DNA from: Nemertoderma westbladi
Lineage: Eukaryota; Animalia; Xenacoelomorpha
Assembly (NCBI GenBank): GCA_032718475.1
Contig: JAUCBJ010005067.1
Location: 1-61,125, forward strand
DNA: 61,125 nt
Reading direction: 5' to 3'
Shown here: piece by piece, positions 1 to 61,125 of the stretch
How positions within the stretch are numbered: the stretch's first letter is position 1
How the letters are laid out: each line of letters starts with the position of its first letter
Notes under the pieces: generated by a model
Told to the model about the DNA's origin: nothing
Seen by the model: the letters and a program-made list of their open reading frames with translations, nothing else
Database searches by the model: none
Made by a program: the position numbers and the translations under genes

Positions 1-1769
1 CCCCCAAAGATTAAAGCCTCTGAGAGACTTAAAGATCACACATTGTACAGTACAATACAGGATAACAATGCAACGAAACCTGTAAGTCGAAAATATATAA
101 ACACAAAAATTTAGCTTTAAACTCATTCCACAGCTCAAGAAGGTACAATAAACAGACCAATCAAGCCCACGGCTAGTACATAATATTACTGCAATAAGTA
201 ATGAAAAGATCAGATTGTAAATAATAATAAATAATCCATATTATTAAATATATAAATATTCATTAGTTATGTAGTAAAAAAGAATACGGAAGGAAAAATA
301 AATAAATAATAAAACCGGTAAAACAAAAACAGAACTTAGACAGACCCCCCCCCCCCCCCCCACCCCCCTCCCCAAGCAAACTCATCAACCCTCCCGAATT
401 GTATATTGCAGGAATCAAAACGTCTCATAGTTTTATTATTTCTATTTTCAGCCTTCTTTATATCGTAAAAAACTCAACTCTTAACCCAAATCCCTACTGT
501 AAGAAATGTACATACGCGATAAAGTACGATTGGCCCCATCCACCCAGGTGTGCCCACTTCGGATCTTCAGTAGTTCACCTACTTGGACAGATACCGGCAG
601 CTGTGCGCTGCCAATTTGCACTGACAAAGTCACCAAATGGCAAAGGGCGGGCCCCTTTAAGCGAAAAGCCGAGGAACGAGCATTACTTTTTGGACGAATC
701 GAATCGGAATCCGAGTTCATTATAGGTGATATGTAACGGCGGGCCTGTTTAGGGTGTTCCGGGGTAATACAGAGCATAAACTATATACCATCGTGACCAG
801 CGCAGAATTCTAAGACTTTTGAACGTAATTTCAAGAATTTTCATCCACGTGGTCAAAAGTTATGGGTCAAAACGTGCGTTGTTTTAACAAAATATTTTTT
901 GTTATTCTAGCTACCGAATGGTTGTTACGGCTTCTAATTGGTTGCCATCCTTAGGCCATATAATAGTAGAACGCTCTCATTGGCCCAATTCTAAATTCTG
1001 CTCCCCGTTCACTGTAATGTTAATTTCGTATTTTTTAAGTCGAGCTACAGCAACAACGGCATGGTCTGATGAAAAGGTTTTTCTGGATTATGAAAATATA
1101 GTTGTCCGTGTACTTGTATAAGTAATTTTTTAAATAAATAATAAATTCATGATTAGTTACAGGTGAGTTGAAAAGGTTATTAAAAACGTAATTTGGTTGC
1201 TTCTCACTCAACATTTACATTTCAAAACAGAATAATTGTATAGTTGTCTCATTTTTGAATGAATTTTTTTAGTAAATTATAAAAATATAATCATGTGACA
1301 TGCCTGGCGTCAATGAATTTCGTAAATTTATACAAGTGACATGCTATTTATAACTAATAGTTATAAATAAAAGATTTATTATGTAACATATACGCTTTTG
1401 GCCGCTTCCATTCATATTTTTTTCAATATTTATCAACTCCAATCGATAGATTATGTGATTACGCAACTAACTATGTATCATTTATTAAATTTCATGCCGA
1501 TGGCTCAGGTTTATTCAAGATTGAACGGCAATATTCTGGTGTCACGCAAATTCACACAAAAATACGATCTCATTAAAATGTAACTTCCCGTAGGTTTCAT
1601 GACGAGTTCTTTACATATAAAGATAGATAATACTCTTAGCTTTCGAATGCACTAAATATCTCCGAATTTCATTAACATAGACTCGAGTTATTAAGGATTT
1701 CCTGAAAAAATTCCACATTTTAGCTATTTTTCATAATTTTATGCATTTATAATTTTGCGTTGTATATCT

Positions 1770-2700
1770 CTGTTGCCATGGAGGCTACACTGTATGAATA
1801 GAAGCACTTAACTTATAATAGGCATTCCTCACCGCGGTTGTAAATGGTTCTGTCTCCACAGTTAGTAGACCGTTTTTGACGCGGAAAAAAATTTCTAAGA
1901 TCCCAAAGTAAGTATGACATGTTGCCAATGGCAACGCCTCAACCAAATTTAGCAAGGTTGCTTCAAAATAATTACAAAATCTTTGTTAAAACAAATATAA
2001 CTTGCATCCAAAATGTCAATGCGTTGTCTCATTGTATGTCGGTTGAAAGATTACAGTATGCCTGGGTAGTTGGTAGACAGACATGTGCGAAGTTAGCCAG
2101 ACTCTGAAGTCAGTTTCCATGGCAACAGATGCGTATTCCTGTACATACAGTGGCAATGGACAAAGTGTTGGTTACTTTTTGTTGAAAATTTGTATATAGA
2201 CCTACATTGATTATTAGAATTGTATGATATACTTAGGGACCACACCATAGCAACAGGGGGTCTTTTACCATAGCAACAAGCTATACTCCATGGCAACCAC
2301 ATCGCAGTTAACTGAAATCGGTAGAAAATGTTTATGTCATGCTTACTATGCAATATAGGTGATAGACTGACAAAAGTTGGCAATAGTCAGTAGTCATTTT
2401 CCATAGCAACAAGTATCTTGCATAGCAACGGAGGAACGATTAGCTGGTTATCGGTGAAAATTTGTATGTGGACCTTTTTTTGATTACACAATTACATTAT
2501 ATATTTGACAACCACACCGTAACAACAGGGGTTCGTTTCCATAGCAACTAGGTATCAACCATAGCAACGAGAAAGCAGTGGATAGCTATTAGTTGAAAAT
2601 ATGTAATTTCAAACAATATTTGTTTGCAAAATATTTTTATTGCCCGCTAGAAGCCTTAGCAACGGAGGTGTGAATGCATAGCAACCACAAGCATGAGTCT
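1770..2700. repeat. Interspersed-repeat-like region rich in (GTTKC)CATRGCAAC motifs with a degenerate internal duplication
   Basis: About ten ccatagcaac/ccatggcaac-like motifs. Segment ~2183-2290 (tgaaaatttgtat...accacaccatagcaacagggg) recurs diverged at ~2455-2570. No credible ORF. Ends not defined. Confidence 0.45.
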
Positions 2701-4069
2701 ATCTCTGAACAAGATCCATAGCTAAATTTACCATCGTGTGATGTTAAAATATTCCTTCATATCTTGCGGTATATTTCTTGACTTTATTGTATTTCATTAT
2801 TGGCGTTTCCCTGCTATTGTTAAAATAAAAACTCATTTCGTTTCAGTCAAGAGGGACCACAGCATATAATATGACTTATAAAAAATAGTTATCTTTTTGT
2901 TGCCACATACTATAATACTGTATTCACTTTACCCTACTGCAATATGGTTATTCCATGTCTCTACAGTTATTGTGATAGTCAATTCCAAAATAACAATGAG
3001 CACATCTACAAACATCAACAATATTTTCTGAACAGCCAATTTTCGCCAATCCTCGAAGAGGATTGGCGACTGTCAAAACCCAAAAGCAAAATATATTTTA
3101 GATTCTAAATATTTCAACGGCGGGTGGGGGGGTTGAACAAAATATTTATTTTCTGCTGAAATAATTCGATTAAGCACGTTTGGAAGCTCTACATAACTTT
3201 TTTGTTGCAGCAATTTATATTATTTTTGTGATGTATATATTATTACTTATTATGTTATAATGCCTATTATGCCTATTAAATAAATACCTATTATGTTATA
3301 ATGTCAGAATAACTGTGTAATAATTATTTATTACTTGGAAATAAAGTATAACTTTTTCACTATTAATTATCGGGGTATTATATTTACTGAGCGGAAATAA
3401 GGGTCGAGAGAATATTGAAGAAAATGCGCTACATTTTTCCCATGCAATAGTTTGCAATAATTAATATGTAATAATTTTAATAATTTATTTTAGCACTTTT
3501 TGTTGTTTAATTCTTTAATAATAACTATATACGTCATTGATCACAAAATATCACTTTATTGCGTTACTGTACGAATGATGTTGCTTCCTGAGCGACATCG
3601 TGGGAAATAACAAAACTAGGGATAATAGAGTTAACTGACCTGAAAGGAAGGGGGGTGATTTTTCCATATTCCTCAAACAAAAATGGCAATTTATATATCA
3701 CCTATTTATTTATAAATGATAATTTAATTTTGTTAATTTCCTGGCAACCAATATCGTCTTGATTTTAAAGTTAGAAAATAACAACAAATATTATATTAAG
3801 TTCTGGGTTTTTTTTTAACTTTTTACATTTCGGGATGTTGTTACACATTTACTCACTAAAACGTATTTGAATTTGATTATTATTTTTTTATTTGGTCAGA
3901 AATTTCAACAAGTTTTTGAAAAGTACTTGTTGGTCAGCACATTGCGTAGGAATTTTATACAAAGCAATAAATAAATACAACCATTTAAATTGTTTAAGAG
4001 TTTCCATTCCTTTTAGTCTTTAGTTCAGTTCAGAGTTACCAATTTAGAGTTATGGGGGCATAATAATAA

Positions 4070-5380
4070 TTATTGATGTAGTTTGTGGGGTAAACCGCCT
4101 AGATCTTCCGGATCAGTTTGTCCCCCAGAACACTTCCGAACATATTCGGGATTCCTAGCTAACCCCTCATCCCTGGCTCGTAACTCCATCTCTATACCGA
4201 CACAGCGCTGAGTCTCCGCTTCCAGTCGGGCGAGCATCGCCCTGCCATCGAACCCATCGGCATTGTCCCGGAAACTAACCATCCCATCTCTGTGGCTTAT
4301 AGACGCGCACACTTCCCCGTCCTCGATCATACACAGAACTAAAGCCTCAGCCTCATCAGCACTCCCTAAACCAACCCTAGTCGCCATATCAGCCAAGGAT
4401 AAAGTAACAAAAGTTTTAGTTAATCTCAGAATCTTCTTCCGATAAAACGACTTAACTAGTTGTTTAATTAACCCCATATTATCGTCTTCCACGAAAGATT
4501 CTTTATACTTCACAACGACAGCCTCTAAAGACGATGCCTTAGGGCTCCCGTAAGCTCTTTCTAACTCATCGTATTGGCTGAAGTTCTGTCTAATAAACTT
4601 GACTACAATCGGCGAGACATACTTCGGCAGCGGGATTACTGTTCCGTGTAGAATCAGAGAAATTATCATGTATTTTTTGTGCGATTCGCAAGTAATTCGA
4701 GATACCGCCGAAGACGGACAAGTTACCGCTTGTTCGAAGAAGAAAAGCGCGTGTTCGAAACGCTTAAGGGCGGTTAGAATCATTCCTCCGTAATAAGCGT
4801 ACAATAGATAATGTTTGGCGTCGAATCTACCGTCTTCTTTTTCGATCTCAGAGATGCTTGGATTGATAAAGTTTAGCGCAGGTTTGAAACATTTCGCTGA
4901 GAGACAAAGTTCGAATAGTTGGGAGTGGAGGGATGTTAGTCTAGAAGGTTCGTCTGACTGTATAATTGGGATCGCACGGGTTAGTAGATTTATACCGCGC
5001 ATGGGGGTTTGTTTCTCGATGAGGATTCGAGTGAGTGTTTGGAATAACTGCGCGAACATATCCAGAGCAAAGGAGATGTGGCGTATATTGCAGGTCTCGA
5101 GAAAGGTCTGCACCTGGTTGCAGATAACGTCGGAGTCCACTGAGCCGATACAGCCCAAAGCGTGGTTGAGTTTGTTGACAAGGATTATGAGTACTCCCAT
5201 AGAATGCTGTTGGCAGTTGAGGCATTGTAGCGAGTTGTTGTAGTTGTCGGCGTTGTAGTTTTTTAGAAGCGGTAATTTCCTCAGGGTTTCCGCAACTGAT
5301 CTTATCTCGTTGTCTGTTTCGACTTTTGCGCTTTGTATTAAACTCACAATCTGATCCAGATTTGACTGAATTGACGCCAT
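4070..5380 (-). CDS. COPS3: COP9 signalosome complex subunit 3 (PCI domain), single coding exon, 436 aa
   Basis: First ATG at 5380 (MASIQSNLDQ). CSN3 motifs seen: LTSLHSQLFELCLSAKCFKPAL, YYGGMILTALKRFEHALFFFEQAVTCP, NMGLIKQ, ILRLTKTFVTLSLADMA, MIEDGEVCASISHRDGMVSF. Confidence 0.95.
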   Translation of the reverse strand: MASIQSNLDQIVSLIQSAKVETDNEIRSVAETLRKLPLLKNYNADNYNNSLQCLNCQQHSMGVLIILVNKLNHALGCIGSVDSDVICNQVQTFLETCNIRHISFALDMFAQLFQTLTRILIEKQTPMRGINLLTRAIPIIQSDEPSRLTSLHSQLFELCLSAKCFKPALNFINPSISEIEKEDGRFDAKHYLLYAYYGGMILTALKRFEHALFFFEQAVTCPSSAVSRITCESHKKYMIISLILHGTVIPLPKYVSPIVVKFIRQNFSQYDELERAYGSPKASSLEAVVVKYKESFVEDDNMGLIKQLVKSFYRKKILRLTKTFVTLSLADMATRVGLGSADEAEALVLCMIEDGEVCASISHRDGMVSFRDNADGFDGRAMLARLEAETQRCVGIEMELRARDEGLARNPEYVRKCSGGQTDPEDLGGLPHKLHQ

Positions 5381-6212
5381 GGCGCAATCACTCGGGGTAC
5401 AGGGGTAGGCCTGTAGTCTGGTAGTTGGTAGTACTACAGTCAATTATCAGATTATTGAAGTACCGGTATTGCAGTATTGAATTAGCCTAAGCTGCTAAGC
5501 CGGTAAGCGCTACTGCAGTACTGTGTACTGTACTGAATTACAGCTAGGCCTTTTGGCCTTTGCCTTGTCTCGTTCTCGTAGTGTACTATCATGAGAACAA
5601 GACATGACTGGGGGGGGGGGGGGGGGCAGTGCCCCCAAAGCCCCCCGCACGGTACGGTCCTGCGACACAGCAATTCAAGGCGGTTCTTGTAATTTATTTA
5701 TTGCTATATAGTACTGTAGCTTTCCATGTATTGTTTAATCGCCGTTTTATGGATCAACTGAAATGGTGCGAATATACTGTGTTGCAGTGTTGCTTTGTAT
5801 TTAAGAGTCTGTCTGGCTGCATTGCAAAGTTGGGTTGTTTATAATTTGTTTGTAATTTGACTTGTTTATAATTTGATTTGTTTGTTTGTGTATTATAGGT
5901 AGGCTTACTTATACTGTATATATATATATCACATTATTTTGTTGAGTTTATTGTAAACTAGAACATTAATTTGTTACGGTTGTTTGCGAAAATAAAAATA
6001 AATAGTATAAATTAGCTACTGAAATGTATGACTCAACCAGTATAGATTTTATTTAGAGCAATTATTGTTGCCAGTCACCCGTTCCTGCAGGCAATGTTCT
6101 CCTTTTATTTCATTTTATATGTTTTATAGATAATACAAGAGTGTTTTTTTTACATTTATTATTATTTAAAGCTGCGCCAGCTCCTCATAATGCCGAGAAA
6201 GATCAGATCAGA

Positions 6213-6302
6213 TACCTGGGTTGCGCGAACCGCGCTCCGGTACGTGGAAGCAGTAGTCAGGCACCTGGGTTGGGCGAACCGCGCTCCGGTATGGAAGCAG
6301 TA
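6213..6302. repeat. Two-copy ~40-bp direct repeat
   Basis: acctgggttg(c/g)gcgaaccgcgctccggta..ggaagcagta occurs at 6213 and 6263. Confidence 0.7.
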
Positions 6303-7214
6303 TAGTCACGTCGATCGTGGTCGAGCTACAGTATTATCATATTTAGTATTAGCGTACAATGTAGGCCTAGTAATATAAGTAATAATTATTAATTGCACGG
6401 TAAATAAAATAAATAAATACAGTATAAATGACAAGTTAACTACTGTAATTACAGTAGTTAAGCAACCAATTTTGAGATGTTTAGTTAAATAATAGTTGAA
6501 AATTCAACTAAATACTAAGATTTTGATTATTTCAGGTAACCATACCAACGGGTTGTTCTTTCCGTTTCGCAAGACCTCACAAACTATAATTCTTGAGTAT
6601 GGCTTTTCATATGATTAGCAGTAGCACATGGGTGTTCAGTAGCACATAGGTGTTAACATTAACAATGGGTGTTATTATTTGTTATTGTTTAGAGAGCATT
6701 CAGTCGAGACTCTCGACGACATGGTTCAGAACAGTCAAAAGGACAAGGAGACATAGAAAACCCGTCAACCAATCCAACAAACAGCAGCTTTGGGAATTAG
6801 TTAGATTTTAGTTGAAAGTCAACTATTTAAAAAATAACCGTTTACTAGCTAAATTCAAAGTGTCAAGTTAAATAAAACCGAATTTTACCTAAATAAAACA
6901 TCAAATGACAACTTTAACGAGTTGAACATTCAACTAGTTGAACAGCACTTAGTAGGCCAGTATACTTGGCTTGGCTGACGTTTGAAATTGTAATGGTTCT
7001 GATCCGAATGCGTTGTCAAGCTGTAAGGTAAGGCCTGTCCTTTTGAAAAGTTATATAGTGTAAGTTGTCGTAGTGTGCATTTCGACTTCTGCTAAAAAAA
7101 AAGGTTACATACGTTGGATGGGCAGGCGCAGATGTGCTTAGATGTGCTAGGCGGTGCAGCCGCCATAGCATCGGTAAAGATAGATACGACATCCGTGCAC
7201 CAACACTGTCTGAC

Positions 7215-8073
7215 GGGTAGTTCTTTTTACAGAACACAAGCGAACACACAAAAACACACCCGAACACACTCCAAAAACTGCCGAACACAATCGAACACAG
7301 TCGAAAATAGAAAGAGCACAAAAAATAACACCGGGTACCAACTTTTAGATAAAATTAGCCACGCGTTACTTTTCTATAAGAAAATTCCCGAAATTATTGA
7401 ATAAAATTGTCGCGAAATTAAATATTCATTTCTTATCAAGTAGGCCTATCATTTGCTGTGTACTGCTGTACTGTATAACAAACTATGTAGTGAAGCCTAC
7501 CGGGTCCCGTACCTGTCACATATAGTAATAGCGGGTTAGCTAATAGGCCTATTTGCCTGTGTACTGGAATAGCTTGGTCTGGGACTGATTGCTGAGGATA
7601 TGAATTACTGTAGGGAGTTTAGCCAGTTACCGTACATGACCGTCATGACGTACGGTACAACAAAGGTACCGGTACCTACCTGTCTACTCCTGCACTGGAA
7701 TTTAAAGAGCTGGGTCCTAGTTAAGTACCTACCCTGGCAGGTACCGGTAGGCCTAGGGATCTCTGTCCCGGTGCTACCACACTTAACTTAGACCTACTAC
7801 TTTGTTAAATTATTAGTTGTCGGCTTAGGCTAGGCCTGGTCTGATAAGAAATTAATATTTAATTTCGCGACAATTTAATTCAATAATTTCGGGAATTTTC
7901 TTATAGAAAAGCAACGCGTGGCTAATTTTATCTAAAAGTTGGTACCCGGTGTTATTTTTTTGTGCTCGTTCTATTTTCGACTGTGTTCGATTGTGTTTGG
8001 CAGTTTTTGGAGTGTTTTCGGGTGTGTTCTACTGTGTTCACTTGTGTTCTGTAAAAAGATATATATATATCCC
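7215..8073. mobile_element. Non-autonomous DNA transposon with ~220-bp TIRs (Mutator/foldback-like)
   Basis: 7222-7438 is the near-perfect reverse complement of 7842-8059. Termini are GGG...CCC. Flanking direct repeat (c)tgtctgac at 7206/7207-7214 and 8073/8074-8081 gives an 8-9 bp TSD. Confidence 0.85.
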
Positions 8074-9169
8074 TGTCTGACTGCAGGCTGATGTACTGCA
8101 CTATCCTATCACTGTATTATAACACACCAAGCTGTCGAAAAACTTTATATTGTTTGTACAGTAGTATTGAGCATATCTGAATTTACCTCTCGTTTATTAA
8201 AGCTCCAGTTCGATTCATTCATTGGTTGCCTATACGCAAAAATTTACCTACGCGAAACTGCATTCCATCACCTACGCGTAAAGGCTACGTGTAGCTTACA
8301 CTTACGCTGAAAAGTCAAACCCAGAAATTTAGTATAAGTAGGGCATCATTGCCTTAGGTAGTTTTGTAGTACCTACAGTACTACACTCTAGTCTGCTACA
8401 GTAGCTGCAATTCAGTAGGCCTAGTCTATTTCAAAGATTGATTCACCAATCGTATTTGGCCCATTATTATATAGGGCCTACCGGTAATGGTTAATTTAAT
8501 AGGCTTATCCAAATTAAGCGTCCTACAGTAATCACAATTTTTTTGCCTCCCATATTATCCTACACAAATTCTTCGCATACTGTAACATATTGTAACTCTA
8601 ACCTACTGCAACTGTAAGAGTACATACAAAACGAAAGCTACTTTGAGTACTCCAGCACTCCAGGTAGCGTTGGTACAGTACAAACTCATATTTGTGTTCA
8701 GTGGCAGTGGGTCGAATAAATGTATTGCTTGAATGTTTAATATAAAATAAAATTGCTTGAAAGTTACACGATAATGTGTGAAATTTTACAACTTCTACTT
8801 CTGTGTGAGTGAGAGACAAGCTATTCTTATCAATAATTCTAAAACGGTGACAGACTTGAGTAGTAAATGTGTTAGACTGAGGCAAGGGGCCGGATTGACA
8901 CAGCGTATTTCGTTGGAGTTTTATAACAATAATAATCTTCATATTTTTTTCGCAAACTTAAAAAAAAACATTATGATATAAACAACAAAATTTGCAAGGC
9001 AGTAACCCACTAAGTACTAGACCTACTAGTACTGATACAGTAGTTTAACGAACAAGTTTAAATCACTTGGTCTGCTAAAAAACCAAATACCAAGGTGGAA
9101 CGTATGTTACTGTATATGTCTACGCCGAATATGTCTACGCTGTATTTGAACGTACTATTAAGGTTGTTC

Positions 9170-11790
9170 CGCCTTTCATATTGTATTCCTTTTCTATTGC
9201 ATAACTTTTCTATTGCATACATTTTCTATTGCATGCATTTTCTATTGCAAACATTTTATATTGCATACATTTTCTATTGCATATATTTTCTATTGCATTC
9301 ATTTTCTATTGCATATATTTTCTATTGCATTCATTTTCTATTGCATTATTCCATTTTTATTACATTCCTTTCCTATTGCATTCTATTTATATTACATTCC
9401 TTTTTTATTTCAATCCTTTTGTATTGCATTACATTTATATTACATGAGAGAGCTTATTCGACACCTCTCGTGAAGTTTGAAGTGGACTGTCTCGAAGGAA
9501 AAACAACTTGAGAATTCGAAGTAAACTGCCGGAACTATATCACTACAGTATATTATATCAATTAATAAGAATTTAATATATTAAATAGAACAGTGAGGAT
9601 GTAAAGGAATAAGGTTCAGAAATTGCAGAAACAATATTTACAGATATAAAACTCGCTAAAATATAAAAACTTTTCTGAACTGTGGTCATTGACAGTAAAC
9701 GTAACCGCGTGTGGCAAACCAAACGTGACCCAACTGGGCAAACCTATGTTTTATCTGTTATGTTAAATCTTTTCTATCACAACCATTTTCTATTGCATAA
9801 CCCTTTTCTATTGCAATCCTTTTCTATCACAACCCTTTTCTATTGCATAACCCTTTTCTATTGCAATCCTTTTCTATTTCATAATTCTTTTCTATTGCAA
9901 TCCTTTTCTATCACAATCATTTTCTATTGCATAACCCTTTTTCTATTGCAATCCTTTTCTATTTCATAATCCTTTTCTATTGCAATCATTTTCTATTACA
10001 ATCCTTTTCTATTGCATAATCCTTTTCACTATTACAATCCTTTTCTATTGCAATCCTTTTCTATTGCAATCCTTTTTTATTACTACCCTTTTCTATTACA
10101 ATCCTTTTCTATTGCATAATAATTTTCTATTGCAATCCTTTTCTATTGCAATCCCTTTTTAATTACAATCCTTTTCTATTGCAATCCTTTTCCATTGCAT
10201 AATAATTTTCTATTGCAATCATTTTATATTGCATAATACTTTTCTATTGCAATCATTTTATATTACAATCCTTTTCTATTGCAATCATTTTCTATTGCAA
10301 TACTTTTCTATTGCATAATCATTTTGTATTGCAATCATTTTCTATAACAATCCTTTTCTATTGCAATACTTTTCTATTGCATAATCATTTTGTATTGCAA
10401 TCATTTTCTATAACAATCCTTTTCTATTGCATAATCATTTTCTATTGCAATCCTTTTCTATTGCAATCATTTTCTATTACAATCATTCTCTATTGCAATC
10501 CTTTTTTAGTACAATCCTTTTCTATTGCATAATACTTTTATATTGCAATCATTTTCTATTACAATCCTTTTCTATTGCAATCCTTTTCTATTGCAATACT
10601 TTTCTATTGCATAACCCTTTTATATTGCAATCCTTTTCTTTTGCATAACACTTTTCTATTGCAATCCTTTTCTATTGCATAATCATTTTCTATTGGAATC
10701 ATTTTCTATTGCATTCCTATTCTATTGCAATCCTTTTCTATTACATAATACTTTTATATTGCAATAATTTTCTATTGCAATCATTTTCTATTGCAATCCT
10801 TTTCTATCGCAATATTTTCTATTTCATAATCATTTTCTATTGCAATCATTTTCTATTGCAATCCTTTTCTATTGCAATCTTTTCTATTTCATAATCATTT
10901 TCTATTGCAATCATTTTATATTGCAATCCTTTTCTATTGCAATCATTTTCTATTACAATCATTCTCTATTGCAATCCTTTTTTATTACAATCCTTTTCTA
11001 TTGCATAATACTTTTATATTGTAATCATTTTCTATTACAATCCTTTTCTATTGCAATCCTTTTATATTGCAATACTTTTCTATTGCATAACCCTTTTCTA
11101 TTGCAATCATTTTCTATTGCAATCATTTCTATAACAATCCTTTTCTATTGCATAACCCTTTCTATTGCAATCCTTTTCTATTGCATAACCCTTTTCTATT
11201 GCAATCCTTTTCTATTGCATAATCCTTTTCTATTGCAATCATTTTCTATTTCATTCCTTTTCTATTGCAATCATTTTCTATTGTATAATACTTTTATATT
11301 GCAATCATTTTCTATTGCAATAATATTCTATTGCAATCATTTTCTATTGCAATCATTTTCTATTTTATAAACATTTTCTATTGCAATCATATTCTATAAC
11401 AATCCTTTTCTATCACAATACTTTTCTATTGCATAACCCTTTTCTATTGCAATCCTTTTCTATTGCATAACCCTTTTCTATTGCAATCCTTTTCTATTGC
11501 ATAATCCTTTTCTATTGAAATCATTTTCTATTGCATTCCTTTTATATTGCAATCCTTTTCTATTGCATAATACTTTTATATTGCAATCATTTTCTATTGC
11601 AATCATTTTCTATTGCAATCATTTTCTATTGCAATCCTTTTCTATTGCAATCCTTTTCTATTGCAATCATTTTCTATTGCAATCATTTTCTATTGCAATC
11701 CATTTCTATTGCAATCCTTTTCTAATGTAGGCATTTTCTATTGCAATCCTTTTCTATTGCAATCAATTGTAATCATTTTGTATTGCAATC
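9170..11790. repeat. Degenerate satellite of ~16/19-bp units (ttttctattgcaatcc / ttttctattgcataatc) in two blocks (~9170-9440 and ~9770-11790)
   Basis: Directly visible. It accounts for the many LLQSFSIAILFYCN pseudo-ORFs in the track. Confidence 0.97.
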
Positions 11791-12280
11791 CGTTGCATTC
11801 CATTTATGTTGCATACGCAATCATTTTTACTTTTTTTTGTCTTTCTTCAATTTCTCGCCTCATTTAATTTGTTTATTTCCTTCAATTTAACAACAAAGTT
11901 GCTATGGAAATGAACGATTATCTAACGGTCGAGTCTAACAATTATAAATCACATGATGGAATCAGAAAATGCCCCTGATGTACTCAAGATAATAAATATA
12001 ATCAATAAATGTGATATTTATTATATCAGAGTTCCGGTGAGCTACCAGAAGACGATGTATTAGACTTTGTACGAAAACTCTACTATTGTTTAACGAAACA
12101 TTCAAATCCCATTATATTTGTTTGGTAGTCAATAAGATTTACAGTAAAACACAATTAATTTAATTTAAATACTAATAAACATTCTGACTTAATAATCCTG
12201 CCATAACAAGTTTCTTATTAACTGACCTTATATATCCCAATTAAATTAAATCATTAATAATAAAATCAGTTGTTAGCAGT

Positions 12281-15200
12281 ATGCCAGACGACAACAATCA
12301 GAAGAATGCGCCAGATACCTCGAGAACGAGATCACCATGGAGAGAATACTTCGTGTTTACTCTCCTATGTATTGTGAACCTAGTCAGCTTTATGGACAGG
12401 TAATATTACAAATGAGTTAATTAATTTATATTCCAAAATTGTAACATTACTCAACGCCGTTAGTATTAACAGCGATTTGTTATTTAGCGCTTTACAACTT
12501 TAGAGGAGATTACAGCATTGCATTAGCCTGTATATTTAGTATTGTACAGTATTTGGTGTTATTGTTTACGTGGTAATCCATGACGGCGTTAAGTAATGTC
12601 CACTAAGTGGACATTAATTAACGCTGTCATTGGATACCACGTAAACAATAGGTGGAAATTTGCCTGACAGCCAGATTTGAAATGGGAGAATCTTTTAGGC
12701 TCGTTAAACCAAGGAATGCCTGTTCACACAATAGGTGATCTTCCACAGTAAACCCTTCCACTCTGTTTCCCAAGTTGTCTTGGTCTATTATTGTCTATTT
12801 GGCATGGTATTTGGTCTATTTAAAAACCGCTCAGCAACCAAAACAATAGAAAGGATATTACCACAAAATTCCTTTATTTGTAATTTCATTTTACCTTGAT
12901 TTTACATTCAAAACTTACGTAAATGGAGTTCAGAATAAATTATGAGTTTATCAATCTTAGATGAAAGTACTTCCTCGCTACACCAGAATGAAACCATAAT
13001 TTTGCACCATAGGTTGTGAATATATATTGCAGGACATTGCATGGACTATAGAACATTGAAATAAACTTTCGCGAGATAATCCGCATCTCTTCAAGGCCAG
13101 TATAGTATGTCCTTTGGCAGGCTTCTCACTCAACACCCCCCCCCCCCCCCCCCCCCCTCTGTATCTTTCAATTAATTTTTATAAATATTCAATACAAATA
13201 TTAATTTATTTACAGGAGCTCAATTGCTGCAGTTCTGGAAAGAGTGCGAAGTTACTTTGAAATCTCCGATACCAATATTGGTTTAGTTAACACCACATTT
13301 ATCTGTAGTTTCATGGCTTGTGTACCTATTTGCGGTTACTTGGGAGACAGGTGAAGCAACAATTTAATGATACAGAAGTGTAAAAAATCTCACATGTCAG
13401 AGGTGGTTTTGTTATTTTACTTGGAATCATACCAAACAGTCAATACATTTACAAAGAAATTCTAAATCAATTTATACTAATATTATAACTAATATTGCTA
13501 ATGCAAACAGGCAATAAAAATTTAATGACTTTATGAGGGATTATGGTCAAGGACAACGGTCAATTTTGTTGACAAGCCGGCACAGCATTCTTAAAAATGC
13601 AGCTGCAATGCAGCATGCCGATCCTATGGTCAAGGACAATCAAAAGGGTCAAAGGTTCCAAAAGGGTCAATTTGACCATGTGGAACCTTTGATCCTATGG
13701 AACTATTTGCCCTAGGTAACCGTCTATCCTGTAGAACATTTCACCCTGTGGATCCTTGTCTGACACTTTGTTCTAAAATATCTATAATATTATTAGATAC
13801 AACCGCAAATGGATGATATGTTTTGGCATTACAATATGGTGTGGAACAACCTTAGCTAGTTCTTATGTTCCCGCGAACGACTACCCGTTGTTCCTTTTCT
13901 TTCGGACATTCATGGGCGTTGGTGAAGCTAGCTATGCTATTGTAGCACCTACGATAATCGCAGATCTTTTTAAAGGTGAGATAAATCTAACTATATAAAC
14001 GATAGTTTTAAGCAGAGTTAGCAATATTAGGCTACCGGTATAACATGGTATAACTCCTCCCATGAGTGCTATATGTACTACATGGGTATGAACTAGAATT
14101 TGGTGTTTATGAAACAATTGTGTGACACAAATAGAAAAATAAATGAACATTATTAGGGCACCAGCTGAAAATTTCCATGTAGTTAAGTGTTCAGATGTTA
14201 ATCGTTTTTTACAGATATATACTTGTATAAACAGGTGATAAACGTTCTAGAATGCTGTCAATCTACTACACTGGACAACCACTTGGTGCTGGGTTAGGAT
14301 ATATGATGGGGGCCCTGGTTGCACAGGTACTGGAGAATACATTGGGATGGAATGAAAGTTGGAAATACACTTTACGAATAACACCAGGTAAAGTGGTAAA
14401 TACAATATACAACTTTAGCTTTTTATTTGAGACAATGGGTCGCAATATACTTTGTCTCAATGTCTAGAAAATTAACACAAATTCTCATAGGTTACGGCAG
14501 TCCAAAATTATGCAACAAACACAAATATGTCGTCAATACACCCACAATAGAAAGTATAACTACATTGTAAAGTATAACTAAATTGGAAAGTAGAACTGCA
14601 TTGCAAAGTATAACAGAATTTAAATATGAAACAATTTAACTGTAAAACACCCAATTGCTATTAGTCTCGATGCTATAGGCCTATAGTAAATATTACGTTT
14701 AATTTTATTTGCCTTAAAAATAATGTATAATAAATGCACCCAGTTAGGAAAAGGTGATATGGTCTGAGGAAGACATTATATATAAAGTGTGAAGCAAGAG
14801 AGGTGGTTTCAAAAAAGAAGCGTACGTTTATTTTAATGCATTTTTCACTTTTTATATTACGGGAAAGGATCAGCTTATAGTGACAGTGTTTCTAACAAAA
14901 GCGATGAACTAATTTCCTTTTTACTTGTAACTACCCTCACCCCCCCCCCCCCCCCCACCCGCCCCCTCCCTCCTTACATAATGTTTTATTTGTTCCAGGA
15001 CTCGGTTTCTTAATGGTTTTACTTATCGCGTTTTTTGTAACGGAACCAGTGAGAGGTGCAATAGAAAACAGCCACGAAACCCGAACATCCTGGATAAAAG
15101 ACTTGAAGTTCTTATCCACCAATCGCAGTTTCATTTGGTGTACATTAGGAACAACTTGTACTCTGTTCGCCGTAGGTATGTATGTACAGTGGGAACTACT

Positions 15201-18200
15201 ACTACTAGGATCGGCATGCTGCATTGCAGCTGCATTTTTAAGAATGCTGTGCCGGCTTATCGACAAAATTGCACCGCCACAACTCCCTATCACCCATGAC
15301 ATTTCTAGATCATCCGCATCTTCAAGGCCAGTGTCCTTTAAGATGCGTCTCAAGAAAGTCATGGGCTGTCCACCATGCTTATTCACTCCATGAGGCTGCC
15401 AAAGTACAAGATTATGCACTGACTGGTCCTCACGGCGAAAGCAATGTCCTGCAAAGCGGAGGCGATTTTGTTCTAGTGTCAAGCTTGGGGGAACCAATGA
15501 AACACCTCCAATGTTATATAGTGTATGGTTGGAGATGTGTGCATTGTACTTGACACAATGAACCCGGCGTAGCATTCTTGTGAATGTGCCATCCAGAGAT
15601 TTGGTGTCCTCAGCAGTTAGAGCCCAGCATGGACTCCCATAGAGGAGTACTGGAACTACTGCTGCTCTAAATAATCGGACCTTAAGTTTCCGATTAATTC
15701 TCGGTGACTTCCAAATCCTGGAAAGCCTTTTCAAGGCTGCCCATGCCTTTCCCTTACGTATTCGAAGGTCCTCACCTGACTTCCGGATCCATGATCCCAG
15801 GTAACAGAAGTCATCCACATGCTTAAGCATACCATCTTTTGAGCTTATGCTCATCCGATCAGAGACTTGCTGAGGACTTTCAAAGTTAACTGTCAAAATT
15901 TTGGTCTTTCTGTAGTTAATAAAAAGACCAACACTAGAAGCAGCATGTTCTAATGAGCTGAGGAGCCGTTGGGCTCCCTCTAGTGATTCTGAGAGTACTC
16001 CTAAGTCATCAGCAAAGTCTAGATCAGTTAGGTACTTGGCAGGATTTCCTCGACTTCTGGAGCCAGCAGGTGGAGATATCATCACCCCATCATCATTATG
16101 ATGATCTAAGGACATGCGTAGAACATAGTCAACAACAATTATGAACAAGAATGGTGCAAGTGTGTCTCCCTGGAGGACGCCCCAAAACACTTCAAATGGT
16201 TCTGTGTCACCGTCAACAGTAGACACACATGTTGTCGAACCATCGTATACTGATCTGATTGCTGCAATAATTTCATCAGGAATCCCATATAATGAAAGTA
16301 TGCTGAACATACGTGAGCGAGAGACTGAATCAAAGGCCTTGAAGAAGTCAACAAAGATAACAGCCAGATGCCTGTCTTTCTTTTTTGATAACTCTTCAAT
16401 TATCCTTCTAAGTGCCAAAATGGGCTCCATGGTCCCACGACCTTTACGGAACCCATTCTGATTTCCACGGAGCAGTCTCTCAATGGGATCCCTGATGCGA
16501 TTTAATAGAATTCTATTGTATAACTTTGCAGCAATCGAGATCAATGAGATTCCCCGAAAAGAACCATAGAGTATTAGGTTGCCCTTCTTGGGAACTGGCA
16601 CCAACTTATTTGTTTTCATTTCTTGTGGGACTCTTGTTGTTCGGTACATATCTACTATGATGGGATAGATGAGCTTTAAACACTCAGGTATTTTAAAGAC
16701 CTCAGGGGGAACGCCATCTACTCCACTGGCACGATTGGTCTTGCACCAAATCTGACAGGTTGTATCCGCCATTGTTCGCCATAGATACACGGCGAGTTAT
16801 ACGATTATAAATAATATATGAAAACCATTGTAAAATATTAAATTAATTAAATATTATGTAATTAAACATCCTTAGACTGTTGACTACTTTAAGACTGTTT
16901 GATTACCGGGATTTTAAAATAGTTTCCAAGTGAGTATAAGTTTCATCTGGGGAGTATAGTGTCGACCGCACTGGGAATGAGTTGTCAGATTTTGTGCGTA
17001 AGAAAACTTTACTTTTTTACTTTTGCATAAATTTTACGTAGTCAATAGAGCAAGATTCTGAAATTATTACAGTTGTAAGTAAAAGAAGCTCTATTAGTCG
17101 CAAGCGGAAAAAGTGATCCCTGAGCAAAACGAAATCTATCTTCATTTATTGTTTTGGTTAGAAAACACCGTTCTGCACTGTATACTGCCCCTTTCCTATA
17201 ATGTTTTAAATGATTGAAATTACTTTTAAAACCACAAACACCTTTTATGTTTGCGATAATTTTTAGCCATTAACTCCCTAAAGTACATTACATGTTTAAT
17301 GTAAAATTATTTGTAGTGTTTTTTTTTATATATAGGAGCTCAGGTGTTCTGGTATCCAACGTTGTTAGATAGAGCTTGTCCTTTAATCAATCACATAGAC
17401 TTGCAACGGGGATGCGAAAATATAGGAGCGGGTTTCCTGTTCGGCATAGTAACCGGAATAGCTGGGTTAATAGGAGTCTCATTGGGAAGCCATATAGCTA
17501 AGTCATGGAGACAGACCAATCACAGAGCAGACCCAATGGTGTGTGCCTTGGCATTGATTATCTGTACCCCATTGATGTTTACAGCCATGTTGACCTCAAG
17601 GTAAATGATATATATAAAACAAATTCTACTACATTTAAAAAAAATATATATATAATAATATTATTTATTATTAGATTATTAAATAGGTTCTGATAGAAAA
17701 CTGAAAGAAACATTAATGTCACAAAAATATGTACGATACTCTTTAATAATTTACTTAAACGAAAGTGATTTTGGGAAACTTTTGAGCTATCAACTGTAAT
17801 TGGAACTATGCCATCACTTTTATTGGATTATTTTTAGATACTTCAGAATTCTAACGTGGATTCTTATCTTCTTCCATGCGATGTTTCTCGCGTTCATCTG
17901 GGGAGTGTCGGTGGACATCATCATCTACGTGGTACCGCCACTTCGACGGAGTACCAGTCAATCGGTCTTCATCCTGACACAACATCTCCTAGGCGACGCG
18001 TTCAGCCCGCTAATAGTCGGCGCAATGGCCGACGGTTACAAAAGCATTATCGATGGAACCACAGAAAACTCGAACCAATTCTCCGAATTCTACGGCTTAC
18101 AATCCGCGCTCCTCATATCTCTCATCGTCTTCGTGGGGGGAATTGGTAGCTACTTAGCAACTGCTTTAAACGTATCTATCGATAAGAAACAGGCAGCCGT

Positions 18201-18327
18201 TCTCACAAAGGGACGGACACAAGACGTTTATGATTGGTCGTCTGGTCTACTCGACAAGGACATTGGTTACGACGGTTCGCAAACTGCCGTTGAATCCGAC
18301 GAACTTTACGAAACAGCGGCGCCGTAA
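12281..18327 (+). CDS. SPNS1: Spinster-family MFS lysolipid transporter (SPNS1-like), 7 exons, 505 aa
   Basis: join(12281..12399,13216..13350,13797..13975,14235..14387,14999..15175,17336..17600,17838..18327) = 1518 nt. All junctions are GT-AG and in phase. Spinster motifs: NLVSFMDR, GYLGDRYNRK, GVGEASYAIVAPTIIADLF, G(A)GLGY, RADPMVC, YVVPPLRRST, HLLGDAFSP. Exact paralogue uncertain. Confidence 0.9.
12560..12650. repeat. Imperfect palindrome/hairpin (~44-bp arms, 3-nt loop) in Spinster intron 1
   Basis: tattgtttacgtggta...gtccac taa gtggac...taccacgtaaacaata. A third partial arm lies at ~12445-12460. Confidence 0.8.
13557..13624 (+). mobile_element. 68-bp extreme 5'-truncated copy of the RTE-like LINE 3' end, with 15-bp TSD
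   Basis: Matches the reverse complement of ~15206-15276 (1 indel, 2 mismatches). Flanked by tatggtcaaggacaa at 13542-13556 and 13625-13639. Confidence 0.88.
15196..16760 (-). mobile_element. 5'-truncated non-LTR retrotransposon (RTE-like LINE, reverse transcriptase) in Spinster intron 5
   Basis: RT motifs GVDGVPPEVFK, FRGISLISIAAKLYNRIL, QNGFRKGR, FVDFFKAFDSV, GVLQGDTLAPFLF, LDFADD, FCYLGS. (TAG)n 3' tail at 15196-15207. No endonuclease domain. An apparent 1-nt frameshift near 15305 hides the natural end VMGDRELWR...HS*. Confidence 0.93.
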
Positions 18328-19147
18328 ACCTCTGGAATAAAGAAACTTACAAATAATAGTAAATATGTAATTTAGTAATTTATACTGTAGAAACTGCAAA
18401 GTGTTTAAGCAGTAAGCAGATGGACAACAGGCAGCTAAAATTAAACGAAAACGTACTCAATTGATTTCAAAGAGGTAATTGCTTTAGAAGCCTACGACAA
18501 TTGATGCGGCCCATTACTCACAAATAATCTGACTTTTACTCCCATAGCACTCAACTTTCAAATAACTAAGTGCCGATTCGCACATAAACATTCAACTTAC
18601 AGCTCAAAAAAAATATTGGATATTTTTCAATTTCTTTACATATTGAAATAAGTTACATTATTTCTGATTGGTTGTCGATGCTAGAAATGCACACTTTCGA
18701 CTTTCATCTTTCAAGTAAGATAGAACATAAGGACTGGAGAATTTTGACAGAGTTTACATTATTACCGTACAATTTATTATCTTCTGCCCGTTTTTTATAT
18801 TGAACAATATTAGTTTGGTTTTTGCTCCGCGTCACAAAATTCAGAAAACCAAATACTTTTGTTATTTTGTTGCATCTTTCATAGAGATGCTGGTCGCATA
18901 GAGTCTTAACTTAAAGCTGTCGGCTGACACAGGGACACAGCCCCATCCACAGTATCTGGTTCTGTATACTACTGATTGCAACTATTGATAGGGTGTGAGT
19001 GACCTTAATCACCAATCAAAAGTAAACCCTCTTCAGGGAAAAATCGACAAATAATGTAAGCTGATTAGGAGGACAAACTGTAACTATTACATGCGTTGTC
19101 TCTTGTTTGTGGTTTTGGTTAAAATCCTCCTGTCGACTTCTCCTTAA

Positions 19148-19862
19148 GGGGGGGGGGGGTACACCATTTTCGGACAACTCTTCGATTTATCACTCTCAGC
19201 GTTTCAAAATTGTTTGGTTTTGGCTAAAATTTGGCATATATGTGCCTAAGATGCTATTCTACATGACAGGTCAGAAAAAAAAAATTTTCCGCTATTTAAT
19301 ATTAGTTAATACTAGTTAACAACAAAAAAAACTTGGTTGCGCTTAAAACCCTAAGACTTTTACAGTTTTGATTCTAATCACATGAAAGTTTTTTTATATG
19401 ATAGATCAAAGATGGGGCAACATAACTATCAGGCGAAATTTTGTTAAAATAATTCTGCACCGCTAGGTGGCGCTGCAAATTTATGCTAATTTTTAGGTTT
19501 TTTATAAATAGTATTAAATTTTATTAACAAAAAATTCCGAAAAGTTGCCTGATACTTTTATGCAGGGTGGCTATCTAGACACCCACAGGAAGTTTCAGAC
19601 TAATTACTCAAAAATTGTAGAAGTAGTAGGGTTTTGAAGTTGACAATTTCATAAAAAAAATATTTGGAGATAATCCACCTTTCATTATACATAGTAATAG
19701 TAATTTCAATAGGATTCCCTAAATGGAAATTTACATAACTTGAAAACTAAAAGAGCTATTAAATAGCGGTTTTCAGATTTGGAAACACCATTCAATGGTG
19801 CATTATAATAGACCATAAAAAAAATTTCGACATATTTTGGACCAAAATGGTGTACCCCCCCC
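19148..19862. mobile_element. Non-autonomous DNA transposon with TTAA TSD and G-run termini (Kolobok-like)
   Basis: TIR ggggggtacaccatttt / aaaatggtgtacccccc. ttaa on both sides (19144-19147 and 19863-19866). Its interior recurs at 40143-40820. Superfamily inferred only from TSD and termini. Confidence 0.85.
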
Positions 19863-20584
19863 TTAAGCATTCCCATAATTGATAATTAACATTGCTAGGC
19901 CGTCTCGACCAGACTATTTCCATTTATTATACAGTAGTACCTTGAATCCACTCAATGCACAGCTGCTTGTTACGATTATTGATTCATACAAGAGAAGCAA
20001 TCAATATCTTCACTCCAAACCACAATGAATAAACTAATATAACAAGTGAGTTAATTAATATATATACTTTGTCAATGTAACAGCACAATGAGTTTATTAG
20101 GTTTTTGGTATCTCCAGCTCCAAGTACGGTTTTTGACCACAAACATGGCTTATATTATTAATGTATTAATATTTACAGTTATTTTCTTTTTTTATTCTTC
20201 GCCTGATACGTACGTCTGGCTAAAATTTAAAGAACAATTTCATTTAAGGAAGAAATACCTGCGATTTCAGTGCTGTCGATATCTAAAATGTATGTAAGTG
20301 TTAATTATTCATTTGTGAAATGAATGGGTGTCAGCCCACCTAACTCCTGTCCTGTGTCTTGTAAACAAACACATCACACCCTATACTAGAAATTGGCCTC
20401 TGAAAATAATATTATAAATAGGGAATGTGAATATTATTTGTGTATCATCATAACTGATATCAGCAGCGTATTTATATAATTTATATTAGTGGCAATACTA
20501 AGTAATAATCAAATAATAATACATATCATTAATATTATATGTTGAACTATATAATAATATTGGACACCTTCACTATCGAATATC

Positions 20585-21802
20585 ATGTCTTCTGTGGGGA
20601 CTTTGTGTTTGATCGGTGGAGGTAATGGGAGCCATTGTATAGCAGGTTTAGCGGCTCAAAATGGATGGACTGTTAATATATACACGGCCTTCGAAGAGGA
20701 AGTAAACTCGTTGAAGAAGGCCATTAACGAAGGTATTCAAGTTATCAACGAGAACGACGTTATTACCATCGGTCACATTACCAAGGTCTCTAATAATTAT
20801 GCCGAAGTCATCCCACAAGCCGATATTGTAATTCTTTCTCTACCGACATTCGCCCACTCCTCCGTGCTAAAAGATGTGGCGGAGTTTGTGAAAGAAGATG
20901 CGGTTGTGATGGCAATCGAGGGATGCTGGTGGACTAAACCAAGAGAGGTGTTTGGTAACTTTAAAGCGGGTGTGAGTTTCGGTATCTGGGAGGTTATGCC
21001 ATGGGCCGTGCGAATACAGGAGTACGGTAGAACAGTGAAAATACTAGGAGCGAGTCGAGCCCCCATATCTGTGGCGTTCCACTCCGAACCCAAGAAGTTT
21101 GGAGGGTCGGAGGGGGTAGCATCGGTTCTATACGGGATGATAGGAATGGAGTTCCTAGTGGCTGATAGTCCCTTGTCTGTCGTTATAGGTTGCGCATGTC
21201 ATTCAGTCCATCCTGCAATAACTTACGGAAAAGCTCTGGAATGGGACGGAAAACCATGGAAAGAGTCAGAAATACCACCGTTCTACCACGGGATGACGGA
21301 AAACATCGCAGAATTAATTAACGAGGTTCACGGAGAGTTTCATTCGGTTGCTGAAATGATTCGAAAAGAAACGACTTTCCAATTGAAAACTGTAAAACCT
21401 GAGATATCTTATTTCCTAAAAAATCGTTACTGTGAAAAAATAGCAGATGATTCGAGTTCAAGGAGTTGTTTCAATACGAACGCGAGTTACACCGGAATAG
21501 CGTTGCCGTGCGTTCGAGCGGACGACGGGACCTACACGCCGGACTACAACCAGCGGTACGTAGCCGCTGACGTTCCCTTCGGGATGGTACCGGTCATGGG
21601 AATCGGCGAGTTAATGGGCGTCGCCATGCCATCCTGCGCGAAAGTTGTGGAATTCCTACAGAGTAAGATGGGTAAGGAATACGTGGCCGGATCCGAAATG
21701 AAACTCGTTGGGAAAGATGTAGGAGAGACTCGGGCACCGCAAAGTTACGGAATTACAAACAGAAAGGAACTTATTGATACGTTAACAGCTGGTCTAAAAT
21801 AA
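20585..21802 (+). CDS. Octopine/opine dehydrogenase family protein (NAD-dependent), single coding exon, 405 aa
   Basis: Rossmann motif LIGGGNGSH, ADIVILSLPTFAH, MPWAVRIQEYG, catalytic-His region VHPAITYG, WDGKP, RYxxxDVPFG and GKDVGETRAPQSYG, as in invertebrate octopine/tauropine dehydrogenases. Confidence 0.9.
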   Translation: MSSVGTLCLIGGGNGSHCIAGLAAQNGWTVNIYTAFEEEVNSLKKAINEGIQVINENDVITIGHITKVSNNYAEVIPQADIVILSLPTFAHSSVLKDVAEFVKEDAVVMAIEGCWWTKPREVFGNFKAGVSFGIWEVMPWAVRIQEYGRTVKILGASRAPISVAFHSEPKKFGGSEGVASVLYGMIGMEFLVADSPLSVVIGCACHSVHPAITYGKALEWDGKPWKESEIPPFYHGMTENIAELINEVHGEFHSVAEMIRKETTFQLKTVKPEISYFLKNRYCEKIADDSSSRSCFNTNASYTGIALPCVRADDGTYTPDYNQRYVAADVPFGMVPVMGIGELMGVAMPSCAKVVEFLQSKMGKEYVAGSEMKLVGKDVGETRAPQSYGITNRKELIDTLTAGLK

Positions 21803-23030
21803 CGCTGAAATATAGATAGCGAATTTGTACCTTTTGCAGAACTCATAGCAAACTTATAGTATGTTTCGCGGTTGGATAGTAGTTATGTGGTCTGTTGGAT
21901 TGTGGTTTAATATTCGGCACCTTGTATTAGGCCCATGCGCGCGTGGCCGTGTCCCAATAAGCCGTATGTCAAAATAAATTAGGGAACATATTGGTTTCAA
22001 TAGGAGTTTCTCAACTGGTAAGTTGTAAGAGTTATAACCAGTGAGTCGAATCGAAAGTGATTATGTCCCATGTTCCACCTTTTGTCTTATGCGGCAGGCT
22101 GAAGACCTGTGATTGGTTGGTTTGCTTTTGCTTGTGTATTTAAATGTGAGACATATCTTATATTTTTTTAAAAATGACTAGACTTACCAGTAGAGCACAG
22201 GAGGTGTAATTTTGACATACGGACTCAGACAAATCTAAAACCGACTTATGACTTACGTCTTGACTTACCAATGTAGCACTGGACTTAAGAGATTAGAATT
22301 ATAATTCGATTATTCTGGTAGTCTTAGTAAAAATAAATTACATTAGGTGTACGTAGTTAAGGAAAGTTTCAAGTAAAACATTTAACTTAAACTGTATTGC
22401 GATCACATAATATTTCAAGTTTTGAGTTTCCGTTTCAAATAGGAAATGCAGTGTAAACTGCGCATGTGCAAGAAGACATGCTAGGGTGTCGGGTAAATAT
22501 TTGTTACTGTTACACTTTGCTTCTACAGATAAGAGATACTAATCAGTAATTTAGAACTCTAAACTGTCTTTCATGCAAATACAATTCTAACTAAAGACGG
22601 GTGAATGACCATGCTGCCATGACCATGGAAATAATGTTGAATATTATTATCAAATATTTTGTAAGGCTTCCTAGTTAAACCCCAAAACAATTATTTCATT
22701 ACATATAGTTAATAACATTGCATGTTCTTCTTCCTTTCATAATAAAATATAATAATGAAGTATATCTGATTGCAGTAACATTTCACAACCAAAATGTTTC
22801 AGTGTGAAAAGTGTACCACACCCCGCCCAAACAGCCGCAAACGCATCGCCAACAAATTTAACAAAAGGTTACATACATGTTGGGTTAATGACAAGTGAAA
22901 ATTGATCGTGTAATATAAATTAAATTAAACGACGGGCTGGCTCTCCTCCACTTCCTTACCTGTGTACCCAGTGGAAATGTTGTTGTTATGTTATAATCTA
23001 ATATTGGGGCGGGTTTCTCTCGTTTTAGTT

Positions 23031-24096
23031 TCAGGGATAATGACTGGAGAAAGGGTCTGTCTAATGCCACGGTTAACAAAAACAGTTTCTATTAATATGG
23101 CCATCTTCAGTAAATAAATGCAAATGTTATACAACATTAAAACACAATTTATAAACCTAAACCATAATATTAAATTTAACGTACGGTACAACTAATTATT
23201 ATGCCACCAAATTCCGATATAGACAGTATGATAGGATGTATTAGATTAACATATTTTAGATGTATCGTAGTAATACTGTATGCAGGCCTAGAGATAGAAT
23301 TGTACATGTGTTGTTAAGGTATTAGACGTTCAACTGTTAAAAATTTAAAAAATTTAGATAAAAAGGGTGCTAAATATATAAAATACCAAAACAAAAACTT
23401 TCTTAAAAATTGTAATATGTAATCTTGTAGGGTTTCGTTTTATTTAGTAACAGTAATATGTGTCTTTTTATCCCCCTCAATTTTATGCAGCTCATGGCTT
23501 AGGTATTATTTTCTTTTCTTTTAAATTATATATTTTAATGATTTTTTATTTCAGAACCAACATTTTTTATAATTTTTATAGTCTTTTACCAGCCTCACTT
23601 TTATTTGTAAATTTGTAATTCAACGACATCGGGAACCAACAATGTACTTAATCATTTAATGGTTTTAACGTTATCCCCTTTTTTAAAATACGTAATATTG
23701 CTGTTACCTATTTTTACCGAGCCAACAATATATTTAGCACCCTTTTTAGTTTAATTTTTAAAATTTTTAACATTTGAACGTCTAATACCTTAACAAACAC
23801 ATGTACAATTCTTATCTCTAGGCCTGCATACAGTATTAGGCCTAAGAAACATCTAAAATATGTTAATCTAATACATCCTATCATACTGTTTATATCGGAA
23901 TTTGGTGGCATAATAATTAGTTGTACCGTACGTTAAATTTAATATTATGGTTTAGGTTTATAAATTGTGTTTTATTGTTGTATCATTTATTTTAATTCAT
24001 TTACTGAAGACGTCCGTGAGGATAAAATGGCCATATAAATAGAAACTGTTTTCGTTAACCATGGCATTAGACCCTTTCTACAGTCATTATCCCTGA
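23031..24096. mobile_element. Foldback-type element with ~350-bp terminal inverted repeats
   Basis: 23031-23378 is the reverse complement of ~23728-24096 with scattered mismatches. Possible 4-bp TSD agtt on both sides. Confidence 0.85.
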
Positions 24097-24926
24097 AGTT
24101 ATAATTATGGATACGCCACGAACGGCATCATTTCGACTTCTTTCCCATTTAAAACTAGTTTTAGTAGTTGACTGAAATTAACCCTGCCTGTATTGATTTG
24201 CACCCTTTGACATACCGTAGAACGACTATTATTAAAATATTACTTGAATTGTTACCACACAGCGGACCAGATAGCCTCAACAATCACACAGTTTAATTGG
24301 TAGGCTTTAAATAAGCGGGCATTCTAGCGGTTTGATTGGCTAACTGAAATTACGTTATGATTGATGAATTAGAAACTTAAGCCTGAGTGCTGATGGTGGA
24401 ATTACCAAACTAATGGTATTTTAGTAATCCGCGCTAATTTGTAAAATAAAACAACGGCGGTAACCGTTCTCAAATAATAACTGAAACAATGCAAAAACGT
24501 AAACGTAAAGTTTCTTCGGCCGTTAGGGCAGGGATTACACACAAAGTCTGTGGACTTATTTCCAGTGCCCAAGACGTCGAGAGAGATGTGTATTCAAGGA
24601 TTTAACCACTACGCCAAGATGGGACCTTTGAGTTATATATATATATATCTCAGTTTCTAATTCATACGTTATGTTTTTGTCATAATACATAACAAACCCT
24701 TCTCGAGGGCAAGAGGGGAAAAAGTAAATCCTACCCACCCAGTTATAAAAAAAAACAAGTAAGTTTTGTGAAATCATTTATTTAGCACCGACACTGTATC
24801 CAACCACTAACCAGACTACAAGACAGTAGGCACAACAAACGTAGGACATGCACCACACCTGGTCGTCATAACTTAGTTCAAATAAACCGGTTAACGATAT
24901 ACATGACAGTGCCACATCCAACCATC

Positions 24927-25136
24927 TCATCTCCTGTCAGTTTTTCCCATTCCCCGTTTTCCAGAAAATAAATGTTTAGGTTTCTTTTCTGTTATTCGTC
25001 TGTCCGTTTCGTTCACTTGGGCCAACCTGCGGTACTTCCGCTGCTGTTTGTGCTTCAACTTCTCCACCGAATTCACCTGTCCGGCGTCCCTCAACCCTGA
25101 TTGGCTACGCGGTGTCACTCTAGATGTGCTTCGAGA
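24927..25136 (-). CDS. GTPBP4: NOG1 exon 8 (terminal)
   Basis: Acceptor ttttttag, then [17 protein letters not shown]...[18 protein letters not shown], the conserved NOG1 C-terminus. Confidence 0.93.
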   Translation of the reverse strand, partial: SRSTSRVTPRSQSGLRDAGQVNSVEKLKHKQQRKYRRLAQVNETDRRITEKKPKHLFSGKRGMGKTDRR

Positions 25137-28100
25137 CTAAAAAATAAGGTAGAAAAAAATAATGATTTAGATAAATAGTTTTGGAAAACAGTTGAAAGAT
25201 ACCTAAGAGTTCGTTTTTATTCATTGTATCATCGCAAAAACAAATCCATAGACAAATGAGGCAGTGGATCTCACCAACGTTGTAGTGGGGATAAAATACA
25301 TACAGCATAGTGCCACGAAGAAAATAAATAAAATTATATAAAATTAATAAAAAAAAAACCAAAAAATCAAATATTTACTTTATTTCGGCGTTAAATAAAC
25401 TTAATGATAACCCAAAATAACATTTTAACTATTTTCTGGAGCATTAACAAGATACACATTATAAGGGCTGTGCAGGAACATCAAAATAGAACATTTTCAA
25501 GCCTATTTCAGAACCGTTATTGTTTCACCGATAAAATGTATTGGCTTTAAACCTGGTTACACGAAGGGACAGTTTTGGTTTTTATTCTGATACTATATCT
25601 TGTCCCCACAATTAATTAATGAAGTACGTAATTAACATACCGTTGCATAATGTGTAATAGTGCTATATATTGGTTACAGGAAGGACAACTCTACTACAGG
25701 ACTGGCAGAACTGAAATTCGGATACTGCTAGCGGTGTCCGACATGCAAGTTAATTAAATTCATTCAAAATCATCGAAAAAGGAGCTCAATGAAGTAGATA
25801 TCACCATAACGTGAATCACGATTGAGCGCAGAAACTCCGGTGAATTACAAACTAATTAATTACAGGACGTTACTATTTTTGAATCAATGTATATGTATAA
25901 TATTGACATACAGGCTTACCGGGTGTACTTGTTCAAATCAGCTAAGTTATATTATAGATATACAGTTATAGGGGAGACCATCAATTTCTCCCATATCTTC
26001 CCCCCCCCCCCCCCCCCCCCCCATTCCCCCACAATGTCAAAACAAAATAATGGCCTTGAAAAGGGTTCTTAATTAATTAATTTGTAGATTTTTTTCGTGC
26101 TATTAACATTTTTATTCTAGCATGTAACAACAGCATTTATATTCTAGAACACGTTTGAGTTGTTTTTAGATTGGTTTAGGTTGTTTTGCATAGTGGCTTT
26201 AGCTTTAAGTAGAAACAATTCCTTAAAATAAAACTTTAAATTAAACTTATCAATTTGAAATTCTGGCGTCAAATTACAGACTGGAGACATAGAAACCATG
26301 GTAGATCGACCACCGTGGCGTAGTTTGAGCATAATACAAACTATAGATGTAGCTAAACACCCAGGATTGTTTTCAGCATAACCAAAAACGCTATGTCCCT
26401 GGTAGATAAACCGTGGTTTAATCTTGATTTCATCTACTATAACGGAGACAACGTTATTTCATGTATTGTTTAATAACTACTCTACTCTTGAGATCTCGGA
26501 TTTTTCGCTCACTGGGCGAGATAACCAGATCTTGAAGCGACTGATATCGCAATCTTGGGTAACCTTCGGCTGCTAAAAGCCATTCAGAAATTTTAAAATT
26601 CTTTGAAACATGGAGAGATAACTGACGGGAAAGAAATTCTAATCGTTTCATCGTCTTTTCATCTTTCTTCTCCTTTATTTCCGGATTTGGTTTTGATAGA
26701 GTAGGTAGTAGAGTTGTCCTTGATTACAGGTCAAACAGATGGGAAAACATGAAAGGATAATATCTGGTTGTTTAGTAGGGATAGGCCTGTTGGTTTTGGG
26801 TTGTTGATGAAAGTTTTCTGTTAAGACATAAGAATCTTAATTATTTGTGTTTGTCGAATTATTAAATTAATAATTGCTAATAACATTTATTTAATAATTA
26901 AATTAATAATTGTTACTAACCTTTATTTAACACATTCTAAATACATATAGCTTTTCAAACCAATGTATTAAAAGTTTTTAGATTAATTGAAATAGGTAAA
27001 TTATTTTTATGTATTCCAACTGATTAATTCGATTCAATAAAATATCAAATTGAGAGGTGGAATAAAGAAAATAAAAAATAAATAAATAAATAGGCCTAGT
27101 AAATAATAAAAATGTAAAGAAATTTACTAACTAACATGCTTTTGATAAAGTATTATATAGATTATAGTATTATGACCCTCGATTTTTAACACTTGCTTCT
27201 GTTGTGTAATAAACCCACATAAAGCTAGGGGCATAAAGCAAAAGTACAACTTTTCACAAACAATGTTTGTATTTGTCTTTGTTGCTGTGCTTGAATAATA
27301 TGAATATCCTTATATTTGCTCCCAGTAATTTAACTGGTACTCATTTTATCGACCCCAGTGGATGACAGGCTGAGTGGACCCTGGCGGGGCTGAACCTACA
27401 ACCAATAGATTACAGGCCTGGCGCTCAACCAACTGAGATAGCCCGCGAATAATATGAACATTTTATTAAAATGAGAAAAAATGAGTTTCTCCAGAAATCA
27501 TTCAAACAAAAATAAAATCTATATAAATATGTAAAAAATACTCTGGAAGGTCCATCTATCACATTCAAAATATGATAGGTTCTAGAACATATCGCAGAAA
27601 TGTTATTGATATTACAGTAGCATAAATTCTGGTCAGAGGTGCAAAACGCTACAATTTCCGAACATGCAATTTTTTTGTAGAACTGTAAAAAGTTGATATA
27701 AGTAGAGTAAGTCCTAAAAAAATACCATGTACCATGGAAACAGAAAGTCATATAAATCATAACTATAATTACTTTCATACGGAATTCTAACCTTGACATC
27801 ACCCTCCTAAATCATTATAAGGCTGGTTTACACGTATTAACTTTTAGACCAACTTGGTGAGCAACTTAGGATAGGTTGCCCATCAAGTTGATCAAAATAA
27901 AGCCGCGGTAACTATGAGAGATAAATAGACAAACTTAGTTGCAGTGTAATAAAGAAAACTTTGGAAACCTTTCCAACTGAAGGGGGGGGGGGGGGGGGGG
28001 GGGGGGTATACCCCCCATGAACCTTTTTTTAAAATGGCTGTCAATTAGTGTTAAATGATAATATTGCTATTTTGTCATGGCCAACCACTGTATGGAAGGC

Positions 28101-31100
28101 CAAATAGCCTTTATAGTAAAATTTGAAAATTTGTAGCCTCCCCCTAGCGGCTGGCGGCGGAATTAAAGATTTCACTAAAATTGCTACTACTCCCTCAATT
28201 TTGGTCCAAATTTCTTGAAACCAACTTTTTTGGACTCAGCGTGATCGACTCTACAAATGTTATCTTATAGAATTTTTAATTAGCCAATTTTATTTTAATT
28301 AATTAATTTAATTTAATAATTATCATATTTTTAATTAAAAATGGCTAATTAGAAAAAATGGTAATATTTATCAAAATTCCATAAGATAACTTTTAAAGAG
28401 CTTCCAAAGCTCGTTCGAATGAGCCATAAACGAAGAAAATTGGTTGAAAAATGTCGGAGGAGTAGTAATTTGAAAATGAAAAATGTCATTCCGAGAAAAT
28501 GCCCTTCAAAGTTTAAACCGTCCCGCCAAAATTGGCTGTCTGTGTTCTGGTTGGTTAATTATTTCTGGCACGAATGATGCACACCAACGAGCTAAAATGT
28601 TCATTACTGGGGTTTTCGGGGTCGCTGATTTCATTTCCGATGTCAGTTTTAATTTTTGGTGGAATCTAGTCTATCTGTCTGTCTGTCGGTCTTCTGTCTT
28701 TCTTACAATTTGACGGACAGACCGTCATACGGAAAAACAGTGATAACTCGAGAACTGAAAGAGGTCTCACTAAGCGGTTTTCAGATTTGTAATCCTCATT
28801 AAATTCTGCTCTAGGTGAGATAAAGAAACAATAATTTGAAAATTTTACCTGAGGGGGGGTATACCCCCCCCCCCCCCCCCCTTAAGTATTCCAAATGTTA
28901 CAAAATTAGGAAACATTCTAAATATATTAACCAAAAGCATAATTGCCCTTCAATTGTAGTTGAGCCATTGAAGTGGGAGGGAGTTGGTCAGTAACCTCGA
29001 TAAATCATATAATCTCATATAATCTCTTGAAATCACTCTATCACAATTAATGAATTTAAAAACTATTCCAATTTAGAAAGAAATAATTTAAGGATCACTT
29101 TACATGTTGCAATTATATTACAAGTATCAGGTATTTTCTTGTTACCATGGCAACCAAAAAAATGTCGAATACCTATACATTTATCAAACAGTGTTTTTAA
29201 AGATTTCAAGCACTATTTCATGATCTGTATTGAGAGGATATAGCAGACGTGGTTTCTTAAATTCCTAATGAAAGTGTCAAATTCTGTAAAACTTTAGACA
29301 CTAATAGCCCCCCCCGCCCCCCCACACACACCCCACAATAATACCCCGCAAAATAATAATTTGATTCGGAAATTCAGAATATCATAATAAATCACATAAA
29401 AATCCTGATTTACAACAACTTAATTTACATGACACATAAATCTAACATAATTAACAGATAATACAGTTTCTTAAAATCAAACTGTTCCAGACAACACTAT
29501 TACATCATGATAAATTAAATAATTTCCAAATCAATGCTATGGAGCAGTTGGGGGTAATAAAAGTAGGCCTACTGATTAACATAAAGCAAAAAGCAAGAAC
29601 ACAGCAAGTGGTTTTCAAAAAGATTTAGTATTGTATAATATAATATGCGAAAGTCAATTTCATATTTAAGCATTTTCTATTAACTTTCAAATTTAGAAAT
29701 CGTTTGATGTAACAGTACTAATTATACTATTGTATTGTAGATTCTAGATTGTAGCGTTTACAGTTAATTCTGCTAATTGGTCTCTATCTATTATTTAATA
29801 TTATTTCTCGCCACAGTGATGATTGTAGACAGGACGTAGATAAGCATAGTGTAATGGTTCTGATTAACTAGGATCTGTATATGATCACAAGTTAGGATTT
29901 AATAAAAATCACAATAAGAAATAAATACTAAAAATACATAAAATAAATCAAACTCTCACCATCTGACGATATTGACAAATATATGTTAAGATTTATAAGA
30001 TCACAGTGAAGTCTAAGTTCATTAACATTAAATAAGATTTAATTTTCATTAAGTTTCACTTTAAATAAAATATGGAATCGAAATTTTTACATTTGGACTA
30101 TAACAACTTCCAGGAACTATCCGATTTATACAGAAATTGCGCAACACTTAGTTAAGCCAATTCCACAATGGCGACACAATTTAGCGGGGACTGACTTCGG
30201 AGCAAACTTATTGCAGCCAATGCAACGGTCCTGTTTGGGAGGGTACTTATGTTTCATGCAGAGCCACGCTCCCGACTCTTGGCTGAAGGGCACATTGTTT
30301 CCACATAACACGCACGCATCCTTGCTGCATCCACCTCCTGGCTTAAATATCCCGGGACGGGATTGACAAAACTGGCACAATAAGGCTTTACTGCACATCT
30401 GTGGCATTGCAGTTTGCACTGCTGTAGTGCAGCGTAATTTTGACATAATCATCTGCCTCTGCATAAGATTCATGTTAAACGACCGATGATCAGACCGCAT
30501 AAACTTCAGTAACAAACCTTTTTGATTTGATTGCATTAAATGATGTGGTAACTCCTGTTGAACCACAAACATCGTTTTGCAATGCTGGTAATAGTATGTA
30601 GACAGCTTTTTATGGTAAGGGAATGCGGCATCTTGGGTGCTTAAAAATAAGGATCGGGTGACGTTTGCAACGGATCTGTGACGTAGGAATATCTTGTCGG
30701 GAGTCCCATAGGACGAAGCATTCCTTAAAAATGTACTGATTCTGCGTTTTGCTATGATAAATTTCAAACCCGGAGCGGGGATGTTGTTATCAATATCTCC
30801 TAGTAGGAGTTTCAATTCGACCACATCCAATCCGCCCTTGGCACAAGCAACATAACACAAAATATCCTTGATAAAGCCTGTTATATCCTCAGCAATAATT
30901 CTCAAAATAACTTGTTTCAGAAGATCTTCTAGACTATCTGGTAAGTCACAAATTCTTTCAGTAAGCTTTTCAAATATACCAAATACCCGAAGCTCCTCGC
31001 ATGCAATAGATAACCAAAAAGGATTGCCGGCACCTTTTCTTGTGACCAGCGCAATTTGTTGACTTCTGTCCAATTTTTTGTTAAAACGGCGAAAGAAATG

Positions 31101-34100
31101 GTTCACCAACTCTGTCTTACTAGTCTCTTTAAATTCAGTCAAATTCAGAGACCAAATTATTTTCGAAGAAAATAAGATTTTAGACGGCGTTAGCCCTTCC
31201 GTGGTCGTACTAATTAAGATGGAGACATTATGAGGGATTTTGGAAGGCAACCACAACATATGTTGAGTAATTTGACTATCACTAAGCTCATTGGCTGCAT
31301 CTATAACAATAACGTATTTCTTAGCGGGATCTATGTTATCAAATAGTTTGTTTTTGAAATCGGAATAATCAACATTTTGGTGAGGGATATATTCCACACC
31401 GAGATATTCACACAGCCGTCCGAATAACGTATTGATCTCCAAGGCTAACGTATTGCATCCAACGAAGTGATAAAAAACCTCATGTGTGGTGCATTCACTT
31501 AACCGCCGACAGACCTCAGCAACAAGTGTAGACTTCCCCATTCCAGGTCCTCCGTTTATAACTAAAGGACATTTACAAGCGTGTGGTTCATACTCGTCAT
31601 CTTCAGTAACAGAATCTTCACTCTTTTTCTTAACTAGCAATTTCTTATTGATTTCATCTTTTAATAGAAAGTTCAACGCGGAAACAATTTCTTCATCAAC
31701 ACCAATAACAAACTCGGATTTTTTACTTATATGGTCGATATGTGGGGAACTCTCGAGGTAGTTTACTTCTACGGGTTCCTTGATTACTTCAGGAAATTCC
31801 TTATCAATAGCACGCTTAAAAAAACTCAGAACATCATTTGCTAATGAATCCATGCCTTTTAGAACCACATTACCATCAACAACACTAGCCACAGACGGTT
31901 TGTAACTAACTAATTGACCACTTCTTTCAAATTGAGTTCTTAATCGTGATTTAAGCTCATTAAACTGATGTTGACTAGAAATCACTCCTTCTTCAAACTT
32001 CTTAGCGACATCAACAGGAAGGTCCTTCATAAAATCCTCTTCACGAAGAGCAAAAAAGCAATTCTTAGAAGATTTCGTTCGCAACGCCCCTCTAATTATT
32101 TCCATATGAGTTATAGAGACATTATCAACCCAGTCGAAACGACTTTTAATCTCTGGAGACAGTAGATGAGGCTGAGGAACCCAACCATACCGACCACCTA
32201 GTAGACACAGGAAGTAAGGGTCGCCGTCAGTTTCCGAATAACACTGCTCCAACTCGTCAAGACAGATGGCCACAGTTTCGTCTGCGTTCGTGTCCTTCGG
32301 CACCCCCCAACGGAGGTCTGTCTCATACAGTCGCAGTCTGCGCGACTCGCAGTATTCCCTCAGCTCCGGCAGCACGGTCTTTATGATGAGTTCCCGCTCG
32401 TTGAACATGTCGCTAAATGTGGAAGAGATAAAGAAGCGAAGAACCCCCCAACGCTCGCGAGAAGGGCGTCTTAGTGGCGGGGCGTCAGCTCGGCCTGAGG
32501 ATATTTGTTTATCTATAGTTGCCCAGGACAACCGCACGCGATTCATAAGCTCTTCCTTGGTTTCCATGATCAATTTACGGTACTTATTACTCAATTAAGA
32601 CTACGATTATTACTCAAAACACTAACACGAGAAAAAATGTTAATGTTAAAATTAATTAAGTCCAAATATACTAACTATTTAATTTACTCAAAAAATAATA
32701 TCTCCTCCATAGAGAATAGACCGTTTAAATTAAAGATTAAAGAATAAATAAATAAATAAATGTTAAATAACGATGTCTTTCACGACAATACATACTGTGT
32801 TTTAAATATTATCTTATAGAGTTTCGGTAAAAGAAGTATATAGTCAGTCTAATTCAAATAACTCCATATTGTTTAAATAAGATGAACTAATTAAAATTAT
32901 CTGTAGTCGTTTGCTATACTATTGTATCTGTGGTCGTTTGGTATAATATCCTCAACGTACAAAGTCTCATATTTATGACGTTTGAAATTAATTACATAAA
33001 ATAAATGGGATAAATAAATAATTTTATCACACAAGGTAAAGAATATTCATTAAATCAATTATTATCAAATCTCTGCATTGTAAAACACTGAAGTAACAAA
33101 TATTATAATCGAAACAAGTAACTGGAACTCGAACTCGAAGTCTACCATTTTTATATAAAAACGTCTCGTCACTTAAACGTCGTCATCAGCCTTGACGCAC
33201 AATAAACTCATACAGCAGACCTTGCAGACAAATACTTACATAAACAAAACAGAGACATACTTACAAAACAAAAAGACTAGTGCTACATTAACGAACACAT
33301 CAATACAAAACAACAACAGTACGCCTACATTAGTGTACGAGACTCGTGTACCATACATAACATCACCAGACAAAATATTATGTACAATGTACATACCAAC
33401 CCGTGGTTCACGCACACCAAGTCAGTGAAACTTATTATACAGCCCTTAGTACCGGTACGTTTCAAATAGGCATCGAGTGTGCTGACTTTGATCACGAATT
33501 CCGAAGGCCAAGCCCTCTCTTAGCGAAATTATCTTGTCTGTAATTTTCTACTAGACTCATTATTCTGTTATTATATTGAAAGAGCCTGAGATGAGATATT
33601 GACGTCCATGATAGCACGCAAAATTAAAATTCATACACACATAAATTGATAAATACATAAATATAAATTGTGCCATGGAGAAGCCATCCAACACCAATTT
33701 GCACCCGGATAATCTATTAGATTTGCAAAACAATTATGTCAAAGAAACAATTATTTATTACTACACATAGGCATACCAGTTAACCAGTGTGTTTGTCTTT
33801 GTCTCTATCTCATAAGGTAGTCAATGTTAATATAGTGTTTACAAAAGCAGAAGAATAGTCAACATCAACATTATCCCTTGCAACATGGCCTACTATACTA
33901 ACTACTATACTGTACTATATATGTACCAATGTAGGCCTATACAGTCATAGATCAGTCTTTCATTTTAGTCCATCCTATTGTTTTCTCCATTTCCATGGAG
34001 CTTAGCGCTTCGGAACTGGCGGTAATTTCAAAAATATAAACGTACAATACGTCATGTACCGGTGCAGCGGTGCGGTACTGGTATAAATTATGCACCTAAG

Positions 34101-37100
34101 ACATTGAATTTTTTTTTCTTGTTTTGCTTTTACTGCCTAAGCCTGTCAGCCAGTCTGCCAGTACAGCAAAGCAGTAAGCAGGATGTTACCAGTATTCAGT
34201 CTTCGGATGTCTACAGGTCTTGGGTCTACTGAATTTTAAATCGGAGTTTTATCACTCGCTGGTACATGTGGTACAGTACAGTACGGTTTGGCATAAATAG
34301 ATACAACTACCTGACTACGGCAGTCTGACAGTGCTGCAGTGTGTAGGTCTGTAGGTTAGGTTATTTAGTGGTAACCCCGTCAGCCCGTTCCCGTTAGCGT
34401 CGATGGCAGGATGGACTGTTAGGTTAGGGGGTAGCGTAGCAGCGGTATGCATCCCTATTGTAGTAGTAGGGACTACCAAGTACGGTAAGCAGCTGGTATA
34501 GCGAGCAACTACAGACAGACTTGACGGTTCTTGAAGTTGCTACTTAGTATCGCCAGATCGCCAGAGTTTTACATTTTTTACAGGTATGTCTACTTTAGCC
34601 TACTGGTACTGTATTCATAAACGTGCATGGATGACTCTGCGACCATAGGCCTACCAGATATTGGATTTAAATGTATTGTTTGCATTCAACAATTCATAAC
34701 TACTGACCATATTACCGCCACATATTGTGGGCACTTTTTTCATCACGACTGTTTGAATAAATGGGTAAGCAAGTCTCGAACTTGCCCAGCTTGTCGCACA
34801 AAGATAACATCCAATAAGGTCATACAGCGAATTTACTTCGATGTAAGTTCTTCCCCTGCAGTTCCTTGCGAATCCATTGAGAGCCTGAAGGTGAGAAGTG
34901 CAGAATTAACCGCTGTGCAAGACAGGCAGGAAACTGAAATATCGTCGTTAAAAGCCAAAAATTCAGTACAAAAATTACAACTAGAAGAGGAAATAAAGAC
35001 AAGAGATTCATGCGAAAGGTACAACGCGAATCTCGATCTGTCAATCTGTAATCAAAATCATATCATCGACCGATTTAGAGGTAAGGTTAAAGAAAGGGAA
35101 AAATGCTTGAGTGAAATCAAAATCTTGAAGGCCAAGTTGAATGAAGAGGGATATTCTGAATTTAATAATATTATTGAGGCTCAAAGCCGACTGGATATAA
35201 CTGATTACAAGTCGTCCAAGACGAATGTTAAAAGTCAGGTGTCATTTTGTTTAGAGGTGAAGAATGAAACAAATTCCCTCTTGGAAAGTAAAAAGAAAGT
35301 TGATGAGGCAATCATTAAATTGATCGGCATCAGCGATAATAACAAGACGCGACGAGAACGATTGTCACGGGAAGTTGACGCGAAACGAAAAGAAGTCACT
35401 GCCTTGAAAACTCGTGGCTCTTTCGAAACAAAAAAACTAAATCAAGTAAAAACAGAACTATCTGAATTAGAATCTCGCATTAAAGAATTGACGGTTGTTG
35501 ATAATCCTAGCAATAATAGGGTATCCAAGCGACGGCAGGCGCCGCTGGTTAACGAATATCTCGAAGTAAAGAAATTAAAGTTAATAAGCGAGCCAAGTGG
35601 GAACCAAACCCCATTGCTATCACTCCCATGTAAAAGTTCCACGAATTATGTTAGTTATCATCGCCCTAATCTAATCAGAGAAACGATACCTAATCTCTTG
35701 AATCCCAAGACAACAGACCATATTCCGAATCTTTCTATGCCTAATACAGTCCCCCTACTCCCGCTGAAAGCTACCTCTTCAAAAAGTAAATCCGGTTTAT
35801 CCAAAGAAAATAAACAAAAGAACTTACTGCAGAAATATTCTGAAGTACATCGTCCAAAAAGAGAAGGAATTTTAGAGACTCCTTCCACTTACAGGATGAA
35901 TAAAAAAGGTACGAGTAATAATACTGCTGAAGCCAACGGCAATGCCACAAACTTAATTGAACAATCAAATCCATCATTCCTCGAAGCAACAGGTAAAGAA
36001 GTTCGAGAGAAACGAGTAGAGAGGAGAGTTGTGTCGAGGAATAATATGGAGCCAGAATGTCCAGATAGTCCGTGTTTTAGTGACTTTGATGAAACTATAG
36101 ATGCAGTTGTCTACGACGACGCCGCCGATGAGAATTTAATGAACGACTTAAAAGAAGCCGCAGAGGTTGAAAAGATCCTGAAAGACCTAGATGAGGATGA
36201 CGTCATATCGGCTTCAACATTTGTTCCTATGGAAACGATACCCGAATGCGATACAGAGAAGGAGAGTGCCAGTAAGCGGTCGACAAATAGTCGTAATGTG
36301 TTCAAAATAATTAATCCAGAGAATTTGGCTGTTCCCGAGGGAAAAGTTCGCCCGTTGTCAATCCGAGAAGCTGTTCCGGCAAAAAAACGACCGGCAAAGT
36401 CGGTCCATAAGAGCAAATCCCAGGACATTCGCAGTTTTATACCCAAAACCAATCCGATTCCAGTTATTAAGAAACCGGGGCTAATAAAGTCCAACTCCGA
36501 CATACGAACATTATTCGGTCGGGTCGTCAACATTAATGACCAGGAGAACGTGGAATTCCGTAACAAGTCTGGAGGTCCCAGCGAGGGTGACAATGATAGT
36601 GTGATAGTTATAGATGACCTTATAGTTATAGACTGAGGTTCCTATTGTATAATAAATTGTTTTATAATGTTGTAAATGGCCTATTTAATATATAAGTGCA
36701 GTTTCTTTCGTTTTAAAGAGTTTTCTCCACGGATAATAATATTTTAAGTTATAAAACGAGGATCTTGATTATACTTTTTTTAAAGCTTTCGCATTGTTTA
36801 TATACGAATAAATCAAATAAAACCGCATTCGATAGTTCGTTAATTCACAATAATTATGGTTGTTGCCAGCCACACCCGAAATTACTGACATTTTAGGAAG
36901 TCAGAAATAATTAGCATAGAAACAATAGAACCACTCAATGAAACTTATTTGGTTACTTCATAGCAAACATCTTACCAGAGTGACGTCACCATTTTATACA
37001 GCAACCGACGTTCCAATCGTCTTTAAAAATTTGAATTCTTCAGAATTAAACAGTTTTTTTCAAAATATATTTTTGTTTTAAGCACTTACATTAGATTATT

Positions 37101-40100
37101 ACTGGATTAAGGTATTTTGGTCCGCCGCGCTATTAACTTTTATTGGCAAATTGATATTAGGTGAAGGGGGGAGTGGCCAAACCATTTCCAAAATTTTGCA
37201 TATTTTATATGTTGCTTTAATTTTTCTATTGTAATACTGTAGTGGATGTGAGTATTAGTGATGTAGTAGGATTGGTGAAGCTGATTGGTGAAGTGTCAAA
37301 CTGAAAAACCCCAACCCAGCCCGATTTAAAACCGAAATTGACTCACCTGGGTAAGTAGAATTGTGTGAGAATATACAATGTTGATTTCTAGTTATATAGT
37401 TTTTAGTCGCCGAATTAGAAATGAACTTTGAATGAAATTTATTCATTATAATTTTCTATTTTATCATATGTAAACCAGTAACCACCGTAGTATATAATTT
37501 TTTGGGTGGTGTTTGGGAGCGGTTTAGGGAGTAATTGAAGATCCTTGTTTATTTTTTCGAAAATACGCGACAAAAAAATATTGTGAGATCAATAAACTAT
37601 ATTTCACATTATTTATATGACTCCCTAGTATAGTAACTACGTAACTTACCCTGGATCGGGTTACTTCCAGACGTGGTTTCTTTGCCAACCGGTCTTTGCG
37701 ACTCAAACTACGCCGGTAGTGTGCGTCTTTCGATTTATTCAACGTCAGCCCTTCTTTGGACATTTCCTTATCAAACTGATCTGCATTCCTCTTCAAAGCC
37801 TGAAATAAAAACGAAGGTGGTATAATGGTATTATAATATATTAGGTGTTAGCCCACTCCAGTGGTATAACATTAGGTGTTAACCCACTCAGGTGCAATAA
37901 CATTAGGTGTTAGCCCACTCCAGTGGTATAACATTAGGTGTTAGCCCACTCCAGTGGTATAACATTAGGTGTTAGCCCACTCGAGTGGTATAACATTAGG
38001 TGTTAGCCCACTCAGGTGCAATAACATTAGGTGTTAGCCCACTCAGGTGCAATAACATTAGGTGTTAGCCCTCTCAGGTGCAATAACATTAGGTGTTAGC
38101 CCACCCGGGTGCAATAACATCAGGTGTTAGCCCACTCAGGTGCAATAACATTTTAGGTGTTAGCCAACTCCACTCCAAGCCTACTCCAGTGGTATAAAAT
38201 TAGGTGGCATCCCACTCTAGTGGTATAACATTGAGTTACAGTGACAGGAATGAGGGACAATATACTTCAAGGGTGTTAGGTTAAATAGACGTTTATTATA
38301 TGAAAACGTATATTATATTAAAACGTAAATTATACAATATGCAATATGGCAAACTTAGTATAAATATTTACTTTGTAATATTACTGTACATACATGGTCA
38401 GCAACGCGATCCATTCATTAACCCTGGCACAGCCAATATAAAGTAACTCCGGAAATATGATTTCAAATAATCCCACCCAGTTATACCTTGGTTGCTAGGG
38501 CAACCAAAGATAACAAACTTCAGTTCTCTTTAGTGAATGAGTGCTGCTTATTGCAGTATTGAATGTTCTGTTACTGTAAATGTTTCTTAATCTTAGTAAT
38601 TTAGTATTTATTGTATTTAATTAATGTTTATTTTTACAATTATTGATATTTAAAGTTCTGCCTTAGTTCCATGTCAAACGCAAATAAATACTATTGAATT
38701 TATTACCGAAAACTTCGAAATGACTATGACTCTCCGTTCTACAAACAACTGGCCATTGTTGCTATCGTTTATTCAATCTGTGATCTTTCTAATACTAATC
38801 ACAAGGATCGCAAGTCAGACGGTCGCTCCAGCAGACCCTATAGATTGCTACCAATGCCAATGGTGTTACGGAAACAATGATCATTTCTGTATGAACAAAA
38901 CTGGTGAATCGTCAGAAAGCTGTAAGAATGAGAGTATACCTGACGGCCCTGTAACTAAATGCGTCGAAAGCCGTTGCTACTATATCGCTATGAAGATCGG
39001 TGGTACCTTAGTGACCGTATCACGGGGGTGTCTGGAGGACAACAAGGAGCTATTGGGTGTCGCGTCTGCCGACATACCAGACGACGATATAGACCAATGT
39101 GTGGAACTGGTAGACAATCCAGACTCGAGGTTTAGATTAGGGAGTTCTACTTCCAGTATGTGTATGTGTTACCGATTCTGTAACTCTCCCTTTTGTAACG
39201 CGGAAGCAGTAGATACCAGTGGAGGTTCCCAACCATTGTACTCGTTCCTTTTGCAGGGCCTCGTTGCGTTCTACTTTATATATTGTGCTGTGATCCGGGG
39301 ATGATCCATGTTAGTTAAAAGGAATAAATACAAGTTTCTTACTTCACAATCCAACGAATACACTCTTATCTCGAAATCGATTTAATTGATTATATGTTTA
39401 AAATAATTTTCACAATTCTAAAAATAAGCTATTAATAATAATGTCTAATAAGCCAACTGTCGATAATATGTTGGATTTTATTTCGGTGTATTTTTCATGT
39501 TTTTTAGTTTGATGCTATTGTAAATGATGATAAAAGAAATGTAGTAATTTCAATTGACCACTACAATTCAGTTATTTTTGTGTGAGTGTATTGAGTCTTA
39601 GGAGGGAAGGTGTAAAACGCGGATCCGGATCCAGATTCCAAAATTATCAATTAAGGGAAAGGAGCAGGTTACAGTGGCACGTTATTTTAACCAAAACAAT
39701 AAACTAAAGTCAATAGAACAGGTTACAGTTTTATTTTTGGGAGTTATAAAAATGTAAAAAAATCGACTTCCGTTGGGACAATGTTAAATGTAGAATCCGG
39801 ATCCGGATCCACGTTTTACTCTGACCCGTCTTAGGAGTGAGTCAGGTTGGCGGAATGACAGCGAGTAAAAAGTGATGACTAGAAACTAGAACTAGTGAGT
39901 TGATTATAATAGTACCGAGCGAAATTATTACTTTATAAGTTACAAATTGAAGTAAAAGATAGTGGATTTTCCAGAAGATAAAAAAACTTTACATAATTTT
40001 TGTATAGGGGGGAAACCAGACGCAAAACAATCTCAGCGAATTAATATATCTGTCTTCTCATTGTTAAATCAATTTAGGGAAATTATCAGGTAACAATGAT

Positions 40101-43100
40101 GGCAGGTTATTAGCATCGATCCCGCTCCCCCTATCTTGTGAGTTTCAAAATTGTTTGGTTTTGGCTATAATTTGGAATATAGGTACCTAAGATGCTATTC
40201 TACATGACAGGTCAGAAATTTTTTTTTTCCGCTATTTAATATTAGTTAATACTAGTTAACAATAAAAAAAACTTGGTTGCGCTTAAAACCCTAAGGCTTT
40301 TACAGTTTTGAATTTAATCACATGAAAGTTTTTTTATATGATAGACCAAAGATGGGGCAACATAACTATCAGGCGAAATTTTGTGAAAATAATTCTGCAC
40401 CGCTAGGTGGCGCTGAAAATTTATGCTAAATTTTTAGGTTTGTTATTAACTTAATTAATTTTAAAATTAATTAAGTTTTAAATTAATAAAATTATTGAAA
40501 TTAATTTTATTAACAAAAAATTTCTAAAAGTTGTCTGATACTTTTATGCAGGGTGGCTACGTAGACACCCACAGAAAGTTTCAGACTTATTACTCAAAAA
40601 TTGTAGAAGTAGTAGGGTTTTGAAGTTGATAATTTCATAAAAAATATATTTGGAGATAATCGACCTTTCATTATACATAGTAATAGTAATTTCAATAGGT
40701 CTCCCTAAATGGAAATTGTTATAACTTGATAACTAAAAGTGCTATTAAATAGCGGTTTTCAGATTTGGAAACACCATTCAATGGTGCATTATAATAGATC
40801 ATAAAAATAATTTCGACATATAAATAATAATAATTAATAAAATAGCAGCGGGATAAATAATCTTAGATAGAAAAATAATAAATTTGAAAGTAAGGGACGA
40901 GCTATGAAGATGATCAGTCTTTGAAGTCTTAAGTTTTTTATGGAAATAAAAGTTTGCTACGTGACGTACTGTAATTCGCCCAGGACCAATTACAGTAGCA
41001 CAAATTTCAAACTAAAATATTGAACAAGACCAGAAAGACTGAGTCAAGGTCAAGGTCAAACCGGGACAAGGACATCAGACATCGGTCTTCTGTCTTCTTA
41101 CATGGGTGAGATAGTGACCCGGCCAACCCCAAAACTTTAACGCAAAATAACGACCTCGTTTGTCAATAAATGACTCTCATAACTCCAGACCGACTGCAGG
41201 CTGTATTCATGAAAGCTAGGTTATCATATTAATTAGTCTAACCTATTACGTTGAATATACACGTTGTGAAACCTTCGCGCAGCACTAGAGCCTTTATACG
41301 AATGTGTACTAATCTCCATTAGAACCAAAATATAAATTAGTGATGCGTTAAACTGGTAGCAAAATACAGAGGTCCATTTCAATTTTCCCTTGCACGCATT
41401 ATTGTGATTAACAAAGCTTCACCCTCTACCGGCCAACTTTGTATAGATGGTGCAGCATCCCACAAAGTCGCAGCAAATTTTCTAGTACAGTACATTTATT
41501 CAAGTTTCAGCTTAAACTGATTAAAATCACGGAAACGGTGGAAGGTTTTTACTTTCAGTCATTTAGCCCACTAGCGGCAGCATGGAGAACTGCAGAATGA
41601 TCAACTTTCTCAAAAAGACGCAGGCTGTGTTCTATTAAACATCTCGCGGCGGATAATAAATGACGAAAAGAGAGAAGGATTTCACTATCAGAAATTTCAC
41701 TTTCGGCCAATGTGAAGAATACGAAACTTTCTGCCGTTATATTTAACTTTGCAGTTACCCCCATGTGAAGAATACCAGGTTTTCACCAAAAACACAGGTT
41801 ACAGAAGGGCTGAATCTAACCAAAACAATAAACGAATTAGGATACGTACAGGTTATAAGACAGAAATAAGCGCTATAAAACACATAATAAAGATAAATTA
41901 AAAAAAATAAAAAATCTTCATATATAAAATTCCAAAAAAAAGTCGACCGAAAAGTGAAATCCTGGTATTCTTCACATGGGCGTCGCTTTCTAGCGGCATA
42001 CTGGAGAGCTGTAGTCGGATTAGCCTCCTTGAAAGACACAACGGATGGTCTACTACAAATCTGCCATGCCAAGTTCCAGAACGAATTAAAATAAATAAAA
42101 TGGTGGAGGGGTCATATAATTGTTTAGACATAGGCCCCTAGCGGCCGACAGGCGAACTGCATAAGTGTCCGTATGTAAACTTTCTAAACTTTTTCCATTG
42201 ATCAGTCCTACAAAGTACAAAGTCTTAGTTTAAAAGGAAGCGAGTTCCTGGGGAATAAGTATTCCAAGATTAGACCGACGCGACAGGTATTCCGACCGAA
42301 AGACAGAGCGACAGACAGACGGACAGTTGAGATAGTGGTGCCCGTATGCTAAGCTTGCTTACTTTCGTAGCTCAAGCTCGCACCACATATAATTCATGAA
42401 TGAATACGGTATTGTTCGGGATGGGAGAACTTAATATATTGAGACTGTAAAAAAAAAACTACGGGGTAAACGCCACGCCTATACCAAAATTCATCCTAGG
42501 CCATCATACTGTGTATTTCAACAATGCGAAACTAAATACAATATAAGTAATTCTAGTTGATCCATTGCGTTGCGGGCAACGTAAAATGAAATATGATACA
42601 AACTTGTTATATCTAAAGCGAAAAGTGAAACAAATACTTATTATATCTAAAGTGAAAATTGAAACACATCTCCATCAATTACAACTCAAAGATCCTGTAG
42701 GTGAAGGCACCAGCTACATAATGTCAGTATATCCGTTATGCAGAGCGGATTACTGCTTTTTATTATAATAAATACCGATTAAAGCTGCTACAACATACAA
42801 CATTATTTTTGTCAAATGTTATTTATTGAAAATAATTTCAGAAAATTATTATGCTGTCTGCAGGCTGCAGCTGGATAAAATAGCGTAGTGTTTAATTTTA
42901 TTAGAAATTTGCAACATTACAAAAGTAAGTCAGCTCGTGTCTGCGTGTTGTGTAACGTTATGAGATGGATAGCAGGATGCAATGTGTGGTTTATATCTGC
43001 CTGTCTGTATGCGAAGCGCGAAGGGCAGAAGGGGGTGGGGTGAGGTGAGAGGCCAAGGCAGTAGTCCCGTTTGCCCGTTGCTTAGGAGTTAGGTTCAGTG

Positions 43101-46100
43101 CGACTCCCAGCCGGCCGGATCCCGGTTGCCGCTTGACTGCTTGAGATGTTTTTCCACTACAGCACCGAAAGCCTGCGCATAAACCCGCAAGGTTGCAAAT
43201 GACTGAATGAGGTGAAAAAATCGGAAATGTGTGAAAAACACAAAAGTTTGCGGTAAACTGTGCAAAACATCAAAAAACTTTTTCATTATGAAAATGTACC
43301 GATACAGTATATTTAACAATTGATTGAGGTATTTTCTAAGTATTGATTGTGTGTCCTGTATAGTTTAACTTTTGTATAATTCAGTGCATCGATGATCAAC
43401 CTATTCAACATTCAGTATACTATCTAACTTACTTGTAGTTACTATTTATTGCTGCAGGCCTTATTAACTGATTAAGGACGCTGTTAATATTTACTTTGTA
43501 TATGATTTACTTCTTACTTTGTGGGCGCGTTTATCGGTAGATGCGCGGCACATTGTAGGCCTACAACATTGCGCGACTGTAAAATTGTGCGCTATTCCGT
43601 TGGCCCGTGATAGTTGGATCTGTCTGTGTGTTTTCCATATACTTTCGTTATACCGGTATTGAAAAATAGGTCTCACCACGGATCAACAGAGTTTCTACTC
43701 CCAATTGGAATTTCAGATTTTAGGATTACCTAATAAAATTACATATTTTCGTTCGTCCAGAAAATAATAGTTCAATTTTCGAATAAAATATTGTACCTTA
43801 GCACTTTATATTATTACAGTTGTGGTCTAATTTTAAAATGATGCAAACTGTAGTCTTATAAAGTGATGGGTTAAAAGTCGAAGACTTGATGTAAATAGAA
43901 ATTACATGACTACAAATTACAGTTGATAAATAGTGTTTTGTATTGTTAATTCAATTTGAGTCAAACAAACTAGCATAAACATAGCCTTAAAGTTGGATTG
44001 ATTTCTGGAAACCACATAAAGTGATACAAAACAGGGCGATACCTAATAATAGACAAGTAAAAATAAGTGTTAATAGTTATACCAAATACGTTTAATACCT
44101 TTGAACTGTTTCGGTGAGGAAACGTCGAATACCACAAGCGATGTCAAGTCTGTATCAGAGTGTTCGCGATATGATAAGCAACGACGCAATGGACAATAAT
44201 GGCGGCGAAAGATCATCCTTGCTAACAAACGGTGTGTCGGCGCCTATAGTTACCGCTATAGTTACTGGCCACTCTGAAATCCTCAAAAACCTTTCTAGGC
44301 GTCTGCACCACTGTAACACTAGGCACCGCATTGGGCTCCAGTTTCCTACCAAACATACACACAAGCTACTTCAATCTCGACAACTCATCCTTCAACGTGT
44401 TCGGACAGTTCATTAACTTCTTCCTCTACCTGGGTTGGGAACACGATGTGAGTTCGCACCATAACCAATTAAACAACTCGGCGACACAACTCATATTCAT
44501 GAAGCTTCAAGGCAAACCGTTTACATTCATGTCCGTTTACACCGTTCTAACCTTCTTTATAGCCATACTTGTGGATGCTCTCAACCCCCTGTTCAAGACC
44601 TTGGGTCTGTCTGTAGTACGCAATTGGTTAATGAATGGGATTCTCATCCTACATTGGGTCATCATAGCCTACTATATGCTGAGGTATATACGGGCCGTTA
44701 GGAAGTACAATAAACGTGTACAAGAGATAGACACCAGCACAGACCGCGTATAGAGGTTCGTATAAGAGATAAACACCATCACAGACCGCGTATAGAGGTT
44801 CGTACAAGAGATAGACACCAGCACAGACCGCGTATAGAGGTTCGTACAAGAGATAGACACCATCACAGACCGCGCCTAGACGTTCCCTAACTACATAGAT
44901 ATACACCATCACAGACCGCGTATAGAGGTTCGTACAAGAGATAGACACCAGCACAGACCGCGTATAGAGGTTCGTACAAGAGATAGACACCAGCACAGAC
45001 CGCGCCTAGACGTTCCCTAACTACATAGATATACACCAGCACAGACCGCGTATAGAGGTTCGTACAAGAGATAGACACCATCACAGACCGCGTATAGAGG
45101 TTCGTACAAGAGATAGACACCAGCACAGACCGCGCCTAGAGGTTCGTACAAGAGATAGACACCAGCACAGACCGCGTATAGAGCTTCGTACAAGAGATAG
45201 ACACCATCACAGACCGCGCCTAGACGTTCCCTAACTACATAGATATACACCATCACAGACCGCGTATAGAGGTTCGTACAAGAGATAGACACCATCACAG
45301 ACCGCGTATAGAGGTTCGTATAAGAGATAGACACCAGCACAGACCGCGCCTAGACGTTCCCTAACTACATAGATATACACCAGCACAGACCGCGTATAGA
45401 GGTTCGTACAAGAGATAGACACCATCACAGACCGCGTATAGAGGTTCGTACAAGAGATAGACACCAGCACAGAAGACGTTCCCTAACTACATAGATATAC
45501 ACCAGCTCAGACCGCGTATAGAGGTTCGTACAAGAGATAGACACCATCACGGACCGCGTATAGAGGTTCGTACAAGAGATAGACACCATCACAGACCGCG
45601 TATAGAGGTTCGTACAAGAGATAGACACCAGCACAGACCGCGCCTAGAGGTTCGTACAAGAGATAGACACCAGCACAGACCGCGTCCCTAACTACATAGA
45701 TATACACCAGCACAGACCGCGTATAGAGGTTCGTACAAGAGATAGACACAATCACAGACCGCGTATAGAGGTTCGTACAAGAGATAGACACCATCACAGA
45801 CCGCGCCTAGACGTTCCCTAACTACATAGATATACACCAGCACAGACCGCGTATAGAGGTTCGTACAAGAGATAGACACCATCACAGACCGCGTATAGAG
45901 GTTCGTACAAGAGATAGACACCATCACAGACCGCGTATAGAGGTTCGTACAAGAGATAGACACCAGCACAGACCGCGTATAGAGGTTCGTACAAGAGATA
46001 GACACCATCACAGACCGCGTATAGAGGTTCGTACAAGAGATAGACACCAGCACAGACCGCGTCCCTAACTACATAGATATACACCAGCACAGACCGCGTA

Positions 46101-49100
46101 TAGAGGTTCGTACAAGAGATAGACACCATCACAGACCGCGTATAGAGGTTCGTACAAGAGATAGACACCAGCACAGACCGCGTCCCTAACTACATAGATA
46201 TACACCAGCACAGACCGCGTATAGAGGTTCGTACAAGAGATAGACACCATCACAGACCGCGTATAGAGGTTCGTACAAGAGATAGACACCATCACAGACC
46301 GCGTATAGAGGTTCGTACAAGAGATAGACACCAGCACAGACCGCGTATAGAGGTTCGTACAAGAGATAGACACCATCACAGACCGCGTATAGAGGTTCGT
46401 ACAAGAGATAGACACCAGCACAGACCGCGTCCCTAACTACATAGATATACACCAGCACAGACCGCGTATAGAGGTTCGTACAAGAGATAGACACAATCAC
46501 AGACCGCGTATAGAGGTTCGTACAAGAGATAGACACCATCACAGACCGCGCCTAGACGTTCCCTAACTACATAGATATACACCAGCACAGACCGCGTATA
46601 GAGGTTCGTACAAGAGATAGACACCATCACAGACCGCGTATAGAGGTTCGTACAAGAGATAGACACCATCACAGACCGCGTATAGAGGTTCGTACAAGAG
46701 ATAGACACCAGCACAGACCGCGTATAGAGGTTCGTACAAGAGATAGACACCATCACAGACCGCGTATAGAGGTTCGTACAAGAGATAGACACCAGCACAG
46801 ACCGCGCCTAGACGTTTCCTTACTACATAGATATACACCAGCACAGACCGCGCCTAGAGGTTCGTACAAGAGATAGACACCAGCACAGACCGCGTATAGA
46901 GGTTCGTACAAGAGATAGAAACCAACACAGACCGCGTATAGAGGTTCGTACAAGAGATAGACACCAGCACAGACCGCGCCTAGAGGTTCGTACAAGAGAT
47001 AGACACCAGCACAGACCGCGTATAGAGGTTCGTACAAGAGATAGACACCAGCACAGACAGCGCCTAGGCGTTCCCTAACTACATAGACACCAGCACAGAC
47101 CGCGCATAGAGGTTCCATAACTACTGTTGGTGTGTACCAGATTGCTTATCTTAACAATGTGATAATATGAGATTGGGGGGGAAACTCGACACAAATCCCG
47201 CCTTGGCGAATTAATATCCCGCATCAATGTTAAATTCTCAAATTAGGGAAAGGAGCAGGTTACAGTGGCACGATATTTTAACAAAAACAATAAACTAAAC
47301 ACAATAGAACAGGTTACAGTTTTGTTTTTGAGAGTAAACAGTTGTTATTTGCGTCGTATTTCCCCTGGAGAGGGATGAATTTTTATTGCGTCCAGTTTCC
47401 CCCCCTATTTGGATGATATTTACAGGACCTATCCCATTAGATGTGACAATGTATTCAAATAATCTCATGCAAAATCTGGAACGGGAAAGCAAAAAAACAG
47501 AACGGGTGGGTACATTGAGTACTTCTAATTAGAGAATACTTTTACCGTTTTTGATTTTAGGTTAGAAAATTATGCTTTTCTAATTATTAATACTCATCCC
47601 ATCAGTAGGCTTTCAATCACCACTTATATTAATTGTTGCATATTAATTGAATTATTTTTATTGTAATGTAATGTTTAATAAAGCAGTAACAGCACTAAAC
47701 ACCAATAATGAAGAACCAACAGATAAAAACAGTATTATTATTTTAATTGTATCAGTAATAACCGAATACATGTGAAGAATACCAGACTTTCTGCCCTTAT
47801 ATTTCACTTTGCAGTTACCCTCATGTGAAGAATACCAGACTTTCACCAAAAACACAGGTTACAGAAGGGCCGAATCTAACCAAAACAATAAACGAATTAG
47901 TATATGTACAGGTTATAAGACAGAAATAAGCGTTATAAAACACTTAATAAAGATAAATTAAATAAAATATAAAATCTTCATAAAATTCCAATAAAAAGTC
48001 GACCGAAAAGTGAATTCCTGGTATTCTTCACATGGGCGAGGTAATTGATATAATGCATTATGGCATAATTTTTGCAATTTTTGTTTTTTTATTTATTATG
48101 TGATCAGATTTACAGATTTTTAATAATATTGGTTTGCTGTGCAAGAGATATAGGCGTTAGTTTAGTAGTAAGTTTAGAAGTTAGTAAGAGTTTCTGGGTT
48201 TTTTTAGTATTAGAAGTCGTAATAAATCAGCAGGACAGGTCAATATCAGGTAAACAAACTTTTTTTACGTTTTTGCTCTGTAATGAATAATTATTTGTAT
48301 AACTTTCTTTAAAATGGTGGATTGTTAAATATAATATAGTGTTTAATGTTAACCCACAGAAAATTATTATAAACTTTGTTTGTTAGCCAGTGATTGATTT
48401 ATGTTTGCAAAACTCTTAAAGGAGGTCGTTATAAAGTTCAGTATGTCACGCCTAGACGGGCCTGCTGGCCGACTTGCGTGACACTTTGTGACATGGGTTA
48501 TCCGTTTTTTTTACATTCAACTCAATCACAATCAAATCATTCCTTCAATCTCTTCGAATGATGAATTAAACTATTCTTTAGCTATATAGCTTCGTACACT
48601 CCCGATGCCCAGGTACATTTAAATTTTAGAAGTGTTGCAGGGGGGGGGGGGGGGGGGGCATATTAATAAAAAAAGGGTCGGTGCCAAGATCGAGTTGAAT
48701 AGCACTTACCCTTCGAGGCATTACAGGGTAGGAATCCCTATTGAGTATTCGTTTCATCTTTATTTGTGCTCGATTCTCGCGTATCTCTGCCGCTAGATGG
48801 CGAACTTCTTTCATTTCTTCGTCGTCGCTAACCATATCATCATCGTACTCACCTAGGCAACACGAATTAATTATAATTATACTTCCCGACATAACAACCC
48901 GCCTCTTTCCTAAGTACTCCTCCCTACTTCCCGACATACCAACCCGCCTCTTCCCTAAGTCTCTCCTCCCTACTTCCCGACACACCAACCCGCATCTTCT
49001 CTAAGTCACTCCTCCGTACTTCCCGACACACCAACCCGCATCTTCCCTAAGTCTCTCCCCCCTACTTCCCGACACACCAACCCGCCTCTTCGCTAAGTCT

Positions 49101-52100
49101 CTCCTCCCTACTTCCCGACACACCAACCCGCCTCTTCCCTAAGTCTCTCCTCCTTACTTCCCTTATCCACTAACCCGCCTCTTCCCTAAGTCTCTCCCCC
49201 CTACTTCCCGACACACCAACCCGCCTCTTCGCTAAGTCTCTCCTCCCTACTTCCCGACACACCAACCCGCCTCTTCCCTAAGTCTCTCCTCCTTACTTCC
49301 CTTATCCACTAACCCGCCTCTTCCCTAAGTCTCTCCTCCCTACTTCCCGACACACCAACCCGCCTCTTCGCTAAGTCTCTCCTCCCTACTTCCCGACACA
49401 CCAACCCGCCTCTTCCCTAAGTCTCTCCTCCTTACTTCCCTTATCCACTAACCCGCCTCTTCCCTAAGTCTCTCCTCCCTACTTCCCGACACACCAACCC
49501 GCATCTTCCCTAAGTCACTCCTCCGTACTTCCCGACACACCAACCCGCATCTTCGCTAAGTCTCTCCTCCCTACTTCCCGACACACCAACCCGCCTCTTC
49601 CCTAAGTCTCTCCTCCTTACTTCCCTTATCCACTAACCCGCCTCTTCCCTAAGTCTCTCCTCCCTACTTCCCGACACACCAACCCGCATCTTCCCTTAGT
49701 CACTCCTCCGTACTTCCCGACACACCAACCCGCATCTTCGCTAAGTCTCTCCTCCCTACTTCCCGACACACCAACCCGCCTCTTCCCTAAGTCTCTCCTC
49801 CTTACTTCCCTTATCCACTAACCCGCCTCTTCCCTAAGTCTCTCCTCCCTACTTCCCGACACACCAACCCGCATCTTCCCTAAGTCACTCCTCCGTACTT
49901 CCCGACACACCAACCCGCATCTTCGCTAAGTCTCTCCTCCCTACTTCCCGACACACCAACCCGCCTCTTCCCTAAGTCTCTCCTCCCTACTTCCCGACAC
50001 ACCAACCCGCGTCTTCCCTAAGTCTCTCCTCCTTACTTCCCTTATCCACTAACCCGCCTCTTCCCTAAGTCTCTCCTCCCTACTTCCCGACACACCAACC
50101 CGCCTCTTCGCTAAGTCTCTCCTCCCTACTTCCCGACACACCAACCCGCATCTTCCCTAAGTCTCTCCCCCCTACTTCCCGACACACCAACCCGCCTCTT
50201 CGCTAAGTCTCTCCTCCCTACTTCCCGACACACCAACCCGCCTCTTCTCTAAGTCTCTCCTCCTTACTTCCCTTATCCACTAACCCGCCTCTTCCCTAAG
50301 TCTCTCCTCCCTATTTCCCGACATACCAACCCGCCTCTTCCCTAAGTCTCTCCTCCCTACTTCCCGACACACCAACCCGCATCTTCCCTAAGTCACTCCT
50401 CCGTACTTCCCGACACACCAACCCGCATCTTCCCTAAGTCTCTCCTCCCTACTTCCCGACACACCAACCCGCCTCTTCGCTAAGTCTCTCCTCCTTACTT
50501 CACTTATCCACTAACCCGCCTCTTCCCTAAGTCTCTCCTCCCTATTTCCCGACCCACCAACCCGCCTCTTCCCTAAGTCTCTCCTCCCTACTTCCCGACA
50601 CACCAACCCGCCTCTTCCCTAAGTCTCTCCTCCTTACTTCCCTTATCCACTAACCCGCCTCTTCCCTAAGTTTCTCTTCCTCTTCTAGTTTCGCGAGTTT
50701 TTCCATTATATCCGGGTCTATAAAGTCGGCCACGTTGCGGCCATTCCAAATCTCAGGGATTTTATCGTATCTCTCCTCTTCGGGAACATAAAGCCAATGT
50801 TTCTGTAGATCAACTGTATACTCATCGCCTAGGCAAAAGCAAAAAAAAACAGAATTAGGGAATTATGACTTCAATGTAAAACTCAATATTAATGGTTGGT
50901 AATCCGATCCCTTCAATATTGTGAAGAAATAAATACCCAGACTCTAAGAACCGAGGGGTCGAACTAAACTTAATGATACAACAGTTCAATGGAGAAAAAC
51001 CGTCCGATTATTGCTCTAAATGCTCCACTATTGCTCCAAATAAACTAAAGGTAACTTTTCACCAATCGAATCGTGCAAAGTGTTGAGAAATGTTAATCTG
51101 GGAGCTGGTGGGTGTGTAGTTCAACAGAAGAGCGCATCGGTTGTTATTGTTCTATAAGAAACTGAATCTATAATTTTTAATTGTTATTGATGTAAATAAA
51201 CACCTTCGCGCAGCACGAGACTACACACGTACCAAGTTTGGTTTAATTTAGCAATGATTTACCGACTTATTTCGGTTTTTATCAAAAGTCTGCAAACACC
51301 ACAAGTCCAAACAAATTGTTGGGGAATTCGTGAAATGTCAAATGAATTGTTTCGCCAATTCTAATAGCTTCAACTCCATCTGGTTGCCTTACCTTGTTCA
51401 GCCTCTATATCTAACTCAGTGCGTTTCTTCGGCAACTCGCCGCTCGCTTTCAACCGTCGCCGAGTAAGAACTGCATCGGGAATACAAGGGGGTCTCTCCT
51501 TGTCGTCCCGCGGGGTTGGCATGGCGACGTGCAAACGATTTAGAATGTCGTCGACTCGTTTAGTTCTGAGTTTCTGTTCGACTCGGTAGGCGAGCAGACG
51601 ATCGCAGCATTGGTCCCGGACCGCCATAACGCCCTCCTCCGTTACTGCACTCATACCGACCAATGGGACGCCAGCTGCTTCCAACTCCTCTAACAATGCT
51701 CGCTTCTCATTGGGCAGTTCCTCTAAAGGGATAATATCGATTTTATTCGCAGCCACGACTAGTGGTTTGTTCGAGAATAAAGGTTTAATAGAGTTCAGAA
51801 GCGATATTTGCTCCTCTAAACTCGTGGAACAATGCTCGGAAACGTCGAGAACAAACAGAACGCAGGCTCTGAGGTGGGCCAATGAGGTGATGGCCTGCAT
51901 TTCTATCGTATTTCTGTCCTCCAATGAGTGATCAAGAATTCCAGGAGTATCAACAACCTGAAAAATATCAAATTCCGTTTAAAAATAAGTCAATAATTTA
52001 GGATATTCAATGCATTGGTAGTTATGTTTGTTACGATAGAAACCGACATACGAACCTGCCATCGGAGATACTTGTAGTCGAAATGACCAATGAAGAGACT

Positions 52101-55100
52101 CTTTGTGGTGAACGCGTAAGGCTGGACATCGACATCGGCCCGGGTGACCTTGTTGAGGAAACTCGATTTACCGACGTTGGGATAGCCGCAGAGCAGAATG
52201 GTTCGAGTGTTGGGATCAATGGAAGGCAACCGGGACAGATGTTGGCGAACCTGTAAATAATAGTTTATTTGTAAATAACGCAAGTTGTGGTGAATATCAA
52301 GTTTGGGTTGGGGGATTTACTGAAATGGTTTGATATTTAGGGGGTGAGAGTCAATTAAATGACTATTTATTATTCTCTACTTATTCTTGCTAGTTTTATT
52401 TAATTACACAATGGCGCATAATTTACCTCAAATTTGCGATAAGGGATCTTCCAATAAATTAATAACGAATTCGGAATTATATAATCCGATAACCGACAGC
52501 AGAGGACAGACAGGAGACAGCAGACAACCACCGACAGTAAACAACAAACAACCGACAGCAAACAACTGGCAAACGACATCAAACAACCTACAGCCAACGA
52601 CAGACAACATACAGCCGACAACCGATAGTAGACACACGTCAACAGACAACCGACAGCAGACAACTGACAGCAGACAACCGACAGCAGACAACCGAGAGCA
52701 GACAACCGATAGCAGACAACCGTCAGCAGACAACCGACAGCAGACAACTGACACCAAACAACCGACAGCAGACAACTGACACCAGAAAACCGACAGCAGA
52801 CAATCGACAGCAGACAACCGACAGCAGATAACCGACAGCAGACAACCGACAACTGACTGTTGGTTGTCTGCTGTCGCGTAACGATTACACCCGGTTACAG
52901 TTTCATTAATGCCGATATTTTACTCTATCATCCCGATTATACTAACTTGCTCCAGGTACTGTAAACTCTGGTCCTGTCGTCTCAGTATCGTAGCCATACG
53001 TCCCAATGCGGCCCGTTTCAGTTGTTTGCACCGGTACAAACTATCTCCGAACTTCATTAATCGGCAGTAATCCTTTGCCACGTTGTCTACCAATGTGCGA
53101 GCCGTGTTTACTTGACCTAAAACGTAAGGTAACGATAAGGAATCCAATCATATCTGGGATGTGTAAATATTTAGAAGGGAACTCGCATTAGATTAATTTG
53201 GTTTATACTCGTAACAAGTAGCTATGAGATAGGCCTACCTACCCATATTTCTACAACGTTTTTGAGAATTTTAAACTACCGGCTGAACGGTATTCGATTA
53301 TTCTAAGTACAGTAAGTCTACTTATTTCCAACAAAATCAAGTATAATATAGGGGATAGGCCTACCATATGTTATAACTTTTTTTGGGCACAGCTTTGCAA
53401 AGTCGGCAATGACTAGATTCGGCAATGACTAGACTCGGTAATAGCATATAATATAATATATATATATATATATATATAATTCTTTAATAAAAAGCATATT
53501 TTTGCATGCTGAAATGGATGCACAAACTAATAAAATAGACATACAGTAAAATATCGATATGCATCGAAAACTAAAATAATTAATGATATGTGTATCGCTT
53601 CAAATTTGGTTCATATAGAGTATTTAACCAGAGCTTTAAGAGTTACAGGTGATCTAATATACATAAAATCGTCAAGTTGCGCAACACCATAGGCGGACAT
53701 TGTAGCTCTTAACAAAGTCGATTGATCTAGTCTAAGAACACAATCTAGTAGAAAATGCGATTCGGATTCAGGCTCACCACATAAACAGGCACAATCATCA
53801 ATGTCACCATATCTGCTTCTCATAAGAGCCAGGTTGCCCTGACCGAGCACCAAACCGAGAATGAAGGATTCATGAGCTCTACCACAGGCTAGATTTATGG
53901 GCGTAAGTGACGGCAGCTGGTTTGTTTTGATCAGAGAATCGTTCAAATTGAGAGACTTTTTCCATACATCCTGTGTATATATTTTCATTTGTCCTTGAGT
54001 GTAGTGCAATTGCCGTGAGTCTATATTCTCGATTTCAATTAAACGACTAGATCTCTCATTGTTTAACCACGCAATATATGTTTTCACATCGTTCAAGTGT
54101 GAGGCAAAACTGTTTTTTAAGGACAGTTCGGAAATCGCTTTCAACGACATTGTAATGTCTTCCGATCTCGACAATGATTTCAACAGATATTTGGTCCTGA
54201 TTACCTGACAAAATATTTCGGGAGGCGGAATGCCACATATCACTTCTAGTTTATTTCTGTGAGGGTTATATAAAGCACCAACAGATTGTTTTAGCATTAT
54301 GCCCCATAGATCATTAAGAATTTTTATGGCTTCCCGATTCATCCATACTGGTGATGCATACAATAGTCTTGGTAGTAGTACCGACTGTATTAGCTTTGTT
54401 GCTGCTAGTAGGTTTATTCCGCTGGATGGCTTCACAAATTTACTTATGAGATCCCAAATACTCCAGAATTTTTGCAATAGTGACCTGAGATGAAATTCAA
54501 AGGACATATTAGAGTCAAAAATGACTCCAAGAATTTTGGTCTCATGAATATAGCTACATACACTATTCCCCATGACTATTTTAGGTAAGGCATCATAGTC
54601 AATGTGAGGCATGTTTATTAGACATGCATAATATAATAACAAGTATAATAGTATTAAAATACAAGTATAAAAAGCAACGCATGTATTTATTAAAAAATAC
54701 AATTTATTATCAAGTACCGGTAGCAAATAGCACGTAGATTTACAATTATACAAACGACAAGACGTCGATTGTAGCACGATATACTATAAGAAATCTGATC
54801 GAACGTAGTTATACATTATCTGATTATATAACCATAGCCTACGGTCAGACGGTTATAGGCCTAGATAATTTTATTCACGGCACAAGTTTTGCTACTACCG
54901 GTACCCTACTGGTTTACTACCTATTTACTTTCTGACATTATTATTTCCTTCTACCCACTCCAGCCTGCAGAGCACTCACTACAGCACTACCTAATCTAAC
55001 CGGCAGACCGGTATGATTTCAAAATTACCATTGTCAAATTTTACTTACCGAGAGCTAATTTGTAATGATCTTTATCGTAGAGAATATTCATGAGATCAGC

Positions 55101-55340
55101 ATAAAAGGGATGAATGTCGTTAAGTTTGGGAAACTCTGAAACAACCATACTCAGCCGATCGTGAATGTTCTGTTGTGTGAACTTCACTTTCTTGATATAG
55201 AACTGGCGTATTCGGGATATCTTGTACGATTTGTGAATGACCGTGGCCGTTTTCCTCTGCGTTTTGGATAGAATAATATCGATAAAGTCCTTCGAGTTAG
55301 GGACAACGGTAATCTTCTTAAAGTTGTAGGTTTGAGCCAT
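24927..55340 (-). CDS. GTPBP4: Nucleolar GTP-binding protein 1 (NOG1/GTPBP4), 8 exons, 632 aa, spanning 30.4 kb
   Basis: complement join of 55049..55340, 52947..53116, 52056..52250, 51393..51957, 50655..50828, 48710..48852, 37650..37799, 24927..25136 = 1899 nt. All junctions are GT-AG and in phase. Motifs: [86 protein letters not shown]. Confidence 0.95.
25681..26721. mobile_element. Putative non-autonomous DNA transposon with 17-bp TIR and 9-bp near-TSD
   Basis: aaggacaactctactac (25681-25697) and its perfect reverse complement (26705-26721). Flanks ggttacagg / gattacagg match at 8 of 9 positions. Confidence 0.55.
27265..27446 (-). mobile_element. tRNA-derived SINE
   Basis: On the minus strand: A-box-like tatctcagttggttgagcg, B-box-like ggttcagccc, then actcagcctgtcatcc..ggggtcgataaaatgagtaccag (recalled as a conserved metazoan SINE core), then an A/C-rich tail. 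Confidence 0.7.
27982..28881. mobile_element. Non-autonomous TIR element related to the 19148-19862 family
   Basis: Termini G-run+gtatacccccc / ggggggtata+C-run. Flanks tgaa / ttaa. Shares internal motifs (ataact..a.aact.aaagag, gcggttttcagatttg) with the 19 kb element. Confidence 0.75.
30126..32567 (-). CDS. DUF4062 + NACHT-like P-loop NTPase (TEP1/NPHP3-like core) with C-terminal Cys-rich PHF5-like domain; single exon, 813 aa; nested in NOG1 intron 7
   Basis: First ATG at 32567. [35 protein letters not shown] and SITHMEI fit DUF4062. Walker [10 protein letters not shown], Walker [14 protein letters not shown] and GNPFWL fit the NTPase. Five CxxC/H pairs at the C-terminus. Confidence 0.88.
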   Translation of the reverse strand: METKEELMNRVRLSWATIDKQISSGRADAPPLRRPSRERWGVLRFFISSTFSDMFNERELIIKTVLPELREYCESRRLRLYETDLRWGVPKDTNADETVAICLDELEQCYSETDGDPYFLCLLGGRYGWVPQPHLLSPEIKSRFDWVDNVSITHMEIIRGALRTKSSKNCFFALREEDFMKDLPVDVAKKFEEGVISSQHQFNELKSRLRTQFERSGQLVSYKPSVASVVDGNVVLKGMDSLANDVLSFFKRAIDKEFPEVIKEPVEVNYLESSPHIDHISKKSEFVIGVDEEIVSALNFLLKDEINKKLLVKKKSEDSVTEDDEYEPHACKCPLVINGGPGMGKSTLVAEVCRRLSECTTHEVFYHFVGCNTLALEINTLFGRLCEYLGVEYIPHQNVDYSDFKNKLFDNIDPAKKYVIVIDAANELSDSQITQHMLWLPSKIPHNVSILISTTTEGLTPSKILFSSKIIWSLNLTEFKETSKTELVNHFFRRFNKKLDRSQQIALVTRKGAGNPFWLSIACEELRVFGIFEKLTERICDLPDSLEDLLKQVILRIIAEDITGFIKDILCYVACAKGGLDVVELKLLLGDIDNNIPAPGLKFIIAKRRISTFLRNASSYGTPDKIFLRHRSVANVTRSLFLSTQDAAFPYHKKLSTYYYQHCKTMFVVQQELPHHLMQSNQKGLLLKFMRSDHRSFNMNLMQRQMIMSKLRCTTAVQTAMPQMCSKALLCQFCQSRPGIFKPGGGCSKDACVLCGNNVPFSQESGAWLCMKHKYPPKQDRCIGCNKFAPKSVPAKLCRHCGIGLTKCCAISV
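34627..36636 (+). CDS. TRAIP: RING-H2 E3 ubiquitin ligase, TRAIP/NOPO-like; single exon, 669 aa; nested antisense in NOG1 intron 7
   Basis: N-terminal CIVC...[24 protein letters not shown]...IQRIYFD matches the TRAIP RING signature. A coiled coil and a disordered tail with PIP-like QDIRSF follow. Confidence 0.75.
   Translation: MDDSATIGLPDIGFKCIVCIQQFITTDHITATYCGHFFHHDCLNKWVSKSRTCPACRTKITSNKVIQRIYFDVSSSPAVPCESIESLKVRSAELTAVQDRQETEISSLKAKNSVQKLQLEEEIKTRDSCERYNANLDLSICNQNHIIDRFRGKVKEREKCLSEIKILKAKLNEEGYSEFNNIIEAQSRLDITDYKSSKTNVKSQVSFCLEVKNETNSLLESKKKVDEAIIKLIGISDNNKTRRERLSREVDAKRKEVTALKTRGSFETKKLNQVKTELSELESRIKELTVVDNPSNNRVSKRRQAPLVNEYLEVKKLKLISEPSGNQTPLLSLPCKSSTNYVSYHRPNLIRETIPNLLNPKTTDHIPNLSMPNTVPLLPLKATSSKSKSGLSKENKQKNLLQKYSEVHRPKREGILETPSTYRMNKKGTSNNTAEANGNATNLIEQSNPSFLEATGKEVREKRVERRVVSRNNMEPECPDSPCFSDFDETIDAVVYDDAADENLMNDLKEAAEVEKILKDLDEDDVISASTFVPMETIPECDTEKESASKRSTNSRNVFKIINPENLAVPEGKVRPLSIREAVPAKKRPAKSVHKSKSQDIRSFIPKTNPIPVIKKPGLIKSNSDIRTLFGRVVNINDQENVEFRNKSGGPSEGDNDSVIVIDDLIVID
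37650..37799 (-). CDS. GTPBP4: NOG1 exon 7
   Basis: Acceptor ttatttcag, [18 protein letters not shown]...[12 protein letters not shown]...RSR, donor gtaagt. Phase 0/0 fits the neighbouring exons. Confidence 0.85.
37840..38232. repeat. Tandem repeat, 30/31-bp unit (cattaggtgttagcccactccagtggtataa), ~12 copies
   Basis: Directly visible. It ends ~40 nt upstream of the NOG1 exon 7 acceptor. Confidence 0.95.
38720..39304 (+). CDS. Three-finger (Ly6/uPAR, Quiver/sleepless-like) protein, probably GPI-anchored, 194 aa; nested in NOG1 intron 6
   Basis: Hydrophobic signal peptide, IDCYQC, SRGC, terminal CNSPFCN and a hydrophobic C-terminal tail. Confidence 0.85.
   Translation: MTMTLRSTNNWPLLLSFIQSVIFLILITRIASQTVAPADPIDCYQCQWCYGNNDHFCMNKTGESSESCKNESIPDGPVTKCVESRCYYIAMKIGGTLVTVSRGCLEDNKELLGVASADIPDDDIDQCVELVDNPDSRFRLGSSTSSMCMCYRFCNSPFCNAEAVDTSGGSQPLYSFLLQGLVAFYFIYCAVIRG
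39604..39827. mobile_element. MITE, 224 bp, with 9-bp TSD (Mutator-like)
   Basis: TIR ggg..gtaaaacgcggatccggatcc / ggatccggatccacgttttac..ccc. TSD gtcttagga at 39595-39603 and 39828-39836. Confidence 0.85.
40143..40820 (+). mobile_element. Second, TIR-less copy of the 19148-19862 element
   Basis: High similarity to 19202-19834, with an AT-rich insertion at ~40445-40500. Confidence 0.9.
41704..41981. mobile_element. MITE (TIR cccatgtgaagaataccagg), copy 1
   Basis: 20-bp inverted repeat at ~41759 and ~41980, plus an extra upstream TIR-like copy at ~41708. Near-identical copy at 47769-48038. Confidence 0.8.
44141..44753 (+). pseudogene. Orphan multi-pass membrane protein ORF split by a frameshift near 44260 (pseudogene, micro-intron or sequence error)
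   Basis: MSSLYQ...APIVTAIV continues in the next frame as [28 protein letters not shown]... with ~3-4 hydrophobic segments, ending in TAG at 44753. No family recognised. Confidence 0.5.
44717..47120. repeat. Tandem array of a 42-bp unit (gtacaagagatagacaccagcacagaccgcgtatagaggttc) with 46- and 37-bp variant units, ~57 copies
   Basis: Directly visible. The first unit overlaps the last codons and stop of the 44141-44753 ORF. Confidence 0.97.
47175..47405. mobile_element. MITE with TIR gggggaaact.gac.caa
   Basis: Inverted termini ggggggaaactcgacacaa / ttgcgtccagtttcccccc. Related shorter copy at ~40007-40131. Its interior is shared with the 39604-39827 element. Confidence 0.7.
47769..48038. 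mobile_element. MITE (TIR catgtgaagaataccag), copy 2
   Basis: Direct-orientation homologue of 41704-41981. Confidence 0.8.
48710..48852 (-). CDS. GTPBP4: NOG1 exon 6
   Basis: Acceptor gcctag, [26 protein letters not shown]...PVMPRR, donor gtaagt. Confidence 0.92.
48880..50682. repeat. Tandem array of a 46-bp unit, ~39 copies, filling NOG1 intron 5
   Basis: Unit ctaagtctctcctccctacttcccgacacaccaacccgcctcttcc, with a variant containing ttatccactaac (9 copies). The terminal unit overlaps the exon 5 3' end. Confidence 0.97.
50655..50828 (-). CDS. GTPBP4: NOG1 exon 5
   Basis: [12 protein letters not shown]...[38 protein letters not shown], donor gttagt. Confidence 0.93.
51393..51957 (-). CDS. 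GTPBP4: NOG1 exon 4
   Basis: [29 protein letters not shown]...NKID...[22 protein letters not shown]. Confidence 0.96.
52056..52250 (-). CDS. GTPBP4: NOG1 exon 3
   Basis: [30 protein letters not shown]...YLRWQ. Confidence 0.96.
52490..52876. repeat. Degenerate 7/14-bp minisatellite (acagcagacaaccg) with a short inverted copy at its right end, in NOG1 intron 2
   Basis: Directly visible. ggttgtctgctgtcg at ~52862-52876 is the reverse complement of the unit. Confidence 0.92.
52947..53116 (-). CDS. GTPBP4: NOG1 exon 2
   Basis: [41 protein letters not shown]...YLEQ. Confidence 0.96.
53459..54625 (-). mobile_element. 5'-truncated non-LTR retrotransposon (RT thumb + C-terminal Cys/His knuckle) in NOG1 intron 1
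   Basis: [55 protein letters not shown]. attaaa then a (TA)n tail at ~53455-53490. TSD-like gcat(at)aatataata at 53444-53458 and 54626-54638. Confidence 0.88.
55049..55340 (-). CDS. GTPBP4: NOG1 exon 1
   Basis: [31 protein letters not shown]...[21 protein letters not shown], donor gtaagt. Confidence 0.96.
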
Positions 55341-57624
55341 GATCGTAATGTCTTATTATTATTCTATAGGCCTACACTGTATGCAGGTATGTTATGTCAG
55401 TATGTATACTAGTAGGCCTATACACTCTGAATCGGATGTCTCATGATCAGATGATCTGATGTACCGGTACCGGTACTTACTGCTGTAATGTCTTAGCCTA
55501 CTCCAGTAGGCCTACTGTAACGTCAACCTCATACAAGTAGATTATACATACAATTGTAACTTTCAAATACTGTTAAGAATGTTATCCACAGAATGTACCC
55601 ATCGGCACTATTCAAAGCTTTGACATGTCAACAAAATAGTTTATACAGTAGGATCTACATGAAGACCCCCCGTGATATGAAAACGTGTCCTATAAAAACA
55701 TCCAACTGTCAATTAAATGATATTATATTTTCGTTCATCCATTGAAAAATACTGAATGTCTGGTTTCAAAGAACTTGACAGAATTACAGAATTAACTTCA
55801 GATAAAAATAATCCTACCCTTTCGTCATAGCATCCAATCACAACAACATTTTATATGTCCAAATGTTATAAAAGGATAACTTTGTTAAACAGAGAAACGG
55901 GTTTTTTTTGTTACATCATGATGATTGTTTAGGTTTTGTGTTGTTAGTCTTACTTGGGTTCAAGGGTGGGTGCAGTGTTTGATTATAATAGACAGCTTCT
56001 AATAGACAAATTCTCAAGTTTATAATATCATTATACTGTACGTCCATATTATATTATACTTATCGACACATTGATTGAAACTCTGAAGTTTATTTTAACC
56101 CAGTTTCCCCCTGATCCGCGACATATCGAATTCCCTGTCACATGCAAAACCCTTCTTCGCAATATCCTCAATTCATTGACACATACATATTTTACATAAT
56201 CTTTTATTATATCGCTCATCGATTGTCTCCCATGGCCGAACTACTGTACGCTGGGACGCGCGTGACGGCGTTTATTGGGTGGGCTTTTTGGTTGGTTGAA
56301 TGGATGGAGACGAAACTCTCCCGTTTTTGGCAGACTCTACTCCGTCCTTGTCCCGCTCACGTCACACTACTGTGCTCCTACAAACAGACAGACAGACAGA
56401 TTTAATAATTCAATACCCAGATACCGGTCAGCCCAGTCAGCCGGTAGTCTGGTAGTTAATCAAACGGCGTGAAGGAGCGGCAGTCAGTGCAAGTGCAGTG
56501 GTACTGCGGTAACAAACACCAACCCAGTCCCCTGCCTGCAGCCGCCCTCAAGAGAGGATTGGGCTGCCTTGCTAGCACTTTACTCTCATATCAGCTTTGC
56601 TAGGCCTGAACTGCTAAAAGGAATATTCGAATCACTGTGTGATTTTGACACACAACATGTTGCGGCGATCACAAAATACGCATTAACGTAAGCACGCGTA
56701 CAATTGGCCTCGAGATAGCGATACTTTAAGGTTGGAGAATGTATGGTCACTTTCAGATATTTCAACCTCTAGCGGCAGAATGGAGAACAGCAGACGTCTA
56801 CTGTATGTGTCTCTGCAAAAAGGCAGCCTTTGCAATATTAGATACCTGCAAAGTTTAATCTTAAACGGATTGTAAATAACAAAGTTGGAGAAGATTTTCA
56901 CTTTAAGACAATTCGCGCTCTAGCGGAAGACGGGGGAACTTTAGATGGCTTGGAGTATTACGTTGCAAAGAGTTAGGACCAGATCTTTCTAACAAGCTAT
57001 ACTGCTATATAGTAAGCGATAGATAGCCAATTACAAAACAGACAGACACACACACAGACAATTGATTTTTATATACAGTATATTCGATTTGGCTAGAAGC
57101 CTGGCAGCTGACAGCTTTCTAGTACAAGTGTAGATTTTATTTGAATATGCGTGGAGAAATGTGTGACAGCTTGGAAAACTGCATACTGAACAGACACCAT
57201 CATAAGATAAAACACATCAACTTAAGCGGATTGTAATTGTAAATAACAAAATTCCGAGAAAAGAAAATGTTCACTTTCCGACATTTCTCACCCTCTACCT
57301 GCTGACTGGTGAATTGCAGACGGCGCTGCACTTCTCTAAATATCTCTGGGACGGACTGCGACTTCGTAAAGATTCAGCCTATGCTGTAGAATATGCCTAT
57401 CAAGTTAACGTGCTATATAGTATAGTAAGCGAGGTTTCTTTCACTTTAAGACAATTCGCCTATCTAGTGGCAGACAAGAGAATTTCAGATGCCTCTTGAG
57501 TATTTTGAGCGTACAGGCAAAATGTGGTTAAACTATCATAAAGTAAGATCTGGGAATTATGCTATGAATCAACTTTTTATCTGAAATTAATCTTAACAAT
57601 CTATCTTTAATTTAATTAAATGTT

Positions 57625-58837
57625 TTTATTTAATTGACAGGATTGTTTTTGTACCTCTGGAATGATTTAATTTAATATAACAGCATTGTTTTTGTACCTC
57701 TGGAATGATTTAATTTAATTGACAGCATTGTTTTTGTACCTCTGGAATGAACTAATTAATTGACAGCATTGTTTTTGTACCTCTGGAATGATTTAATTTA
57801 ATTGACAGCATTGTTTTTGTACCTCTGGAATGATTTAATTTAATTGACAGCATTGTTTTTGTACCTCTGGAATGATTTAATTTAATTGACAGCATTGTTT
57901 TTGTACCTCTGGAATGATTTAATTTAATTGACAGCATTGTTTTTGTACCTCTGGAATGATTTAATTTAATTGACAGCATTGTTTTTGTACCTCTGGAATG
58001 ATTTAATTTAATTGACAGCATTGTTTTTGTACCTCTGGAATGAACTAATTAATTGACAGCATTGTTTTTGTACCTCTGGAATGATTTAATTTAATTGACA
58101 GCATTGTTTTTGTACCTCTGGAATGATTTAATTTAATTGACAGCATTGTTTTTGTACCTCTGGAATGATTTAATTTAATTGACAGCATTGTTTTTGTACC
58201 TCTGGAATGATTTAATTTAATTGACAGCATTGTTTTTGTACCTCTGGAATGAACTAATTAATTGACAGCATTGTTTTTGTACCTCTGGAATGATTTAATT
58301 TAATTGACAGCATTGTTTTTGTACCTCTGGAATGATTTAATTTAATTGACAGCATTGTTTTTGTACCTCTGGAATGAACTAATTAATTGACAGCATTGTT
58401 TTTGTACCTCTGGAATGATTTAATTTAATTGACAGCATTGTTTTTGTACCTCTGGAATGATTTAATTTAATTGACAGCATTGTTTTTGTACCTCTGGAAT
58501 GATTTAATTTAATTGAAAGCATTGTTTTTGTACTTCTGGAATGAACTAATTAATTGACAGCATTGTTTTTGTACCTCTAGAATGATTTAATTTAATTAAC
58601 AGCATTGTTTTTGTACCACTGGAATGATTTAATTTAATTTACAGCATTGTTTTTCTACCTCTGGAATGATTTAATTTAATTGACAGCATTGTTTTTGTAC
58701 CTCTGGAATGAACTAATTAATTGACAGCATTGTTTTTGTACCTCTGGAATGATTTAATTGAATTGACAGCATTGTTTTTGTACCTCTCGAATGATTTAAT
58801 TGACAGCATTGTTTTTGTACCTCTGGAATGATTTAAT
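57625..58837. repeat. Tandem array of a 41/42-bp unit (aattgacagcattgtttttgtacctctggaatgatttaattt), ~29 copies
   Basis: Directly visible. A variant unit with gaactaatt is interspersed. Confidence 0.97.
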
Positions 58838-60057
58838 GGGCAACTTTGGTTAGGTGGATATGATGACTAAGGTTCGTTGAAATGCAACAAAATGTCTTGC
58901 TGGAATATTTATCTTGTTGTTGTCAAGGTGACCGGGTGCAAAGTTTAAACAACGATCCCATTATGACCGCCAACTAGAAATACAGTAGGGCTACTCTTTA
59001 CAGTATCATTTGCAACATACATTCCTGGTGGCCGTCCTTTGTTTCAAATAATTGCTAACCGAAATTTAATATTCAGGAATGTCGAAATCATGCTATCGCA
59101 GGTCTTGATCTCTGATTGGACAGTTTAGTTTATTGGCACATATTGACCTTTATAAATATGATTCACAATTGACGATTTATAAAGTAAAACGGTGGCAATT
59201 TAACTTAATTTAAACTGACAAACTGAATAAAAATTGTTTTACAGAATCCGTAGACAATTATTCAAATTTTTCACTATAGTTACTACCCTACCATACATGG
59301 CAACGGGAATGTAAAATTTTTTTATAGTCTATTATTCCCTTTAATCACCTACCAAATCTCAAGAACAGAATCCATCGTCGTCTTGAAATACAGTCGCGCA
59401 AAGTTTGAAATTTGCCCCCGTTCCCTTGGCAACTAAAAGGTAAACAAAAGTAGCACATAAGAAGTTTCTAAGGAAATATGAAAATAGTGCAATAAATAGG
59501 GAAAATATCGGTCCACGCTAATTGCGGTTTTTAGAAGGACCCTTTGGCCTGTCTGAGGTAACCCTTATTATTATACTGTAGTATAAATGATGCCTATTGC
59601 ACTTTTCAAAATTTTCACATGTTTTGAAACATTATAGTCCTAATGCATGCAAATATAACTTTGTTTTTGAATTTTTTCGAAAAAATTTAATGAACTTATG
59701 AAAAATTTTGAAAAATGAAAAAAATGATTTACTTTGAAAAAAAATTTGAACATTCTTTTTATTCAAAAAATGTTGAAATTTTGAAAAAAATTTGAAAAAT
59801 AGAAAATTTTTCCCAGAAAAATAGACTTAGTTAGGCCTATATTAGTAACTTATATTTTGTAATTTTATAAGTTTTTGTAAGTAATAAGAAATTCACAAAT
59901 GAATTTTTTTTTCATTTTTTTTTCATTTGGAGCTAGTATGCCTACTGACTACGAAAAGTAACTTTTCACATCGTTATTAGAATCAGCACACCCAAATACC
60001 CCGAAAAACACATTTTTTTTATAAGTTTGACCACCATTGACCATGGAACATTTTTAT

Positions 60058-61125
60058 CAGAGGGGGGTCATCAATTCCAGTTACAGTTACAGTTTCAGTA
60101 TTACAAAGTGTAACATTTCAGTTACAGTTACAGTTTCAGTATTACAAAAATGAGCATTTCAGTTTCAGTTACAGTTTCAGTTATAGATTCAATATATATG
60201 ATCTCACGTAGTAAGCAGTCATCTGAAACTAAAAATGAGGCACTTTAATATATTACGAAACGTCCTCTTTCTAGAGCTAATAGGTAGTTGTTGTAGGAAA
60301 GTTGGACCCACGCTATGGTAATATTTTGTAACTAATATACTGATAGTATGTAATGAAAGTGGCACGTCACAAGATCACACTAAAGGCACCCACATTTTAC
60401 TGTACATCTTGTTTCAGTGCTTGTACAGTACTGTTATCATTTATTGTTTTGGTTATAAAGCCATGCTTCTGAATCCTGTCATTTTCCTTAATTCGTAATT
60501 TGTTTTAGTAATCATATATTTATTGTTTTGGTTAGACCCACCTTGATAAGCTGCTCCTTTCACTTTTAAGTTTAATTTTGTAATTTATAATGGTAAACTT
60601 GATCAAAATTTAATTTCCAGTGTGCCTCTAGTGTGATTGTGATATTAATAGTACCGGTAAAAACATTAATAATTAATAATGTAAAATATATATCCGTTAA
60701 TATCCCTCTACCATTAGGCCTAACTTTTCTTTGTTTATCTAAAACATTTACATTTAATATGAAGTGGTGATAAGGCTGATAATAGTCTAATAGTTGAGAC
60801 AGATAAACATAGACTATATGCTACTGTAGATCTTCGTCCACTACTTGATTCGCCAAATAAATCACATTTGAGCTAAGTTGGCAATGGGTCTTTGATTTTA
60901 TATTGTGTAATATTATGGTTTTGTTCAGAAGTGAAAAAAAAGAGATTGTTTTTTTATAACAATGTTTTAAAAATGATACCTATGGTAACCACTGTTATTC
61001 ATTTATTAAACTATACTCTATACTTTATTACAATACTGTTTTAAATGCTCATTCATGTTAATTGTGTGATTGAGAACTGAATCGGATTTTGTTAATTTCA
61101 GTTTCAGTTACAGTATTCAATTACA
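60058..61125. repeat. cagttacagtt(a/t)cagt subterminal-type repeats, probably one end of an element running off the window
   Basis: Clusters at ~60079-60183 and ~61098-61125. The other end is not visible. Confidence 0.4.

What the first reader, a model, noticed from the sequence alone, without database searches (positions are those of the whole stretch)
30126..32567. NLR-like architecture: DUF4062-NACHT NTPase fused to a PHF5A/Rds3-type triple zinc knot
Seen: the last ~100 aa (30126-30440) read C..LCQFC..ACVLC-x14[17 protein letters not shown]12-CRHC-x6-CC, i.e. one Cys, five CxxC/H pairs and a terminal Cys. Known (recalled): PHF5A/Rds3, the SF3b branch-point protein, has this 12-ligand layout, including CDEC-NYGSYQGR-CVIC with the same 8-residue xYxxxQxR linker. 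TEP1/NPHP3/NWD-type DUF4062 NTPases normally end in WD40 or TPR repeats. Inference: a STAND-like switch with a spliceosome-derived zinc knot at the sensor position, which could be an integrated decoy or an SF3b/RNA-sensing module in innate immunity or RNA surveillance.
Basis: partly seen in the sequence, partly recalled or inferred. Interest (0 to 1): 0.8.

Follow-up and report, generated by a model that had tools for sequence, protein, structure and literature searches.

The report
Animal NLR-type NADase with PHF5 knot
This animal gene, conserved from placozoans and jellyfish to lungfish and newts, joins a predicted NAD-destroying enzyme domain and an NLR-type ATPase to a zinc domain predicted to fold like the splicing protein PHF5A, which likely serves as the receptor's trigger rather than as a splicing decoy.

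Summary
Observation confirmed. 30126-32567 (-) is an intact 813-aa ORF: DUF4062 + NACHT ending in twelve near-invariant Cys/His ligands. The AlphaFold model of the tail (pLDDT 91) matches only PHF5A/Rds3: Foldseek ranks 1-17; 2 of 48,161 chains at Z>=2, Z 5.9. Profile alignment is in register and beats 150 of 150 Cys-fixed shuffles. Tail-bearing proteins form one clade that roughly follows animal phylogeny.

DUF4062 is now known as the NIR NADase; the TEP1 catalytic Glu is kept (E156), but two of three TEP1 active-site Arg are not, and activity is untested.

The decoy/SF3b reading is weak: the claimed xYxxxQxR linker is in 1 of 51 rows, PHF5A's basic RNA-binding tail is missing, and a ~14-residue insert sits between C26 and C30 equivalents. 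Spliceosomal origin is unproven.

Ten paper searches found no description of the architecture. The scan noted the same family earlier in an oyster (e1-8655438). New variant of a known kind; ligand unknown.

The parts
30126..32567 (-). Intact single-ORF gene, 813 aa: NIR(DUF4062)-NACHT-helical domains-PHF5-fold zinc domain
   Evidence: full-length relatives at 98-99% coverage; 15 of 22 listed coding variants synonymous
31758..32450 (-). NIR / DUF4062 TIR-like NADase domain, about aa 40-270 (C-terminal edge approximate)
   Evidence: Pfam E 4.2e-10; human TEP1 domain 11gz_A E 2.1e-19, family profile E 4.6e-38
32100..32102 (-). E156, aligned to TEP1 catalytic E1008
   Evidence: alignment with numbering checked against R908/R954/R976/E1008 of the preprint; E in 21 of 22 rows with a residue
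32190..32192 (-). R126, aligned to TEP1 active-site R976 (R908 and R954 equivalents are not kept)
   Evidence: R in 20 of 21 rows with a residue
31089..31565 (-). NACHT NTPase, aa 335-493; Walker [10 protein letters not shown] at 31527-31553, Walker B IVIDAANE at 31287-31310
   Evidence: G342, G344, K345 invariant in 25 of 25 rows, D423 in 24 of 25
30432..31088 (-). Helical / winged-helix region of the STAND core, aa 494-712 (domain names inferred), with CEELR and ELPHHL motifs shared with TPR- and WD40-ending relatives
30144..30431 (-). Twelve-ligand triple-zinc domain, aa 713-808, predicted PHF5A/Rds3 fold
30315..30365 (-). Family-specific insert between CxxC1 and CxxC2 (17 aa here, 15-19 in the family, 3 in PHF5A) with conserved F..P....N[KR]D residues

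Best explanation
The gene encodes an ancient animal NLR-like (STAND) protein in which an NIR domain, likely an NAD-cleaving enzyme, and a NACHT ATPase are followed by a twelve-ligand zinc domain predicted to have the PHF5A fold, which likely acts as the sensor that switches the enzyme on. Shown: the domain order, intact Walker motifs, kept catalytic Glu, twelve conserved ligands, one clade across animals. Predicted: the PHF5A-type fold. [quoted passage not shown] It would not plug into SF3b as PHF5A does.
For: Domains. NIR as an oligomerisation-activated NADase, E1008 catalytic: bioRxiv 10.64898/2026.05.01.722283 and 10.64898/2026.09.04.749371. E156 in 21 of 22 and R126 in 20 of 21 rows; NIR is the best-conserved region (0.60 vs 0.45-0.54). 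Fold: pLDDT 91, five models 89-91; Foldseek ranks 1-17 are PHF5A/Rds3-sized chains of SF3b/spliceosome entries, probability up to 0.99, next unrelated hit 0.03; VIA-align 2 of 48,161 chains at Z>=2; Z 6.4, rmsd 3.1 A, 79 aligned with 5syb_A, model 17-120 on chain 8-90, putting C713 on C11. hhalign in register, E 5.7e-5; score 29.6 vs Cys-fixed shuffles mean 14.4, max 24.9, 0 of 150 reach it. Position: all 18 hits of 560 aa or more with the domain have it within 10 residues of the C-terminus behind a NACHT-type domain, where the sister clade has TPR repeats. Core charge K+R-D-E median +8 in 53 rows vs -1 to +2 in PHF5A 11-85.
Against: No activity was measured. TEP1 R908 (mutation lowers activity) and R954 are not kept. 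Human NWD1, NWD2 and NPHP3 were inactive under the conditions tested although the Glu is kept in almost all eukaryotic NIR domains. Sensor role rests on position only; non-ligand residues of the zinc domain are poorly conserved (0.36). The basic charge may only offset the thiolates. Structural scores are middling (Foldseek best E 0.018; Z 5.9-6.4, under the tool's caution level of 8), and AlphaFold2 may lean towards PHF5A from its training set. Knot topology and zinc pairing could not be read, as no coordinates are given. Apparently one gene per genus with vertical descent is unlike fast-expanding immune NLRs. One run carries a frameshift allele.
Confidence: 0.45

Rival explanations
1. Non-immune scaffold or signalling switch like NWD1/NWD2/NPHP3: the NIR domain is silent or weakly active and binds partners, and the zinc domain is a protein-docking module, perhaps at a membrane or cilium.
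For: Three of four human NIR-NACHT proteins were inactive; R908/R954 equivalents missing; one clade following animal phylogeny; 9 of 19 family N-termini begin Met-Gly and all 8 TPR-sister rows begin MGCG, a possible myristoylation signal (motif meaning recalled).
Against: Glu, R976 equivalent and the SSTF/DLRWG motifs are nearly invariant over the animal tree; the window protein and the six named mollusc/bivalve rows shown lack Met-Gly.
Confidence: 0.3
2. The zinc domain is only a structural cap or oligomerisation/lock element for the STAND core; sensing happens elsewhere or through nucleotide state.
For: Only the ligands and a few insert residues are conserved; it follows the helical domain with no linker.
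Against: A conserved non-ligand motif in the insert (F741, P743, N748, K749, D750) and a consistently basic surface suggest a binding surface.
Confidence: 0.15
3. One reading: a PHF5A copy integrated as a decoy or SF3b/RNA-sensing module that reports attack on the spliceosome.
For: Same predicted fold and detectable homology; CVICDSYV of PHF5A lines up with a C[VAI][IVL]CG-x-x-V segment of the family; basic surface.
Against: PHF5A samples are 63-94% identical to one another while this domain is 18-25% identical to PHF5A/Rds3; the basic C-terminal helix G93-R110 that contacts intron RNA (PMC5458519) is absent, 46 of 51 rows end within 10 residues of the last ligand; a 15-19 residue spacer replaces the 3-residue C26-C30 spacer that holds K29 beside the branch-point pocket (PMC8302644); the Y36 position is F/W/Y in only 22 of 51 rows and N here; PHF5A F6-L12, which contacts SF3B5/SF3B1, is replaced by the link to the helical domain.
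Confidence: 0.1

Closest known systems
PHF5A / Rds3 (Pfam PF03660; PDB 5SYB, 2K0A)
   Same: C + five CxxC/H + C layout of twelve ligands; predicted same fold (Z 5.8-6.4, rmsd about 3 A over about 80 residues); in-register profile similarity over CxxC2-CxxC5.
   Different: Fused to a STAND ATPase; third motif is CxxH; spacers 16/17/15/10/16/7 (medians) vs 11/3/12/8/10/9; no basic C-terminal helix; basic core; below Pfam cut-off.
TEP1 NIR/DUF4062-NACHT module (PDB 11gz; bioRxiv 2026.05.01.722283, 2026.09.04.749371)
   Same: NIR next to NACHT and a helical domain; E1008 and R976 equivalents kept.
   Different: No TROVE/vWA, no WD40 propellers; R908 and R954 equivalents absent; activity untested.
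NWD1, NWD2, NPHP3, TTC41 and invertebrate 'DDB_G0287407-like' NIR-NACHT-TPR proteins
   Same: N-terminal NIR plus NACHT core; the invertebrate TPR proteins are the sister clade in the tree at 28-30% identity.
   Different: They end in WD40 or TPR repeats; the zinc-domain profile hits only 2 of the 101 proteins.
Bacterial Avs2-NIR and other NIR defence proteins (Swarozyc, Vulcan, Vesta, Evangelion)
   Same: Effector NIR gated by a C-terminal sensor; STAND core in Avs.
   Different: TPR, HEAT or AUX sensors; patchy horizontal spread, whereas this family looks vertically inherited in animals; no PADLOC model hit.

Membership tests
PHF5 fold (PHF5A/Rds3-like) | Twelve zinc ligands as single C, five CxxC, single C | tested here: met
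   (third pair is CxxH); layout per PMC5458519
PHF5 fold (PHF5A/Rds3-like) | Overall structure superposes on PHF5A | tested here: met
   predicted model only
PHF5 fold (PHF5A/Rds3-like) | Trefoil knot and permuted zinc pairing (1+4, 2+5, 3+ends) | not testable with these tools
   model coordinates are not returned; inferred from full-length superposition 17-120 on 8-90
PHF5A orthologue / SF3b subunit (PF03660 proper) | Pfam PF03660 score over 26.7 bits; high identity to PHF5A | tested here: not met
   no hit for the window; 8 of 62 members sub-threshold; 18-25% identity
PHF5A orthologue / SF3b subunit (PF03660 proper) | Basic C-terminal helix (93-110), 3-residue C26-C30 spacer, Y36 | tested here: not met
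   for the PHF5A features
PHF5A orthologue / SF3b subunit (PF03660 proper) | Binds SF3B1/SF3B3/SF3B5 | not testable with these tools
NIR (DUF4062) NADase | DUF4062 profile match and homology to TEP1 NIR | tested here: met
NIR (DUF4062) NADase | Catalytic Glu (TEP1 E1008) | tested here: met
   E156
NIR (DUF4062) NADase | TEP1 active-site Arg triad R908/R954/R976 | tested here: inconclusive
   only R976 equivalent kept; the preprint describes the triad for TEP1, not as a family-wide need
NIR (DUF4062) NADase | Hydrolyses NAD+ | not testable with these tools
   needs an assay
STAND / NLR-like NACHT proteins | NACHT domain with intact Walker A and B, N-terminal effector | tested here: met
   NLRC4 among the profile's PDB hits
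STAND / NLR-like NACHT proteins | C-terminal repeat sensor (LRR, WD40, TPR) | tested here: not met
   no repeat family; zinc domain instead
NLR with integrated decoy | Added domain keeps the targeted surface of the host protein; fusion is lineage-specific and sits beside a normal sensor | tested here: not met
   criteria are recalled from plant NLR-ID work, not from a call

The most novel reading that the evidence does not exclude
A pan-animal, so far unannotated NAD-depleting receptor, kept from placozoans to lamprey, bichir, lungfish and newt, uses a knotted PHF5-fold triple-zinc domain as a new class of NLR sensor, reading a nucleic acid or other polyanion through its basic surface and insert; it is the first animal family with the PHF5 fold outside the spliceosome, added as a single terminal exon.
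Probability: 0.3. Interest if true: 0.85.

Novelty: new variant of a known kind. Interest (0 to 1): 0.62.

Why it matters
PHF5A's knot was described as matched only by its yeast orthologue in the PDB (PMC5458519), and my wide fold search still finds only those two clusters. A second animal family with that predicted fold gives a handle on how the knot evolved and what else it binds. NIR-NACHT proteins became testable enzymes only in 2026 and their triggers are unknown; this family has a compact 100-residue candidate sensor rather than large repeat arrays, so ligand hunting with an NAD+ readout is practical, with orthologues in lab-accessible animals (Clytia, amphioxus, sea urchin, newt). Databases label these proteins 'TEP1-like' or 'TPR repeat-containing', which is wrong for their C-terminus.

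Tried and rejected
Pfam and PDB sequence searches with the tail alone found nothing useful; the 62-row profile did not list PHF5A among 10 PDB sequences at E<=10, best being a C1 domain at E 0.008 over half the domain, so sequence-to-sequence support is weak. A 3-row fold gave pLDDT 40 and was discarded. Word-based homologue searches for the tail found none (weak evidence). Viral structure library: no match under E 0.6. ESM Atlas: PHF5 clusters ranked 1-3 at 0.84-0.87 for the window tail, a lead only; no usable hit for the amphioxus tail. Prokaryotic relatives not found in what was searched: the one genome-contig hit is an SDR oxidoreductase sharing a short word; family profile 0 of 301 genomes; PF03660 2 of 401 genomes, both RecR-like ORFs by my reading; these were one bacterial phylum only. 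No relatives in viral contigs. Complex prediction of zinc domain against the STAND core: no verdict. No RNA holder listed, so expression is untested. Internal three-fold repeat: only a weak 15-column self-match. Literature: ten searches; none listed a paper on this architecture; 'zinc' and 'PHF5' occur 0 times in the main text of all three DUF4062 preprints; their supplements and figures could not be seen and may list such proteins. Retrogene idea rejected: neighbours (CSN3, octopine dehydrogenase family, RING gene) are also single long ORFs.
Full report
1. The observation. The window is animal-like DNA (COP9 subunit 3, RING, NOG1, LINE remnants); no whole genome is held. The - strand ORF 32567-30126 encodes 813 aa without interruption. 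Pfam gives DUF4062 at 45-138 and NACHT at 335-493, both over cut-off, and nothing for the tail. The tail has C713, five pairs (C731/734, C752/755, C770/H773, C782/785, C798/801) and C808. Three samples of the same organism hold the gene; of 22 coding variants listed (26 further rows of the table were not shown), 15 are synonymous against 22% synonymous sites, a ratio of about 0.13. One run has a one-base deletion at 31737 that would stop the frame at codon 280. No RNA run was listed.

2. The family. The best full-length hits are amphioxus (36% identity, 98% coverage) and Trichoplax (32%, 99%); both, and the long Clytia isoform, end in the same Cys pattern. A profile of three tails against 1.84 billion representatives gave 67 hits at E<=0.001. 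60 of 67 carry the five pairs and last Cys; the other 7 are truncated or unrelated. All 18 of 560 aa or more end within 10 residues of the last ligand and have a NACHT-type domain; 7 of the 42 short ones also include the preceding helical region, and most of the rest look like single translated exons. No other domain context was seen. I looked up 20 of the 66 new hits; 17 were named: two jellyfish, two hemichordates, three echinoderms, six molluscs, lamprey, bichir, lungfish and newt. No amniote, arthropod or non-animal was among them, but 46 were not looked up, so absence is not shown; the choanoflagellate relative claimed in note e1-8655438 I could not confirm. A quick tree of the NIR-NACHT part, with the zinc domain cut off, puts the 21 tail-bearing rows on one side of a branch with support 99, apart from 18 TPR/WD40 rows, sister to invertebrate TPR proteins; inside, Trichoplax, cnidarians, ambulacrarians, vertebrates and molluscs group as expected. 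The careful search did not finish, rooting is midpoint, and the window's row is a long branch of uncertain place within bilaterians. This is one old orthologous gene; copy number was not tested in whole genomes (Diadema shows several records).

3. The tail's fold. In a 62-row alignment exactly twelve positions are invariant or nearly so. AlphaFold2 with this alignment gives pLDDT 91.2, pTM 0.83. Foldseek ranks 1-17 are PHF5A (5syb), Rds3 (2k0a) and chains of 81-109 residues from SF3b and spliceosome entries that I take to be the same proteins; probability reaches 0.99, TM by target 0.44-0.59, best E 0.018, none at E<=0.001; rank 18 falls to probability 0.03. The Foldseek-independent search of 48,161 chains reports two at Z>=2, both such chains, Z 5.9; 5syb_A gives Z 6.4, rmsd 3.1 A, 79 residues, spanning PHF5A 8-90. 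These Z values are middling, but nothing else scores at all and the whole domain is covered. LIM, RING, PHD and FYVE entries appear only at probability 0.03 or less. Independent of the model, real PHF5A sequences were fetched from metagenome contigs; hhalign places CxxC2-CxxC5 on C30/33, C46/49, C58/61, C72/75 (probability 66, E 5.7e-5), and the score (29.6) exceeds all 150 shuffles with cysteines fixed (mean 14.4, max 24.9) and all 100 full shuffles. Homology to PHF5A is therefore likely (about 0.9 for the fold). Against: a profile search of PDB sequences did not list PHF5A, and knotting could not be read directly.

4. How it differs from PHF5A. Median spacers are 16/17/15/10/16/7 against 11/3/12/8/10/9. 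The biggest change is 15-19 residues in place of the 3 between C26 and C30; in PHF5A C26, K29 and Y36 lie at the branch-point/inhibitor pocket formed with SF3B1 (PMC8302644, passages; PMC5458519, passages and section 9). This insert carries the family's best conserved non-ligand residues (F, P, N, K/R, D). The core is basic, median +8 against about +1. PHF5A itself is 63-94% identical across my 12 samples, this domain 18-25% to it. That a clash with SF3B1 follows from the insert is inference.

5. The effector and switch. Two preprints show DUF4062 (NIR) is a TIR-like NADase in bacterial defence and in human TEP1, activated by oligomerisation, while NWD1, NWD2 and NPHP3 were inactive as tested (10.64898/2026.05.01.722283: abstract, first part, section 11 and passages; 10.64898/2026.09.04.749371: parts 1-3 of 5 and passages; 10.64898/2026.06.25.731849: passages). 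Numbering the TEP1 chain with an offset of 893 reproduces R908, R954, R976 and E1008; E1008 falls on E156 and R976 on R126, kept in 21 of 22 and 20 of 21 rows, whereas R908 falls on S52 (variable) and R954 has no Arg equivalent. Walker A is invariant in 25 of 25 rows and the Walker B Asp in 24 of 25.

6. Mechanism. Shown: domain order, conserved catalytic and ATPase residues, twelve ligands, ancient single clade. Predicted: PHF5 fold. Inferred: the zinc domain stands where sister proteins have TPR or WD40 sensors, so it most likely gates NACHT oligomerisation and with it NAD+ cleavage (0.45 for the whole chain). Rivals: silent scaffold (0.3), structural cap only (0.15), spliceosome decoy (0.1). 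The origin of the domain is open: the Atlas ranks a partly prokaryotic PHF5 cluster first (lead only) and three unchecked scan notes describe PHF5-like modules in bacteria, archaea and protists, but my own prokaryote searches, limited to one phylum and one pattern scan, found none.

7. Novelty. NIR-NACHT proteins are a known kind; the PHF5-fold C-terminus is not described in anything my ten searches listed (search listings only, except the papers named here and passages of PMC4999995 and PMC5091781, which treat Rds3 as a unique knotted fold). The library lacks most subscription papers, and the preprints' supplements and figures were not seen. The scan itself found the same family earlier in an oyster (e1-8655438), after my fold results were in; it is not independent evidence. 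Verdict: real, new variant of a known kind, interest 0.62.

Noticed in passing
window 31737: One contig of run X4 (depth 85) lacks one base here; the frame would stop at codon 280, just after the NIR domain, removing NACHT and the zinc domain. Runs X1-X3 are intact. A null or truncating allele, or an assembly error.
   Followed up: partly
short hits among P0113-P0174: 21 of 30 short hits have Gln four residues before the first ligand, mostly after F/L-rich text, vs 2 of 21 longer proteins. This looks like a translated splice acceptor (pyrimidine tract + CAG), hinting that the zinc domain is one terminal exon in many animals. DNA not checked.
   Followed up: partly
P0001, P0002, P0111, P0112, P0115, P0131, P0137, P0153, P0182; TPR relatives P0004-P0015: N-terminal Met-Gly (MGCG in the 8 TPR-sister rows shown), a possible myristoylation signal; missing in the window protein and mollusc members.
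   Followed up: partly
P0141 (Lottia): A partial second copy of the zinc domain precedes the full one; may be a gene-model artefact.
   Followed up: no
window 34627-36636 (+): Single-ORF 669-aa RING-finger protein with coiled-coil-like middle (TRAIP-like by recall), divergent from the finding's gene, 2 kb away.
   Followed up: no
window 20585-21802 (+): Single-ORF octopine/opine dehydrogenase family gene.
   Followed up: no
window 4070-5443 (-): COP9 signalosome subunit 3 as one long ORF; the genome seems intron-poor at several genes.
   Followed up: no
window 14937-16790 (-) and 53611-54777 (-): Reverse-transcriptase ORF of a LINE-type element, lying antisense among MFS-transporter-like exons (15100-18327), and a second LINE-like C-terminal remnant without Pfam hit.
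   Followed up: no
window 9769-11764, 44718-47115, 48880-50680, 57619-58837: Minisatellite arrays of 16, 42, 46 and 42 bp units; the 46-bp array appears to lie in an intron of the NOG1-like gene (48626-51978).
   Followed up: no
window 38720-39304 (+): Cys-rich secreted-looking protein with a weak Quiver/Ly-6 match, E 0.37.
   Followed up: no
ESM Atlas: Top feature hit is an 87-aa PHF5-family cluster with prokaryotic members (Bacteria 50%, Promethearchaeota commonest of 2 with a phylum); NOA36 family at rank 13. Leads for PHF5-fold relatives.
   Followed up: partly
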